From Alphaproteobacteria bacterium (GTDB lineage Bacteria; Pseudomonadota; Alphaproteobacteria; SP197): a stretch of 64,000 nucleotides of DNA. The stretch is taken from the NCBI GenBank assembly GCA_965207785.1, contig CBDBNO010000012.1, forward strand, positions 99,293 through 163,292, written 5' to 3'. Under the pieces are notes generated by a model. It did no database searches. It saw only the letters and a program-made list of their open reading frames with translations, and was not told the DNA's origin. Positions 1 to 64,000 of the stretch are shown piece after piece. How positions within the stretch are numbered: position 1 is the first letter of the stretch; every line of letters begins with the position of its first letter. A program made the translations under genes and the position numbers.

Positions 1-1470
<1,470 letters not shown>

Positions 1471-1509
1471 GGCGTGGTCTTCCTTAAGTTCGAGGCCGGC
1501 GTGCGGCGG

Positions 1510-4389
1510 TCAACCCGTGAGCGCCTGGCACACCAGCGCCTCCTGTTCGCGTTCATGGACCCTGATGTAGCCCGTTGCCGGCGAGGCGGCGTCAGGCCGG
1601 CCGACATAGCGGATCGGGGTCATCGTCAGCGTTCCTGCCTCGATCGCCTGGTCAAGCTTGTCACGCACAAAGGTCCAGGCACCCATGTTGCGCGGCTCCT
1701 CCTGACACCAGATGACCTCGGCGCCGGGATAGACGTCGACAACTTCCTGGACCAAGTCGACCGGAAACGGCGACAACTGCTCGATCCGTGCCAGTGTGGT
1801 GTTGAGAAGACCAAGCTCTTCGCGCTTCGCGAGAAGGTCGTAGTAGACCTTGCCCGTGCACAGGACGAGGCGGTCGATGTCCTGGCCCCGCTTGGCATCA
1901 TCGAGGTCCCAGAGCATGCGGTGGAACTGCGTGTCGCCGGAAAACTCCCCGATGTCCGACACGCAACGCCGATGCCGCAGCAGGGACTTCGGCGTGAAGA
2001 TGACGATCGGCTTCCGGAACTTGCGCTTCATCTGCCTCCGCAGGATGTGGAAGTAGGAGGCCGGCGTGGAGCAATTGGCGATCTGCAGGTTGTCTTCGGC
2101 GGCCAGCTGGAGATAGCGCTCGGGACGGGCGGAACTGTGTTCGGGACCCTGGCCTTCGTAGCCGTGAGGCAACAGCATGACGAGCCCCGACATGCGGAAC
2201 CACTTGCTCTCTCCGGCCGAAAGAAACTGGTCGATGATCACCTGGGCGCCATTCGAGAAATCGCCGAACTGGGCTTCCCACAGGACCAGCGTGTTGGGAT
2301 CGGCAAGGCTGTAGCCGTACTCGAATCCGAGAATCGCCGCTTCCGACAACATGCTGTCGATCACTTCGAAGGTGCCCTGATCCTCGCTGATGTGATTGAG
2401 GGGGATGAAGCGCTCCTCGGTTTCCTGGTCCACCAGGACGGAATGGCGCTGGCTGAAGGTGCCGCGGCCGCAGTCCTGGCCCGACAGGCGCACGTTGGCC
2501 CGTTCGTAGCACAAGGTGCCGAAAGCCAACGCTTCGGCCGTGGCCCAGTCGATGTTGCGGCCCGATTCGATCATCTCCCGGCGCTGGTCGATGATGCGCC
2601 GGAGTTTCCGGTGAACATTGTGGTTTTCGGGAATCGTGCAGATGGCGCGACCGATATCGCGCAGGTCATCCACCGTCACGGCTGTCTTGCCGCGCCGCGC
2701 GCCATCCCTGTCAGCGACCTCGATTCCCGACCAGACTCCTTCCAGCCAGTCGACCTTGTTGGTGCGGAATCCCGCCGCAGCCTCCAGGGCCTCGTCCAGC
2801 ACCTGGTAGTAGCGGCGGCTGATGGTCTCGGATTCGACGGGCGCGATGGCTCCTTCGGACACCAGCCGCTCGGCATAAAGTTCGCGCGTGGTCGCCTGCC
2901 TGGCAATCTGTCCGTACATCAACGGCTGCGTGAACGCCGGCTCGTCCCCTTCGTTGTGGCCATGCCGGCGGTAGCAAAAGATGTCGACGACAACGTCGCG
3001 CCCGAATTCCTGGCGATACTTGACCGCCAGCTTGGCGACGTGAACGACCGCCTCGGGGTCATCACCGTTCACGTGGAAGATCGGCGCCATCACCATCTTG
3101 GCCACGTCACTGGGATAGGGTGACGACCTTGAGTACTTCGGGCTCGTCGTGAAGCCGATCTGGTTGTTGACGATGAGATGGATTGTGCCACCCGTCTTGT
3201 GTCCACGCAGTTCCGACATCCCCAGGGTCTCGGCGACCAGGCCCTGGCCGGCGAAGGCCGCGTCTCCGTGCAGGAGCAGGCCCATGACCTTCTTGCGGTC
3301 GTCGTCATCGGCGAGGGCCTGCTTGGCGCGCACCCGTCCCTGCACCACGGGACAAACCGCCTCGAGGTGGGAGGGATTGGCCGTCAGCGAGAGGTGAATG
3401 GTGCGGCCGTCGGCGACCTGCCGGTCCGACGAGGTGCCGAGGTGGTACTTGACATCACCGGCGCCTTGCACCGCATCGGGGTGCCCGGCCTCCCCGTGAA
3501 ACTCCGAGAAGACCTGAGCGTACGGCTTCCCCATGACATTGGTGAGCACATTCAGGCGGCCGCGGTGGGGCATGCCGAGGACGATCTCCTCGACGCCCAG
3601 GTGGGCGGCGCCGCGAATGATGGTCTCCATGGCGGCGATGGTGCTCTCGGAACCCTCGAGGGAGAATCTCTTGGCGCCCGGGTACTTGATGTTGAGAAAC
3701 TTCTCGAAACCCTCGGCCCGGGTGATCTCCGAGAGCACCCTTTTCTTCTCTTCCGCATCGAGCTCGGCATCGCTGCGCGATCCCTCGAACTTGCGCTGGA
3801 TCCAGGACTTTTCCTCCGCGCTCTGCACATGCATGAATTCCACGCCGATGGTGCCGCAGTACGTCCGGCGCACGACATCAAGAATCTGTTCGAGGGTCGC
3901 CCGCTGCAGGCCGAGAACACCGTCGACGAAGAACTCGCGGCCATAGTCCTGCTCGATGAATCCATAGGTCCGCGGCTCGAGTTCGGGATGGTTGCGGTCG
4001 CTGTCGAGCCCGAGGGGATCGAGATCGGCCGCGAGATGTCCGCGTACGCGATAGGCGCGAATCATCATCAGGATGCGGATGCTGTCTCGCGCAAGGGCGA
4101 ACTCCGCCACCGATTCCCGGCTGCCCGGCGGCGGCGGCGCGCCGGCCGGCAGCGGTACCGCACCAGGCGATTCCTGCCCACCATTGTGGTAATCCGCCAC
4201 GCCATGATGGCCGCGGGTGATCGACAGTTCCGAACGCGTGGCCGCCTCGTCGCTGGCCAGATCATCGAAGATCTCCCGCCATGCCTCACTGACCAGTGAC
4301 CGGTCAGTGGCATACTGTGCGTAGAGTTCCTCGATGTAGTTGGTGTTGTGTCCGTAGAGATAGGTGACGTCGTCTCTATGCTCGTCCAT
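1510..4389 (-). CDS. sucA: 2-oxoglutarate dehydrogenase E1
   Basis: GMPHRGRLN, TPP motif HGDAAFAGQG, WEAQFGDF, LLPHGYEGQGPEHSS. Confidence 0.97.
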   Translation of the reverse strand: MDEHRDDVTYLYGHNTNYIEELYAQYATDRSLVSEAWREIFDDLASDEAATRSELSITRGHHGVADYHNGGQESPGAVPLPAGAPPPPGSRESVAEFALARDSIRILMMIRAYRVRGHLAADLDPLGLDSDRNHPELEPRTYGFIEQDYGREFFVDGVLGLQRATLEQILDVVRRTYCGTIGVEFMHVQSAEEKSWIQRKFEGSRSDAELDAEEKKRVLSEITRAEGFEKFLNIKYPGAKRFSLEGSESTIAAMETIIRGAAHLGVEEIVLGMPHRGRLNVLTNVMGKPYAQVFSEFHGEAGHPDAVQGAGDVKYHLGTSSDRQVADGRTIHLSLTANPSHLEAVCPVVQGRVRAKQALADDDDRKKVMGLLLHGDAAFAGQGLVAETLGMSELRGHKTGGTIHLIVNNQIGFTTSPKYSRSSPYPSDVAKMVMAPIFHVNGDDPEAVVHVAKLAVKYRQEFGRDVVVDIFCYRRHGHNEGDEPAFTQPLMYGQIARQATTRELYAERLVSEGAIAPVESETISRRYYQVLDEALEAAAGFRTNKVDWLEGVWSGIEVADRDGARRGKTAVTVDDLRDIGRAICTIPENHNVHRKLRRIIDQRREMIESGRNIDWATAEALAFGTLCYERANVRLSGQDCGRGTFSQRHSVLVDQETEERFIPLNHISEDQGTFEVIDSMLSEAAILGFEYGYSLADPNTLVLWEAQFGDFSNGAQVIIDQFLSAGESKWFRMSGLVMLLPHGYEGQGPEHSSARPERYLQLAAEDNLQIANCSTPASYFHILRRQMKRKFRKPIVIFTPKSLLRHRRCVSDIGEFSGDTQFHRMLWDLDDAKRGQDIDRLVLCTGKVYYDLLAKREELGLLNTTLARIEQLSPFPVDLVQEVVDVYPGAEVIWCQEEPRNMGAWTFVRDKLDQAIEAGTLTMTPIRYVGRPDAASPATGYIRVHEREQEALVCQALTG

Positions 4390-4423
4390 GGTGTCACGCT
4401 GCCCGCTCTCCGGGCAGCCTCCC

Positions 4424-5299
4424 TCAGTCCCTCATTGCAGCCAGCATGGTCGTTCCCAGGCTGGCCGGTGAGTCGGCGATGTGGAATCCCGCACGCTTCA
4501 TGGCCTCGACCTTGTCGGCGGCACCGCCCTTGCCGCCGGAGATGATGGCCCCGGCATGGCCCATACGGCGTCCGGGAGGAGCCGTCATGCCGGCAATGAA
4601 CCCGGTCACCGGCTTGCGGCGTTTCTCGCGCGCCAGGAAGTCGGCTGCCTCTTCCTCCGCCGACCCGCCGATTTCGCCGATCATGATGATACCTTCGGTT
4701 TCGTCGTCACCGAGAAACATCTCGAGACAGTCAATGAAGTTCGTGCCGTTGACCGGATCGCCACCGATACCGATGCAGGTCGTCTGGCCCAGGCCTGCCA
4801 TGGTGGTCTGGTGGACACCCTCATAGGTGAGCGTGCCCGAACGCGACACGATGCCGATCCTGCCCCGCTTGTGGATGTGTCCGGGCATGATGCCGATCTT
4901 GCATTCCCCGGGGGTGATGACGCCCGGACAGTTGGGGCCGATGAGACGGGACGACGAACCGGCAAGGACACGACGCGCCCTCACCATGTCGAGCACCGGA
5001 ATGCCCTCCGTGATGGCAACGATGAGGGGCACGCCGGCATGGGCGGCCTCGAGGATGGCATCGGCGGCGAAGGGAGGCGGGACGTAGATCACCGAAGCGT
5101 TCGCTCCTGTCGCCGCGACACAGTCTGCCACGGTGTCAAACACCGGACGATCCAGATGGCGTGACCCACCTCTTCCCGGGGTGACGCCACCGACGACGGT
5201 GGTGCCGTAGGCGATAGACTGTTCCGAATGGAACGTTGCCGTCTTGCCGGTGAATCCCTGGACGAGAACCCTGGTCGTGCGATCGACAAGAACGGCCAT
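4424..5299 (-). CDS. sucD: succinyl-CoA synthetase alpha subunit
   Basis: Likely start at [15 protein letters not shown] (ATG 5299 or 5302, overlapping the sucC stop); RLIGPNCPG and GRRMGHAGA phospho-His motif. Confidence 0.96.
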
Positions 5300-6468
5300 C
5301 ATCCGCCTCCGCCGATAGCCGCCACGGCCCTGGCCGCCGCATCGCCGAGATCGTCGGCCGGGATGATCGCCATGCCCGACTGCTGGAGTATCGCCTTTCC
5401 CTGGTCGACGTTGGTTCCCTCGAGGCGGACGATGACCGGCACCTCGAGATCGAGTTCGCGCGCCGCGTCGACCACGCCTTGCGCAATCACGTCGCAACGC
5501 ATGATGCCGCCGAAGATGTTGACGAGAATGGCGCGAACGTTGGCGTCCGAGACGATAACCCTGAACGCTGCCGCCACCTGATCTCTCGTGGCACCACCCC
5601 CGACATCAAGGAAATTGGCCGGCTCGCCGCCGGCGAGCTTGCAGATATCCATGGTCGCCATGGCAAGGCCGGCGCCGTTCACCATGCAGCCGATGGTGCC
5701 GTCGAGCTTGACATAGTTGAGGCCGATGGCATTGGCTTCCCGCTCAGCCGGGTCTTCCTGGTCGGGATCACGCATGGCGACGAGATCGGGGTGCCGGAAA
5801 AGAGCGTTGTCGTCGATGTTGACCTTGCAATCGAGAACGACGAGGTCGTTCGAGGCCGTGACAACGAGGGGATTGATCTCCAGGAGGCTGGCATCCAATT
5901 CCTGGAACGTCTCCGCCATTGACCCGAGAAGGGCGGACGCCTGCTTCGCGGCATCGCCGGCGAGACCCAGGGCAGCGGCAAGCCGGCGGCCATGAAAGGG
6001 CTGGAGTCCGCTGGCGGGATCAATGGCCAGGGTGACAATCCGTTCAGGCGTTTTCGCGGCGACCTCCTCGATGTCCATGCCGCCGTCGAGCGAGGCGATG
6101 ATGGCCATGGAGGCCGTGGCGCGGTCCACGAGAAGGGCAAGGTAGAGTTCGGAGGCGATCGAGAGTCCTTCCTCGATGTAGACGAGGTTGACCGGATTGC
6201 CATCGGGACCCGTCTGGTGGGTGACCAGGCGGCTGCCGATCATGGCGTGGGCGGCCTCTCTCACCTCGTCAAGGCTGTGGCAGACACGGATTCCGCCAGC
6301 CTTTCCCCGGCCACCGGCGTGCACCTGGGCCTTGACCACCCACACATTCCCGCCGAGTTCGCGCGCGGCGGCAACCGCGTCGTCCGCACTCGCGGCAATC
6401 TGGCCGCGGGGAACGGGAACGCCCCTGGCGGACAACAGTGCCTTGGCCTGGTACTCGTGTAGATTCAC
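5299..6468 (-). CDS. sucC: succinyl-CoA synthetase beta subunit
   Basis: [48 protein letters not shown]. Confidence 0.97.
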
Positions 6469-6549
6469 GTCACTATCCGGTTCATGGACCGTCCGGTCTC
6501 ACTCTACCCACCACCCGAAAAATGACAACCGCCGTCACCGGCGAGACGC

Positions 6550-8204
<1,655 letters not shown>

Positions 8205-8350
8205 TCACCACAACAGATCGAAAGAGAGCGTATGGGCGAGTTCCCCAGGGTCGGGACGGATCGTCTGTGGGCGACTGTGCAGCGCAGCAACTTCAAATGC
8301 CTTCCCGTCGCCCTTAGGGTGGCATGGCTCGCATTCGGGAGGACCAGATC

Positions 8351-9328
8351 GTGACATTGAATGCAACGATTGCTTCAGGCGCCACCATCGTGCTCGACGG
8401 CGCGACAGGCACGGAGATCGCACGCCTGGGCGGCCGGATGAACGGCGCGGCGTGGTGTGCGGAGGCGAACAGGACGCACCCCGACATCGTGCGCACGGTC
8501 CACGAGGAGTACATCCGCGCCGGAGCCGACGTGATCACGGCCAACACCTTCGCGACCAGCCGTCATGTCCTCGCCGGCGCAGGCCTGGACCAGGAGACCG
8601 TGGCGATCAACCGGCGTGCGGTCGAACTGGCTTGCGAGGCACGCGTCAACGCGGCGGCCGGTCGGCCGGTCTGGGTGGCGGGTTCCATCTCGAACATGGT
8701 TGCCTGGATCGAGGGTACGGTAAGCCCCGATCCCCGCTACCTGCCCACTCGTGACGAAGAGGCCGCCAACTACCGCGAGATGGCTGACATCTTTGCCGAA
8801 GCGGGCGCCGATATCCTGCTTCTGGAGATGATGTCGGACATCGATCGCGCCAGCCTGTGTCTTGAGGCAGCGCTGGCGACAGGCTTGCCGGTGTGGGTCG
8901 GCGTCAGCTGCAGCCGCTTGCCGGACGGCTCCATGATTGGCTGGGACATAGCTCGCGAAGAGCACGGCCGGCTGGCAGACGATCACGAGCCCAGAGTTCC
9001 GCTGCCGCTGTCGGAGATTGTCGCCGGACTGACGGCGCAAGGCGGCGATGTCTACGGAATCATGCACAGTTCGATTGACGCAACAGGGCCCGGCCTCGAG
9101 GTTCTGCGTGGACTCTGGAGCGGCCCGATCATGGCCTATCCCGAAACGCTGCTCGCCGATCCGACAAGCAGCGGAAGCACCGCGACGGTGAATCCCTTAG
9201 AATTCGCGGACGCCTGTCGTAGCTGGGTCGACGCTGGAGTCCAGATCATCGGCGGTTGTTGCGGCACGACCATCGAGCACATTCACGCCCTGGTCGCCGC
9301 CCTGGAGGCGCCCGGAGAGGCCGCCTGA
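8351..9328 (+). CDS. homocysteine S-methyltransferase family protein
   Basis: VLDGATGTE, VHEEYIRAGADVITANTF, IIGGCCGT. GTG 8351 follows GGGAGG (ORF track start is 8324). Confidence 0.88.
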   Translation: MTLNATIASGATIVLDGATGTEIARLGGRMNGAAWCAEANRTHPDIVRTVHEEYIRAGADVITANTFATSRHVLAGAGLDQETVAINRRAVELACEARVNAAAGRPVWVAGSISNMVAWIEGTVSPDPRYLPTRDEEAANYREMADIFAEAGADILLLEMMSDIDRASLCLEAALATGLPVWVGVSCSRLPDGSMIGWDIAREEHGRLADDHEPRVPLPLSEIVAGLTAQGGDVYGIMHSSIDATGPGLEVLRGLWSGPIMAYPETLLADPTSSGSTATVNPLEFADACRSWVDAGVQIIGGCCGTTIEHIHALVAALEAPGEAA

Positions 9329-9563
9329 TCGAAAGGCAGGAAGTCAAAGGCACGGCGACCGCTCGCAATGTGCTACCGGATCACCCCCGCCTTCGCGGTA
9401 AACCGCCGACTTTGGTCACTTTGTCACACCATAATGCGCAACGGTGCGATGGCCGCAGTCTCGATCCGCTGGCTTGCGCGCAAGGACGCGAAGGCGCCGC
9501 AACGATACGCCGCCATCCCCGGACCCTGCCTGATCCACGGCTGGGCATGAGGGCAAGCGCGCC

Positions 9564-10424
9564 ATGACGCTCGAGATCACCCCCATCGACGCCTCTCTTG
9601 GCGCGACAGTGAGCGGCGTGCGGCTGGACTCGCTCGACGACGAGACCTTCGCGGCCATCGAGGCGGCATGGCACACCCACGCCGTACTGGTCTTCCCCGG
9701 CCAGCATCTCTGCGAAGAGGCGCAGGTCGCCTTCAGCGAACGCTTCGGCCCGCTGGAACGCAAGGTTTTCAAGATCCACTCCCTGGACAACCCGGCGACC
9801 ATCCACCTCTCCAACGTCAAGAAGGATGGCACACTCTGGCCTGCAGGCAGCGAAACCGGGTTGCTGCTCGAGGGCAACAACTACTGGCACACCGACAGTT
9901 CCTTCAAGCGCATTCCGGCCAAGGGCTCGGCTCTGACCGCAAGGATCGTGCCCGAGACGGGCGGCGATACCGCCTTTGCCGACATGCGCGCGGCCTGGGA
10001 TGCCCTCGAGCCCGCCATGCAGGACTGGCTTGCCGACAAGATCGCCGTGCACAGCTACGCCTACAGCCAGGGCAGGGTCGGCGGCATGACCGGAGTCAGC
10101 GAGGACGAGTGGGAAGCGCTGCCGCCCGTGAAACACCCGGTGATCCGCCTCCATCCGGCGACGGGACGGCGCAGCCTCTACATTGGCCGCCATGCGAGCC
10201 ACATCGTGGGCGAGGACGAACGGGAGAGCCGCCGCCTGCTGGAGCGACTCTGCAAGGACGCCTGCCGGCCGCCCCGCGTCTTCACTCACCGCTGGACCGT
10301 GGGCGACCTGGTCCTATGGGACAACCGTTGCGTACTTCACCGCGGCCTCGGCTACCCCTCCAACCAGCCACGACGCATGATCCGCACCACCATCGCCGGT
10401 GACGGCGAAGATACCGATGAATGA
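9564..10424 (+). CDS. TauD/TfdA family Fe(II)/2-oxoglutarate dioxygenase
   Basis: WHTDSS (HxD), GGDTAFADM, HPVIRLHPATGR, WDNRCVLHR. Confidence 0.92.
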   Translation: MTLEITPIDASLGATVSGVRLDSLDDETFAAIEAAWHTHAVLVFPGQHLCEEAQVAFSERFGPLERKVFKIHSLDNPATIHLSNVKKDGTLWPAGSETGLLLEGNNYWHTDSSFKRIPAKGSALTARIVPETGGDTAFADMRAAWDALEPAMQDWLADKIAVHSYAYSQGRVGGMTGVSEDEWEALPPVKHPVIRLHPATGRRSLYIGRHASHIVGEDERESRRLLERLCKDACRPPRVFTHRWTVGDLVLWDNRCVLHRGLGYPSNQPRRMIRTTIAGDGEDTDE

Positions 10425-10511
10425 GTCCCGCGCGTGGGCCCTCCGCTGGCTGATCGCGCGGACACCTTCCGACAGGCGAGGCAACCTGGTTCCGCCGCGT
10501 GTCGCTACGCT

Positions 10512-12326
10512 TCACGTCCTCCGTTCGACCTTCACGGTCACCACGTCCGCGCCATAGTACTTTCTGTGGTGAACCGAAGATGCGTAGTGTCTGAGCAGCC
10601 GGAACGACAGTTCGCGATCGTCGTGCACTTCCGCTTCCTCGCTCATGTAAGCGAGTCGATCCTCGATGTTCTGCTCGTCCTCGGAGACGGTGAACAGGTC
10701 CATTGCGACGATATCGTCCTGTGAGCGGACCAGGACGATGAGTCGGGCACTTGTCTCGCCGCCGTCGTTCTCCGAAGGCAGCAGACTCAGCAACGACTCC
10801 TCGCCGGCTGCACGCAATCGATTGGCCGACTCTTCGCCCCATCCGATTTCGGCCGCGAATTCCTGGAGAAACGCGTCGATTCTCGGCTGCGACGATGTCC
10901 CGAGCGTCACCTCCAGTCTTCTGCTGCGCGGGCTGGTCAGTTCGAGGAGCGTCGTCAGGGCGATCATGACAACAATACCGGCGGTCGGGCCGTTTCCGAG
11001 GATCGACATCCAGACGCTGTCCGGGCGCATTGCGAACACGTTCAGGCTCTCCACGCCCAGCCCCACCGATAGCGACATCGCGACAATGAGCGTGTTTTGC
11101 TGATCGAGCCCTTCCCTGAAAACCATGCGCATGCCCTCGACGAGCAACATCCCCATCACCATCAGCAACAGCGACGCCACGACGGCGCTCGGAGCAGCGA
11201 GCAACAGTGCGGTGACCTTCGGGAAGAACGCCACCAGGATGAGGACGGCGCCGATCCAGTAGCCGATGCCGCGAAACGCGATTCCCGTCAGATTGATCAG
11301 GGCAATGGTCGACGGCGAGTAAGCGACCGTCGGAGGCGTGCCGGCCAACCCCGAGAGGAGCCCTCCCACACCGCTTGCGTTGACCGTACCCTGCACGACC
11401 CTGAAGTCGATGGCTCGCGATCTGCGAAGCGACACCTGCTGGATGACCACGCCATCGCCGCTGGTCTTCACGGCAACGACAAGCGTCACGATCACGAACG
11501 TCGGCAAGAGCGTCCAGAACTCCGTTCCAAGTGTCAGGTCAACGCCCTGCCATGCTCCGAAGTCCGGCAACTGGAACCAGGGTTCCCGACTCAGGAAATC
11601 GAGGTCGTAGAGGCCGAAGACTGCTGCGACGATGCAACCCGACAGGATACCGATGAGTGGAGCCCACAGTCGGAGAATGCCCGTACCCTTCAGGGAAACC
11701 ATAATCGCGGCACCCAGCGTCGCCGCTGCGACGAGCGGGCTCGCAATCGAGGCCGTTCCCTCGGGTACATCTCCCAACCGGTCGACCGCGACCGTGATCA
11801 CCGAAATGGCGATCAGCATGAGAGAGGTGCCGCAGACGACAGGCGTGATGATTCTCCTCAGGACCGGCAGCCAGGCAGCGAAGGCGAACTGGGCGAGGGA
11901 CGAGACAATGACAAGGCTGGCCAGCGTCGACCATCCGCCAGCATTGATGGCCACGACCGAAATGGCGACAAAATGCGGTCCGGCACCACACAGCAGAAGG
12001 TGGCCGGCGCCAAATCGTCCGAGACGGTGCGCCTGCAAGGCGGTCACGGCACCGCCAATGACGAGTGCCGCACAGATCGCCCACGAGAGGTACGCCTGAC
12101 CTTCGTCAGAGGCCCTGACCACCATGGTGACCATCACCACCGTGTTGATCACGGCGAGGATGGCCGCCTGTACGGTAACGCCCAGCCCGACCTGCGCCGA
12201 GCAAGGTTCGTCGGGTTCATTGCGAATGTGCTTGTTGAGGGTGTTCACGACGATCGAGGGACGACCGCGCAGGCGTCCCTGCAATCGTGACGTGTCCTGG
12301 CCGAGCGGTGTCTTTCGCCTGGACAT
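10512..12326 (-). CDS. NCS2 (xanthine/uracil permease) family transporter with a C-terminal degenerate RsbW/HATPase-like domain
   Basis: Multi-TM region with LRRIITPVVCG and an NCS2-like layout, then a ~140-aa soluble C-terminal domain. Confidence 0.8.
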   Translation of the reverse strand: MSRRKTPLGQDTSRLQGRLRGRPSIVVNTLNKHIRNEPDEPCSAQVGLGVTVQAAILAVINTVVMVTMVVRASDEGQAYLSWAICAALVIGGAVTALQAHRLGRFGAGHLLLCGAGPHFVAISVVAINAGGWSTLASLVIVSSLAQFAFAAWLPVLRRIITPVVCGTSLMLIAISVITVAVDRLGDVPEGTASIASPLVAAATLGAAIMVSLKGTGILRLWAPLIGILSGCIVAAVFGLYDLDFLSREPWFQLPDFGAWQGVDLTLGTEFWTLLPTFVIVTLVVAVKTSGDGVVIQQVSLRRSRAIDFRVVQGTVNASGVGGLLSGLAGTPPTVAYSPSTIALINLTGIAFRGIGYWIGAVLILVAFFPKVTALLLAAPSAVVASLLLMVMGMLLVEGMRMVFREGLDQQNTLIVAMSLSVGLGVESLNVFAMRPDSVWMSILGNGPTAGIVVMIALTTLLELTSPRSRRLEVTLGTSSQPRIDAFLQEFAAEIGWGEESANRLRAAGEESLLSLLPSENDGGETSARLIVLVRSQDDIVAMDLFTVSEDEQNIEDRLAYMSEEAEVHDDRELSFRLLRHYASSVHHRKYYGADVVTVKVERRT

Positions 12327-12517
12327 CGCCCTGATCGGCGCGCTACCGCAGTCCCACCGCCACCGTCCACGCGCCCAGGCAGCAGGCAGATCATCGGTCG
12401 GTCAGACGAGTCGTGCTCAAGCACGGGCCAGGAACCGCAGCCATGGCTCTGCTTTGCGGATCAAATCGCGTGGCTCAGATGTCCGTCGAACTGCACATGG
12501 GTCGATTGGGAGTGATG

Positions 12518-12805
12518 TCACACCCCCTCGACGACGATCACTTCGGCGTCAGCCGACCGCTGCCGGATTGTCCTCACCTCAACGTATTCGGGTGAGTTGA
12601 GCCACGCTCGTGCCGCGGCGCCATCGTCGAATTGCACCACCACGAGTCGACCTGGGGACCAGCCGCCCTCAATCACTTCGACGCTGCCACCACGCACCAG
12701 GTACCGACCTCCGTGCGCATCGATCGTTGCGGCGATCCGTTTGCGAAACTCCGAGAACGTGTCTTCATCCGTTATCGTGTCATTGACGATCACGTAAGCC
12801 GCCAT
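12518..12805 (-). CDS. DUF1330 family protein
   Basis: MAAYVIV...HGGRYLVRGG...IEGGWSPGRLVVVQF...AWLNSPEY...VIVVEG. Confidence 0.9.
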   Translation of the reverse strand: MAAYVIVNDTITDEDTFSEFRKRIAATIDAHGGRYLVRGGSVEVIEGGWSPGRLVVVQFDDGAAARAWLNSPEYVEVRTIRQRSADAEVIVVEGV

Positions 12806-12943
12806 GGAAGTTCCTCCCAACTGTCGGGTTTGATCCTTGGGTAACGTGCCGTTTCCGGACAGAACGGCACGGGGTTCGTCCGCGTCCGGACCTGCACGTT
12901 GTGTAGCACATCACGCGTATCGATTCGAACGGTCGCTGTCCGC

Positions 12944-13960
12944 TCAGGCCAGCGATGTGAGGCGCATGCCGGAATTGTTCGCCCGAGTGCACACGACTCG
13001 TCCCGGAATGGCTCTCCCGTCACTCAGCTTGCATCGCAGGCCTGCGGTCAACTCGTCATCCGAAATCCTGATCCTGTCAAAGAAACCGAAGACCGTTGCG
13101 CCCGTCGACGAGAGCCCGCAACCCTGGATTCCGGAGGTCGCGTCGAAGGCGAGCCTGACGGATTTCAGCGGCTCGATGTCGGGGCGTGTCCAGTGCCGCC
13201 TCTTCCAGCCGACATCCTGAAGGGCGCTGACACAGGAACCGAATGTCTCGAGATCGAGCTCCCGCAACGCCGGCAAGAGCCGCATCAGGATAATGTGGGA
13301 CGCCGACTGCGCTTCCTCAAGCGGGATCGGCGTGTTGGCAAGCATGAAGTCAAGCTCGTCCTGGCCCGACAGGCCCCGTTGACTGCTCGGAATGAACAGC
13401 ACAATCCCCCAATCCTTCGGGAAGTCGCTATGCATGAGAAGCGGGGGCTGACCTGCCCTGGTCGCAAAGCGCGACGGTGCGAACGACCCTTTCTGCATGC
13501 GTACGGAATGTCCCCCGTCGAGCAGAATCCCCCCACACCGAAAGGCGTTGATTCCGATCCCCGACGTGCCTCCCCGGGTGGACATGGCCGCGAGCTCTCG
13601 TGGCGAATGGTTCAATCCATGCCGATGATCCAACGCGCTCAGGACCGCGAGCCTGGTCTGAGTGCCCGATCCCAGCCCCTGGTGCGGAGGAATCATCTGA
13701 CGGATCAGGATTTCAATACCCGGTTCGACGTCGAGAATCTCGCCAGCCGCGGCAGCTTCGGCCAAGACCAGCTCCCGCTCGGCGCGGCTGCCTCCCCGAA
13801 CCACGGTTCGCCCGTGCGGACCGAACTCGAGCAACACACCGGGGTACTGGACGGCGAGGCCGAGACTGCCGTCGATACGGCCAATCTCGCCATTCATGTC
13901 AATCAGTGTGAAATGCAGCCGGGACGGCGTGCTAATCCGGTGCGTCAAGGTCGAGCACAT
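12944..13960 (-). CDS. beta-ribofuranosylaminobenzene 5'-phosphate (beta-RFAP) synthase-like protein, GHMP kinase superfamily
   Basis: TPSRLHFTLIDMNGEIGRIDGSLGLA, GHMP motif PPHQGLGSGTQ, RGGTSGIG, GGILLDGGH, GLSSTGAT. Confidence 0.85.
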   Translation of the reverse strand: MCSTLTHRISTPSRLHFTLIDMNGEIGRIDGSLGLAVQYPGVLLEFGPHGRTVVRGGSRAERELVLAEAAAAGEILDVEPGIEILIRQMIPPHQGLGSGTQTRLAVLSALDHRHGLNHSPRELAAMSTRGGTSGIGINAFRCGGILLDGGHSVRMQKGSFAPSRFATRAGQPPLLMHSDFPKDWGIVLFIPSSQRGLSGQDELDFMLANTPIPLEEAQSASHIILMRLLPALRELDLETFGSCVSALQDVGWKRRHWTRPDIEPLKSVRLAFDATSGIQGCGLSSTGATVFGFFDRIRISDDELTAGLRCKLSDGRAIPGRVVCTRANNSGMRLTSLA

Positions 13961-15254
13961 CCGAGTAGCCTTTCAGGTCCAGATAGCCATGCCCCGACAG
14001 GCAGAAGACGATGACCTGCTTGCGCCCGGTTCTCGAAGCCTCCCTTGCCGCATCGATCGCACCCAGCACCGCATGAGCGCTTTCGGGCGCAGCAAGAACA
14101 CCTTCGGTCTTCAGGAACAGGCGTCCCGCGTCGAACACATCGCGCTGGCCATAGGTCCTGGTATCGACCACATCGTTCTTGACCAGCGCGGAGAGAACGG
14201 GCGTCTTGCCGTGATACCGCAATCCACCCGAGTGAACGGGTGGCGGCACGAACCGATGGCCGAGCGTGTACATCAGAATCCGGGGTGTCAGTTCGGAGAA
14301 GTCGGCCCAGTCGTATCGGTACTCACCCCGACTCAGCGTCGGTATCGAGTCCGGCTCGATGGCCCGAAACTCGATGGCGCTTCCGCCGATCTTCTCGCGC
14401 ACGAACGGTGCGATGAATCCCGTGAAGTTGCTGCCGCCGCCGACGCAACCGATCATCAGACTGGGCGACCGGTCGATCTGTTCGAGCTGGAGTTTCGTTT
14501 CCAGACCGATGATCGATTGATGGAGCACGGCGTAGTAGGACATGCACCCCAACGCGAGCCGCCTCCCGCGATCCTCCTTGACGAACTCGATCGCCTCGCT
14601 CATGCCGATGCCAAGACTGCCCGAGTTCTCAGGATCGTCCCGCAGGATCTGCCGTCCGGTGTTCGTCAGCTCGCTGGGGGAGGAGTACACGTCGGCGCCC
14701 GCCATGCGCATCAGGTAGCGGCGATAGGGCTTCTCGTCATAGCTCTTGCGGATCATGAACACGCAGCAACCGAGCCCCAGTGTCTCGCACGCCATCGCCA
14801 GAGCCGCTCCCCATTGACCGGCTCCCGTGTCGGTGACCATGGTGTGAATCCGGGAGTGTTCCTCGCGCGTGGCGTAGTACGCCTGCACCAATGCGGTGTT
14901 GAACTTGTGACTTCCCGCGGGATTCAGGTCTTCACGCTTGTAGTAGATCTCGGCGGGCGTCCCGAGATACGTCTCCAGTGCGCGGGCTCTCACCAGGGGG
15001 GATGGTCGGTATCGACGGTACACATCCGATATGAACTGCGGGATTTCGATCCACGCATCGGTGCCGTACTCGCCCTCCAGCAGCTCAATTCGAAGACACT
15101 CCCGCGGCCACAGCCAGTCGTAGTCCTCGATTTCCACGCCTCGATCCTCGATCGGATGCATCGGCCTCGGCACATCGAACGGCAGTTCCGCGACGACGTT
15201 GTTCCAGCTCCGTGGAAGCTGCGACTCCGGCAGAACGATCTTGTTGTCGACCAT
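13932..15254 (-). CDS. TrpB2-type (TrpB-like) PLP-dependent enzyme
   Basis: PAGSHKFNTA (PLP Lys), TDTGAGQWGAAL, CVGGGSNF, HSGGLRYHG, APESAHA, LSGHGYLDL. Confidence 0.9.
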   Translation of the reverse strand: MVDNKIVLPESQLPRSWNNVVAELPFDVPRPMHPIEDRGVEIEDYDWLWPRECLRIELLEGEYGTDAWIEIPQFISDVYRRYRPSPLVRARALETYLGTPAEIYYKREDLNPAGSHKFNTALVQAYYATREEHSRIHTMVTDTGAGQWGAALAMACETLGLGCCVFMIRKSYDEKPYRRYLMRMAGADVYSSPSELTNTGRQILRDDPENSGSLGIGMSEAIEFVKEDRGRRLALGCMSYYAVLHQSIIGLETKLQLEQIDRSPSLMIGCVGGGSNFTGFIAPFVREKIGGSAIEFRAIEPDSIPTLSRGEYRYDWADFSELTPRILMYTLGHRFVPPPVHSGGLRYHGKTPVLSALVKNDVVDTRTYGQRDVFDAGRLFLKTEGVLAAPESAHAVLGAIDAAREASRTGRKQVIVFCLSGHGYLDLKGYSDVLDLDAPD

Positions 15255-15774
15255 CGTCACGCCATCAATTTCCGGGCACTCGGCCGCTTCAATGCAGCGG
15301 CTCGGAAGATTCTGGAGCCCGGTGGCGCATGGGGTGTTCCAGTGAGGAGCGGCGTTCCGGCAAGCCTATGCGAAGAAGGGGACGATGAGAAGGCCGTCCC
15401 GGTCGCAGCTTTCAGCCGACGAGCGCGGGTCAACGTCAGGTGCCAGGACGAGGTCCGCCCTGCACCGAGCCTGCCGACAGGGATTGCTGGTCGAGTGTGC
15501 TCGACGCAGTGCGCGCGAGGCCGACGGTCCGTGTCCGTTCGACTCGTTCGGGAGTCGCGTTCGAGCGTTGCACCTCGGCATGCGTCATGCCAGCCGTTGG
15601 CCCGCTGGATGCGCCGCCGGGCCGCGCCGTCGCCGAACTCATCCGTGCATGTCGCCTCAACATCGCCGAGCGAAAGGTGCTGACAGCATTCGTGCAGTAA
15701 CGCACTCCAGGGGCCGGACTTCAGTCTTCGAGTGCAGCCAGGCATCTTGGAACCACCCAACCGTCATAGGAGCA

Positions 15775-17427
15775 TCAGGAACAGGTTGCCACCCCTGGAC
15801 CGCGAGGCTTGCGGCGATCATCCCGATGGTCCTCCAGGATCATCGCCGAACCCTTCTCCCCGATCATGATCGCCGGAGCGTTGGTGTTGCCCGAGACCGG
15901 CGTCGGCATGATCGAGGCATCCGCCACACGCAGACCCTCAAGGCCCCGTACGCGCAACCGCTCGTCCACCACGGCTTGTGAATCCCTGCCCATCGTGCAG
16001 GTGCCGATAGGATGGAAGACCGTGGAACCCGCCCGCCGGCAGAAGTCCAGAATCTCGTCGTAGGTCCGGACCTCGGCGCCGGGGGAGAGTTCATGCGCGC
16101 GGTAGCGGGCGAGAGACGGCGCATCGCCGAGGCGCCGCGCGATGCGGATTCCCTCGACGAGCGTGTCCCGGTCCACCTGTTCGCTCAGGAAGTTCGGGCG
16201 GATGACAGGCGGCGCTGTCGGATCAGCCCGCCTGATGTGGATCGAGCCCCGGCTCTCCGGACGAAGCTGCCAGACCGAGAGCGTCATGCCCGGTTCTCTC
16301 TCGAGGGTCCCCTTCTTGCCGGGCACATGGCTTGCGTGGGCGAAGTCAAACTGCAGGTCGGGCGTCTCGAGTTCGGGACGCGTGCGCACGAAGGCGTGCG
16401 CGATGCCCGCAGTGCAGGTCAGGGCGCCCCGGCACATGGCCCCGTACTGCAGCACCGCCAACGCGAAGCGCGCCCCGCGCGTGTCCTCGTTGAGGGTCCG
16501 CGAATGCCGGACCCGCCAGGCGACCTTGCTCAGGTAGTGGTCCCGGTAGTTCTCGCCCACTCCCGGCAGTTCGTGCACGATCGGGATATCGTGCTCGCGC
16601 AGCAGATCCGGCTGTCCGATTCCGGACAGCTCCAGGAGCTGCGGCGACTGCACAGCCCCGGCGGCGAGGACCACTTCCCGTCGCGCACGCACTTCCGTCG
16701 CCGTGCCCCCCTTCGCCCTTGCCGAACCGTACCGTACGCCGACCGCACGATCATTCTCGATGAGCACCCGGTGCGTGAGTGCCCGCGTGCGTATCGTGAG
16801 GTTCGACCGCCGCCGCGCCGGAGTCAGGAACGCCCGGGCAGTGCTATGCCGCCGGCCGCTCCGCTGCGTCACCTGGTAGTAGCCGAAACCCTCCTGGGAT
16901 GCTCCGTTGTAGTCCGGGTTCTTCGCGTAGCCGAGCTCTGTTCCGGCTTCGATGAATGCATCGAGCAGGGGGTGCCTCTCGATCACGTCCGCCACGTTCA
17001 ACTCGCCGGCACCGCCCCGAAAATCGTCGGCTCCGCGCTCGAAGCGCTCCGAGCGCCTGAAGTGGGGCAGCACATCTTCGTAGGACCAGCCCTGGTTGCC
17101 GAACTGGGCCCACATGTCGTAGTCGCGGGCCTGGCCGCGCACGTACAGCATGCCGTTGATCGAACTCGAGCCGCCCAGCACCTTACCGCGTGGAATCGGG
17201 AGACGCCGGTGGCCGGTGCCCACCTCGGGTTCCGTGTCGAAGCACCAGTTGACGCTTGGGCGGTCGACCAGCTTCCAGAAACCGGCCGGCACATGGATGA
17301 GGGGATGCCAGTCGCGGCCGCCGGCCTCGAGCAGCAGCACGCTGTTGCCCGGATCCGCACTCAGCCGGTTGGCCAGCACGCAACCAGCGGAGCCGGCGCC
17401 CACCACAATGTAGTCGAATTCTTCCAT
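15775..17427 (-). CDS. GMC oxidoreductase (choline dehydrogenase-like)
   Basis: FDYIVVGAGSAGCVLANRLS, RGKVLGGSSSINGMLYVRG, HPIGTCTMG, SGNTNAPAIMIGEK. Confidence 0.93.
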   Translation of the reverse strand: MEEFDYIVVGAGSAGCVLANRLSADPGNSVLLLEAGGRDWHPLIHVPAGFWKLVDRPSVNWCFDTEPEVGTGHRRLPIPRGKVLGGSSSINGMLYVRGQARDYDMWAQFGNQGWSYEDVLPHFRRSERFERGADDFRGGAGELNVADVIERHPLLDAFIEAGTELGYAKNPDYNGASQEGFGYYQVTQRSGRRHSTARAFLTPARRRSNLTIRTRALTHRVLIENDRAVGVRYGSARAKGGTATEVRARREVVLAAGAVQSPQLLELSGIGQPDLLREHDIPIVHELPGVGENYRDHYLSKVAWRVRHSRTLNEDTRGARFALAVLQYGAMCRGALTCTAGIAHAFVRTRPELETPDLQFDFAHASHVPGKKGTLEREPGMTLSVWQLRPESRGSIHIRRADPTAPPVIRPNFLSEQVDRDTLVEGIRIARRLGDAPSLARYRAHELSPGAEVRTYDEILDFCRRAGSTVFHPIGTCTMGRDSQAVVDERLRVRGLEGLRVADASIMPTPVSGNTNAPAIMIGEKGSAMILEDHRDDRRKPRGPGVATCS

Positions 17428-17637
17428 GCAGCCGGTTGCCTTGTCGAAATCGCAAGATACGAAGGGTCATCGGGACACGCTAGCCACCACCTTCGAGGCC
17501 GGGTCGAAGCGGACGGCGATCGCCCGAGACTTCACGCCCGCCGGACGTCCAGATCGAAGACATGCCGGGTGGCCCGGATCTGGACAGGCGGGGGTGGAAG
17601 GGCCAATCTTGGGAGTGCCGGATCGGGAGGCAGCCCC

Positions 17638-17895
17638 TTGACGGATCTTGTGCAGTATCTGGAAGTGCAGCGATTGCTTGATGAAGTGGAGGATGTCGCC
17701 GACGAGCTCGCGGCAAACGAGCGGGACATGGTCGACTGGCTGCGGCGCTCCTGCGAGGATCCGTCACACAACGAGGCTCAGGCCGTGCGCCTCCTCGAGA
17801 CAATCCTGCGCAATGTCCGGATCCGCCGCGCCTACGACACCGACGCCAGCGAACAGACGCGACGCAAGATCGACCTCGGCCACAAGGTTCACTGA
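17638..17895 (+). CDS. small hypothetical helical protein (~85 aa)
   Basis: TTG start after GGGAGG; MTDLVQYLEVQRLLDEVEDVADELAANERDMVDWLRR...; fills the gap between the GMC gene and moaD; hidden at the 3' end of shadow ORF 16012..17895. Confidence 0.65.
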   Translation: MTDLVQYLEVQRLLDEVEDVADELAANERDMVDWLRRSCEDPSHNEAQAVRLLETILRNVRIRRAYDTDASEQTRRKIDLGHKVH

Positions 17896-17901
17896 CCGGG
17901 A

Positions 17902-18150
17902 TCAGCCACCCTTGAGCGGCGGCATGAGCGCCAGATTGTCGCCGTCATCGAGTTCCCGTGTGCCACGCTCGGCCGTCGGGACAGCCATGCCGTTCAACGT
18001 CACAAGATAGCTGCCATCGGGAAATCCCAGGCGCTTCATGACGTCTGTGATGGTTGTACCCCGCGGCACATCGATCTCGGCGCGGTTCTTCGCGGGCCCG
18101 GGCGGCAGGTACTTGCCGAGCAGGCCCGCGGTTCTCACGAGAATCTTCAT
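17902..18150 (-). CDS. MoaD/ThiS family sulfur carrier
   Basis: Ubiquitin-like size, C-terminal ALMPPLKGG; ATG 18150 overlaps the stop of the upstream gene. Confidence 0.88.
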   Translation of the reverse strand: MKILVRTAGLLGKYLPPGPAKNRAEIDVPRGTTITDVMKRLGFPDGSYLVTLNGMAVPTAERGTRELDDGDNLALMPPLKGG

Positions 18151-19406
18151 GCAGCGCGGCGTGACGCGTCCTGGGCCGTGGCAAGATAGGCGGACATGAT
18201 CTGGTGGGGATCGTCCATCAGGACATCTTTCCACTTTCCAAGCGGCGTCTTCGTCTGGATGAGACCGCGCAGCACGCCGACGTGCTGTGTGAGGCCCAGC
18301 GCCAGGCAACCTACGAGAACATCGTCACGGAAATTCAGCCTCAGGTACCTGTAGGCCCGGGCATCCACGGCGGTGGCGACGTCGCCGCCCTCGACGCCGT
18401 CCCACAGACCGTAGGACGTGGAGATGAGGCCCAGCGTGTTGAGGGTATTCATGACCAGGCTGCCACGGTAGGCTGTTTTCTTGCCTGCCATGTTCATCGC
18501 TGCAATGCGCCCGTGCTCGCTTGCCGTGGGCTGGATGGCATGGACATCATGACCACCGGTCATGAAGTCGAATCCCGCCGCAACGTCTCCGGCGGCGTAG
18601 ATGCCGGGAACACTGGTTTCCAGGTGTTCGTCGACCACGACACCGATGTCGGTCTCGATGCCGCTGCCTTCCAGGAACCCGATGTTCGACGCAACACCCG
18701 TCGCGCACACGACAAGGTCCGCATTCAGCGGCGCCTTGCCCTCGAGATCGAGAGTGAGCGAGCCATCGCTGTTCCGGGAGACACCGTTCACCCGGGTCGA
18801 CACGTGAACGTCGACACCCTTCTCGCGGCACCATGCGGCAATCATGTCACCGCCTGTCCTGTCCATCATGCGGGCGACCATGCGATCAGCCATCTCGATC
18901 ACGGTGAGATTGACCTGACGGGCGACCAGGGCCTCGAGAATGATGCATCCGATGAAACCCGCACCCATCAGCACGACATTGTCGCCGGGTTTCGTGTGTT
19001 CCATGATCCGGCGGGCGTCAGCAAGGGTCCAGCAGGACATCACCTTCTCCAGGTCCATGCCCGGAATGGGCGGCCGGATGGGGCTCGCTCCAGTGGCAAG
19101 AAGCAGCCTGTCGAAAGCCAGACTGCCACCGCTGGCAAGGGAAAGCGATTTCGCTGCCGCATCGATGGCCGTCACGGTGTCGTGTTTCACGGCAACGCCG
19201 AGACCATCGTAGTGACCTTCCGAGTGGCGCAGGCACGTCCCTTCCTCGTCGATGTCCTCAGCCAGGAGATAGGGAATTGCCATCCTGGAGTACGGCGGTT
19301 CCGGTTCGTCCGACAACACCGTGACATGGCCGCCGTGCCCCATGCGGGCCAGGGTTTCGGACGCGATCACACCGGCGGGACCGGCGCCAACGATGACATG
19401 GTTCAT
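18147..19406 (-). CDS. FAD/NAD(P)-dependent oxidoreductase (AorC-like subunit)
   Basis: HVIVGAGPAG, PPYSRMAIPYLL, LLATGA, GAGFIG, IYAAGD; in an operon with AOR. Confidence 0.88.
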   Translation of the reverse strand: MNHVIVGAGPAGVIASETLARMGHGGHVTVLSDEPEPPYSRMAIPYLLAEDIDEEGTCLRHSEGHYDGLGVAVKHDTVTAIDAAAKSLSLASGGSLAFDRLLLATGASPIRPPIPGMDLEKVMSCWTLADARRIMEHTKPGDNVVLMGAGFIGCIILEALVARQVNLTVIEMADRMVARMMDRTGGDMIAAWCREKGVDVHVSTRVNGVSRNSDGSLTLDLEGKAPLNADLVVCATGVASNIGFLEGSGIETDIGVVVDEHLETSVPGIYAAGDVAAGFDFMTGGHDVHAIQPTASEHGRIAAMNMAGKKTAYRGSLVMNTLNTLGLISTSYGLWDGVEGGDVATAVDARAYRYLRLNFRDDVLVGCLALGLTQHVGVLRGLIQTKTPLGKWKDVLMDDPHQIMSAYLATAQDASRRAA

Positions 19407-19500
19407 GGTTGTCCCCTCCAAGAGGAATGGGATTCCGGCCATGCGACCGGAATCCCTGATACACACATCCGGCGGTTACCGCCCCTTGACGTTGACCGGG

Positions 19501-21321
19501 TCAAAGACCAAGGCGCGACAGGGTCTCGTTGGTCGGCTGGCCCGCCTCCGTCCAGCCGCGCAGGCTGTAGTACTCCGGCAGCATTTTCGAAAGTTCGCTG
19601 ACCTTGCCCTTGGCGCTTCCCGAAGGCGCCGGCTCGTTCAGCATGCGCGGTGGCAGGGTGTCATCGGCAGCCGTCAACCCGGCTGCCATGTTGAACATGC
19701 GCTCGAGAGTCCATGTCCTTTCACCCGATTCGATGCACCTCTCGAGAGTCCATTCCCCGGGGAGTGCCGCGTCAAGCTGGGCGACGAAATCTTCCGGTCC
19801 CCAGCCAGCGGTGGTGAAGAGGCAGAGACCGGTGGAATCGATCATCGAGACCATGTCCTGGCTCTCCTTGACCGGGGCCGCCTTGCCGTTGCCGGAAATG
19901 TCCTCCATGTCGGGGCCGAAGACATCGTGCTTGAGATGACAGGCGCCGCGATTGGAGGTCGCGTAGCCCAGGCCCATGCCCTGCAGGGCCCTACTGTCGT
20001 AACCGGCGAACTCCTGGCCCTTCACGCCCATGAAGAGTTCCGGATGACCGTACTTCTCGCACAGCCGCTTGGAGCCCAGGGCCAGTTCCTTGCCGAAACC
20101 ATCGCCCTTGCCGGTCTTCTCCGCCATGACAGCCAGTCCCTCGGAACTGCCGAAGCTGAGATCGATGCCGTCGGTGTCGTCCTTGGTCAGGACTCCCATC
20201 TCGAAGAGCTCCATCGCCGCCGCTAGGGTCACCCCGAACGAGATCGGGTCCATGCCGTGCTCGTTCATCATGTAGTTGGCGAACGTCAGGGAATCGAGGT
20301 CGTCGACTCCGACAACCGGGCCGAAGGCATAGGCCGTCTCGTACTCCAGGCCACCCGAAGCATGCCGGTATTCCGGCCGATTGACGATGGTGAAGTGCTC
20401 CGGGTCGATATGAGCGATCCGGCCGCACGCGATCGTGCACCCGAAACAGGCCTTGTTGGTGATGAGGTTGGTGTGGCCATTGGCATTCGGCGCGGTCGTT
20501 GCCCCGGGGTTGACGTTGTCGATGCCTTCGAACTGGACCTCGCGGAAGTTCCTGGTGGGCAGCCCGCCCCACTCCTGCATCATGTCGATCATGGGATGGG
20601 TGCCGCCCTCGGTGAGCTCCTCGCGGCCATCGCTGGCTGCGAGCTTGGCGTGGGTGTCCTTCACCACTTCCATGAACTTCGCCGGATCGTCCACCGTGAC
20701 ACCCCTGGTGCCATAGGCCGCCACCGCCTTGAGATTCTTTGATCCCATGACGGCGCCGACGCCGCAGCGACCGGCGGCTCGGTGAAGGTCATTGACGACA
20801 CAGGCATAGAGAACGCCGTTCTCCCCGGCCTCTCCGATCGAGGCGACCTTGAGCTGGGGGTTCTGGTGACGGGACTTGATCCACTCTTCGGTATGCCAGA
20901 CGCCGGTTCCCCAGATCTCGTCCGCCGGCAGGATCTCGACGTTGTCGTCATCGATATGCAGATAGACCGGTTTGTCGGCCCTGCCCTCGATGAGCAGAAG
21001 GTCGTAGCCGGCATACTTCAGAAACGCGCCGAACTTGCCGCCGGAGTTGGAATCGCCGATGGCGCCGGTGAGCGGGCTCTTGCAGAGCACCGCATAGCGG
21101 CCACTCGTCGAGGCCATGGTTCCGTTGAGCGGTCCGGTGGCGAAGATGAGGACATTGTCCGGCCCCATCGGATCGCACTTGGGATCCACGTTTTCGTAGA
21201 GGTACTTGGTTCCAAGTCCGCGCTCGCCGATATAGGCGTTGGCCCATTCCATGTTCAATGGTTCGGCTTCAGCGGTTCCCTTGGTGAGATTGACACGCAG
21301 GATCTGGCCTTGCCAGGACAT
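19501..21321 (-). CDS. aldehyde:ferredoxin oxidoreductase family catalytic subunit (W/Mo-bis-MPT)
   Basis: KSPLTGAIGDSNSGG, AAGRCGVGAVMGSKNLKA, CFGCTIACG, GLEYET, RGACHL, DDTLP, YYSLRGW. Confidence 0.95.
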   Translation of the reverse strand: MSWQGQILRVNLTKGTAEAEPLNMEWANAYIGERGLGTKYLYENVDPKCDPMGPDNVLIFATGPLNGTMASTSGRYAVLCKSPLTGAIGDSNSGGKFGAFLKYAGYDLLLIEGRADKPVYLHIDDDNVEILPADEIWGTGVWHTEEWIKSRHQNPQLKVASIGEAGENGVLYACVVNDLHRAAGRCGVGAVMGSKNLKAVAAYGTRGVTVDDPAKFMEVVKDTHAKLAASDGREELTEGGTHPMIDMMQEWGGLPTRNFREVQFEGIDNVNPGATTAPNANGHTNLITNKACFGCTIACGRIAHIDPEHFTIVNRPEYRHASGGLEYETAYAFGPVVGVDDLDSLTFANYMMNEHGMDPISFGVTLAAAMELFEMGVLTKDDTDGIDLSFGSSEGLAVMAEKTGKGDGFGKELALGSKRLCEKYGHPELFMGVKGQEFAGYDSRALQGMGLGYATSNRGACHLKHDVFGPDMEDISGNGKAAPVKESQDMVSMIDSTGLCLFTTAGWGPEDFVAQLDAALPGEWTLERCIESGERTWTLERMFNMAAGLTAADDTLPPRMLNEPAPSGSAKGKVSELSKMLPEYYSLRGWTEAGQPTNETLSRLGL

Positions 21322-21345
21322 CGTCGTTTCTCCCCGGTGCTGTCG

Positions 21346-21825
21346 TCAGGCCTTGGCCGACTGGTTGGTGTCCACGTGCCCGGCCCATCGCCGCATGCGA
21401 TCAAGACCGGTCCATGACGAATCCACGTAGACGATGGCGTCGGTGGGACATGCCTCGGCGCACTTGGGATCGCCGTGGCACAAGTCGCACTTGATGACCT
21501 TGCCCGTGTCGGGATTGTAGTTCACGGTCCCGAAGGGGCAGGCGATCGTGCACACCTTGCACCCCACACAGACATCATCCTTGACCTCGACCGCTCCCGT
21601 CACCGGGTTGCGGACCAGCGCTTCCACCGGACAGGCATGCACGCACCATGCCTCCGCGCACTGTGTGCAGGTATAGGGAACGGCGCGCTTGCCGTGTTCG
21701 AATTCAAAGATCTTGATCCTGGAACGGGCCGGGTTGAACGAGCCTTCATGCTCGAACGAACAGGCCATTTCGCATTGTAGACAGCTCGTGCACTTGTCAG
21801 GATCAATCAGAAGCGATTTCTGCAT
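21346..21825 (-). CDS. 4Fe-4S polyferredoxin subunit (AorA-like)
   Basis: Four Cys clusters: CTSCLQCEMAC, CTQC...CVHACP, CVGCKVCTIACPFG, KCDLC...CAEACP. Confidence 0.92.
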   Translation of the reverse strand: MQKSLLIDPDKCTSCLQCEMACSFEHEGSFNPARSRIKIFEFEHGKRAVPYTCTQCAEAWCVHACPVEALVRNPVTGAVEVKDDVCVGCKVCTIACPFGTVNYNPDTGKVIKCDLCHGDPKCAEACPTDAIVYVDSSWTGLDRMRRWAGHVDTNQSAKA

Positions 21826-22071
21826 ACCCCAGCACCTCTCCTCAGCCGTGCCTTCGCCGCACCCAATGTGACAGAGGCGGGGAGAGCGGCGGTCTCCCTC
21901 GCATCCGTCAACCATACTAGACACGTTGCCAGCCGATGGGTAGTGCCCCGACCGCGAACTATCGTCGGATTTGGTCGCGATGCCGACGTTATGGAAGATG
22001 TTCGACGCGGATCGGTTCGTTGTACCGTGCCGTGAAGGCGTGGGGAGCGATCGAGCGCCGGATCAGCGGGC

Positions 22072-23097
22072 TCAGGGACCGCGCGTGCGGCGGCGGAACA
22101 GATAGTAGCCGACCTCGCGGGAGGGACATATTCCGCCCGGACGCAGGGCGAGCACCGCGATCATCGCCACGGCAAGTGTCAGCTCGGTCATTCCCACAAG
22201 GGGTTCCGAGAGGATGTCGGCGCGGTTGATGGCTCCTTCGAGCGATCGCAGACTCTCGAAACTCGCCGTAACGACCAGCACGCCGACCACGGCCCCGGTC
22301 ACCGTTCTCGGTCCACCAATGACCAGCATGGCGAGAATCACGAAGGTCTCCTTCAACCACAACTGCTTGGGCGAGAAGGAGGTGATGAAGTGACCCCAGA
22401 GTGCGCCACCGATGCCGGCAAGTAGCGCCGAGACGATGAAGGCCTGCCAGCGCAGCCTCGGAATGTGCGCTCCAAGCGAGGCTGCGGCAATTTCATCGTC
22501 CCGGCTCGCACGAAGCAGCCGGCCCACCCTCGATTCCTTGAAGAGCAGTGCCACAAGCACCGCGGCGATCGCGACCCCTGCAGCGAGCGGCAGCGTCGTT
22601 CCTCCCGGTATCCCGAACAGGGTGCGCGGACCGTTGGTCACATCGCTCCAGTGGTACATGATCGTGTGCAGCACGACGAAAAGCGCGAAGGACGTGATGA
22701 CGGCTGCGGCGTCGGACAGACGCATGAGCGGGTAGACGGCCAGCGCCGCGACGAGGGCCGCGGTCAGCCCCCCGAGGGCCATGCCGACGACGGGCAGCAT
22801 CTCTACGTCGGCGAGAAACGGGTAGAGATCCGGTAGCGCCATCCCCTTCATTTGCACCGGGATGGTGAGAACCGCCGAGGTGTAGGCGCCGACTCCCATG
22901 AATCCGACATGGGCGAAGGAGAGAATGCCGGAATTCCCCATGAAGATCTGCAGGCCGACCACGAGCACCATCGAGATGCACAGGTTGGTCGTGATACGCA
23001 GAAGAAGCCGGTCACCCACGAGTTCCGCGGCCACGGCGACAAGGACGATTACCCCGCCAAGGAGGACGAACGTCAGCCAGTTTCGTCGTGTCATCAT
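22072..23097 (-). CDS. branched-chain amino acid ABC transporter permease (LivM-like)
   Basis: Likely start MMTRRNW (ATGA overlap with the LivH-like stop); GILSFAHVGFMGVGAY, GRLLRASRDDEIAAASLG. Confidence 0.88.
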   Translation of the reverse strand: MMTRRNWLTFVLLGGVIVLVAVAAELVGDRLLLRITTNLCISMVLVVGLQIFMGNSGILSFAHVGFMGVGAYTSAVLTIPVQMKGMALPDLYPFLADVEMLPVVGMALGGLTAALVAALAVYPLMRLSDAAAVITSFALFVVLHTIMYHWSDVTNGPRTLFGIPGGTTLPLAAGVAIAAVLVALLFKESRVGRLLRASRDDEIAAASLGAHIPRLRWQAFIVSALLAGIGGALWGHFITSFSPKQLWLKETFVILAMLVIGGPRTVTGAVVGVLVVTASFESLRSLEGAINRADILSEPLVGMTELTLAVAMIAVLALRPGGICPSREVGYYLFRRRTRGP

Positions 23098-23981
23098 GTT
23101 CGCTGACCCGATGCCGGCCCGCGCACGATTCCCTCCGGACGCCACAGCAGGATCAGGATGACCAGCGAGAAGGTGAATGCGTCGCGGAACTTGAGAAGGT
23201 CCTGGGGAAGAGTGTAGTTCAGCGCCGTGTCGATGAGCGCCAGAAGGAAACCGCCGACGACCGCACCCGGCAGGCTGCGCATGCCGCCAATGACCGTCGC
23301 AATGAAGGCGATCAGGAGGGGCTGAAGTCCGATCCCCGGCACAACGGTACCGATCCGCCCGATCCAGAGGATGGCGACGGCTCCCGCCAGCAGGCCGGAA
23401 ATCGCAAAGGCTGCCGAAATGATGAGATTCGCCGGAATTCCCATCATTCGCGCCATCCGGAAATTCGTGGCCGCGGCCCGCATGGCGATGCCCAGCGCCG
23501 TCGACCGCATGAGCCAGGAGAAGATCCCCAGCATGATCACCGCAACGGCGATCGTGATGAGGTTGCGGACCGGCGTGATGACGCCCGCGAACTCGACGGT
23601 GCGGGAGAACAACTCCGGAAGCGGAACCGCGCGGGGTCTTGGCGAGATGAAGAGGAGAGCAGCGTTCTGCAACAGGGTCGAGAAGGCAAAGGACGTGATC
23701 AGAACGGCGGTCACGGATTTGGCGCGCACGGGGCGGAACGCGATATAGTCCGTCGCGATCCCCGCGGCGATCGCCATGATCACGCCGCATCCCGCCATCG
23801 CGAGCCAGGGGAGTCCGGAGCCGCTGACGAGGAACATGGTGTAGCCGCTGACCATGATCAGCTCGCCATATGCGAAGTTCACGAGGCGGAGAATGCCGTA
23901 GACGATGACGAGGCCGAGGGCCATCAGTGCGTAGGCCCCGCCGAGACTCAGCACATCCAGCACGAATTGCACCGGGTTCAT
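23094..23981 (-). CDS. branched-chain amino acid ABC transporter permease (LivH-like)
   Basis: YALMALGLVIVYGILRLVNFAYGE, GIAMRAAA, VIGGMRSLPGA. Confidence 0.9.
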   Translation of the reverse strand: MNPVQFVLDVLSLGGAYALMALGLVIVYGILRLVNFAYGELIMVSGYTMFLVSGSGLPWLAMAGCGVIMAIAAGIATDYIAFRPVRAKSVTAVLITSFAFSTLLQNAALLFISPRPRAVPLPELFSRTVEFAGVITPVRNLITIAVAVIMLGIFSWLMRSTALGIAMRAAATNFRMARMMGIPANLIISAAFAISGLLAGAVAILWIGRIGTVVPGIGLQPLLIAFIATVIGGMRSLPGAVVGGFLLALIDTALNYTLPQDLLKFRDAFTFSLVILILLWRPEGIVRGPASGQRT

Positions 23982-24691
23982 GGTTCAGCGCCAAGGTAGA
24001 GGGACTTCAGTTCCGTCGCGGCGGCGATCTCGGAGGCCGGCCCATCCGCCTCGATGCGCCCGAGGCGCATGACGTAGGCGCGATCGCTGATCGCAAGGGC
24101 CTTTGCCGCGTTCTGCTCGACGAGAAGGATGGTCAGGCCGGATTCCTTCAGACTGCCGATCATGTCGAAGATCTGGTCCACCACGATCGGCGCCAGGCCG
24201 AGCGACGGCTCGTCCAGGAGAAGGACGGTCGGACGCGACATGAGCGCCCGCGCTATGACCAGCATCTGCTGTTCGCCCCCCGACAGGCTTCCCGCCGGCA
24301 GGTTCTGTCGCTCTTCAAGAATGGGAAAGTGGGCGAAATGCGTGTCGCGATCGCGAAGCACGCCGGCCTGATCGCGGCGGCGCGTGAATGCGCCGAGCTG
24401 CAGGTTCTGCGCCACAGTCAGGTCCGGAAACACGTCGCGGGTCTCCGGCACGGCTGCCACACCACGCCGGACCATGTCTTCCGGTGTCGCCCCACTCACG
24501 TCCGCGCCATCCAGTCGGACCCGACCGGCGGTAGCCCGCACCGCTCCGGCGATCGCCATCAAGGTCGATGACTTTCCCGCGCCGTTGGCGCCGAGAAGGG
24601 TCACGAGTTCGCCCTTGCCGACCCGGAGCGACACGCCACGCACCGCACGGACGGCGCCGTAGCTGACCTCCAGGGAATCGATGTCAAGCAT
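23978..24691 (-). CDS. ABC transporter ATP-binding protein (LivF-like)
   Basis: GANGAGKS, LSGGEQQML, LLDEPSLGLAP, LVEQN. Confidence 0.92.
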   Translation of the reverse strand: MLDIDSLEVSYGAVRAVRGVSLRVGKGELVTLLGANGAGKSSTLMAIAGAVRATAGRVRLDGADVSGATPEDMVRRGVAAVPETRDVFPDLTVAQNLQLGAFTRRRDQAGVLRDRDTHFAHFPILEERQNLPAGSLSGGEQQMLVIARALMSRPTVLLLDEPSLGLAPIVVDQIFDMIGSLKESGLTILLVEQNAAKALAISDRAYVMRLGRIEADGPASEIAAATELKSLYLGAEP

Positions 24692-25451
24692 GACTGCTGC
24701 CGCTGCCCAGATAGGCTTCGATGACCGCCGGATCATCACGGACCGTCCGGCGGTCTCCTTCGGCAATGGTGCGACCGGACGCCAGTACGTGCAGGCGTTC
24801 GCACAGGCGCATGATCAGGCCCATGTCGTGGTCGATGATGAGCAGGCCGAGCCCGCGGTCCTTCGGCAGCATGGCGAGGATCTCGATGAGCGACTCGGTC
24901 TCCTCCTCGTTCATGCCGGCCGCTGGCTCGTCGAGCAGCAGGTAGTGTGGTTCGCCGGCCAGCGCCCGGGCGATCTCCACGCGGCGCTTCTCGCCGTAAC
25001 TGAGTACCTCGGCCAGATCGTCGAGACGTCTGCCAAGTCCGAACTCCTCGATCAGCGCGGTGGCGCGCTCGAGGGCCGCGCGCACCGGGGCGCCCTTTCC
25101 AAGGGCGGCCGTCGCGACGTTTTCAAGAATGGTCAGGTTGTCGAAATGCCTGCCGATCTGAAAGGTCCGGGAAACTCCGGCATGAGCGATCTCGCGGGGA
25201 TTTCGTCCGGTCAGGACAGCATTTCCCAGGGAGATTGTGCCGCCAGCCACGGGAACCTGACCGGTCATGGCGTTGACCAGCGTTGTCTTCCCGGATCCAT
25301 TCGGCCCGATGAGCCCGAGTATCTCCCCGGGTCCAAGGGTGAGCGACACGTCATCGAGTGCACGCAGACCGGCAAACTCGACCGTGACGGACGCCGCTTC
25401 AAGTGGGGCCATGGCGCTCCGGAATACCGTGATTCCTGCCGGCGCGGACAT
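24684..25451 (-). CDS. ABC transporter ATP-binding protein (LivG-like)
   Basis: GPNGSGKT, SRTFQ, LSYGEKRRVEIARA, LDEPAAG; start could be 25412. Confidence 0.92.
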   Translation of the reverse strand: MSAPAGITVFRSAMAPLEAASVTVEFAGLRALDDVSLTLGPGEILGLIGPNGSGKTTLVNAMTGQVPVAGGTISLGNAVLTGRNPREIAHAGVSRTFQIGRHFDNLTILENVATAALGKGAPVRAALERATALIEEFGLGRRLDDLAEVLSYGEKRRVEIARALAGEPHYLLLDEPAAGMNEEETESLIEILAMLPKDRGLGLLIIDHDMGLIMRLCERLHVLASGRTIAEGDRRTVRDDPAVIEAYLGSGSSHA

Positions 25452-25481
25452 GTCCGCGCCGGCAGGGTGGTTCAGGCGATT

Positions 25482-26651
25482 CTATGGCGCCGGTACGTTG
25501 GACGGCGTCCGCCAGCCAAGGAAATGCGTTGACGCGTCCTTGACTTCGACGAGCACCGCCGCCTTGTCCGGGGCATGGCCTTCAGCGGCATTGCGGTAGG
25601 TCAGATCGCCGGTGAGAAGATGGAACACGTTCTCCTCTAGCGCCTGTGCGACAGCCGCGCCATCCGTCGTGCCTGCAATCTCCGCAGCCTGGGCAAGAAG
25701 CATCACGGCGTCCCAGCCGGTTGCCACGAAGGACGTGTCCGGCGGCTCATTGAACATGTCCTCGAAGAGCCCGATGAACTGCTCCATTTCCGGATGCGCT
25801 TCGGCACTCATGAAGGTATGGGTCACGAAGTAGATGTCGTTGCCGAGCGGACCAAGCGACTCGATCATCGCGGGATCGTCGTAGGAATCCCCGCCGAGCA
25901 CCGGTGCGTCGTAGCCGACTTCGCGCAGTGACCGGATGATGAAGCCGATATCCTGCCCGTAGGACGAGATGAAGATGACGTCCGGCTTCTCGTCGAGCGC
26001 CTGCAGGCGTGCAAGCTGGGCCGAGAAATCGTTGTCTCCGTTGTTGTACGTGTCCTCCGCCAGGATGTTGCCACCCAGAGCCTTGAAATGCTCGAGGAAG
26101 TACTTGGAAAGCGACACGGTGTAGGCGATGAACTGGTCGGTCACGACATAGGCGTTCCTCCAGCCGCGCTCGTTGTAGGCGTATTCGGCGGCCGTCGCCC
26201 CCATGGTCGTGTTCCACATCGACAGGGTGAACTGCTTGTCTCCGAGGGACCAGGAACTGTAGAGCGGGTCCGAGGCACACAGCGACAGGCCAACCAGTCC
26301 CGCCTCCTGGGCCGCGCGACTCGCCGGTCCGCCGAAATCGAAGTCGCAGGGCGCCAGAATGAAGTCGGCGCCGCCGTCGATGAGTTCCACGGCCGCGTTG
26401 CCAACCGTGACCGGATCGGTCTTGCCGTCGATGGCGATCATCTCCACCTGCTGGCCAAGCAAACCGCCCTGGTCATTGAGGGCCTTGATGGCGACCTGCG
26501 CACCCCGGAAGCCGGGCGTGTCCAGGGGAGCCTGGTCTCCTGTCAGGCACAGGGGCGCACCAAAGGTGATCGTGTCCCCCAGGGCATTGCCCCCACCGGC
26601 CACAGCCAGGGCACCAACCGATGCCAGTACTGCAAGGAAACGGGATCTCAT
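25482..26651 (-). CDS. ABC transporter substrate-binding protein (LivJ/Peripla_BP_6 type)
   Basis: Signal peptide, LNDQGGLLGQQVEM, DFSAQLARL; heads the Liv-type operon. Confidence 0.88.
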   Translation of the reverse strand: MRSRFLAVLASVGALAVAGGGNALGDTITFGAPLCLTGDQAPLDTPGFRGAQVAIKALNDQGGLLGQQVEMIAIDGKTDPVTVGNAAVELIDGGADFILAPCDFDFGGPASRAAQEAGLVGLSLCASDPLYSSWSLGDKQFTLSMWNTTMGATAAEYAYNERGWRNAYVVTDQFIAYTVSLSKYFLEHFKALGGNILAEDTYNNGDNDFSAQLARLQALDEKPDVIFISSYGQDIGFIIRSLREVGYDAPVLGGDSYDDPAMIESLGPLGNDIYFVTHTFMSAEAHPEMEQFIGLFEDMFNEPPDTSFVATGWDAVMLLAQAAEIAGTTDGAAVAQALEENVFHLLTGDLTYRNAAEGHAPDKAAVLVEVKDASTHFLGWRTPSNVPAP

Positions 26652-27117
26652 GAAGTTCCTCCTCTTGTTCTTGTCGCAAGGTCAATCCGAACTGACCTCT
26701 CTGTCACATTCGAAGATGTCCGGGCAGGAAAGTCAAACCCGAGGCCGGTTCGCCGCAGTGATTCTCGGCGACACCGCGGCATGGGCCCTGGCTCCGCGAT
26801 CACCATGAGGTCACGAATTCCGGAGCCGGCGTCGGGAGGCCGGACCAGCGGTTGCACAACGGAATGCGCGCGCTATGCCAATGCCGACATAGCAGGCGCC
26901 GTTGAGGCCAGGCGACGACGTCCTGGCAAGCGAGCGCTCCGCGGAATGAGTCCCGCAGACATCGAGCGAGCGTGTCAGCTGGGATCAGGCGGTATCGCAC
27001 GAGGCTCCCGCCCGGCTCCCTGCCGCGTCCGATTCACACCGCTTGTCCACCAAATCAGGTCTCGGCAGGTCTTTGGTCGCCGATCAGGGTCGTGCGAAAC
27101 CGAGTCTGCCGGACACC

Positions 27118-27873
27118 TCACCTTCTGGTCCGGCGTTCCTCGAGAAATGCCCGCAGGCGTTCCCTCGCCGCCGGATCGGCAAAGCAGGCGCGGTCACGCT
27201 CTTCCTCGTCGGCCAGCACCGCCTCGAGCGACTCGCGGAAGGCTCCGAGGAGAGCTTTCATGTGAGCCACGCCACTACCGGGAAACTCGGCGATGGTGGC
27301 CGCAAGGTCGCCCGCACGGGCAAGAAGGTCATTGTCGTCGACAACCTCCGCCACAAGGCCGATCCGTTGCGCTTCGTCGGCATCCACCAGTCGTTGGGTC
27401 AGATAGAGCTCCATCGTTCTCCCGAGACCGATGTGGCGCGGCAGGAACCACGACAACCCGCCCGAGACACTGAAGCCGAGCGCCGCGTCCGGCAAGCCGA
27501 AGCGGGCTGATCTGGCTGCGATCCTCAGATCACACATGGCGGCAAGTTCAAGCCCGCCGCCCAGACAGTATCCGTTGACGGCAGCGATCACGGGCTTTAC
27601 GAGACCGCTGATCCGGCGGGCCAGTTCCTGATAGAGTGCCGTGTTGGCCGCAAAGCCGCTCTCGTCCTGGGTTTCCGCCTCGCCAATGTCCGCGCCGGCA
27701 CTGAAGGCCCGGCCGGTGCCCGTGAGGACCAGGACCGAGACTGCGTCATCCTTGTCGGCAGCCCTGATCCAGTCGGCCAGACGGCCAAGCTGGGCGTGAT
27801 CGAGGGCACACAGCACGTTCTCGCGATCCATCCTCGCCCAAGAAACGTTGTCCGAGCGGGTGACGGCGAGCAT
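27118..27873 (-). CDS. enoyl-CoA hydratase/isomerase family protein
   Basis: TGTGRAFSAGADI, KPVIAAVNGYCLGGGLELAAMCDLRIA. Confidence 0.9.
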   Translation of the reverse strand: MLAVTRSDNVSWARMDRENVLCALDHAQLGRLADWIRAADKDDAVSVLVLTGTGRAFSAGADIGEAETQDESGFAANTALYQELARRISGLVKPVIAAVNGYCLGGGLELAAMCDLRIAARSARFGLPDAALGFSVSGGLSWFLPRHIGLGRTMELYLTQRLVDADEAQRIGLVAEVVDDNDLLARAGDLAATIAEFPGSGVAHMKALLGAFRESLEAVLADEEERDRACFADPAARERLRAFLEERRTRR

Positions 27874-27876
27874 GAC

Positions 27877-29181
27877 TCAGGCCTCGCGGCCCGCTGTCAG
27901 CCTGGCACCGAGGATGCGGGCCTGTATGACCGGATTTGTCACGAAGCGCGGCGGAAAGCGCTGCAGATCCTCGAATGCCGCCATGTCGGCCACCAGGTCG
28001 GTGTCCTCGCCGGCGGCCATCTCGGCGACCGCGCGTCCGGAGATGGTTCCCTTGGCGGCGCCGACACCGTTCTGGCACACCGCGGCCCAGATGCCGTTGG
28101 CCAGCGTACCGCACTTCGGCACGGAATTGCGCGACATGCACATGACACCGCTCCAGGTGTGTTCGAAGGTAACGCGCGGCACCATGGGGAAGCGCCTGGA
28201 AAGGGAACGGACGTGTCGACTCCGGACCTTCGCCAGGTCGCGTTCCGTGATCGTGAAGTCCGGCCGGTGACGCAAGGCCAGCCGGATGAGCAGCCTCTTG
28301 TCCCGCGTGTAGCGCATCGTCGTCCCGCCCAGAAGCGCCGGGATGGTTCCCCAGTCGCCCTCGCCTCCCAGGGCCTCCTGTTCGGCATCGTCCAGTGGTC
28401 GGGTAAGGCTGGCGAACGTGTGGATGGTGAGCAGCTTTTGCCTGAGAAACCCGAAGGCGGATGCCCAGCCGTTGGTCGCCAGAATGATCCGTGGCGTCGT
28501 CAACCTTCCGCCTGGGGTCGCAAGGACCTTTGTGGCCCCGTCTCGGAACTCCCGCACGGTAGAATTCTCGAAGATCTCGACATTGTCCGGCATGGTGCGC
28601 GCCAGCCCTGTCACAAGTGCTGCCGGCTGCATGAGGATGCTCCCGGGGGTAAACAGGCCGTCGACAAAGCTGTCCGTGCCGAGGAATGCGGCGAGACGCC
28701 CGCGATCCCATCGCTCGCAGTCCTCGCCAAGGTCGCCGAGACGGGCCTGCATGACGTCGAGATTCCGGCGTCCCGGAGAGGTGGCCGCCACATGCACCTT
28801 GCCGCGGCGGCTCCACTGACAGCGTATCTGGTGACGTTCCACGAGATCGGCGAGCCAGGCGATGGCCTGCCGGTTGATGCGGATCTGCCGGCGGTCGTGA
28901 TCCGGCTGTTCGCGCGACAGAGCATGGGGAAGATCGATGATGAACCCCGAATTGCGCCCCGAGGCGTTCTCCCCGATACGGCCCGCCTCAAGGAGCACGA
29001 CACGATCATTGGGCCGCAGTTCACCCAGGCGCCGGGCGGCGGCGAGACCGGCGAAACCGCCACCGATCACCACCCAGTCCGCCACGCCCTCGCCTTCCCA
29101 GACGCGTGCCGGAGGGTGTTCCTCCAGGATGTTGTACCAGCCGTTCGAATGATCGTTCTTCGGGAAGCCGGTCACCCGCAT
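27877..29181 (-). CDS. FAD-dependent oxidoreductase (DAO / PuuB-like family)
   Basis: VVIGGGFAGLAAA, ASGRNSGF, CQNGVGAAKGT. Confidence 0.88.
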   Translation of the reverse strand: MRVTGFPKNDHSNGWYNILEEHPPARVWEGEGVADWVVIGGGFAGLAAARRLGELRPNDRVVLLEAGRIGENASGRNSGFIIDLPHALSREQPDHDRRQIRINRQAIAWLADLVERHQIRCQWSRRGKVHVAATSPGRRNLDVMQARLGDLGEDCERWDRGRLAAFLGTDSFVDGLFTPGSILMQPAALVTGLARTMPDNVEIFENSTVREFRDGATKVLATPGGRLTTPRIILATNGWASAFGFLRQKLLTIHTFASLTRPLDDAEQEALGGEGDWGTIPALLGGTTMRYTRDKRLLIRLALRHRPDFTITERDLAKVRSRHVRSLSRRFPMVPRVTFEHTWSGVMCMSRNSVPKCGTLANGIWAAVCQNGVGAAKGTISGRAVAEMAAGEDTDLVADMAAFEDLQRFPPRFVTNPVIQARILGARLTAGREA

Positions 29182-29190
29182 GGCGCGATG

Positions 29191-29577
29191 TCAGTCCAGG
29201 GGAACCGGAGGTACGGGTGCGTGCTGGTGCGTGCTGCTTCCCGCCTTCGACTCGGTCACCGGAGCCACGGCAAAGAAGAATTTGGCCGGTTCGCGCGCCA
29301 CATAGGTGAGCCGGGTTCCGGCAGGAAGCCACATGATGTCTCCGGGGCCGATGTGGTGCCGTCCCTCGTCGGTGTGGATCTCCAGTTCACCTTCAATTCC
29401 GTAGATGATCTCGTCGTAGGTCACGGTCCAGGGAATGCTGCAGTTCTCGAACACTCCCATGCCGCCTCCCAGCGTGGTGCTGATCGCCGAGTTGATGGTT
29501 GCCACCACATTGCCGCCGCTGCCGTCGGCCACGGAAAGATCGAGGTCATACCCGCGGAACATGCGTGCGTCGCTCAT
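29191..29577 (-). CDS. EutQ-like cupin
   Basis: LGGGMGVFENCSIPWTVTYDEIIYGIEG...GPGDIMWLPAG. Confidence 0.82.
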   Translation of the reverse strand: MSDARMFRGYDLDLSVADGSGGNVVATINSAISTTLGGGMGVFENCSIPWTVTYDEIIYGIEGELEIHTDEGRHHIGPGDIMWLPAGTRLTYVAREPAKFFFAVAPVTESKAGSSTHQHAPVPPVPLD

Positions 29578-30722
29578 CAGGTCATGTCTCCTTCCAACGC
29601 ATCTTTCACCCAGGTCTGAAAGGCATGGACACAGTGTTCGCTGTCTCCTGGTTCACCGCCCCGGGAAATGAACCGGCCCTGGTAGTAGCCTCGCGACACG
29701 ATACCCCGCTGGACACCCTCGTTAAGGGCGGCATCTTCAGGCCCGAGGGCTTCGTTGAACCAGACTTCCGAAGCACGCGTGGTCTCGTCATCGCCACGGC
29801 CGGGAACGCGGTAGTAGGCATTTTCCACGACCGATGACTGCGCGCCCGTGGGCCGCATCAGGAAGGTCGAGATCATGTCGGCATGAGGCCAGGAATAGAT
29901 GATCCAGTCCGGCCACAGGTAAAGCGTGATGAAATGGTCCGTCTGGCCACCAGGACCGGACCTTGGGAAAGGATAGACCTCCGCCCGGTTCTTTCCCGGC
30001 GGAGCGATGATGGCAAGCCAGCGATCATGCACATGGAGCCTTGTGGTCTCCATGTCGATGATGTCGGTGAGTTCGCGGTGGGCCGGACCGGAGTTGGGAA
30101 AGTGATAGCCCTCGATGGCGTTCTCGACGGTCACCTTCCAGTTGGAGGCAATGTCGAAGTCCTTCTGGCCGCCGAACGTGACCGCCTCGAGATCGGGAAA
30201 CCAGCGCCGGCACTCCTCCTCGAAGCCCGGCGCCCACTCGTTCATCGGCGGCGCGTCGTCATCGAGATTGACGAAAATGAAGCCGGCGAATTCCTGGATC
30301 CGCACCGGCACGAGACCGAAGTCGGCCTTGTCGAAATCCGGCACCCGGTCACACAACCGGGCGCTCCTCAGTGATCCGTCGGTACCATAGGCCCAGCCAT
30401 GGTAGGGACAGGTAATGGCGGCCTTGACGGTGCCGCGTCCCTGCAGCAGCTCGTGGGCGCGGTGCTGGCAGACGTTGTAGAAGGCACGCAGACGACCATC
30501 CCGTCCCCTGATGGCGACAACTCCCTGACCATGGATGTCGACGGTGACATAGCTGCCGGGAGTGCCGAGCGCGCTCCTGTGACAGACGAAACGCCACGAG
30601 CGGAAGAAGATCGCCTCCTTCTCGCGCTCCAGGACATCCTCACGGTAGTACCACGGCGAGGGCAGGGTGAACGACGTCCGGTGGTCACCGGTCATCCCCG
30701 CCACCGGCAGCGATTCAACCAT
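29577..30722 (-). CDS. Rieske non-heme iron oxygenase alpha subunit (CntA/choline monooxygenase-like)
   Basis: NVCQHR...CPYHGW Rieske motif; NWKVTVENAIEGYH...AH and ED mononuclear Fe ligands. Confidence 0.92.
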   Translation of the reverse strand: MVESLPVAGMTGDHRTSFTLPSPWYYREDVLEREKEAIFFRSWRFVCHRSALGTPGSYVTVDIHGQGVVAIRGRDGRLRAFYNVCQHRAHELLQGRGTVKAAITCPYHGWAYGTDGSLRSARLCDRVPDFDKADFGLVPVRIQEFAGFIFVNLDDDAPPMNEWAPGFEEECRRWFPDLEAVTFGGQKDFDIASNWKVTVENAIEGYHFPNSGPAHRELTDIIDMETTRLHVHDRWLAIIAPPGKNRAEVYPFPRSGPGGQTDHFITLYLWPDWIIYSWPHADMISTFLMRPTGAQSSVVENAYYRVPGRGDDETTRASEVWFNEALGPEDAALNEGVQRGIVSRGYYQGRFISRGGEPGDSEHCVHAFQTWVKDALEGDMT

Positions 30723-30813
30723 GACGAAGCTCCGTTGTTCCGACGCCGGGAACCCTATGCGCCACCCCGCTTCGAATCAACGCTCCCGCGCCGCTCGAGT
30801 GACGGCCGCTGTT

Positions 30814-31830
30814 TCAGTCCAGGATGTACTTCTTGGGAACGGCGGCGCCGATCGTGTACTTGGGGTCCACGAAGTTGCCCAAGCGCACCTTGCCACACTG
30901 ACTGAGCATCATGTAGGCGTCCCACTGGTCGAACCCGTAGTCCGCCGCCATCCACCGGATCAGTTCACGGTAGGCAATGCGTGCGCTGTCCTCGAGCGGG
31001 CGCGTGCTGCCGATTCCCATGATGAAATCATCGGCTTCCAGGCGCGGCCACTCGATCGGCCAGTTCTTGATCAGATCGACCGTTATGGTGGTGGTGGTCG
31101 GGTATTCGACGGCCACACCGCATACCTCGCCATCGCCCTGGCAGGCGTGGGCATCGCCGATGAAGAGACGGCCACCCCTGGTGCGGACCGGCAGGTAGGT
31201 GATCGTACCCGGCCCCATGTCGGGGAGATCCATGTTGCCGCCATGGGCGTCGGGTGTCAGCGAATTGATCGAATCGATCTCGGGCGAGCAGCTGAGCGTG
31301 CCGATGTGGGGCTTGTAGGGGAGCGTCACCCTGTCGCTCCAGTAGACCTTCTCCTCGTCGAGGTCGATCTTGCGAACGATCTCGGGAAGCGGTTCGTTGA
31401 GCGTCGCTGTCAGGGCCGTGCCGGTCAGGGCGCCGAACTCACGAATCATGCAACAGGTGCCGCGGGGGTTCGGTCCCCGTGGCGCCATGCTCTCGATATG
31501 GACGCACAGCACGTCGCCCTTTTCCGCTCCCTCGACCATGATCGGGCCGCACTGGGGATTGAGCCAGGGCATCTCCAGGATTTCCGAGGGCACATCGGAT
31601 TCGCTCCTGATCTTGCCTTCGAAGGCATCGCGCGTCTCGACGATCACCCTGTCACCCGGGTTGATGTGGAGAACCGGTTCGGAATAGGGGCCGATCGTGT
31701 AGTGAAAGACACCCTGGACCTCTTCAGTGAGATTGTGGGTGACGCCTGTTGATCCGTACCCGACACCGCGCCGGTACATGATGGATTCCGTCACCCAGTC
31801 GTTCGGGTAGGATCGCATGATCATTTCCAT
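30814..31830 (-). CDS. acetamidase/formamidase family protein
   Basis: NPQCGPIMVEGAEKGD, HGGNMDLP, IGDAHACQGDGEVCGVAVE. Confidence 0.92.
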   Translation of the reverse strand: MEMIMRSYPNDWVTESIMYRRGVGYGSTGVTHNLTEEVQGVFHYTIGPYSEPVLHINPGDRVIVETRDAFEGKIRSESDVPSEILEMPWLNPQCGPIMVEGAEKGDVLCVHIESMAPRGPNPRGTCCMIREFGALTGTALTATLNEPLPEIVRKIDLDEEKVYWSDRVTLPYKPHIGTLSCSPEIDSINSLTPDAHGGNMDLPDMGPGTITYLPVRTRGGRLFIGDAHACQGDGEVCGVAVEYPTTTTITVDLIKNWPIEWPRLEADDFIMGIGSTRPLEDSARIAYRELIRWMAADYGFDQWDAYMMLSQCGKVRLGNFVDPKYTIGAAVPKKYILD

Positions 31831-31895
31831 AGCCGTCGTTCCCCCTTTTTCAATTCATGGGCCATTCCGTCGGGCAGGTCAGGGACATGCCGCCA

Positions 31896-32609
31896 TCAGA
31901 CCGCGAGGTAGGTGGCCACATGTTCCGTGTCCATCAGGCGCTCGCGGTCAAGATCAGCCACCACCCTGCCCTTGTCCAGAACATAGGCGCGCTGCGCCAC
32001 GGTCTGGATCAGGTCGATGTTCTGTTCGACGATGAGTACGGTCAGCTGCCTGGACTGGTTCAGTTCGCGGACGAAGGCGCCGATGTCCTGAACGATGCTG
32101 GGCTGGACGCCGTCGCTGGGTTCATCGAGCAGCAACAGATCGGGCGCGTTGATCAGCGCACGCGCAATGGCGAGCATGGCCTGCTGCCCGCCGCTCAGCG
32201 TGCCGCCACGCTGGCGTTGCCGGTCGCGAAGGAACGGAAAGAACGAGAACGCCACTTCAGGATCGGGCGTTTGCTGGTCGCGGTTGATGAAGCCGCCCAT
32301 GCGAAGATTGTCCCGCACCGTCATCTGCGGGAATATTCCCCGCCCCTGCGGCACATAGCCGATCCCCCGGCGCGCCCGACGGTCGGCAGGCAATGCCGAG
32401 ATATCCTCTCCCTGGTAGCGGATGTTTCCTGCCCGCGTTGGCAACAGACCGATCAGCGTCTTCATCAGGGTTGTCTTGCCAACCCCGTTGCGGCCAAGCA
32501 CGCTCACGACTTCACCCCGGTCGATGCTGAGGTCAAATCCCTGGAGCACATCGCCGATCGAGTAGCCCGATCGAAGCCCCGTTGCCGCGAGAAGCTCCGT
32601 TCCCATCAT
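31896..32609 (-). CDS. urea/amide ABC transporter ATP-binding protein (UrtE-like)
   Basis: GRNGVGKTTL, IGYVPQGRGIF, LSGGQQ, LDEPSDGVQPSIV. Confidence 0.9.
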   Translation of the reverse strand: MMGTELLAATGLRSGYSIGDVLQGFDLSIDRGEVVSVLGRNGVGKTTLMKTLIGLLPTRAGNIRYQGEDISALPADRRARRGIGYVPQGRGIFPQMTVRDNLRMGGFINRDQQTPDPEVAFSFFPFLRDRQRQRGGTLSGGQQAMLAIARALINAPDLLLLDEPSDGVQPSIVQDIGAFVRELNQSRQLTVLIVEQNIDLIQTVAQRAYVLDKGRVVADLDRERLMDTEHVATYLAV

Positions 32610-33331
32610 GCCTGTCCGAGATAGATGCGCCGCACGTCATCGTGCGCCGTGATGTCCGCGACGGTGCCCTCCGCAAAGATGGCGCCCTGGTGCAGCACCG
32701 TCACGCGCTCGGCTACTTCCCTGACGAATGCGATGTCGTGTTCGACCACGATGATTGTCAGTCCGTCATCGTTGAGATGACGCAGAACCCTGGCTGTCTG
32801 AAGTGTCTCCTCGGGCGACAGTCCGGCCGTAGGCTCATCAAGAAGGAGGACGTCGGGTCCGCCGGCAAGCACCATCGCGATCTCGAGCCACTGCAGTCGA
32901 TGGTGGGGCAGTTCCCGGGCCGGAACATCGCTTGTCATATCGAGACCGAAGGTCGACAACGCATACTGGTAGCGTTTCTCGGATGTGGAAGAGCGGCCGC
33001 CCTGGGGAAGCCTGAACGGCGCTTCGAGATTCTGCCTGACCGTGAGTTCGTGGAAGGCGCGATTGGTCTGAAAGGTCAGACCCAGCCCCAGCCGTACCCG
33101 GCGGAAACTCGGAAGCGCCGTGATGTCTCGATCTTTGAGGAAGATATGCCCCGAATCCGGCGCATGAATTCCACACAGCAACGCGAACAGGGTCGATTTC
33201 CCTGCGCCATTGGGTCCAATGATGCAGCGCAGCTCCCCCTCGGGAATGTCGAGATCGACGTCTTGCGTGGCGACGATGCCGCCAAACCTCTTTTCGAGGG
33301 CCGAGGTGCGGACGATGGCATGCATGGTCAC
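32606..33331 (-). CDS. urea/amide ABC transporter ATP-binding protein (UrtD-like)
   Basis: ELRCIIGPNGAGKST, QWLEIAMVL, LLDEPTAG, VEHD; start uncertain (33325-33361). Confidence 0.88.
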   Translation of the reverse strand: MTMHAIVRTSALEKRFGGIVATQDVDLDIPEGELRCIIGPNGAGKSTLFALLCGIHAPDSGHIFLKDRDITALPSFRRVRLGLGLTFQTNRAFHELTVRQNLEAPFRLPQGGRSSTSEKRYQYALSTFGLDMTSDVPARELPHHRLQWLEIAMVLAGGPDVLLLDEPTAGLSPEETLQTARVLRHLNDDGLTIIVVEHDIAFVREVAERVTVLHQGAIFAEGTVADITAHDDVRRIYLGQA

Positions 33332-33335
33332 GGCT

Positions 33336-34373
33336 TCAGCCCCTCCGGAAGAGGCGGGCAAGGGCCTGGCGGTTCATGTTGCGGGCCAGGGTGACGACGA
33401 TTCCGTCAGGGAAAAAGAGCATCACAGCCACCAGCAACCCCCCTATGATCACCAGGGCGTACTGGTTCCCGGCCGACGACAGCGAATACGTGATCCAGTT
33501 GAGGGCATAGGCCGAAATGGCAACTGCCAGCAGCTTGCTTCGTCCTCCCACCGCAACCCAGATCACCGGCAGCGCTGCCTGCACCAGTCCGAGCTGGGAA
33601 GGTGTGATGTAGTTGCCCCACTGGACATAGAGGAGGCCCGACAGCCCGGCGAGCACGCCGGCGATGACAAAGACCGCGAGTTGGCGCGCACGTATGTCGT
33701 AGCCCAGGAGTTCGGTGCGCAACGGGTCCTCGCGCATGGCCAGCATGACCTTGCCGTGATGCGAATTGACCAGAGCCCGGCAACCCAGGTAGCTCACGAG
33801 CACCACCAGCACGACGTAGTAGTAGAAGGAGTAGCCAAAGAACGTCAGGTCGCCCAGCTGGAACCAGGGAATGCCTGTCATGCCGTTGTAGCCGCCAAGC
33901 TGCACGCTTCCCACGCGCCACTGGTATCCGGCCGTCTGGCCGAGAAAGGTCTCGAGAAGAAGGGCCAGCACCAGCGTCAGTATGGGAACGATCCACCGCT
34001 GGACCCGGGCATAGAACATGAAGTATCCGAAAATGGCCGAAACCACGGCACAGGCCGCCAGTCCGCCGACCTCACCAAGCAGGGGGCCCCAGGGATCGCC
34101 GCGCATGTTCCCGGCGATAATACCGTAGAGATAACCGGCAATGCCGAAGTAGGCGACCTGGCCAAAACTCAGAACGCCGCAGTATCCCCACAACAGGCAC
34201 AGACCCAGCGCCATGGGCAGATTGAGCAGATAGTAGGAGACGTTGGACGCCTCGAACTCGCTCATCCACAGCGGACCGGCAAGGAAGTTGACGACAAGGA
34301 GCACGAAGACTGCCCAGAACAGTCGGGACTGCCCGATGTCTTCAGGTCCGGTCAAGAGGGCAAGATACTTCAT
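33336..34373 (-). CDS. urea/amide ABC transporter permease (UrtC-like)
   Basis: LLWGYCGVLSFGQ, LGGYNGMT, WVAVGGR. Confidence 0.88.
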   Translation of the reverse strand: MKYLALLTGPEDIGQSRLFWAVFVLLVVNFLAGPLWMSEFEASNVSYYLLNLPMALGLCLLWGYCGVLSFGQVAYFGIAGYLYGIIAGNMRGDPWGPLLGEVGGLAACAVVSAIFGYFMFYARVQRWIVPILTLVLALLLETFLGQTAGYQWRVGSVQLGGYNGMTGIPWFQLGDLTFFGYSFYYYVVLVVLVSYLGCRALVNSHHGKVMLAMREDPLRTELLGYDIRARQLAVFVIAGVLAGLSGLLYVQWGNYITPSQLGLVQAALPVIWVAVGGRSKLLAVAISAYALNWITYSLSSAGNQYALVIIGGLLVAVMLFFPDGIVVTLARNMNRQALARLFRRG

Positions 34374-34385
34374 CGCCGGACTCGT

Positions 34386-35291
34386 TCAGTGTAACTGGGC
34401 ACGCCGGTCAGACCAGCGCTGCAGGGCAGCGGACACCCCGTTTGGCATCAGCCGGATGATAATGAGCGCCGCCAGCAGAAGGGCCACGAGTCCGAGAAAC
34501 GCGCCGAGATAAAATCCGACCGGAGTGCGGACGAGGGACAACAGAACACTGCTCCCTACGGCACCGGCAATCACGTTGGCCGCACCACCAACCACGACGG
34601 TGATGAAGGCGGGCGCCACGAACTGCTGGCCCATGAACGGCATGATCGATGCGGTGGGAGCGAGCAACGCGCCGCTGAAACCCGCAAGTCCGGCGCCAAG
34701 ACTGAATGTCAGCATGTAGACGCGCCCGGTGTTGACGCCCAGTGCGCTGGCCATGGCGGCATCCTGCATGGTGGCGCGGGCATGAAGGCCGAAGGTGGTG
34801 CGGTTGTAGAGCCAGGCGAGCGCCATAACGACAGCAATGGAAACCGCGATGAGGATCAGCCAGTACACCGACAGGGAGTAGGCTCCGACATCGAGGGATC
34901 CGCCCGGGATGGGGATGGAGGGAAGAAACGGGCCAAACACCATCAGGGTGCCCTGACTCAACAGCAGGCTGATGCCCCAGGTCACGACCAGCGCGCTGAG
35001 CTCACGACCATAGAATCGCCGCACGACCAGGCGTTCGAACACGGCGCCCACGAAGCCGACGACGAGAAAGGACACGGCGACGCACAGCGGAAACGGCAGG
35101 CCCGCCTGGTAGCTGAGCGACGCCGTGTAGGCGCCCATCATCATCAACTCGCCATGGGCGAGGTTGATGATGTTCATCATGCCCAGAATGACGATCAGTC
35201 CGAGCGCGCACAACAACAGGAATGCCGCATTGGTCCCGAACTGATAGGCAACACTGATGACGAGGCTGAATTCCTCCACCGGAATGCTCAC
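34386..35291 (-). CDS. urea/amide ABC transporter permease (UrtB-like)
   Basis: ALGLIVILGMMNIINLAHGELMMMGAY, LVVTWGISL, AFITVVVGG. Confidence 0.88.
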   Translation of the reverse strand: MSIPVEEFSLVISVAYQFGTNAAFLLLCALGLIVILGMMNIINLAHGELMMMGAYTASLSYQAGLPFPLCVAVSFLVVGFVGAVFERLVVRRFYGRELSALVVTWGISLLLSQGTLMVFGPFLPSIPIPGGSLDVGAYSLSVYWLILIAVSIAVVMALAWLYNRTTFGLHARATMQDAAMASALGVNTGRVYMLTFSLGAGLAGFSGALLAPTASIMPFMGQQFVAPAFITVVVGGAANVIAGAVGSSVLLSLVRTPVGFYLGAFLGLVALLLAALIIIRLMPNGVSAALQRWSDRRAQLH

Positions 35292-35364
35292 CCAGGTGAC
35301 GAATACATGAACAGGTTCCGCCAGGTGGACCCGGAGGTCGCCTGGCGGAACCTGACTGAAAGGA

Positions 35365-36879
35365 TCATCCGAACATCGAGAAGAATGGATCTTCGTCGGG
35401 CACGTACTGCTTGTACTCCGGATTGCGCACGAGGTTCACGCCAAGGCGCTGGAGCCACCATGCCTGGATCATCGGCCATTCGCGTACGAAGAAGACATCG
35501 TGATTCTCGTCACACACTGCCAGGCGGATGTAGTGGGCGCAGTGATGGGTCCCCGGTTCGAGGAAGACCGCACCTTCCGGCGCCTCGATGGCCCATCCCA
35601 GTTCCAGCGCCCTCTTGACGGTCTCCTGGTCGGTGGTTCCGGCAAGACGGGCCGCCTGGGCGTACATGTGCACCGTGAAGTAGGTGTTCTGCGCCATTTC
35701 GCCGATGTACTCGTCCTCCGGGAACATATCCATCCACCGCTTGACGAAGGCCCGGTTACGGGCGGTCGGCACCTCGAGCTGGTACTGGATGGCGTTGTGC
35801 ATCTGGTTCAGGGATGGCGGGGGGAACCGCTTGTGTTCATAGCCCTGCGCCATGTTGACCGTCGACGCCATCGGATAGCTCAGTCCGGCGGCCGCTGCCT
35901 GCGGATAGTAGTTGTGGTGGTTCTGACCCACCAGGAGGGTCATGACCCAGTCCGGCTTGGCCTGCTGGATGCGGGCGATCACCTGACTGAATTCGGACAC
36001 GGACAGCGGAATGAATTCCTCACCGATGATCTCGCCGCCAACAAGCGGAGCGAAGGCCTTGGTCCAGGCTGCGGTGAGCTGGCCGAAATTGTAGTCCGCC
36101 GCGATCGTGTAGCAGCGTGGTCCGAACTTCTCGACCATGTACTGCACGACGGGAATGACCTGCTGCTCGCAGACCGGCCCGGTGCAGAACGTGTTGGCAT
36201 CGGCCACACCACCCTCGTACTGGTTGGTGTAGAAGTAGAGCTGGTTGAACTGGTCGACGATCGGCCTGATCGCCTCGCGCTCGGCGCTGGCAAAACCGGC
36301 AACGAGGACATCGACCTCGTCTTCCTGGATCAGCCGGCGGGTCAGCTGCTGCCACAGCGCATTGTTGCTCTGGCCATCGACCGACACCAGGTCGACCTCG
36401 CGGCCGAGAATGCCCTGATCGCCCGAGTCGACGAAGACATCGTCGTCCTCGACGAAGACTGTCGCGTCACCGGACATATCGCCGCCGGCATTGACGATAT
36501 CGAGCGCCACGCCCTCCTTGCTGATGGTCGGCGCGTTGGCTGCATAGGATGCAATTGGTCCGTAACCGCCGGTGCCGATGTTGGCGCCGCCCTTGAGGGT
36601 CTTGCCTTCGTTGATTTCCTTCACGGCCAGCTGCGCGGCGTGCAGTTTCTGAATGCCATAGACGGACAGGTTGCCTGATTCGTCCTCAATGAAGCCGATC
36701 TTGACGGGACTGCCGTCCTGCGCCTTCGCCTTCTTGAGATTGGGCAGCACGGTTGCCGCCGACACGGCTGCAGCAGTGCCTGTGAGAAAGTCGCGCCGGC
36801 CTACGCTGAATCCGGTGTCTTCTGTCGCTGGTGTTGTCGCGTCCTGCGGGACCTCCGCTTGACTGTCACGTTTACTCAT
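35365..36879 (-). CDS. urea/amide ABC transporter substrate-binding protein (UrtA/AmiC-like), Tat-exported
   Basis: GRRDFL twin-arginine signal; AGFASAEREAIRP, LYFYTNQYEGGV, IAADYNFGQ. Confidence 0.9.
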   Translation of the reverse strand: MSKRDSQAEVPQDATTPATEDTGFSVGRRDFLTGTAAAVSAATVLPNLKKAKAQDGSPVKIGFIEDESGNLSVYGIQKLHAAQLAVKEINEGKTLKGGANIGTGGYGPIASYAANAPTISKEGVALDIVNAGGDMSGDATVFVEDDDVFVDSGDQGILGREVDLVSVDGQSNNALWQQLTRRLIQEDEVDVLVAGFASAEREAIRPIVDQFNQLYFYTNQYEGGVADANTFCTGPVCEQQVIPVVQYMVEKFGPRCYTIAADYNFGQLTAAWTKAFAPLVGGEIIGEEFIPLSVSEFSQVIARIQQAKPDWVMTLLVGQNHHNYYPQAAAAGLSYPMASTVNMAQGYEHKRFPPPSLNQMHNAIQYQLEVPTARNRAFVKRWMDMFPEDEYIGEMAQNTYFTVHMYAQAARLAGTTDQETVKRALELGWAIEAPEGAVFLEPGTHHCAHYIRLAVCDENHDVFFVREWPMIQAWWLQRLGVNLVRNPEYKQYVPDEDPFFSMFG

Positions 36880-37219
36880 TGTTCCTCCTCGTCTGAATCA
36901 GGGGCCCATCAACTTGGCGTCGATGGCGAGAACCTCCTGACGACTCGATTGAATACAATTTCCGGAAGGTCGGCAAGCAAACAAACCCGCCACATCTCCT
37001 GCCGCGTACTACCGAACGGCAGACGGTCTCGCACTGCCTACCATGGCACCGGGGAATGGTGCGTTCATCTCATGTGTCTCGGACAATGCACCCGACAGGC
37101 GCCGACGCCGGAGACGCTGGTGGCGATGTTGAGCCAGGACTGGCACCATTCCTGGACCGAGTCGGCGCCATGCCCGTGGTCCCGGCGGCCAGATGAGCGT
37201 GTTCACCAGGCGACGTGAA

Positions 37220-37744
37220 ATGTCAAAGTACCGGCCCCTGTTGAAGTGGGGTGTTCCAACCGCCATCTTGGTGATGCTGATCATCGTAGTGGCGGCCGCG
37301 CTCGCCACCCGCAAGTCCTTCCTTGTCGAGATCTGGATCCCCGCTCCGCCCGAGGCGGTATGGGCAGTCTTGGTCGACACGCCGTCCTACCCGCAATGGA
37401 ATCCCGTCTTTGTCGAGGTGGACGGCGCCTATGCGGCGGGGAAGACGGTCGTGAACAGGGTGCGTGAACCAGGTGGCGCCATTCTGGAGATGACGGCGAC
37501 CGTTGACACCCTTCTCCCAGGTGCGGAGTTGCGCCAGTCCGGGGGCGTCCCCGGCATTCTGACCTTCGACCATCGCTGGCTGCTGGAACCCGCGGATGAC
37601 GGAACGAAGGTGATTCAACATGAAGTGGACCGCGGCGTCGGCCTTTGGTTCTGGAACTCGGACTGGATCGAGCCAGCCTATGCGGCCACCAACAAGGCGT
37701 TGGCAGAAAGAGTGCTGTCTGTGATCGCAGAGCCGGACAAATGA
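37220..37744 (+). CDS. SRPBCC/polyketide cyclase-like family protein with an N-terminal membrane anchor
   Basis: EIWIPAPPEAVWAVLVDTPSYPQWNP...GTKVIQHE. Confidence 0.82.
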   Translation: MSKYRPLLKWGVPTAILVMLIIVVAAALATRKSFLVEIWIPAPPEAVWAVLVDTPSYPQWNPVFVEVDGAYAAGKTVVNRVREPGGAILEMTATVDTLLPGAELRQSGGVPGILTFDHRWLLEPADDGTKVIQHEVDRGVGLWFWNSDWIEPAYAATNKALAERVLSVIAEPDK

Positions 37745-37974
37745 GGCAGTTTTACATCCCATCGGACGCACCGGCGCCGAGCGCTCCCTTCAGCCTGTCA
37801 TGCGGGCCACCGGAAAAATCGACTGCAGCATCTCGGCGAGGCGGGCTAGGCAATCGACTTTGCTGAACTGCAGGGTGCTGAACCGTCTGGCCGCCGCCGC
37901 CTCGTTGTCGCTTGTCTTCGGAACCACCCTTGCCGGCAATCCGTCGTGTGATGCCGGCGAAAGGAACCACCTTC

Positions 37975-39141
37975 TCAGAGCATTGAGCGGGCGACCCAGC
38001 GGTGGAAGCATTGCGAGGGGCCTTCGAGGACAGGCGTGAAGACGCCGCCTGAAAATCCCGGCGAGGCGCGCCCCTCCTGCATGCCCTGAACAGCATCCAC
38101 GTCCTCCTGGAACACCTCGCGCCAGGTCTCGCGGACCGTCACCCTCAGGTCGGCGTGAGCGGGTCCGGCGGCGTCCGTGCCCACGTAGTAGGTATCCAAG
38201 ATCTCGCGGCAGCGTCCCGGCCCGTCGGGCAGCACGCGGACCGCCCAGAAGTGGTCGTAGTGAATGCCGAGCATGACGTTGGGATAGAGCGCCACGTACT
38301 CGGCGCGAGTCTGCCAGGGTTCGGGCAGATCCGGAAAACGCGACAGCTGATGACCGTTGCGGTCGGGCTGGTAGACGAGGCTCACCTGCCCCGAGAAGGT
38401 CTCCTCCTCGATGTTGAGGTGATCCTCCAGGCGTGAGTAGGAACTGAGTCCGGGGTGCACCATCGGGAGATGGTAGGCCTCGCAGAAGTTCTCGATGGCC
38501 AGTTTCCAGTTGGCCTGGAGATCAAAGGTCAGGATCGAGTCTTCGCCGCCATGGCAGAGAAGCGACTCATCGAAGCAGGACCAGCGGTCCGCGAGCGGGC
38601 GGATGAAGTCGGCAAAGTCAGCGGCATCGCCGGAGAGGTTGATGAAGACCTGGTCGAACCACACAGCACTCGGCACCTCGTTGAGGCGGAAGTGCTGCCG
38701 GTCGAACCCTACGCATTCGTGCCTGCCCGGTCCGCCGATGTGGGGCGTGAGACGCAGGCTGCCCTCGAGACCGAAGGTCCAGTTGTGGTAGGGGCAAGTG
38801 AGGACCACGCCCGTCCTGCCGGGCTTGCCGACAAGCCGCATGCCCCGGTGCGGACAGACGTTGTGGAAGACACGGACCTGGCGGTCATGGCCGCGCACCA
38901 CGAAGAGTGGAACCCCGACGAGGTCCAGCGGCATGACATCGCCGGGCTCAGGCACATAGGACGCGGCCACAAGGCACACCCAGTTGCGCGACCACAGGCG
39001 GACCCTCTCGCTCTCGAACCACGACTGCGACACGTAGGCCTCGGCCGGAAGCGGCCTTGCCTCTCCATAGTCGAGGGCCACGCTTTCGAGTGCCTGCGGG
39101 CTGAAGTCCCGTGCCGAAGGGAAGAATGCTGTCCCGGTCAT
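37975..39141 (-). CDS. Rieske oxygenase alpha subunit (choline monooxygenase-like)
   Basis: NVCPHRG...CPYHNW; NWKLAIENFCEAYHLPMVHP; VFQED...MQEGRASPGF. Confidence 0.92.
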   Translation of the reverse strand: MTGTAFFPSARDFSPQALESVALDYGEARPLPAEAYVSQSWFESERVRLWSRNWVCLVAASYVPEPGDVMPLDLVGVPLFVVRGHDRQVRVFHNVCPHRGMRLVGKPGRTGVVLTCPYHNWTFGLEGSLRLTPHIGGPGRHECVGFDRQHFRLNEVPSAVWFDQVFINLSGDAADFADFIRPLADRWSCFDESLLCHGGEDSILTFDLQANWKLAIENFCEAYHLPMVHPGLSSYSRLEDHLNIEEETFSGQVSLVYQPDRNGHQLSRFPDLPEPWQTRAEYVALYPNVMLGIHYDHFWAVRVLPDGPGRCREILDTYYVGTDAAGPAHADLRVTVRETWREVFQEDVDAVQGMQEGRASPGFSGGVFTPVLEGPSQCFHRWVARSML

Positions 39142-39184
39142 GAGGCGGTCCTCCAAGGGCGTCGCGATCCTATCAACCCGGTTG

Positions 39185-40402
39185 TCACGCTGTCAGCGCC
39201 TGATTGACCAGCACCCTGAGCTGCTTGCGTATGGGATAGCATCCCGAGGGGATGAGCTGGGTCATGAACACCACCGCCATGTCCTCGAGCGGGTCAACCC
39301 AGAATGCGGTCGACGCCATGCCACCCCAGGCGAATTCGCCCGGCGAGGCCATGACCCCTGCGGCAGCCGGATCGAGCATCACCGACACGCCCAGTCCGAA
39401 CCCGACACCGGTGTAGCTGGTTTCGGCAAAGACCTCCTGCCCCATGGCCGCAAGGTCGCTGTCGTCGGGGAGATGATTGGTCGCCATGAACTCGACGGTG
39501 CGCCGCCCCAGAACACCGCGTCCTCCCTCCCGGAGCATGTCGGCGAACCTGAGGTAGTCATGCATGGTGGAAAGCAGACCACCACCTCCCGAACAACAGG
39601 TGACCGCGGCTGCAAAGCGGCTGTCCGCCGTACCGTCAACACGTCGGAAGCGGTTGTCGGATGTCCGCTCGTAACACGGCACGAAGCGGTCGACGCGATC
39701 CCTGGGAAGCTCGAAGAAGGTGTCGGTCATCCCCAAGGGCTCGAAGATCTCCTCGGCAAGGTAGCGATCAAACGGTCTGCCCGAGATGACCTCCACGAGA
39801 TGGCCGAGGACATCGATGGAAACACCATAGGTCCAGCGTGCTCCCGGGTGATGATCGAGCGGCAGATCGCCGAGCCGGGTGACGACCTCCTCGAGTGTTC
39901 CGGCCCGGGGGTCGAAGTCGACCCGGTTCTTCCGGTAGAGTTTCGCCAGTTCGTCAGTGCCGTTGAAACTGTAGGTGAACCCGGACGTGTGACAGAAGAG
40001 ATCGCGGATGGTGATCGGCCGGCTGGCGGGCTCGAGATGCATGCCGTAGGGAGTCTCGCCCGTCCGCACGGACATGTCGGCCAGTTGCGGAATGTAGGCT
40101 TCGACCGGATCCTCGAGCCCAAAGAGGCCCTGCTCATAGAGCGTGAGGGCGGCCACCGCGGTCACCGGCTTGGACATCGAGTAGATGCGGCAGATGGCAT
40201 CGGGAAAGATGGCCCGTCCGGCCTCCGCATCGGCAAGGCCGGCAGCCTCCCGGTAGACGAGGGCACCTTCCCGGACGATTGCGGTCATGGCCCAGGGAAG
40301 CCTGCCCTCGTCGACATAGCGCTTCATCCAGTCGCCGATACGTTCAAGCCTCATCGATGAAAGACCTGCCGTCTCCGGTTCGGCCCTGTGGATGTCGGTC
40401 AT
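39185..40402 (-). CDS. serine hydrolase, beta-lactamase class C-like family
   Basis: YSMSKP (SxxK), HTSG, W-x-Y, GGGGLLST, FAWGGMAST. Confidence 0.92.
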   Translation of the reverse strand: MTDIHRAEPETAGLSSMRLERIGDWMKRYVDEGRLPWAMTAIVREGALVYREAAGLADAEAGRAIFPDAICRIYSMSKPVTAVAALTLYEQGLFGLEDPVEAYIPQLADMSVRTGETPYGMHLEPASRPITIRDLFCHTSGFTYSFNGTDELAKLYRKNRVDFDPRAGTLEEVVTRLGDLPLDHHPGARWTYGVSIDVLGHLVEVISGRPFDRYLAEEIFEPLGMTDTFFELPRDRVDRFVPCYERTSDNRFRRVDGTADSRFAAAVTCCSGGGGLLSTMHDYLRFADMLREGGRGVLGRRTVEFMATNHLPDDSDLAAMGQEVFAETSYTGVGFGLGVSVMLDPAAAGVMASPGEFAWGGMASTAFWVDPLEDMAVVFMTQLIPSGCYPIRKQLRVLVNQALTA

Positions 40403-40423
40403 GTCGGCCGCTCCTTCGCGATC

Positions 40424-40694
40424 TCAGCGGTAGATGGAGGCCCCGAACCGGGCCTTCTGCTCGGTCCAGGAGGGAAAATCGAGGACCACGATGCCATGGC
40501 GCTCGATGAGACGATCGACGCCGCCGCGCACCTTCTCGTGGTACTGCGGCAGCACGCCGGGATAGAGTTCGGCGCGGATTTCGCCTGGATCGAATGTCAG
40601 GCGGGCGGTGACTGCGGCGATGCCCGACGGGCTCATGACGGTGATCAGGCGCGAGGCGCCATGACTGAATCCCTTGAGCCCGAAGAGTGCCGCG

Positions 40695-40705
<11 letters not shown>
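40424..40705 (-). CDS. small hypothetical protein (93 aa)
   Basis: ATG 40705 with an upstream AGGA, overlapping the prfC end; fills the gap to the serine hydrolase. Confidence 0.55.
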
Positions 40706-42290
<1,585 letters not shown>

Positions 42291-42400
42291 GAAGACCCGG
42301 TGGTGCAATCAGACCCGATGTGTGCCGCCATCACGGCATTTTGTCCAGTTGCAAGAAACGCAATGTTTCACGACTTCGGGTGATGCCCTATCCTCGGCCC

Positions 42401-42850
42401 ATGAAGCGCATCGTCGTGATCCTTGCGGTTCTCTTCTCCATGGCGCCGGCGCTGGCAGGCGGCGTCACCGGCCTCCTTTCCGCCACCGACGTCAAGATCG
42501 AGGCCTACGTGAACCAGGGAAGGGCACTTGCCATCGCCCTTCTGCCGCCTCCCGACGTGACACTCTCCGGCACACTAGGTGTCGCCTTCGCCCCGGCGAA
42601 TGACAGCCAGCCATGGACGGGTGAACTGCCACGGGTGGTGACGGCGGACGCTGATTACTTCAATAGCCCGATTCTGGAAACATTCCCCTTCGACCGCGGC
42701 CGCCTTCGCCAGCCGGCTGCCCTTGCCGTCACCTTCGGCGCCTGTTTCAGCGAAGCCCGAATCTGCGTCCTCGAGGAAGCCCTGGTCACGATCAGCCCGG
42801 CCACGGACGGGGATGTGAATGTCGCCATCGTCCTGACCGGCGGACCATGA
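42401..42850 (+). CDS. exported protein, possibly with a DsbD N-terminal-like domain
   Basis: Signal peptide MKRIVVILAVLFSMAPALA; beta-rich; C-terminal GACFSEARICVLEE Cys pair. Confidence 0.6.
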   Translation: MKRIVVILAVLFSMAPALAGGVTGLLSATDVKIEAYVNQGRALAIALLPPPDVTLSGTLGVAFAPANDSQPWTGELPRVVTADADYFNSPILETFPFDRGRLRQPAALAVTFGACFSEARICVLEEALVTISPATDGDVNVAIVLTGGP

Positions 42851-43429
42851 TTGGCGGTTCATCCGGCAGAGTCCGGGATCCTTCGAGTGAGCTGCGACCC
42901 TCAGCCAAACCGGATGTACGGAAATGAAGACTCCTGTTCACCGGTACTGTTCGCTGAGAACGGAAATCAACGGTAATGAGTAGGCTCTCCATGTCGTCAG
43001 AACTCAGCCAGGCAATCCTGCTCGCCAAACCTCGACCTTCCCGAGAGGCGACGCCAACACGATCAGGAGAATGCTGAACTCTCTCTTCGATGGGGACTGG
43101 ACTCGGGTCGGGGACGGCGATCGGTGATCGAAGAGTAGCAGCCGCGCCAAGAGGAAATCGGGCGTCCGAGTAAGGCGGGAGTGAAGGCAGACTTGAGGGC
43201 TGAGGAGAGTTTCGGGGAAGCCGTGGACGCGATCGTCCAGCCCGTCCACATCCACTGCATCAATCGTCCAGGTCAGGTCGCCAGGCGGCGCTCGGCACTT
43301 TTCTGTATCATCCCCAAACGCGAGACAGACAGGCGGAACCCGCATTCGTAGGGAAAGAACACGGATGCGGATTCACGGGCCTGGAAGAGCCGAGATGAGG
43401 GTCAAACGATCAAAGTACAACGGTGGCCC

Positions 43430-44053
43430 TTACCAAGCTGCTGGCTTCCTGATGTTCGTCCCAGGGATCGGATCCGGAAGCTGCGAGTTCTGCAGGTAGC
43501 TGGATCGGATCGGGCGCAAGAAATCGGCGTGCGCCACGAGCTGTTGCGACAGCCGCCCGGTGCCCGGTTTCACCAGGCCTATGCGTTTCCCGTGACGGTG
43601 GCGCACAAGGCGCATGGCCTCCGCCAGGTCGCTGTCGTTGCTCATGATAACCGCGCAGTCATAGGCATCGAGCCCAGCGTCGTTCAGGAGATGCACCGCG
43701 AGATTGACGTCCGTGCCCTTTTCCTCGGTTTTGAAAACCTCAACCATGCGCTGATCGCCGATCGGCCGAACCAGCGGCATCCACACCCTATGGGTGAGAA
43801 AGTGGCCGAAGTGCACCTCGATCTCGGGCCGGGTGGCACGCAGCGCACGCAGATAGCTGTCCTGCCGATGCGGCTTCGTCGGGTCCCGGACTGTTTCCGA
43901 GACCTTCGCTGTGAAGTATCGAAGCGTCACGATCTGATGATGCGACTGGAGCACTCTTCCGGCCAGAGCGACCAGGTCCAACCACTTCCACGGCGTTTTT
44001 CTGAGCGCCCCGTAGTAGAGATTGAACCCGTCAACGTAAACGAATGTGCGCAT
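43430..44053 (-). CDS. NYN-domain (LabA/DUF88-like PIN fold) putative ribonuclease
   Basis: VYVDGFNLYY, RYFTA, EEKGTDVNLA, SNDSDL; acidic metal-binding residues intact. Confidence 0.92.
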   Translation of the reverse strand: MRTFVYVDGFNLYYGALRKTPWKWLDLVALAGRVLQSHHQIVTLRYFTAKVSETVRDPTKPHRQDSYLRALRATRPEIEVHFGHFLTHRVWMPLVRPIGDQRMVEVFKTEEKGTDVNLAVHLLNDAGLDAYDCAVIMSNDSDLAEAMRLVRHRHGKRIGLVKPGTGRLSQQLVAHADFLRPIRSSYLQNSQLPDPIPGTNIRKPAAW

Positions 44054-44064
44054 CGCAAGCCGCC

Positions 44065-44094
44065 AAAAAGCAGGGGCCGCCGAAGCGACCCCGC
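44065..44094 (-). terminator. intrinsic terminator directly upstream of the NYN gene
   Basis: Minus strand GCGGGGUCGC-UUCG-GCGGCCCCUGC-UUUUU: GC stem, cUUCGg loop, U tract, 11 nt before the ATG. Confidence 0.75.
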
Positions 44095-44125
44095 GCCCTG
44101 CAGTCGAAGCCACAGGGGTGACTGC
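44065..44125 (-). ncRNA. candidate ~60-nt structured leader / antitoxin-like RNA
   Basis: GCAGUCACCCCUGUGGCUUCGACUGCAGGGCGCGGGGUCGCUUCGGCGGCCCCUGCUUUUU between promoter and ORF; two hairpins or a pseudoknot plus terminator. Confidence 0.5.
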
Positions 44126-44129
44126 TCAA

Positions 44130-44158
44130 GATGTAGGTCCATTGCGAAGTGGTGTCAA
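44130..44158 (-). promoter_or_regulatory. sigma70-like promoter TTGACA-N17-TACATC
   Basis: Perfect -35 (44153-44158), 17-nt spacer, -10 TACATC (44130-44135) lacking T-7, which is common in alphaproteobacteria. Confidence 0.65.
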
Positions 44159-44181
44159 GTCTGTGCGACAGTCTGTGCGAC
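44158..44181. repeat. perfect 12-bp tandem direct repeat AGTCTGTGCGAC x2
   Basis: 44158-44169 and 44170-44181, overlapping the edge of the -35 box. Confidence 0.85.
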
Positions 44182-44212
44182 CTCGTGGTCCCGGTTGCAG
44201 TGTTCCCTTCGC

Positions 44213-45193
44213 TCATTCTTCGATGATCAGTCCGGACATTCTCGCCCAGACTCTTCGGGCGGCATCAGCACTAAAGTCATCGAAGAACAGCCAATCGTCG
44301 GCATCTAATGGCATGTCCAGAATCCAGAACGCCTTGCTCTTGCGCCATCGATCTCGCCCATTCCAGTTCGGCGGACAATTCTCGTAGCACCCTGTCTGCG
44401 GAACATGAACCGCCATGTTCTGCTGAAAGAAACGATCCTGGTCGCCCTTTGTCCGGTTACAGATCTTGTGGATAACCTCAACGCCCGGAACAGTGACTCT
44501 CCCTAGACGACACCTTCGTGGATGGAATTCGAACCACCGCTGACTCGAATCAAACAGTTTCTTGTTGTTTCCCGAAAGACAGTCATAGAGACGTCTGTGT
44601 TCTTCCCGAAGAAGATCGGAGTAACGTACGCGAAACCCGCCGATCAATTCATCCGGATTCCTGGCTGTTCCGGAATGGCCATGCCGCGCGATGCCGGCGT
44701 CCAGAAAGGATGCCAGGTCATTGAGGCCGTTGGTCTTGGCCGAGTCCCGAACCTCCTCATAGCTCAACTTGACCTCGTACTTTCCTGCGCTCGACGCCCG
44801 GTCCAGATAGCCTTTCGGGGCCATGAGAACCGTGGTTCCTCGCCTCCACATTCTCTGCGATTCCCCCCAACGGGCGTAGGCAGAGTAGTCTTCGGGTTGA
44901 TTCTCGCTGGCCGGTGCGATGACCTTGCTCTCGGTCAGGATGGCGTAGTGAACTCCATGAACATCCTTGGCAACAACGTGCAGATCCGTTTCCCGTGCCG
45001 CTTTGCTTTGTGCGGACCGGGACTCTTCTTCCCGCGTAAAGTTGGGTCTGATCTCCACCAATTCGCCCAGCCTCACTGTCGGCAGAATTCGCCCGACCCA
45101 CCACTCCGCGAAACTCCGGTTTGAGCGCAAACCTTCGGCCAGCCGATGGTCGATATCCGGTTCCTGCATGGTGCGCCAGAGTTCATGGTCCAT
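44213..45193 (-). CDS. PD-(D/E)XK nuclease superfamily protein
   Basis: RETDLHVV...YAILTESKVIAPASENQPEDY...VLMAPKGYL resembles PDDEXK_4-like D...ExK...Q..Y motifs; codon usage differs from the flanking genes. Confidence 0.7.
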   Translation of the reverse strand: MDHELWRTMQEPDIDHRLAEGLRSNRSFAEWWVGRILPTVRLGELVEIRPNFTREEESRSAQSKAARETDLHVVAKDVHGVHYAILTESKVIAPASENQPEDYSAYARWGESQRMWRRGTTVLMAPKGYLDRASSAGKYEVKLSYEEVRDSAKTNGLNDLASFLDAGIARHGHSGTARNPDELIGGFRVRYSDLLREEHRRLYDCLSGNNKKLFDSSQRWFEFHPRRCRLGRVTVPGVEVIHKICNRTKGDQDRFFQQNMAVHVPQTGCYENCPPNWNGRDRWRKSKAFWILDMPLDADDWLFFDDFSADAARRVWARMSGLIIEE

Positions 45194-45391
45194 CGTTGAA
45201 TGCTCCAGCGCTGCAGTACTTCCGCCGGGAACCCGATGAGGCCTGGCTGGTCGACGTACAGGGCCATCGGCTGCCGGGCATGGATCGCTCGCAGGTCTCC
45301 TCAAACTCTACCGAGAAACTCGCCGGTGACCATGTACGACCGCTGTCGGCAGGTTGAGGCGCCGACCGTGATCGACACCATTGACGCATCC

Positions 45392-46699
45392 TTAACCAAC
45401 GAGGTCGTGCCAATGACCGTCCAGGCCAAGGAAACGGTCGCCGTCATGGAAGGTTGATGCCCCGGCATCCCTGGCAACGCGCAGCATTGCCGGCAACGGC
45501 TCTCCCGATGTTTCGAGGATGGCGGCGAGCGTGTCGTGTCCGATGTCGTCAATGAGTTCGAAGGGCCCTCGCTTCCAGGCGAACCCCCAGCGCATCGCGC
45601 GATCGATGTTGACGATGTCATCGGAGATCTCGCCTGCCAGACCGGCGGCGTAGGCGAGAACACCTCCCATGATGTCCCGGGCAAAGTCTCCCGTTGCACC
45701 CGGCGCGGTCATGAGGTCCCGTGGAGTCGCCGCGTCGGCGGCAACGTCCGGCGTCATCGACGGGCGCCATCGGGCGTCATCGAGATCAAAGGTCTCGCGC
45801 AGCCTTTCACCGTCCTCGGTCCGGGTGACCCGGTAGAAGCCGCCCCGCGTCTTGCGTCCCAGCTGGCCTCTCGCAAGCATCGCCTGCTCTTCTTGCGGAA
45901 ATGTCGTGTAGAGGTGGCCCGTGTCGCCTGCGGGGAGATTCGCTGACAGATTCTTGCCGACAAGGTCCATCACATCGAGGCCGATGAGATCGATCAATCC
46001 GTAGAGTCCCGTCGGCGGCAGCCCCACGGGAGCCGACATGAGGGCGTCGATCTCCTCCATCTCCAATCCGCCCTCGCGGCGCGCCTTTCTGGCCTTGTGG
46101 AGGCCCGACAGCATCCAGAAACAGCCGATGCGGTTGCCGATGAAGTTCACGGTGTCCTTCGCGTGAACGACACCCTTGTCGAGCCTGGTCGAGCAGAACG
46201 TCGCCATCGCCTCCACCACGTCCGGCTCCGTCTCCTCGCCGGGAACGATTTCCAGCAACTTCATCACCTTCACGGGATTGAAGAAGTGGGTCACCACGAC
46301 ATCCCGGCGCAACCTCCCGGGCATGCCTTCGGTGATCGAGCGCAGCGGGATGCCCGAGGTGTTGGTGGAGATCACCGAGCCGTCGCTGCGCCAGTGCTCG
46401 AGTTTCGCGAACATGTCGCGCTTGGTTGCGAGATCCTCGATGACAGCCTCGCAGATCCAGTCGTAGTCCGTGATCTTCGCCAGATCGTCGAAGGTGCCGG
46501 TCTCGATCAGGTTCACGCTGTCGGGATTGTCGATGGCCGGAGGACGCCCGTCGCTGATGCGGTGCAGCGCCGCATCCACGGTGTCGCGGTCGAGGTCAAG
46601 GAGCAGGACCCTGCATCCCGCGTCCGCGCACTTGCCGGCAATTCCGGTTCCCATGGTTCCGGCGCCGATCACGGCCACCGAGTTGATCGAGCGTGTCAT
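45392..46699 (-). CDS. 3-hydroxyacyl-CoA dehydrogenase
   Basis: AVIGAGTMGTGIA, EAVIEDL, STNTSG, HFFNP, NFIGNRIG, WGFAWKRGPFE. Confidence 0.92.
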   Translation of the reverse strand: MTRSINSVAVIGAGTMGTGIAGKCADAGCRVLLLDLDRDTVDAALHRISDGRPPAIDNPDSVNLIETGTFDDLAKITDYDWICEAVIEDLATKRDMFAKLEHWRSDGSVISTNTSGIPLRSITEGMPGRLRRDVVVTHFFNPVKVMKLLEIVPGEETEPDVVEAMATFCSTRLDKGVVHAKDTVNFIGNRIGCFWMLSGLHKARKARREGGLEMEEIDALMSAPVGLPPTGLYGLIDLIGLDVMDLVGKNLSANLPAGDTGHLYTTFPQEEQAMLARGQLGRKTRGGFYRVTRTEDGERLRETFDLDDARWRPSMTPDVAADAATPRDLMTAPGATGDFARDIMGGVLAYAAGLAGEISDDIVNIDRAMRWGFAWKRGPFELIDDIGHDTLAAILETSGEPLPAMLRVARDAGASTFHDGDRFLGLDGHWHDLVG

Positions 46700-46733
46700 G
46701 CCTCTTCACCTCAAAGTCTCCTGGCGTGCCTTC

Positions 46734-47528
46734 CTATAGCACCGACCGGGAACATTGCGCGACCGCGGCCATGACGTCGTCGACCGCACGCGCCAGCATG
46801 GCGCCATCGTCCGCCAGAATACGCACAAAGAGGCCGCACTCACCCGGAAGCGACGACACACCGGCATAGGCGCCGGACAGTGTCACCGCCTCGCTGAGGG
46901 TATCCGCGAGGCCGGGCGCCGCAGCGCCGCCGCCAACCAGGCCAATGGTGCCGTGAACCGCCACCCCCGCACACGCGAGGTCCCTCCCGGACGTGCGCGC
47001 GCGGTCGAGCGCCATGAGGGTTCCATCATCGGCCCGCACGACCGTCTCAGATTGAAGGGACGTGAAGTGCTTCCCGGGGTCACCTGCATCGTGAGGCAGG
47101 AACGCGTCGCACCACATGACCTCCGCACCGTCATGAACCACCACCTCCAGCGATGTACGGACCCGGGCGCCGGGGAACAGCACCAGCGGGCGTGGTTGCC
47201 AGACGAGCCGGCTGCCCGGATGCGCATCGAGACGGACATGCTGCAGGGCGTCGTCTGCCGGCATGGCATGGGCGATGGTGGCCCCCTGGGTCCGGATCGT
47301 CACCCTGGTCCCCTCGCCGGCGCTGATGCCGGCGGCAAACCGGTCTCCCTGGAGAAGACCGGCCCCCAGCGACTGGAGAATCACGAACAGTCCGTCACCG
47401 TCGTCAAACGGGCGGGTCAGGTGAAAGGGAAAGGCGACATACTGGCGCCTCAGGAAGGTCTGACCCGAAGGCGCCCGCGCGAAGTCCAGGGCCAGCTGCC
47501 TGTCCTGTCCCGTCGCAGGCCGGTTCAT
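46734..47528 (-). CDS. ureD: urease accessory protein UreD/UreH
   Basis: LRRQYVAFPFHLTRPF, GAGLLQGD, TQGAT; TGATG overlap with ureG. Confidence 0.85.
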   Translation of the reverse strand: MNRPATGQDRQLALDFARAPSGQTFLRRQYVAFPFHLTRPFDDGDGLFVILQSLGAGLLQGDRFAAGISAGEGTRVTIRTQGATIAHAMPADDALQHVRLDAHPGSRLVWQPRPLVLFPGARVRTSLEVVVHDGAEVMWCDAFLPHDAGDPGKHFTSLQSETVVRADDGTLMALDRARTSGRDLACAGVAVHGTIGLVGGGAAAPGLADTLSEAVTLSGAYAGVSSLPGECGLFVRILADDGAMLARAVDDVMAAVAQCSRSVL

Positions 47529-48148
47529 CAGCCGTCGAACAGCACGTTCCGGACAATGTGATCGACGACAACATCGACCGCTTCGCCCGTCCGGCAATTG
47601 GTGACGATGACGGGTCTGCCGCGGCGCACGTCGCGGGCCTCCTTCGTCATCGCGGCAAGATCGACGCCGACATGGGGCGCCAGATCCGCCTTGTTGATCA
47701 CGAGAAGGTCAGCCTGCAGGACACCTGGACCCCGCTTGCGCGGGATGTCGCCGCCACCTGACACGTCGATGACGAAGATCCAGTAGTCGACGAGTTCCGG
47801 AGAAAAGGTCGATGCCAGGTTGTCGCCTCCCGATTCGAGCAGCACGAGATCAAGGGGGTGAAAGCGGATTTCGAGACGCTCCGCCGCATCGAGATTGAGC
47901 GTCGGATCCTCGCGAATGACCGTGTGCGGACAGGCGCCCGCCTCGACGGCAACCACGCGGTTGGGCTCGATCAGACCACTGCGCTGCAACCGTTCGGCAT
48001 CTTCCCGCGTCACAAGATCGTTGGTGATGACGGCAAGGCTGGTGCCGCGATCGGCAAAGGCGGGTATCAGGCGCTCAAGCAGCGCTGTCTTGCCCGAACC
48101 GACCGGTCCACCGATCCCGACGCGCGCTGCAGAGAGTGGTTCCGTCAC
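47528..48148 (-). CDS. ureG: urease accessory GTPase
   Basis: [30 protein letters not shown]. Confidence 0.95.
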
Positions 48149-48164
48149 CGTGTCGTCCTCCCCT

Positions 48165-48836
48165 TCAGTTGGCGAAGAGCCGCACCTCTCCCCTTTCGTG
48201 GCGCATCACGGCGATGTCGGCCAGGGGAGTAAAGGCATGGGGTTCGTCGGGAGCCGGGGCGGCAAGGATGCCGGCGATGTCGTCCGTCACCTCGGCCAGA
48301 ATCGCCTGGGCCTCCACCGATCCCGTCAGCGAGAGCCGGATGGCAGCCTGGGCAATGCCGGATACCAGAGTCCAGGCCGACAGCGTTTCGAGAACCTCCA
48401 TCGCCATGCCCGACCCGGCCCACACCGCACCCTGGACCACCGGAAGATGGCCGCGGGCACGGTCTTCGGCAACAAGGCGGCGCCATCGCAGGGCGGCCGG
48501 GTTGCCAAGGCCCGCATGGGCGCGCAACAGGGCGCGTCCCGCCCGGCATGATCCGGCACGCAGTTCGCTGGCAAGGGTCATGGCGTCAAGCATCCGGTCG
48601 AGTTCACTCCACTCCTCGTCGCAACGGGTTTCGGCCGCCCGCCTTGCCATGACGCGGTCCGTCGTCGCCCAGCGGTTCAGCAGCTGGCTCCGGGCGAACG
48701 CCAGAACCCCGGCACCATCGTTCACCCTGCCATCCTCCACCAGGGTTTCCAGACCCCACGAGAAGGCGAAACCACCCGAGGGGAAAGCGCTGTCGCCCAT
48801 CCTGAGGGCGGCGAGAAGGGTTCGGATGTCAGTCAT
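48165..48836 (-). CDS. ureF: urease accessory protein UreF
   Basis: [18 protein letters not shown]-terminal [13 protein letters not shown]. Confidence 0.92.
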
Positions 48837-49275
48837 CCACCAAGGCGATCCGGTCGTCGGCAAGAAAGGCCTCGAGACGGGCGAGATAGTCCTTGCGGGG
48901 CCCCTCGAGGGCAACGGCAAGGAGAGGGCCACGGAAGGCGACGCGCCAGTGGAGATTGCCTGCATGGTAGCCCAGTTCGAGAGCAGCAGCCGCGTCCGCC
49001 GGCTTCAGGTGCAGCCATGTCTCAACGCTCGCCCTGACGACGATCGCGCGTTTCGCCTCCAGCAACAGCACGGCGCCGTCGTCCAGGGTGGTGGTGCGCG
49101 GCAGTGCTATGGCGCAGTCGGTACCCTTGTCGGTGACGGTGCGCAGTCGCTTGCGCAGCATGTCGCGGCGATCGAGGACGATGGTCTCGACCCGGTCTTC
49201 GTGGGCGAGGTCATGCAGTCGCCCGCCGAGACCGGCATCGGACGCCATGCCCACGATCCCGGTCAGTTTCAGCAT
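48829..49275 (-). CDS. ureE: urease accessory nickel chaperone UreE
   Basis: RKRLRTVTDKGTDCAIALPR, LGYHAGNLHW; no His-rich tail. Confidence 0.88.
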   Translation of the reverse strand: MLKLTGIVGMASDAGLGGRLHDLAHEDRVETIVLDRRDMLRKRLRTVTDKGTDCAIALPRTTTLDDGAVLLLEAKRAIVVRASVETWLHLKPADAAAALELGYHAGNLHWRVAFRGPLLAVALEGPRKDYLARLEAFLADDRIALVDD

Positions 49276-49377
49276 GCCTGGCTCCCCCCGGTCCATGTCC
49301 GGCCCTGTACACTATAGCTTGCATCGGGATCGAAGACCGGCGACGAATGTCCGTCAACCCGGCACCTCCCTTCATCG

Positions 49378-50274
49378 ATGAAACCTGTTGATCTCGTCAT
49401 CGCGGTCACCGTGCCGGTCCTGTGGGGCGCAGGCTTCGCCGTCGCCAAGGGGTCGCTCGACGAATTTCCGCCGGTCTTTCTCATGGGCATGCGCTTCACC
49501 CTGGCGGCCCTGATCCTCGTGTGGTTCGTCAGGCCGCTGTGGCACATGGCAGGGCGCCTGGCGCTGGTCACGTTCTTCGGCGGCACTCTTGCCTACGGAC
49601 TGCAGTTCACGGGCCTCGTTGACCTCGATGCCTCCACTGCCGTTCTCGTGGTGCAGGTCGAGGTCGTCTTCGCCGCCATCATGGCGAGCGTCTTCTTTCA
49701 CGACCACCTGTCGCGCCGGCAATGGTGCGCCATGCTGACGGCCTTCGCCGGCGTGGCGCTGATTGCCGGCGAACCCCGGGTACACTCCGCACCCCTGGCC
49801 TTCTTCATGGTGGTGGCCGGGGGCATTGCCTGGGCCGCCGGACAGACCATGGTGAAAACCCTGGGACCGGTCGGCGGATTGCGGCTGGTCGCCTGGTTTG
49901 CCGCCTTCGCCGGTCCGCAAATGCTTGTGGCATCCCTTGTCGTGGAAAGCGGCCAGTGGCAGGCCGTGCGCCAGGCTTCATGGTCGGGCTGGCTGGCTGT
50001 CGTCTACCTTGCCATTTTCATGACAGCGACGGGCTACGCCCTGTGGTTCCGCCTGATCGGCCGCTACCGGATGAACCAGATCGTGCCGTTCCTCCTGCTG
50101 GTTCCGGTGACGAGCATAGCCGGCGGCGTCTTCTTTCTCGGCGAAACCCTCTCACCCTGGATCATTGCCGGTGGTCTGCTTGTCATGGCCTCGGTAACCT
50201 TCATTCACCTGCAACAGCCCGGCGTCCCGGCCGCCGCCGGCAAATCGACCCTTGAAGGAAGACAGGAATCATGA
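49378..50274 (+). CDS. EamA/DMT family transporter
   Basis: About 10 TM; LWGAGF, MRFTLA, PFLLLVPV, GETLS. Confidence 0.88.
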   Translation: MKPVDLVIAVTVPVLWGAGFAVAKGSLDEFPPVFLMGMRFTLAALILVWFVRPLWHMAGRLALVTFFGGTLAYGLQFTGLVDLDASTAVLVVQVEVVFAAIMASVFFHDHLSRRQWCAMLTAFAGVALIAGEPRVHSAPLAFFMVVAGGIAWAAGQTMVKTLGPVGGLRLVAWFAAFAGPQMLVASLVVESGQWQAVRQASWSGWLAVVYLAIFMTATGYALWFRLIGRYRMNQIVPFLLLVPVTSIAGGVFFLGETLSPWIIAGGLLVMASVTFIHLQQPGVPAAAGKSTLEGRQES

Positions 50275-51038
50275 GCCAAGACATCGTGACGGCGACGGCC
50301 GACGGCATCCTGCAAATCCGTCTCAACCGGCCGCAGAAGAAGAACGCACTGACCCGCGAGATGTACGGAACGCTCGAGGCGGCATTCAACCGCGCCAATG
50401 ACGACCGCAGGGTCAAGACTATCTGGATCACCGGAAGCGGCGATTCCTTCTCAAGCGGCAACGACGTCGGTTCCTTTCTCGAGGAGCAGACGGGAGACCG
50501 CCTCCCCGGCGCCGGCGGCTTCCTTCGCGCCCTGGCTGCACTCGAAGTACCGCTGGTCGCTGCCGTCAACGGACTGGCGGTCGGTGTCGGTGCGACGATG
50601 CTGCTTCACTGCGATCTCGTTCACGCCGCGGCCGACGCCACATTCCGCTTCCCCTTCGTCGATCTCGGCGTCTTTCCTGAAGCGGCGTCCACGGTTCTGC
50701 TGCCGCGCCTTGCCGGCCACCAGCGCGCCATGGAACTGATGCTGCTCGCCGACTCCTTCGATGCATCGACAGCCCGTGACATCGGCATGGTCAACGATGT
50801 CTTCGAGGACAAGGATCTCGAAAAGGAGAGCCTTCGCATCACCGGCCGCCTCGCCGCGAAACCCGCGGCGTCACTGCGCCTGACCAAGACGCGCGTGAAG
50901 GCCGGCTACGGTGATCTCGGCGCCGTCATCTCCGAGGAAGCGCCGCTGTTTGCCAACGCGGTGCGGTCGCCGGAGGCGCGCGAAGCCTTCAACGCCTTCC
51001 TGGAGAAACGCAGTCCCAATTTCTCGCAGTTCGACTGA
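50271..51038 (+). CDS. enoyl-CoA hydratase/isomerase family protein
   Basis: NRPQKKNALT, FSSGND, AAVNGLAVGVGATMLLHCD, PEAAST. Confidence 0.92.
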   Translation: MSQDIVTATADGILQIRLNRPQKKNALTREMYGTLEAAFNRANDDRRVKTIWITGSGDSFSSGNDVGSFLEEQTGDRLPGAGGFLRALAALEVPLVAAVNGLAVGVGATMLLHCDLVHAAADATFRFPFVDLGVFPEAASTVLLPRLAGHQRAMELMLLADSFDASTARDIGMVNDVFEDKDLEKESLRITGRLAAKPAASLRLTKTRVKAGYGDLGAVISEEAPLFANAVRSPEAREAFNAFLEKRSPNFSQFD

Positions 51039-51042
51039 CGCG

Positions 51043-53187
<2,145 letters not shown>

Positions 53188-53380
53188 TCACAACTCGGTC
53201 CTTTCCAGGGGCGCTGTTGTGCAGATCTTCGGCATATCACCCACTTTGGCCGCCTTTCAAACTCGCCGAATCACCCTCTGACTTTCCGCCAAATCACCCG
53301 CTGGATGTCCTCCGAAGCACCCGTTGCGTGCTCCCCTGCCTACTGCCATCTGGAGCTCCGGACCCTAACACGCCGTTGTC

Positions 53381-55033
53381 TCATGGTTTGAGGAGGCTTG
53401 CTGCAGCGGCGCGGGATTCTTCGGTGATGCGGGCCCCGGCCAGCATGCGCGCCAGTTCTTCCCGGCGATCGTTGCCGGACAGCGTCCGCGCCTGGGCAAC
53501 GGCCGTGCTGTCCCTGGATAACAGTATGTGGTGGTCGGCATGCGCTGCCACCTGGGGGGCATGGGTCACGACGAGCACCTGGGTGCGGCGACCGAGGCGG
53601 CGCAGCCGATCGCCGATTGCATCCGAGACCGCGCCGCCCACGCCGCTGTCAATCTCATCGAAGATGAGGGTGCCCGCCGGCTCGTCGCCCTGTCCGGCGA
53701 CTCTCAAGGCGAGCATGAATCGCGACAGCTCACCCCCCGAGGCGATCCTGCCGAGCGGCCCGGGGGCAGCCCCGGGTGTTGTCACCACCGTGAACTGCAC
53801 GGTTTCGGCGCCATCGGCACCCCATGCGTCGGTCTCCCGAGCCTCGAGGCGGGTGGCGAAGACCGCATGGTCCATCCGCAGCGGCGCCAGTTCCGCCGTT
53901 ACCGCGGCATCAAGGGAGTGCGCCGCCTTGCGGCGGCGTTGTCCGAGAACATCGCAGGCGCCCCGGAACGCGTCCCGGAGGCGGGCCTCATCTTCCCTGG
54001 CGACGATCACCTCTGCCTCAAGGTCCTCCACCGCCGCAAGCTCTCGCGCGAGGCTCTCACGCACCTCAAGGAGTCCGGCAACCGTTGTCCGGTGGCGCCG
54101 TGCGGCGTTCTTCAGGGCGAACAGGCGCTCCTCGATCTCGTCGAGCCGGTCGGCTTCATCCTCGAGTCCCGCAGCCGCGCGCGCCAGGGCCGACGAGGCC
54201 TCCGCGGTCTCGACCAGGGCGCGGTCGACAGCGTCTAGGGCATCATCGACAAGGCCGCCGGCGACGTCCCGGACCCGCACCAGCGCAGCGCTGGCGGTGG
54301 CGAGTCCTTCATCGACACCACGCTCTCCGGCAAGCGCCGCTGCGGCGACATCCATTGCCTCGGCCACGTTGCGGCTGTTGGCGAGCCTGGTTCGCGTGGC
54401 TGTGAGAACGTCCTCCTCGTCCTCGCCGGGATCAAGCATCTCGAGGTCACGGAGATCGTCGGCAAGGGTATCCGCTGTCTCCCGTCGTCCGGTCTGGTCG
54501 GATTCGAGACGCTCCAGCTGCTGCTTCGTCTGCTGCCATGCTGCAAAGGCCTGGCCGACCCCGTCAACGGCCTCCCGGTTGTCGGCGAAGGCATCGAGCA
54601 GCATCCGGTGGGTCGCAGGCCTCAACAATCCGCGCTGGTCCTGCTGGCCATGGCACTCGACGATGTGATCGCCAATCTCCCTCAGGAGGGTCACACCGAT
54701 CACCTCGTCATTGGCGTGGGCAAGACTGCGACCGTCCGCCCTGACCTGCCGACGGACCACGAGTTCCTCGTCGCATTCGATGCCCCGCTCTTCGAGCATG
54801 CCGATGATGGCGCTCTCCTGGCCGATGCGAAAGGTGGCCGTGACCGATGCCTTCTCGGCACCGGGCCGGATCATGGAGATGTCGGCACGGCGGCCGATGA
54901 CCAGCCCCAGTGCATCGAGAAGAATTGACTTGCCGGCTCCGGTTTCGCCGGTGAGAACCGTCAGTCCATCGCCGAACTCGAGATCGATGCGTTCGATGAC
55001 CGCCAGGTTGCGGACACTGAGCGATGTCAGCAT
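53381..55033 (-). CDS. recN: DNA repair protein RecN
   Basis: TGETGAGKS, ASGGELSRFMLAL, IFDEID, VTHAPQVAA. Confidence 0.96.
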   Translation of the reverse strand: MLTSLSVRNLAVIERIDLEFGDGLTVLTGETGAGKSILLDALGLVIGRRADISMIRPGAEKASVTATFRIGQESAIIGMLEERGIECDEELVVRRQVRADGRSLAHANDEVIGVTLLREIGDHIVECHGQQDQRGLLRPATHRMLLDAFADNREAVDGVGQAFAAWQQTKQQLERLESDQTGRRETADTLADDLRDLEMLDPGEDEEDVLTATRTRLANSRNVAEAMDVAAAALAGERGVDEGLATASAALVRVRDVAGGLVDDALDAVDRALVETAEASSALARAAAGLEDEADRLDEIEERLFALKNAARRHRTTVAGLLEVRESLARELAAVEDLEAEVIVAREDEARLRDAFRGACDVLGQRRRKAAHSLDAAVTAELAPLRMDHAVFATRLEARETDAWGADGAETVQFTVVTTPGAAPGPLGRIASGGELSRFMLALRVAGQGDEPAGTLIFDEIDSGVGGAVSDAIGDRLRRLGRRTQVLVVTHAPQVAAHADHHILLSRDSTAVAQARTLSGNDRREELARMLAGARITEESRAAAASLLKP

Positions 55034-55084
55034 GACGGCGACCGACTCACCTCTTGCGGCTGAGTGGGGCCGGGCATTGCCGCC

Positions 55085-55843
55085 TCAGAGAAGCAACTGG
55101 TGCTCGGCCAGCAATGACCAGGCATCCTCGTACCAGATGCTGCCGGGATAGTTGTGAGCAAGGACCGCCGCCGATTCACGCGCCTGGACGATGAGTCCGA
55201 GCGCCAGGTATGTCTCCACGAGGCGGAACAGCGCTTCGGGGACATGGGATGTCGTCTGGTAGTGGTCGATGACCGTGCGGAATCGATTGACCGACGCGAT
55301 GTAGGCGCCGCGACGCTGGTACCAGCGGCCGATGTCCATCTCCTTGCCCGCGAGGTGGTCGAGTGTCAGCTCCAGCTTGAGGGTGGCGTCGCGGCTGTAG
55401 GGCGAATCCGGGAAGAGGCGCAGCAGTTCGAGAAAGGCATCCCGCGACCTTTCAGCCATGCGCTGGTCGCGTTCCACGTCCGAGATGCGTTCGTAGTAAC
55501 TCTGGGCAATGAGATAATAGGCGTAGACCGCGTTCTCGTTGCCCGGATGGGATTCGATGAAGCGGGAAGCGGAGGCGATTGCCGCGTCGAAGTCGCCCTG
55601 CAGATAACTGGCATACGCGGACATGACCTGGGCATGCTTCGCCCATTGCGAATAGGGATGCTGTCGCTCGACTTCCTCGAATTCGGCCACCGCGAGGCTG
55701 CGTTCTCCCGCCTCGAGCAGGTTGACCGCATTGTTATAGATCTCCTCGACCGGTCTCTCCACGTACGTGTCCGGGTCATCCGTACCGCAGGCAGCCAGAG
55801 TCGCCATGATGACGAGAGCCAGAATCCCCCTTGCCGCAACCAT
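55085..55843 (-). CDS. bamD: outer membrane protein assembly factor BamD (lipoprotein)
   Basis: Lipobox LAAC, ERQHPYSQWA, DHLAGKEM.IGRWY, TTSHVPEAL; start reassigned from 56161. Confidence 0.94.
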   Translation of the reverse strand: MVAARGILALVIMATLAACGTDDPDTYVERPVEEIYNNAVNLLEAGERSLAVAEFEEVERQHPYSQWAKHAQVMSAYASYLQGDFDAAIASASRFIESHPGNENAVYAYYLIAQSYYERISDVERDQRMAERSRDAFLELLRLFPDSPYSRDATLKLELTLDHLAGKEMDIGRWYQRRGAYIASVNRFRTVIDHYQTTSHVPEALFRLVETYLALGLIVQARESAAVLAHNYPGSIWYEDAWSLLAEHQLLL

Positions 55844-56100
55844 GCACATCCCTTTGCCTGCCTGCCTCACGATAGCACCCGACCGGGTCCGGTGCATCCG
55901 TACGCAACACCCGGTTCCTGATGGCGGGTCATGGCGCCATCGGGTGACGCCAGCAGGTCCCTGCCGATGATGTTGGTACGGAGATTCATGACCCTTTCCC
56001 TCGCGGAGAGGCAGCACCGTTGACATAGACGCGGGCGCTTGGTGCGGCAAGGGCCGAGAGACTCCTTGCAACTGATCCGCATCACGGTGAAGGTGCCGCC

Positions 56101-58568
<2,468 letters not shown>

Positions 58569-58572
<4 letters not shown>

Positions 58573-58850
58573 ACACCGTCGCCATGCGCATCGACAGGTG
58601 GCTGTGGCATGCCCGGTTTTTCAAGACCAGGTCCATGGCGACACGACTCGTGGCAAGCGGCCGCCTGCGGCTCAACCGGCGGCGGGTCACCAAGTCCCAC
58701 GGCACACTCCATCCGGGTGACATCCTCACCTTCCCGCAGAATCGCCGCGTGCGTGTCATTCGGGTGATCGCCATTTCGACCCGGCGGGGACCTGCCCGGG
58801 AGGCTGCGGGCCTTTACGAGGACCTGACGCCGCCCGATTGTCCAGCTTGA
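58569..58850 (+). CDS. S4-domain RNA-binding protein (Hsp15/HslR-like)
   Basis: RIDRWLWHARFFKTRS...RRGPAREAAGLYEDL. Confidence 0.9.
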
Positions 58851-58887
58851 CCGCGGTGGAGTCTTTCTGCCATGACGCATCCTCAAG

Positions 58888-59367
58888 ATGTTCGCCCGGA
58901 TCAGAAAACTCCTCGACATGGGTGCGTCCGACACGTCCCCGTCGCCGTCACCCGAAGACGAGCTGCGCATGGCATCGGCCTGCATCCTCGTCGAAGCGGC
59001 GCTGGTCGACGGCCACGTCGATGAACGCGAGCTGCAGCACATTCACGACGTGCTCGAAGATCACTTCGGCCTCGGCGCCGGTGAAGTACAGATCCTTGTC
59101 GACGAGGCCACACGGATCGCTGGCGATGCGGTGTGCTGGCACCGGTTCACGAGGGTTCTCAAGGCAGAGTTCGATGCCGCGGAGCGGTTGAACATGATGC
59201 AGCAGCTGTGGCAGGTGGTTCTCGCCGACGGCGAACTCCATGCCTACGAGGATTCGCTGGTGCGCAGAATTGCCGGCCTGCTCCACATCGATGATGGTGA
59301 CCGGGCGCTGGCAAGGCGACGCGCCCAGGCATGCCTGGCACGACGGGAGTCGCCCCCTCCCACTTGA
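58888..59367 (+). CDS. TerB family protein
   Basis: [39 protein letters not shown]. Confidence 0.87.
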
Positions 59368-59444
59368 CGGTCGACGTGGAAGTCCCAGATAACCATCACG
59401 ACCCGACCATCTCCTTCACATCTCTCCAGGGCGTGGAGACCTTC

Positions 59445-59777
59445 ATGACCTACATCGTTGTTGAGTCCTGCATACGGTGCAAACTGACCGACTGCGTCGA
59501 GGTCTGCCCCGTGGACTGCTTCTACGAAGGTGAGAACATGCTGGTGATCCACCCGGACGAGTGCATCGACTGCGGGGTGTGTGAGCCCGAATGCCCTGTG
59601 GACGCGATCAAGCCCGACACCGACCCCGGTCTCGAGGAGTGGCTGGAAATCAACAGGGAGTACGCGGAAGTCTGGCCCAACATCACCCGCCAGAAGGATC
59701 ACCCAATCGATTCCGACGAATGGCGCGACGTGAAGGACAAGAAGAAGTACTTCAGCCCCAATCCGGGTGACGGTTGA
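59445..59777 (+). CDS. fdxA: 7Fe ferredoxin
   Basis: [29 protein letters not shown]...[12 protein letters not shown]; GGAG RBS. Confidence 0.95.
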
Positions 59778-60122
59778 GCATCCGTCGCCACCCGCTCACT
59801 CCTGCCGCCAGCCCGGCGCGCCCGATGGGCGCTGGCACCCGAGCACGTCATTTCCCTTGGGTTCGACAGGTGGTCCTCAGACAACGCGGGCGCCCATTCG
59901 AGTCCGGTGGCATGGGAGCCGTATCGCAAGCGGGGACTTCCCTTCAGGCTGTCTTTCTGCTAGATTTGCGGCTCCCTCACCCCGGGACCGGTGGCAAGGC
60001 CTTGGTGTCGTCCCGGCAGTCGGGATCACTGATGACAGAGTGCGGTGTCGGCGCCGTGATGTCGTGCGCGGTGCCCGGGGCAATGGTCAAGGAAGAAGAA
60101 AGGGTCAGCAGGTTATCCGACA

Positions 60123-60623
60123 ATGACAAGTGAACAGCTCAATCTCAAACCCGGTGATCACGTTGTGTATCCGACACATGGTCTCGGCAAGGTCGAAAAG
60201 GTGGAAACCCAGACGATCGGCGGGGCCTGCCTCGAAATGGTGGTCGTCAACTTCGAGCAGGACAAGATGATCCTGCACGTCCCTATCGCCAAGCTCTCGT
60301 CTTCCGGCATGCGCAAACTCTCTTCAAAGGATATCATGAAGAGCGCGCTCACCACCCTGAAAGGGCGGGCCCGCAAGCAGCGATCCATGTGGAGCAGACG
60401 TGCCCAGGAGTACGAAGCCAAGATCAATTCTGGTGACCCTGTCTCCATCGCCGAGGTCGTACGCGACCTTCACGTCAGGGTTGGCGAGCCCGAGCAATCC
60501 TACAGTGAACGGCAACTCTACGAAGCCGCGCTCGATCGACTGTCGCGCGAGTTGGCGGCTGTCGAGGGTGTCAAGCAGGATCAGGCGGAAGGCAAGATCG
60601 AGAAATCCCTGCGGGCCGCCTGA
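60123..60623 (+). CDS. carD: CarD family transcriptional regulator
   Basis: GDHVVYPTHGLG, MWSRRAQEYEAKINSGD, QSYSERQLYE. Confidence 0.95.
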   Translation: MTSEQLNLKPGDHVVYPTHGLGKVEKVETQTIGGACLEMVVVNFEQDKMILHVPIAKLSSSGMRKLSSKDIMKSALTTLKGRARKQRSMWSRRAQEYEAKINSGDPVSIAEVVRDLHVRVGEPEQSYSERQLYEAALDRLSRELAAVEGVKQDQAEGKIEKSLRAA

Positions 60624-60668
60624 CTACCTCTTCTCTTTGTGTGCCTTCGGTTCTCATCGGAGGATCTC

Positions 60669-61496
60669 ATGATCACGCCACAGGAGAGAGGGGCGACATC
60701 TGCACTCGACCCCGACCGGTTCGCCGTCTTCGGAAGCTGGCGGCGTATCTGGGCCGTCGCATCGATCAACGGCCGGCGCAGGGACCTCGTTGCCCTGCAT
60801 GACGTCCTCGTCGATCGGTTCCGTTTTGGCGACCGTCTCGTCTACCTTGGCAACTACCTTGGAGATGGCGAGGATCCCGCCGGTACGCTTGATGAACTGA
60901 TTGCCTTTCGCCGAGCAATTCTCGCGATGCGCGGCATGGCGCCCGGGGACATCGTGTTTCTCCGCGGCAGTCAGGAAGAGATGTGGCACAGGCTCCAGCA
61001 ACTTCACCTGGCGGTCGACGCTGCCGGCGTGCTTGCCTGGATGCTGGACCATGGAATCTCGGGCGCCATCGAATCCTACGGGCACTCGGCCGATCAGGGG
61101 CTGCAGGCCGCAGGCCGCGGAACCCATGCCCTGATGACCTGGACCACCCGGCTGAGGGAAGCCATGCACCGCCGTCCGGGGCATGGCGCGCTGATGAGTC
61201 ATCTCAAGCGGGCGTGCCTGACCGCCGATCGTACGTTGTTGTTCGTGCACGCTGGCCTCGACCCCGGACGGCCTCTCGAGATCCAGTCCGATGCCTTCTG
61301 GTGGAATCCGGGAGGATTTCATGCCTTGAGCAAGCCCTACGGCAACATCCGCTATGTGGTCCGCGGCTTCGATCCCGACCAGCGTGGCGTCGACATCGGC
61401 GACTACCGGGCGTCACTCGATGGCGGAACGCAACGGAACCTGGTGGCAGGCTGTTTCGACAGCGAAGCGCGCCTCGTTGACCGAATCACCATGTGA
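60669..61496 (+). CDS. metallophosphoesterase-fold protein with degenerate catalytic motifs
   Basis: Motif spacing of PPP-type phosphoesterases: WAVASING, VYLGNYLG, FLRGSQEEM, FVHAG. Confidence 0.75.
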   Translation: MITPQERGATSALDPDRFAVFGSWRRIWAVASINGRRRDLVALHDVLVDRFRFGDRLVYLGNYLGDGEDPAGTLDELIAFRRAILAMRGMAPGDIVFLRGSQEEMWHRLQQLHLAVDAAGVLAWMLDHGISGAIESYGHSADQGLQAAGRGTHALMTWTTRLREAMHRRPGHGALMSHLKRACLTADRTLLFVHAGLDPGRPLEIQSDAFWWNPGGFHALSKPYGNIRYVVRGFDPDQRGVDIGDYRASLDGGTQRNLVAGCFDSEARLVDRITM

Positions 61497-61514
61497 CCGG
61501 CAAGGACAAGGAAC

Positions 61515-62774
61515 ATGACCGGCAATCTGAGGATCGATGGCGACCGCCTGTGGGATGCCATCATGGACATGGCCCGGATCGCGGCGACCCCGAAGGGCGG
61601 CAACTGCCGCCTCGCACTGACCGACGACGACCGTGAAGGGCGCGATCTCTTCGTTCGCTGGTGCGAAGCCGCCGGCATGACATGCAGCGTCGACCGCATG
61701 GGGAACATCTTTGCCCGTCGCCCGGGCGTGAACCCACAAGCCCTTCCCGTCTCCACCGGCAGCCATCTCGATACCCAGCCCACCGGAGGCAAGTTCGACG
61801 GTGTCTATGGCGTCCTTGCCGGACTCGAGATCGTGCGCACGCTCAACGATGCCGAGATCGAAACGCAGGCGCCCATCGAGGTGATTTGCTGGACCAACGA
61901 GGAAGGGGCACGGTTTGCTCCTGCGATGATCGGTTCGGCCGTGTTCTCCGGGGAATTCAGCCTCGAATACGGTCATTCGCGGACCGACGCCGACGGCAAC
62001 ACCCTCGGCGGGGAACTCGAACGCATCGGCTACCTCGGGGACGAGGAACCAGGCGGCCATCAGCTGGGGGCCCACTTCGAGGCCCACATCGAGCAGGGGC
62101 CCATCCTCGAGGCAACGGGCAAGACCGTCGGTGTCGTGACGGGCGTTCAGGGATTGCACTGGTTCGACGTTCGCCTTGCCGGCATGGAAGCACATGCGGG
62201 GCCCACTCCGATGGAAATGCGCCGCGACGCCGTCGTCGCGGCGGCCGCACTGATCGGAGAGATCAACGGCCTTGCTCTCGAGGAAGCGCCTCACGGCCGC
62301 GCCACGTGCAAGATCGAGAGCTGCATGCCGTCCGGCACCCGGAACACCATCGCCGGAGAGGTGGCCCTGACCGTCGATCTCAGGCATCCCGACAAGGCGG
62401 CCTACGAACGCATGGCCGGAACGCTCCCCGAGATCGCGGCACGCACGGCGTCGGCCAGCGGTGTTGCGATCGAGGTGGAAAAGATCTGGTCGTCACCTCC
62501 CGTCGCATTCGATGCGGGGTGTGTCGATGCAGTACGCCGCGCCGCCGCGCTGGCGGGCTGCGACTCCATGGACATGGTATCGGGTGCCGGTCACGACTCC
62601 GTCTACGTCAGCCGGGTGGCGCCAACGGCCATGCTCTTTGTTCCCTGCGAGGGGGGCATCAGTCACAACGAGATCGAACATGCCACACCCGGTGATCTCG
62701 CGGCAGGGTGCAACGTCCTGCTCCATGCCATGCTCGACCGCGCCGGGCCGGTCACTCGAGACGGACCACCTTGA
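61515..62774 (+). CDS. Zn-dependent hydrolase, M20 family (beta-ureidopropionase / N-carbamoyl-L-amino acid amidohydrolase-like)
   Basis: GSHLDTQPTGGKFDG, WTNEEGARF, EAHIEQGP, HAGPTPM, SGAGHD, SHNEIE. Confidence 0.93.
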   Translation: MTGNLRIDGDRLWDAIMDMARIAATPKGGNCRLALTDDDREGRDLFVRWCEAAGMTCSVDRMGNIFARRPGVNPQALPVSTGSHLDTQPTGGKFDGVYGVLAGLEIVRTLNDAEIETQAPIEVICWTNEEGARFAPAMIGSAVFSGEFSLEYGHSRTDADGNTLGGELERIGYLGDEEPGGHQLGAHFEAHIEQGPILEATGKTVGVVTGVQGLHWFDVRLAGMEAHAGPTPMEMRRDAVVAAAALIGEINGLALEEAPHGRATCKIESCMPSGTRNTIAGEVALTVDLRHPDKAAYERMAGTLPEIAARTASASGVAIEVEKIWSSPPVAFDAGCVDAVRRAAALAGCDSMDMVSGAGHDSVYVSRVAPTAMLFVPCEGGISHNEIEHATPGDLAAGCNVLLHAMLDRAGPVTRDGPP

Positions 62775-64000
62775 CCAGCATGCCGGGAGCAAGGTCGGTG
62801 TCCTCGTCGAAACCGTTGAGGACCATGAACCGCTCGCGGCGGTGGTCATCGAACGCCATCATCCGGCTCAGTGAATCGATGGTGTCGCCCGGAGCGACCT
62901 CGACGACCCTGACGCGCAGCGGGCCGGTCGCTTCGGCCTCGTCCGCCGGCAACCACCTGAAAGTCGCCAGCGTTTGCTCGGCCAGATCGTCGAGGCCGCC
63001 GGCATCGCCCGCCGGCACGGCGAACAGGAACCTGGCCACCCGGCCCGGGTTGAGGGCAATCGCCACCATCCGATAGAGCCTGTCGGCGCCATCGGAAGAT
63101 GCGCGGAAACGTCCGCCGGCCGCCTGGAATCCCGCAACCTCGAAGACCTCGGGGTCATCGATCCTCACGCGAAGTTCGTCCGCCCACTGGAAGAGGTGGG
63201 GTGCCGCACCGCGATGGATCTCCTCGACGCCATCGAATGTGACAAGGGTGCCGGCATCGTCGTAGGCGCGCACCTGGCCGTTGACCCGGAACATCGCCAG
63301 GCCTTCCGGTACGTCAAAGGCGAAACGCCATGCGGGATGCACGAAGCGGCGTTCGAGGATGCGCCCCTGGTCCGCGCGCTCGCCGTAGGCGATGCCGTCG
63401 ATCATCCGCAGATAGGACTCCCGGTCGAGGATGCGCGTGTCGGCCTCGGAGCGGGCCTCGCGTGCGGCACGGACAACGCGGTCGGCTGTCCGGGGATGGG
63501 TCGCAAACCAGCGTGTCAGGAATGACGGGTCGTGATCGAGAGGCGACAGCGCATCCTGCAGTTCCGAGTGCCGTTCCAGCTGCCTGAGAAAGGTCGCCAT
63601 GGCATATGGATCGTAGCCGGCGCGGGCGAGGTAGCGGATCCCGAGCGTGTCGGATTCAATCTCCTGCTCGCGGCTGTAGCCGGCGATCATCGCATGGGCC
63701 GCCAGCCCGCCGAGGTTGGTGGCCAGCCCGCCGTATTCGAGATGGGACGTCGATGCATCGACCACCGTGACGGCGATTTCGGCGACCCGGGCCCAGGTGA
63801 GACGCTCAGCCGTATGGCGGGCAGCCACATGGCCGATCTCATGACCGATCACGCCGGCAAGTTCGGCCTCGTTGTTGGCGAGTGCCAGAAGCCCGCGCGT
63901 CACGTAGATGTAACCGCCCGGCAGGGCGTAGGCATTGACCACGTCCGTGTCGAGAACCGTCACCGTGAGCGCCTGGGAGGAGATGTCCGATGCCGCCAGT
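62752..64000 (-). CDS. M48 family metalloprotease with a C-terminal LysM-like domain; 5' end beyond the window
   Basis: NAYALPGG, GHEIGH (HExxH), YSREQEIESD, ATHP, C-terminal VAPGDTIDSL...LNG. Confidence 0.9.
   Translation of the reverse strand, partial: LAASDISSQALTVTVLDTDVVNAYALPGGYIYVTRGLLALANNEAELAGVIGHEIGHVAARHTAERLTWARVAEIAVTVVDASTSHLEYGGLATNLGGLAAHAMIAGYSREQEIESDTLGIRYLARAGYDPYAMATFLRQLERHSELQDALSPLDHDPSFLTRWFATHPRTADRVVRAAREARSEADTRILDRESYLRMIDGIAYGERADQGRILERRFVHPAWRFAFDVPEGLAMFRVNGQVRAYDDAGTLVTFDGVEEIHRGAAPHLFQWADELRVRIDDPEVFEVAGFQAAGGRFRASSDGADRLYRMVAIALNPGRVARFLFAVPAGDAGGLDDLAEQTLATFRWLPADEAEATGPLRVRVVEVAPGDTIDSLSRMMAFDDHRRERFMVLNGFDEDTDLAPGMLVKVVRLE

Follow-up and report, generated by a model that had tools for sequence, protein, structure and literature searches.

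A recurrent TrpB2 and beta-RFAP-synthase-family gene pair on an alphaproteobacterial genomic island and its possible role in aromatic acid conversion

The genes for a TrpB2-type pyridoxal phosphate (PLP) enzyme and for a member of the beta-RFAP-synthase family (RFAPS) overlap in the alphaproteobacterial DNA analyzed here, a stretch of 64,000 nt referred to as the window. Of 80 related RFAPS loci, 21, from at least three named phyla, share with the window a TrpB2 gene immediately upstream of RFAPS, and the adjacency exceeds chance. The explanation that we favor, at a probability a little short of even, is that RFAPS uses PRPP to C-ribosylate a (hetero)aromatic carboxylate taken up by the cell, with loss of CO2, and that TrpB2 adds an alanyl group in the same pathway.

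To our knowledge, few enzymes link ribose to an aromatic ring through a C–C bond, and we know of two substrate classes for them: pABA or 4-hydroxybenzoate, used for methanopterin, and pyrazole dicarboxylates, used for formycin and pyrazofurin. No description of a TrpB2–RFAPS pairing was found in the open-access literature on RFAP synthase, MptG, ForT, TrpB2 and DUF1330, and no paper there combined an RFAP synthase term with TrpB or tryptophan synthase. The passages on ForT in a 2022 review of C-nucleosides treat it under formycin synthesis and contain no TrpB-linked context (PMC8724604). What is new here is a third RFAPS clade, distinct in sequence and spreading by horizontal transfer, with a fixed partner from the tryptophan synthase family. 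Its substrate, once found, would provide a concrete non-tryptophan context for TrpB2 enzymes, an additional C-glycoside-forming biocatalyst and, probably, a metabolite exchanged within host-associated marine communities. The question is directly testable, as both proteins are small, soluble enzymes encoded on an island of only six genes.

The gene pair and its recurrence

Both genes lie on the minus strand, RFAPS at 12944-13960 (an ORF of 338 aa) and TrpB2 at 13932-15260 (an ORF of 442 aa with a GTG start; an alternative ATG two codons further in would place the gene start at 15254, as in a preliminary description of this DNA). The overlap of 29 nt given in that preliminary description agrees with the ORF coordinates: the RFAPS ATG is at 13960, the TrpB2 stop codon TAG occupies 13934-13932, and an AAGG lies 10-13 nt 5' of the ATG. 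The gene order on the minus strand is TrpB2, RFAPS, DUF1330 and NCS2 permease. Upstream of TrpB2 is a non-coding stretch of 514 nt (15261-15774, minus strand). An ORF of 167 aa at 15257-15760, between TrpB2 and the GMC gene described below, is rich in arginine and has no family match, and was read as intergenic. The proximal ~230 nt of the upstream stretch are conserved with locus L008, with 77% identity over 249 nt, and identity to locus L009 is 74% over 158 nt. An Rfam scan of 9000-18500 for a riboswitch or leader returned only a chance miRNA match at E 0.52, promoter and terminator scans gave signals no more frequent than expected from shuffled sequence, and a search for fused RFAPS relatives of 593-2000 aa at E 1e-30, which carries little weight, found none.

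All 22 TrpB2-adjacent RFAPS proteins fall within one well-supported clade of 36 members; among the 45 RFAPS loci that do not belong to it, the adjacency never occurs. In a negative control of 80 loci with ordinary TrpB2 (43-51% identical) among the matches listed, none had RFAPS nearby. The TrpB2-adjacent RFAPS proteins come from Pseudomonadota MAGs, Streptomyces, other Actinomycetota and Acidobacteriota, and the clade includes members from MAGs of Pseudomonadota, Chloroflexota, Latescibacterota and Gemmatimonadota as well as from Streptomyces gene clusters. Among the 14 closest loci with TrpB2, 12 keep the 29-nt overlap itself, although identity to the RFAPS of the window ranges from 67 to 88% across loci. 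Between Pseudomonadota, Actinomycetota and Acidobacteriota, the pairing is retained and all other neighbors differ. The preliminary description had allowed for an adjacency unique to this genome, and the 21 further loci speak against that.

The partnership is not obligatory. In the closest group, 12 of 27 loci carry RFAPS, DUF1330 and NCS2 permease without TrpB2, and in six TrpB2-less genomes of this group no TrpB2 was found anywhere in the genome, whereas the query used matched strongly in 4 of 4 positive-control genomes. RFAPS can therefore function without TrpB2, and TrpB2 need not touch the RFAPS substrate. The conserved adjacency stands (22 of the 36 clade members), and the loci without TrpB2 speak against a strict two-enzyme unit.

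The island and a candidate pathway

The pair is located on an insertion of ~8.2 kb (9335-17570) that contains six genes, namely those for a dioxygenase, the permease, DUF1330, RFAPS, TrpB2 and a GMC oxidoreductase. This island is absent at the site in 22 congeners, whose flanks (corresponding to window positions 4001-8071 or up to 9334, and 17571-21946) are 1.3-2.3 kb apart. RFAPS is present in just one of 33 genomes of the order, that of the window, while two MAGs titled as members of other groups, Rhodospirillales and Paracoccaceae, encode counterparts of the island proteins with 78-95% identity. From these sequence comparisons, the island appears to be horizontally acquired. An RNA library labeled as sponge metagenome has contigs 90-95% alike on all five larger island genes, which indicates presence, not transcription. 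Depth is zero in the bins 12688-12961 and 15428-15701, which is uninformative because the library data are contigs.

The preliminary description correctly placed DUF1330 and an atypical NCS2 transporter on the same strand as the pair. It regarded the DUF1330 gene (12518-12820, minus strand; PF07045, 106 bits) as a bystander; instead, this gene is a constant partner, lying beside RFAPS in all 27 closest-group loci. Its product has ~95-100 aa, with a likely start at the ATG of codon 6. Structures exist for just two relatives, 2FIU and 3LO3, both of them uncharacterised, and the titles and abstracts surveyed included no functional study of DUF1330. The permease (10512-12326, minus strand; 604 aa) matches PF00860, Xan_ur_permease, at residues 52-426 (141 bits against 27), reaches 174 bits with the xanthine permease model TIGR03173, below 414, and is encoded near RFAPS in 24 of the 27 closest-group loci. 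It has a conserved C-terminal domain of ~135 aa without a Pfam match. In three aligned island permeases, the Glu of UraA, XanQ and UacT is replaced by Lys or Arg, and the [E/Q]N signature by PS with a one-residue insertion, so that these residues of nucleobase transporters are not retained; we take these positions to be substrate-binding in UraA and XanQ.

Two putative oxidative enzymes flank this core. A TfdA/TauD-family Fe(II)/2-oxoglutarate dioxygenase (9564-10424, plus strand; 286 aa; PF02668, 223 bits), whose gene is convergent with the permease gene, is closest to aryloxyalkanoate dioxygenases; among solved structures, 5BKE, a 2,4-D dioxygenase, is nearest to it (184 bits), and it reaches 153 bits with the TauD equivalog, below 313. 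A TfdA-like gene occurs in 3 of the 27 closest-group loci (the window, L008 and L009), and three actinomycete loci, L039, L040 and L060, also have a TfdA/TauD homologue near the pair. The GMC-family FAD oxidoreductase (15775-17427, minus strand; 550 aa) is choline-dehydrogenase-like, with GMC_oxred_N and GMC_oxred_C domains, and scores 599.5 bits against NF002550, under the cut-off of 605. Its gene is upstream of TrpB2 on the same strand, within the island, and 7 of the 27 closest-group loci have such a gene in the vicinity of the pair.

In the pathway that we favor, the horizontally acquired six-gene island would serve the uptake and conversion of an aromatic or heteroaromatic carboxylic acid. 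First, the atypical NCS2 permease would bring the acid in, a role suggested by the precedent of its family. RFAPS would then couple the acid, probably one other than pABA, to PRPP at the carboxylate-bearing carbon, giving an aryl C-ribotide, CO2 and pyrophosphate; we infer this step because the catalytic residues are conserved. DUF1330 may work alongside RFAPS. TrpB2 would form a PLP-aminoacrylate from serine or phosphoserine, which then attacks either that electron-rich ring itself or the ribotide made from it, resulting in an alanyl-substituted product, and the TfdA-like dioxygenase and the GMC oxidase may prepare or trim the aromatic substrate. TrpB2 would thus represent an ancestral yet dispensable branch of the pathway, every chemical step of which we infer. 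A more specific form of this proposal, possible but on balance rather doubtful, is that the pair makes a new class of metabolite, a C-nucleotide amino acid, that is, an electron-rich (hetero)aromatic ring bearing a C-linked ribose 5-phosphate and an alanyl group. In marine symbionts, its precursor would be an acid taken up from outside; in actinomycetes, a radical SAM enzyme would modify it further; and the His256 clade of RFAPS, described below, would represent a third substrate class. The formation of indole from anthranilate via an ortho C-ribotide was also considered on paper and dropped, because closing the ring would leave the indole substituted at position 2, from which indole cannot be released.

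The surroundings of the pair in other lineages are of a different kind. The actinomycete loci have neither permease nor DUF1330. Of 7 loci with the pair in Actinomycetota and Vicinamibacterales, 6 have genes for a radical SAM enzyme of the HemN-like type and for a PfkB kinase, 5 have a dTMP-kinase-like gene and 3 a TauD-like gene, and the Streptomyces loci have additional ABC exporter genes and regulators (neighbor genes in high-GC loci were called by Pfam scans of all ORFs). In Entotheonella, the nearest outgroup within the RFAPS clade, a lysine N6-monooxygenase gene and cupin/MetRS-like genes are located beside the RFAPS homologue (locus L033); these are presumably the hydrazine-making set for pyrazole C-nucleosides. 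Such neighbors would suit an intracellular secondary metabolite, such as a formycin- or pyrazofurin-like C-nucleoside or an amino acid that is C-ribosylated, with the permease serving export or self-protection. We consider this unlikely for the window, where the island comprises just six genes and scaffold-building enzymes are absent from it; hydrazine-forming genes and purine-like tailoring genes were likewise not found in the window. Moreover, the constant set consists of RFAPS, DUF1330 and a permease of an importer family, and precursor-forming genes are not conserved around the 27 close loci.

Sequence relationships of the two enzymes

The TrpB2-type and beta-RFAP-synthase assignments of the preliminary description are borne out by family models. 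TrpB2 scores 564 bits against NF009057 (TrpB-like; cut-off 366), is marginally below the threshold of TIGR01415 (513.4 against 518.85 bits) and matches the S. solfataricus TrpB2 chain 6HUL_B at residues 12-436 with 396 bits. The PLP-lysine motif GSHKFN is present, and DTGAGQWG is found in place of the archaeal ETGAGQWG. This Asp-for-Glu exchange was rejected as a mark of the RFAPS-linked subfamily, as it also occurs in 88 of the 119 best TrpB2 matches, many of them unlinked. The linked TrpB2s do share a signature (W49, W51, L56 and W318), all outside the PLP-lysine and TGAGQWG motifs, and the two linked tiers are 57-66% identical to each other and at most 55% identical to other TrpB2s.

TrpB2 enzymes are indole-scavenging tryptophan synthases independent of TrpA, and their role has been under debate for two decades. 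Since the signature lies outside the motifs and the Asp change is widespread, the linked TrpB2 could be an ordinary indole-using enzyme, and one may suppose that it is a stand-alone tryptophan synthase merely co-regulated with an aromatic-acid module, with no common intermediate. The intact PLP lysine and TGAGQWG motif and the occurrence of RFAPS modules without TrpB2 agree with that supposition, but the preservation of the 29-nt overlap through RFAPS divergence, a pairing that outlasts neighbor turnover between three phyla and the separate standing of the linked tiers make it quite improbable. The genome, furthermore, already has trpBA: canonical trpB and trpA are together on contig 6, and there is no trpA in the window, as had been noted at the outset.

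RFAPS is predicted to be a PRPP-dependent decarboxylative C-ribosyltransferase. It scores 233 bits against TIGR00144 (cut-off 113.5) over residues 8-334 of 338 and matches ForT (6YQQ) over residues 8-335 with an E value of 3.6e-36. In the alignment, RFAPS T132, S133, S163 and E202 correspond to ForT T138, S139, S174 and E211, so that the catalytic and PRPP-site residues are retained, and they are invariant or near-invariant in two alignments of relatives. For these four ForT residues, PMC9832568 gives catalytic or PRPP-site roles, and E211A is named there as the sole variant without detectable activity among the assayable ones. D21 and R28 of RFAPS align with D19 and R26 of MTH0830, in which the R26K exchange raised the Km for pABA tenfold, according to PMC6787355.

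In the phylogenetic tree, a check that the preliminary description had suggested, RFAPS clusters with C-nucleoside-like and unknown-context sequences, apart from methylotroph MptG, and the archaeal MptG group is the sister of its clade (support 94). At window position 256, Glu is found in 36 of 36 MptG-type rows and His in 35 of 36 rows of the window clade; at position 206, all 36 MptG-type rows have Phe and all 36 clade rows have Met, so that these MptG residues are not retained. Together with T286 (Phe or Leu in MptG) and R259, four clade positions are unlike all 36 MptG-type rows. By alignment and tree, the His256 clade is a third RFAPS clade, distinct in sequence, beside the pABA-type and pyrazole-type enzymes. 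Ser32 was also tried as a marker of TrpB2 adjacency, since 21 of the 22 rows with adjacent TrpB2 have Ser at this position and 11 of the 14 rows without it have Gly, and was rejected: with only 4 independent contrasts and a median p of 0.5, the correlation is no evidence.

It is very doubtful that RFAPS is a true beta-RFAP synthase, acting on pABA or 4-hydroxybenzoate to provide the aryl-ribitol moiety of a pterin cofactor, whether methanopterin-like or of another kind. Its TIGR00144 membership, the archaeal MptG sister group and the retained pABA-region residues D21 and R28 are in line with that function, and its best NCBIfam match is the MptG equivalog NF040726. That match, however, reaches 268.3 bits where the cut-off is 328, His replaces the Glu of MptG, and the gene is confined to a single genome of the 33 in the order. 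Mch, Ftr/FhcD and Fae (PF02289, PF01913 and PF08714) were searched for in the genome, which is rated 100% complete, and none was found, while controls matched; the full H4MPT pathway with an ordinary MptG that the preliminary description had considered is thus not what this genome holds. Because these three enzymes are absent, RFAPS is present as a single copy and ordinary trpBA are elsewhere, the pair would belong to a pathway other than methanopterin synthesis.

Finally, the genes do sit on an insertion and island neighbors are often unrelated, but a functionally meaningless adjacency of genes co-travelling on a mobile segment is highly improbable because of the recurrence in identical order and strand in 22 loci, the conserved overlap and the empty RFAPS and TrpB2 control sets.

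Comparison with known systems

MptG (e.g., MTH0830 of M. thermautotrophicus) is like RFAPS in family and length, and RFAPS also has its phosphate motifs, RGGTSG and GLGSGTQ, as well as equivalents of D19 and R26. The chemistry, in which PRPP and an aromatic acid yield a C-ribotide, CO2 and PPi, is probably common to both. RFAPS differs in falling below the equivalog cut-off, in having His for Glu and three more clade-specific changes, in its gene neighbors and in the absence of H4MPT-dependent enzymes from its genome. ForT and its pyrazofurin counterpart (6YQQ and 8AP0) are the sole solved relatives of RFAPS; they align over the full length and set a precedent for a heteroaromatic dicarboxylate as substrate. 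Identity to ForT, however, is only about one third, and the ForT substrate contacts S21, I37, K263 and Q266 are replaced by H16, S32, R254 and W257.

The island permease aligns with UraA, XanQ and UacT of E. coli along the membrane core at 20-23% identity, and these three are without its extra C-terminal domain. Stand-alone TrpB2 beta chains (S. solfataricus 6HUL, 4QYS, 6HTE) match the window enzyme over its full length, with the PLP lysine and glycine-rich motifs intact. They differ from it in the Glu of ETGAGQWG, which is Asp here, and many have GSHKPN instead of GSHKFN; the linked TrpB2, moreover, has its own signature and has RFAPS as its fixed partner gene in place of trpA.

The logic of the TrpA–TrpB operon offers a parallel, as there too a TrpB-type enzyme is translationally coupled to an enzyme of an aryl-C-linked sugar phosphate; in chemical terms, an aryl C-ribotide resembles indole-3-glycerol phosphate. 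The partners themselves are unlike in fold and direction: TrpA is a TIM barrel that breaks the C–C bond, whereas RFAPS has a GHMP-kinase fold and would build it.

Gene order and insertion site

The locus is transcribed from the reverse strand, starting with a GMC flavoprotein gene (15775-17427). After a 514-nt non-coding stretch (15261-15774) follow the genes for a stand-alone TrpB-type PLP enzyme (TrpB2, 13932-15260), a beta-RFAP-synthase-family protein (RFAPS, 12944-13960), a DUF1330 protein (12518-12820) and, finally, an NCS2-family permease (10512-12326); a TfdA/TauD-family dioxygenase gene on the forward strand (9564-10424) converges with the permease. The start ATG of RFAPS lies 29 nt ahead of the TrpB2 stop codon, with AAGG 10-13 nt upstream. 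Re-inspection of reading frames and families bore out the preliminary description, in which TrpB2 and RFAPS overlap by 29 bp and are followed by DUF1330 and the permease. A 167-codon reading frame between GMC and TrpB2 was read as intergenic, because its translation is Arg-rich and matches no family. The TrpB2-proximal ~230 nt of 15261-15774 match the same place in two loci of other genomes, L008 (77% identity) and L009 (74% over 158 nt), and the spacer varies in length from locus to locus. This conserved stretch, which has no Rfam match, could be a leader or operator.

Among 33 genomes from the same order, RFAPS turned up only in the host of the window, the remaining 32 (22 of them congeners) giving none. 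The flanks 4001-8071 and 17571-21946 are 1.3-2.3 kb apart in congeners such as G027, G008, G028, G025 and G019, and the left flank of G020 and G014 extends to about 9330. Since the flanks lie close together in congeners, the segment of about 9335-17570 is an insertion, carrying exactly six genes: dioxygenase, permease, DUF1330, RFAPS, TrpB2 and GMC. At the empty site of G027, the gap holds a gene (L092:1341-2315) for a 324-aa HNH endonuclease-domain protein. To their counterparts in L008 (a Rhodospirillales MAG) and L009 (a Paracoccaceae MAG), the island proteins show 78-95% identity. A 91% copy of 9537-11903, spanning the dioxygenase and a portion of the permease, lies in G014 on a different contig that ends there, so this genome may carry the island at a different place. 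On that contig, C40, two TauD/TfdA-family genes (L091:6666-8765) stand back to back beside the partial permease copy in which the contig stops, making this a possible second island location. In one RNA library labelled sponge metagenome, five of the island genes (dioxygenase, permease, RFAPS, TrpB2 and GMC) have contigs that are 90-95% alike; being contigs, these matches establish that the sequences occur in the library, not that they are transcribed.

Just beyond the island, the reverse strand at 17902-21321 encodes a block common to the congeners: a 606-aa aldehyde:ferredoxin oxidoreductase of the tungsten-enzyme family, a 439-aa pyridine nucleotide-disulphide oxidoreductase and a small ThiS-like protein.

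Recurrence of the TrpB2-RFAPS pair

Relatives of RFAPS were collected by a pattern scan across prokaryotes, each species represented by a single genome, and neighbours were called by tblastn with the window proteins at each locus (E 1e-5 or better, at least half of the query covered). The pairing singled out earlier recurs and is thus not unique to the host: TrpB2 lies immediately 5' of RFAPS on the same strand at 21 of the best 80 of 100 relatives, which are non-independent and counted as one genome per species. When 81 rows were placed in a maximum-likelihood tree (from a quick search, with SH-aLRT as the sole support measure and long branches flagged), a 36-row clade (support 99) took in all 22 TrpB2-adjacent rows including the window, 12 rows that have DUF1330 and NCS2 yet lack TrpB2, and two Entotheonella rows. 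Its sister is the group of archaeal MptG, the beta-RFAP synthase of methanopterin synthesis (support 94); methylotroph MptG is farther away. Outside the clade, no TrpB2 was near RFAPS in any of 45 rows, and no RFAPS, DUF1330 or permease was found at 80 ordinary TrpB2 loci, among the metagenome matches listed (43-51% identity).

The 29-nt overlap is preserved in 12 of the 14 nearest TrpB2-bearing loci, the exceptions being L020 (23 nt) and L015 (about 17 nt). According to record titles, the TrpB2-adjacent loci belong to Pseudomonadota, Acidobacteriota and Actinomycetota, the last being four Streptomyces and one uncultured organism. RFAPS-linked TrpB2s form separate identity tiers of 82-90% and then 57-66%, all others reaching 55% or less.

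Two genomic contexts emerged. In the group nearest the window, which with the window itself makes 27 loci, clustering of all reading frames put RFAPS and DUF1330 at 27/27 loci, the NCS2 permease at 24, TrpB2 at 15, an SDR at 10 and GMC at 7. At the seven actinomycete-type loci, the genes 3' of the pair differ: a HemN-like radical SAM protein (best NCBIfam matches, STM4012 family and HemW) and a PfkB kinase are each present at six, a dTMP-kinase-like protein at five and a TauD-like protein at three, and neither DUF1330 nor NCS2 was found. The PfkB and P-loop kinases may serve as PRPP suppliers. Common to both contexts are only TrpB2 and RFAPS and, at times, a TauD-family dioxygenase.

RFAPS can do without TrpB2, which is dispensable. 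No TrpB2 was found anywhere in six genomes with TrpB2-less RFAPS loci (chromosomes of five Latescibacterota and one Chloroflexota), one of which gave a sole, TrpB1-like match at 33% identity; at E 1e-263 or better, the same query matched 4/4 control genomes in which TrpB2 adjoins RFAPS. One Pseudomonadales MAG chromosome carries two RFAPS-DUF1330 sets 14.8 kb apart, L019 with TrpB2 and L023 with the NCS2 permease; the two RFAPS are each other's sisters in the tree.

The RFAPS of L021, L022, L024, L026, L027 and L034 are near-identical (branch lengths 0.014 or less) despite labels of Gemmatimonadota, Latescibacterota and Dehalococcoidia, which may reflect very recent transfer or, instead, binning or labelling error. 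In an Acidobacteriota MAG (L054:9968-12052), the C-terminus of RFAPS diverges from residue ~245 and loses the GWKRRHW motif, and the reading frame goes on for 694 codons, probably through a frameshift or assembly error.

Proposed function of the island

The locus is not a methanopterin locus. The host genome (4.79 Mb, 13 contigs, completeness rated 100%) has a single RFAPS copy, and the lack of methanopterin genes first noted around the locus holds genome-wide for three markers of H4MPT-dependent C1 metabolism: Mch, the Ftr/FhcD domain and Fae had no match, while archaeal controls matched in each search. RFAPS passes its family model (233 bits, cut-off 113.5) and does not reach the MptG equivalog model (268 bits, cut-off 328). 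A canonical trpB (631 bits) adjoins trpA on another contig, which makes the TrpB2 of the window an additional copy.

The island is most economically read as an uptake-and-conversion module. The permease would import an aromatic or heteroaromatic acid, RFAPS and DUF1330 would convert it into a C-ribotide, TrpB2 would place an alanyl unit on the same ring system, and the dioxygenase and GMC, two oxidative enzymes, would prepare or trim the substrate. TrpB2 might act after RFAPS, on a ring that is still electron-rich, or TrpB2 and the permease might be alternative suppliers of the RFAPS substrate; both options fit the distribution. The strongest rival is an endogenous C-nucleoside-type natural product, a possibility to which the contexts in Entotheonella and Streptomyces point. 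In Candidatus Entotheonella sp. TSY1 (L033:8939-16498), the genes around the RFAPS homologue encode a PEP mutase-family protein, a lysine/ornithine N-monooxygenase and a pair of cupin/MetRS-like proteins. A gene set of N-monooxygenase and cupin/MetRS-like type makes hydrazine, so this locus may be a cluster for a pyrazole or other N-N C-nucleoside.

Comparison with known enzymes

Aligned with E. coli UraA, XanQ and UacT, the permease has Lys (Arg in one homologue) in place of a Glu common to the three, and their EN or QN is replaced by PS with an insertion of one residue. In UraA and XanQ these positions bind the nucleobase, and Lys/Arg there would suit an anionic substrate. The C-terminal ~135 residues (10512-10925) form a conserved cytoplasmic domain (motif FRLLRHYASSV.HRKY.G) that occurs in all three aligned island-type permeases, is absent from UraA, XanQ and UacT, and matched no Pfam family. 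The dioxygenase is nearest 2,4-D (184 bits) and aryloxypropionate (140 bits) dioxygenases, not taurine dioxygenase.

TrpB2 retains the PLP lysine (GSHKFN) and has DTGAGQWG for the archaeal ETGAGQWG, an Asp shared by 88/119 top TrpB2 hits, unlinked ones included. The residues that mark the RFAPS-linked subfamily (W49, W51, L56 and W318) all fall outside these motifs, and the sequence therefore offers no hint that the nucleophile has changed.

RFAPS, judged from its residues, probably retains PRPP-dependent decarboxylative C-ribosylation on an aromatic acid other than pABA. Its sole solved relative is ForT, the C-glycoside synthase of formycin synthesis (E 3.6e-36, residues 8-335). According to the ForT study (PMC9832568), T138, S139, S174 and E211 are catalytic or PRPP/carboxylate-site residues, E211A is the only variant without detectable activity among those that could be assayed, and S21, L24, I37, K263 and Q266 contact the substrate. 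The first four are all kept in RFAPS (T132, S133, S163, E202); the contacts correspond to H16, L19, S32, R254 and W257. D19 and R26 of the Methanothermobacter thermautotrophicus RFAP synthase are likewise kept (D21, R28); R26K raises the Km for pABA tenfold in that enzyme (PMC6787355). Against 36 MptG-type rows (14 archaeal, 22 bacterial), the window clade differs by His256, where Glu stands in 36/36, and Met206, where Phe stands in 36/36; Thr286 and Arg259 also set it apart. Position 256 is in the same stretch as ForT K263 and Q266.

Follow-up and report, generated by a model that had tools for sequence, protein, structure and literature searches.

A structured RNA of about 60 nt adjoins genes for NYN-domain proteins of the HEC-09 family across bacterial phyla, in two different gene orders and with covarying hairpins. 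The case described here lies in a window of 64,000 nt (the whole stretch of DNA that was analyzed), in which a promoter, the RNA and the NYN gene follow one another on the minus strand (Table 1). We give about an even chance (roughly 0.5) to the reading that this small RNA binds and restrains the NYN ribonuclease, so that the two would form a type III-like module, either toxin-antitoxin or abortive-infection, in which toxin fold and RNA are both new.

Table 1. Features of the RNA-NYN locus, in window coordinates
Feature	Position	Strand	Basis
-35 box of the RNA promoter, TTGACA	44153..44158	minus	direct sequence reading
-10 box, TACATC, 17-nt spacer from the -35 box, degenerate last base	44130..44135	minus	direct reading
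Small structured RNA: 5' tail, C-run, hairpin 1, one-base linker, hairpin 2, U tract	44063..44123	minus	cmsearch with the R1 covariance model
Hairpin 1: CCCUGUGG / CUGCAGGG, loop CUUCGA, CCC/GGG base	44096..44117 (44117-44110 with 44103-44096)	minus	
Hairpin 2, terminator-like: GC-GGGGUCGC (UUCG) GCGGCCCC-U-GC	44070..44094 (44094-44085 with 44080-44070)	minus	
U tract, UUUUU, after hairpin 2	44065..44069	minus	direct reading
Gene for NYN-domain protein, 207 aa, HEC-09 family, putative RNase	43430..44053	minus	Pfam, PADLOC, phrog_7929

The promoter TTGACA-N17-TACATC, the hairpins, the U tract and the 11-nt gap that separates the RNA from the NYN gene were all found where a first-pass annotation of this DNA had placed them on the minus strand. 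Transcription of the RNA should begin at about 44123; the -10 box ends 6 nt before position 1 of the R1 model, and from the predicted start to the U tract the RNA measures about 59 nt. The ATG at 44053 fits the commonest length of the homologues (about 207 aa, among the matches listed). The same annotation saw no Shine-Dalgarno sequence before this ATG, which is arguable: the gap is as described, but GGCGG stands 7-11 nt 5' of the ATG, and in many homologues this place is taken by GGAGG or GGGGG. Where the RNA is convergent with the gene (see below), NYN starts appear by eye to be leaderless or to lack a Shine-Dalgarno sequence; a role of the C-run in masking such a sequence was dropped.

Fold, promoter scan and terminator scan of the window alone do not rise above chance. 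The single-sequence fold has a z-score of -1.05, with 29 of 200 shuffles equally stable, and the window holds two terminator-like sites against 1.9 expected, hairpin 2 being picked up as 44092..44073. A stricter sigma-70 scan rejects the -10 box and calls no promoter there, because position 6 of the box is C. The case for the RNA rests on comparison across loci, where the signal is far beyond chance.

The R1 covariance model has one match in the 64-kb window, covering the full model (68.5 bits, E 3e-20), and this locus is also its sole strong match in the 4.79-Mb genome; across phyla the two-hairpin model scores 45-77 bits. The comparison with Rfam that the first-pass annotation had proposed turned up no known family matching the RNA: Rfam 15 gave no family at E up to 10 between positions 42800 and 44800 of the window, and in 16 homologous loci the motif was without a match at E up to 1, with only sub-threshold chance matches, a pair of them overlapping hairpin 2. 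For this structured RNA family Rfam 15 has no model.

Conserved structure 5' of homologous genes had been named as the test of the original proposal, and it was found, the two hairpins, their flanks and the promoter being kept across phyla with covariation. In alignment A3, which was fitted to the model and so favors the modeled pairs, 91.7% of the cells at paired positions do pair, against 72.8% in shuffles. Changes on both sides occur in 19 of the 20 base pairs, compensatory cells number 333 (96.6 in shuffles, with none of 500 shuffles reaching the observed count), and covariation scores 0.554, compared with a maximum of 0.149 when the partners are slid. Hairpin 1 (helix 1 of A3) has two-sided changes in all nine of its pairs, with 86% of cells pairing, and hairpin 2 (helix 3) has covariation in all nine, with 97.9% pairing. 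RNAalifold, run on a plain MAFFT alignment, also gave the two hairpins, and all 15 of the pairs it drew showed compensatory changes. Sequence is conserved at the CCC/GGG base of the first hairpin (column 7, C in 92%; column 8, C in 97%; column 47, G in 99%), at the bulged U of hairpin 2 (90%; position 44072 in the window), at its closing G and C (94% and 93%), and in the U tract (alignment columns 110-114, U in 80-94%). Both hairpin loops are stable tetraloops. Two other pairings were rejected. The stem GCAGUC/GACUGC and the H-type pseudoknot suggested by the first-pass annotation are not conserved, since shuffles reach 47.1% paired cells and the real alignment 44.6%. An antiterminator joining the C-run near the 5' end to the G-run in hairpin 2 pairs in 71.4% of cells against 70.9% in shuffles, its covariation score being equaled by 77 of 500 shuffles.

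To assess linkage, 80 homologous loci were gathered by protein similarity alone; their phyla include Pseudomonadota, Bacteroidota, Chloroflexota, Planctomycetota, Acidobacteriota and Saccharimonadota. An R1 RNA adjoins the NYN gene in 72 of these loci at E up to 1e-3 and in 77 at E up to 1. The eight loci without a match at 1e-3 comprise two cut off by contig ends, five with a 'type B' leader that by eye is visibly related to the R1 RNA, and one with a different leader. Type B, enterobacterial, Xanthomonas and Pseudomonas leader variants, spotted by eye, have weak R1 scores. Among distant plasmid homologues (about 30-36% identity) R1 is weak or absent; six of 16 sampled loci gave no match at E up to 0.1, and of these six, three show a related leader by eye. 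No assessable full-length NYN gene of the family was seen without some form of leader among the loci examined. In the reverse direction, a search with the RNA only through 151 genomes of the window's class found 15 places scoring at least 33 bits, 12 of which adjoin an NYN gene or its remnant.

At E up to 1e-3 the RNA is a 5' leader of the NYN gene in 68 of the 80 loci, a number that rises to 73 when E may be as high as 1, and the terminator-like hairpin and U tract stand right before the start codon. Since the NYN start mostly lies 4-21 nt past the end of the model, there is no room for a second promoter. The other gene order is convergent: in loci L081, L098, L099 and L102 the RNA is encoded on the other strand, 0-2 nt beyond the final NYN codon; in L098 it has a good promoter of its own. 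The same arrangement occurs in the Mycobacterium prophage prophiGD43A-1 (R1 56.4 bits) and in a Paenarthrobacter plasmid (55.1 bits), and all five new NYN-linked matches from the RNA-only search of 151 Acidimicrobiia-class genomes are convergent. In total there are at least 10 convergent loci, Actinomycetota-type loci included, with the RNA mostly right after the NYN stop; the hairpins and the conserved junction are kept in them, and both hairpins covary. An RNA that is convergent with the NYN gene cannot be its leader there and is therefore more than an attenuator. A riboswitch or switching attenuator was likewise rejected, as the RNA has no conserved antiterminator pairing and is not always 5' of the gene on the same strand.

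A promoter signal accompanies the RNA. Sites matching TTGACA-N16-18-TATAAT at 9 or more of 12 positions occur in 52 of 88 windows upstream of the motif, against 2 of 88 control windows taken 300 nt further upstream. These promoter-like sites end 5-8 nt before the RNA motif, MAFFT aligned the -35 box among homologous loci, and the promoter in our window matches at 9 of 12 positions. It stands between the upstream gene and the RNA; genes upstream of the RNA vary from locus to locus, and the promoter, hairpin 1 and the junction sequence persist. The differing upstream genes, the intervening promoter and the convergent loci weaken the idea that the element is only an attenuator or the terminator of the upstream gene.

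The NYN open reading frame matches the Pfam NYN family (PF01936) over residues 2-176 at 41 bits (gathering threshold 24.2; E 3.5e-10), the PADLOC HEC-09 model PDLC04163 over residues 2-207 (profile positions 3-202 of 203, E 3.8e-44), and phrog_7929 (E 4e-56). According to an AlphaFold2 model (pLDDT 96.8), the protein has an NYN/PIN-like fold; in the PDB, Foldseek places it closest to 2qip (E 4e-8) and to two structures of the NYN domain of MARF1, 5yaa and 6fdl (E about 2e-6), and a sequence-level search of the PDB with the protein gave no match. We regard it as a putative ribonuclease. The motifs DGFN, EEKGTD and SNDSD are present with their acidic residues intact, as first described, and six residues (D8, E111, K112, D115, D140, D142) do not vary among 82 homologues. 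The description of HEC-09 (bioRxiv 10.1101/2024.01.29.577857) draws the analogy with MARF1, on which D8, E111, D115, D140 and D142 would be metal-binding residues of the active site. The label '6-hydroxy-3-succinoylpyridine monooxygenase HspA' carried by some family members looks doubtful.

HEC-09 is a PADLOC candidate embedded in Hma systems and was studied as a single protein, whose model its authors likened to the NYN domain of MARF1 (bioRxiv 10.1101/2024.01.29.577857). In that paper, HEC-09 was cloned in E. coli with its putative native promoter region and gave no protection against the phages tried; its methods do not name HEC-09 among the constructs that were apparently toxic, and the terms 'non-coding' and 'ncRNA' are absent from the main text. 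The paper treats a lone protein, whereas here a gene of the HEC-09 family has an adjacent RNA partner, known from sequence. A PADLOC search of the two neighboring ORFs in the window gave no match, and within this range the HEC-09 gene was not seen embedded in Hma. As a lead, the upstream ORF resembles a PD-(D/E)xK nuclease by its Atlas features.

The family is large and mobile, with at least 5,477 cluster representatives and members in 454 plasmid records, including plasmids of 3.4-5.7 kb, and in the integrase-repressor region of a prophage. A quick IQ-TREE protein tree, which left out rows shorter than 195 aa as well as L131 and L133, does not track host phyla. Signs of decay are also seen: orphan or surviving RNAs lie beside deleted or truncated NYN genes (L107, L009, L127, L014, L077), the RNA and a promoter-like site persisting after NYN loss in L107 and L111, and early-stopping NYN frames lie beside an intact RNA in L039, L045, L049, L096 and L106. 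A single R1 unit is present in the window and in most loci; duplicated promoter-plus-RNA units before the NYN gene were found in one genome only (two units, 211-nt period).

The working model that we propose is a two-part mobile module made up of a strongly transcribed two-hairpin RNA of about 60 nt and a 207-aa NYN-fold ribonuclease. In its favor are the linkage found in both search directions, the covarying structure, the convergent gene order, the expression signals, the decay pattern and the mobile context, with AbiF (below) as a precedent. The promoter would fire about 6 nt past its -10 box, hairpin 2 would stop most transcripts and so yield a free small RNA, and occasional read-through would produce the NYN mRNA with the RNA as its leader. 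The NYN protein may be bound via the conserved RNA junction, where the CCC/GGG base of the first hairpin, the Y linker and the GCG...C-U-GC base of the second meet, and the RNA-bound nuclease would be kept inactive. Loss of the RNA, through phage shut-off of host transcription or through plasmid loss, would then free the nuclease. We regard as shown the anatomy of the locus, the conserved and covarying RNA, its strict linkage to NYN in both gene orders, the promoter signal and the NYN fold; we infer a discrete transcript, binding of the RNA by the protein, inhibition, toxicity of the nuclease, and a role in defense or addiction.

Such a module would resemble ToxIN/AbiQ, CptIN and TenpIN, in which one promoter serves a structured RNA gene, a terminator and an endoribonuclease gene (described in part in PMC3475682). 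The type III-like order seen in the first-pass annotation holds to the extent that RNA, terminator and nuclease lie under one promoter; the tandem repeats and the ToxN/AbiQ fold are absent, and the pseudoknot has fallen away. Other traits shared with type III systems are an RNA predicted to outnumber the protein, carriage by plasmids and prophages, and a proposed part in abortive infection or addiction. Unlike ToxIN-type systems, in which tandem repeats are processed by a toxin with the ToxN/AbiQ fold, the module has a single-unit RNA and an NYN (PIN-like) protein. Its RNA is set apart from those of type III systems by consisting of two plain hairpins, and its convergent gene order departs from the type III order.

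The closest precedent for how the module might work is AbiF with RCd22, from a Clostridioides difficile prophage, where an RNA motif conserved ahead of the gene for an Abi nuclease is described as an RNA antitoxin acting in cis and in trans. The protein there belongs to the Abi_2/AbiD/F family, which the same source links structurally to ancestral Cas13 proteins, whereas ours is an NYN protein; the RNA families differ as well, the abiF Rfam model having no match here. AvcID shows that the toxins paired with type III-like RNA antitoxins can differ widely in fold (PMC10511110); its toxin is a deoxycytidylate deaminase and not an RNase, and its RNA is unrelated to the one described here. In the open-access papers searched we found nothing that links NYN proteins to type III toxin-antitoxin systems or to an RNA partner; a review that came up for NYN together with RNA antitoxins deals, by its title and abstract, with type II systems.

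Several observations count against the antitoxin reading. The co-occurrence of the two parts and strong transcription of the RNA would equally fit an obligatory cofactor RNA, decayed NYN genes would equally fit plain loss of a dispensable gene, the RNA has no tandem antitoxin repeats and the protein is not of the ToxN/AbiQ fold, and the published HEC-09 test saw no protection against the phages tried, its methods not naming HEC-09 among the apparently toxic constructs. The failure of the window's -10 box in the strict scan, its unremarkable single-sequence fold and the weak or absent R1 scores of distant plasmid homologues count on the same side. We weighed three other explanations. The RNA could be an obligatory cofactor, scaffold or specificity element of a ribonucleoprotein enzyme and not an inhibitor, to which strict linkage in both gene orders, the lack of assessable leaderless NYN genes, and the predicted overproduction of the RNA, with its strong promoter and the terminator behind it, all lend themselves; a sequence-conserved helix junction with stable tetraloops would also suit a rigid protein-binding scaffold. 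However, the variable parts of the RNA are its paired stems, which vary by compensation, and there is no obviously variable single-stranded 'guide' segment. Orphan RNAs and duplicated units, too, are more typical of antidotes, though compatible with a cofactor, and we consider this explanation decidedly unlikely. We are equally skeptical of a further reading, in which RNA and NYN protein make up an obligatory ribonucleoprotein that horizontal transfer has carried into plasmids, prophages and most bacterial phyla. Far from a passive antidote, the RNA would be the sensing or specificity part, for example a decoy attacked by phage factors or a scaffold that positions substrate.

A purely cis-acting leader, whether a constitutive or protein-controlled attenuator or an autoregulatory site bound or cut by the NYN protein, would set only the level of that protein. 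RNase III, RNase E and Regnase-1 regulate their own mRNAs through a leader or UTR stem-loop, and the predominant 5' position of the RNA, with a terminator-like end that leaves read-through as the only route to NYN expression, would suit such control. This explanation is unlikely in view of the convergent loci, at least some with their own promoter, in which hairpins and junction are nevertheless maintained; the C-run/G-run antiterminator also shows no covariation, the tetraloops are not ligand pockets, and RNAs with a promoter-like site outlast the NYN gene in L107 and L111. Finally, the element might have no specific RNA function. It would then terminate transcription of the upstream gene, or form an insulating cassette of hairpin and terminator that rides with a mobile gene. 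Hairpin 2 with its U tract does resemble an ordinary intrinsic terminator, of which shuffled sequences hold as many, and in convergent loci it abuts the NYN stop and could terminate both transcripts. Yet hairpin 1, the CCC/GGG base and the conserved bulged U are superfluous for a terminator, the full two-hairpin model is retained across phyla, and promoter, hairpin 1 and junction stay constant beside differing upstream genes, which makes this last explanation highly improbable.

If the antitoxin reading is true, RNA-antitoxin (type III-like) systems would reach the PIN-like/NYN fold and a single-unit two-hairpin RNA, and a widespread structured RNA, new to Rfam 15 and lying beside the NYN protein family whose size is given above, would be added to the catalog. 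For HEC-09, so far a lone protein without a phenotype, an RNA partner could explain why the gene can be carried and why it gave no defense in a heterologous test. If instead the ribonucleoprotein reading is true, the PIN-like/NYN fold would underlie a new class of nuclease, dependent on RNA and serving immunity or addiction. The leader and convergent orders are a natural experiment that separates action in cis from action in trans, and tiny natural E. coli plasmids, among them one of 3,461 bp (L135), carry the module, making it easy to test.

Loci encoding the NYN-domain protein were gathered through protein similarity alone, from 12 of 61 related genomes and, as a second set, from one-genome-per-species contigs (the best 80 of 552 confirmed stretches). 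When the upstream DNA was printed out, most loci were seen to share an element with the order promoter, A/U, C-run, hairpin 1 (UUCG-type loop), GGG, Y, GCG, hairpin 2, C-U-GC and U tract. RNAalifold, applied to a MAFFT alignment of 67 leaders, returned both hairpins, with compensatory changes in 15 of 15 predicted pairs. A covariance model of this small RNA (R1; 64 positions, 20 pairs) matches the window once (68.5 bits, E 3e-20). Of the 80 loci, 72 have a match beside the NYN gene at E up to 1e-3, 68 of them as a leader and 4 in convergent order, and 77 have one at E up to 1. The eight loci without a strong match comprise two that are cut by a contig end (L044, L067), five with a visibly related variant leader, type B (L078, L092, L093, L097, L100), and one with a different leader (L088). 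In a 92-row R1 alignment, which was fitted to the model and so is biased toward its pairs but agrees with the MAFFT-based result, pairing cells reach 91.7% (72.8% in shuffles), 19 of 20 pairs are altered on both sides (14.8 in shuffles), compensatory cells number 333 (96.6 in shuffles, with 0 of 500 reaching 333) and the covariation score is 0.554, against at most 0.149 for slid partners. The structured RNA that the first-pass annotation placed before the NYN gene is thus conserved upstream of its homologs as two covarying hairpins. No family in Rfam 15 matches it.

The leaders also differ among themselves. Type B (ACCC, GCCGGCAG-CGUG-CUGUCGGC, UCAA, terminator hairpin; L007, L008, L014, L016, L052, L078, L086, L092, L093, L097, L100, L137, L151) has a 5' CCC without an adjacent GGG partner, scores only 12-24 bits with R1, and goes with one NYN clade (SH-aLRT 99), several members of which carry a ~50-aa insertion. 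A hairpin 1 subtype, GGUAGC-UUCG-GCGAAAGG, is found in L064, L066, L072, L076, L082, L084, L089 and L101; its tandem purine mismatches resemble an internal loop of the kink-turn or loop-E type. It groups on the NYN tree, with hosts that include Verrucomicrobiota, Armatimonadota, Chloroflexota, Bacillota and Thermodesulfobacteriota.

Features of the RNA-NYN module in the window and the adjoining upstream ORF
Feature	Position	Strand	Remark
ORF directly upstream of module	44213-45304	minus	
-35 box TTGACA	44158-44153	minus	read in sequence
-10 box TACATC	44135-44130	minus	17-nt spacer after -35 box
C-run	between -10 box and hairpin 1	minus	read in sequence
Hairpin 1	44117-44110 with 44103-44096	minus	loop CUUCGA
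Linker, single C	between hairpins 1 and 2	minus	read in sequence
Hairpin 2	44094-44085 with 44080-44070	minus	UUCG loop, bulged U at 44072
U tract UUUUU	44069-44065	minus	followed by 11 nt, GGCGGCUUGCG, then ATG
NYN ORF	ATG 44053 to 43430	minus	207 aa

The layout first described for the window, from promoter through hairpins and U tract to NYN ORF, is accurate, with all elements on the minus strand. Taken alone it proves nothing, since a strict promoter scan of the window rejects the TACATC box, terminator-like sites number 2 against 1.9 expected from shuffled sequence, and the single-sequence fold of the RNA has a z of -1.05. Across loci, matches of at least 9/12 to TTGACA-N16-18-TATAAT are present in 52 of 88 windows upstream of the motif and in 2 of 88 controls taken 300 nt further upstream, indicating that the small RNA has its own predicted promoter. 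The end of the -10 box is mostly 5-8 nt ahead of R1 position 1, so the primary transcript should begin with the motif itself; for the window this predicts a start near 44123 and an RNA of ~59 nt, counted as far as the U tract. As the NYN start is mostly 4-21 nt past the end of R1, the protein in the leader arrangement would be made only via read-through.

Four loci (L081, L098, L099, L102), from Acidimicrobiales, Tepidiformaceae, Acidimicrobiia and Pseudonocardiaceae, carry the RNA on the strand opposite to NYN, 0-2 nt past its last codon; that of L098 has its own promoter match (10/12). The L102 genome is flagged as unpublished, and the conclusion on convergent order is independent of it. The same order is found in the Mycobacterium prophage prophiGD43A-1 (R1 56.4 bits), where the gene lies between integrase and immunity repressor, and on a plasmid of Paenarthrobacter (55.1 bits). 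When 151 genomes from the class to which L081 belongs were searched with the RNA alone, 7 had matches; six places were new, five of them convergent with a NYN gene and one without NYN within the locus. L081, L098 and L099 group together with support (SH-aLRT 99) in a quick protein tree, and L102 lies nearby, which makes one origin of the convergent order possible. Stems still vary through compensatory changes within the convergent loci. Here the RNA is on the opposite strand and is not a NYN leader. This order shows that selection acts on the RNA gene in its own right beside NYN.

The RNA was also searched for by itself in 151 genomes of the window's class, where 15 places score at least 33 bits and 12 of these adjoin a NYN gene or remnant; the other three are L107 (77 bits), L111 (50 bits) and L114 (34 bits). 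None of the listed places below 31 bits has a NYN gene beside it, and these are probably terminators matched by chance. The window's own genome has one strong match. The orphan RNA of L111 (G145:C1, near 36841-36907; 50.5 bits) has a TTGACA promoter and is followed after ~250 nt by a long ORF whose start resembles, by eye, a Cas3-type HD domain, with no NYN gene within 1.5 kb. The NYN frame stops early, with the tblastn alignment continuing beyond, in L039, L045, L049, L096 and L106, and is also broken in related genomes (L006, L008, L014, L016); the RNA is retained beside a NYN fragment in L009, L127, L014 and L077. NYN decay leaves the RNA in place. In one genome, on two contigs, NYN is preceded by two units of promoter plus RNA that are spaced 211 nt apart.

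The window ORF matches Pfam NYN (41 bits, cut-off 24.2), phrog_7929 (E 4e-56) and, over its full length, the PADLOC candidate defense family HEC-09 (E 3.8e-44). The family counts 5,477 cluster representatives at E up to 1e-3, with 207 aa the commonest length among the 120 representatives listed. D8, E111, K112, D115, D140 and D142 are invariant in 82 homologs; an AlphaFold2 model built with these as input (pLDDT 96.8) predicts a structure similar to 2qip and the NYN domains of MARF1. Solved NYN domains have ~150 residues; the model adds a long beta-hairpin (strands 84-98 and 101-112) and a confidently placed C-terminal tail (residues about 190-207) ending in a nearly invariant K203-P204-x-x-W207. 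Either the beta-hairpin (residues about 84-112) or the tail could be the RNA-binding part. Some plasmid members (H33, H38, H50, H54) are annotated as 6-hydroxy-3-succinoylpyridine 3-monooxygenase HspA/nicB, probably an inherited mis-annotation; as described in PMC6122326, the HspA assignment was based on gene location, nicotine does not induce HspA, and the FAD enzyme characterized for that step is HspB.

The NYN family is present in 454 plasmid records, among them 207 from Klebsiella, 61 from Xanthomonas and 47 from Escherichia, and some of these plasmids are only 3.4-5.7 kb. A 3,461-bp E. coli plasmid, found in 4 of 5,426 complete E. coli genomes, carries the leader form (R1 28.5 bits). Among 16 further plasmid loci sampled, R1 lies beside NYN at E up to 1e-3 in five (L145, L152, L141, L151, L138), matches more weakly in four (L147, L139, L142, L150), is represented by hairpin 2 alone in L144, and has no match in six; by eye, three of these six (L137, L140, L143) show a C-run, a long hairpin and a terminator hairpin, two (L148, L149) nothing convincing, and L146 is ambiguous. 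The protein tree mixes phyla, placing Desulfatiglandaceae beside Oscillospiraceae and Gammaproteobacteria beside Bryobacterales, and RNA subtypes group together on it, so RNA and protein travel as a pair. In the window, searches of Pfam, PADLOC, NCBIfam and PHROG give no match for the ORF directly upstream of the module. The ESM Atlas clusters nearest to it (score 0.97) are PD-(D/E)xK nucleases, PDDEXK_4-like. Only the closest relatives (L002, L003) share its position beside NYN, and it may be a second nuclease gene of a small defense-like islet between prfC-like and acyl-CoA dehydrogenase-like genes. The ~570 nt past the NYN stop (42860-43430), with only short ORFs without family matches, such as 43004-43345 (minus strand), could be left over from the inserted islet.

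The CCC/GGG base of hairpin 1 is 92-99% conserved in sequence, as are the closing G (94%), closing C (93%) and bulged U (90%) of hairpin 2; a plain terminator requires none of these, and a functionless terminator cassette is accordingly a highly improbable account of the element. A regulatory leader acting only in cis is incompatible with the convergent order and seems unlikely. The two alternative pairings required for a switch, one between the 5' C-run and the G-run of hairpin 2 and the other the alternative stem (and with it the H-type pseudoknot) proposed in the first-pass annotation, show no covariation in the alignment; both loops are stable tetraloops, so the RNA has the look of a rigid body made of two helices and a conserved junction, resembling a protein-binding RNA. 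Such an RNA might serve as a cofactor of NYN or form a ribonucleoprotein with it, a reading we consider quite doubtful.

Membership in the canonical type III toxin-antitoxin families is ruled out, as these have repeats and a ToxN fold and the NYN module has neither. The open-access literature searched holds no account of an RNA linked to NYN genes; the words "non-coding" and "ncRNA" are absent from the main text of the HEC-09 paper (bioRxiv 10.1101/2024.01.29.577857), which reports the only published test of that family, negative for the phages tried. The closest tested precedent for an RNA restraining a nuclease is AbiF with RCd22, and AvcID is described as a case in which such RNAs can partner unrelated toxin folds (PMC10511110). 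The predicted strong transcription, the RNA excess that the terminator would set, the strict linkage in two gene orders, the persistence of the RNA past NYN decay and the carriage on small plasmids and a prophage lead us to favor, with a probability of roughly 0.5, a type III-like toxin-antitoxin or abortive-infection module, in which the RNA would bind the NYN nuclease and hold it in check.
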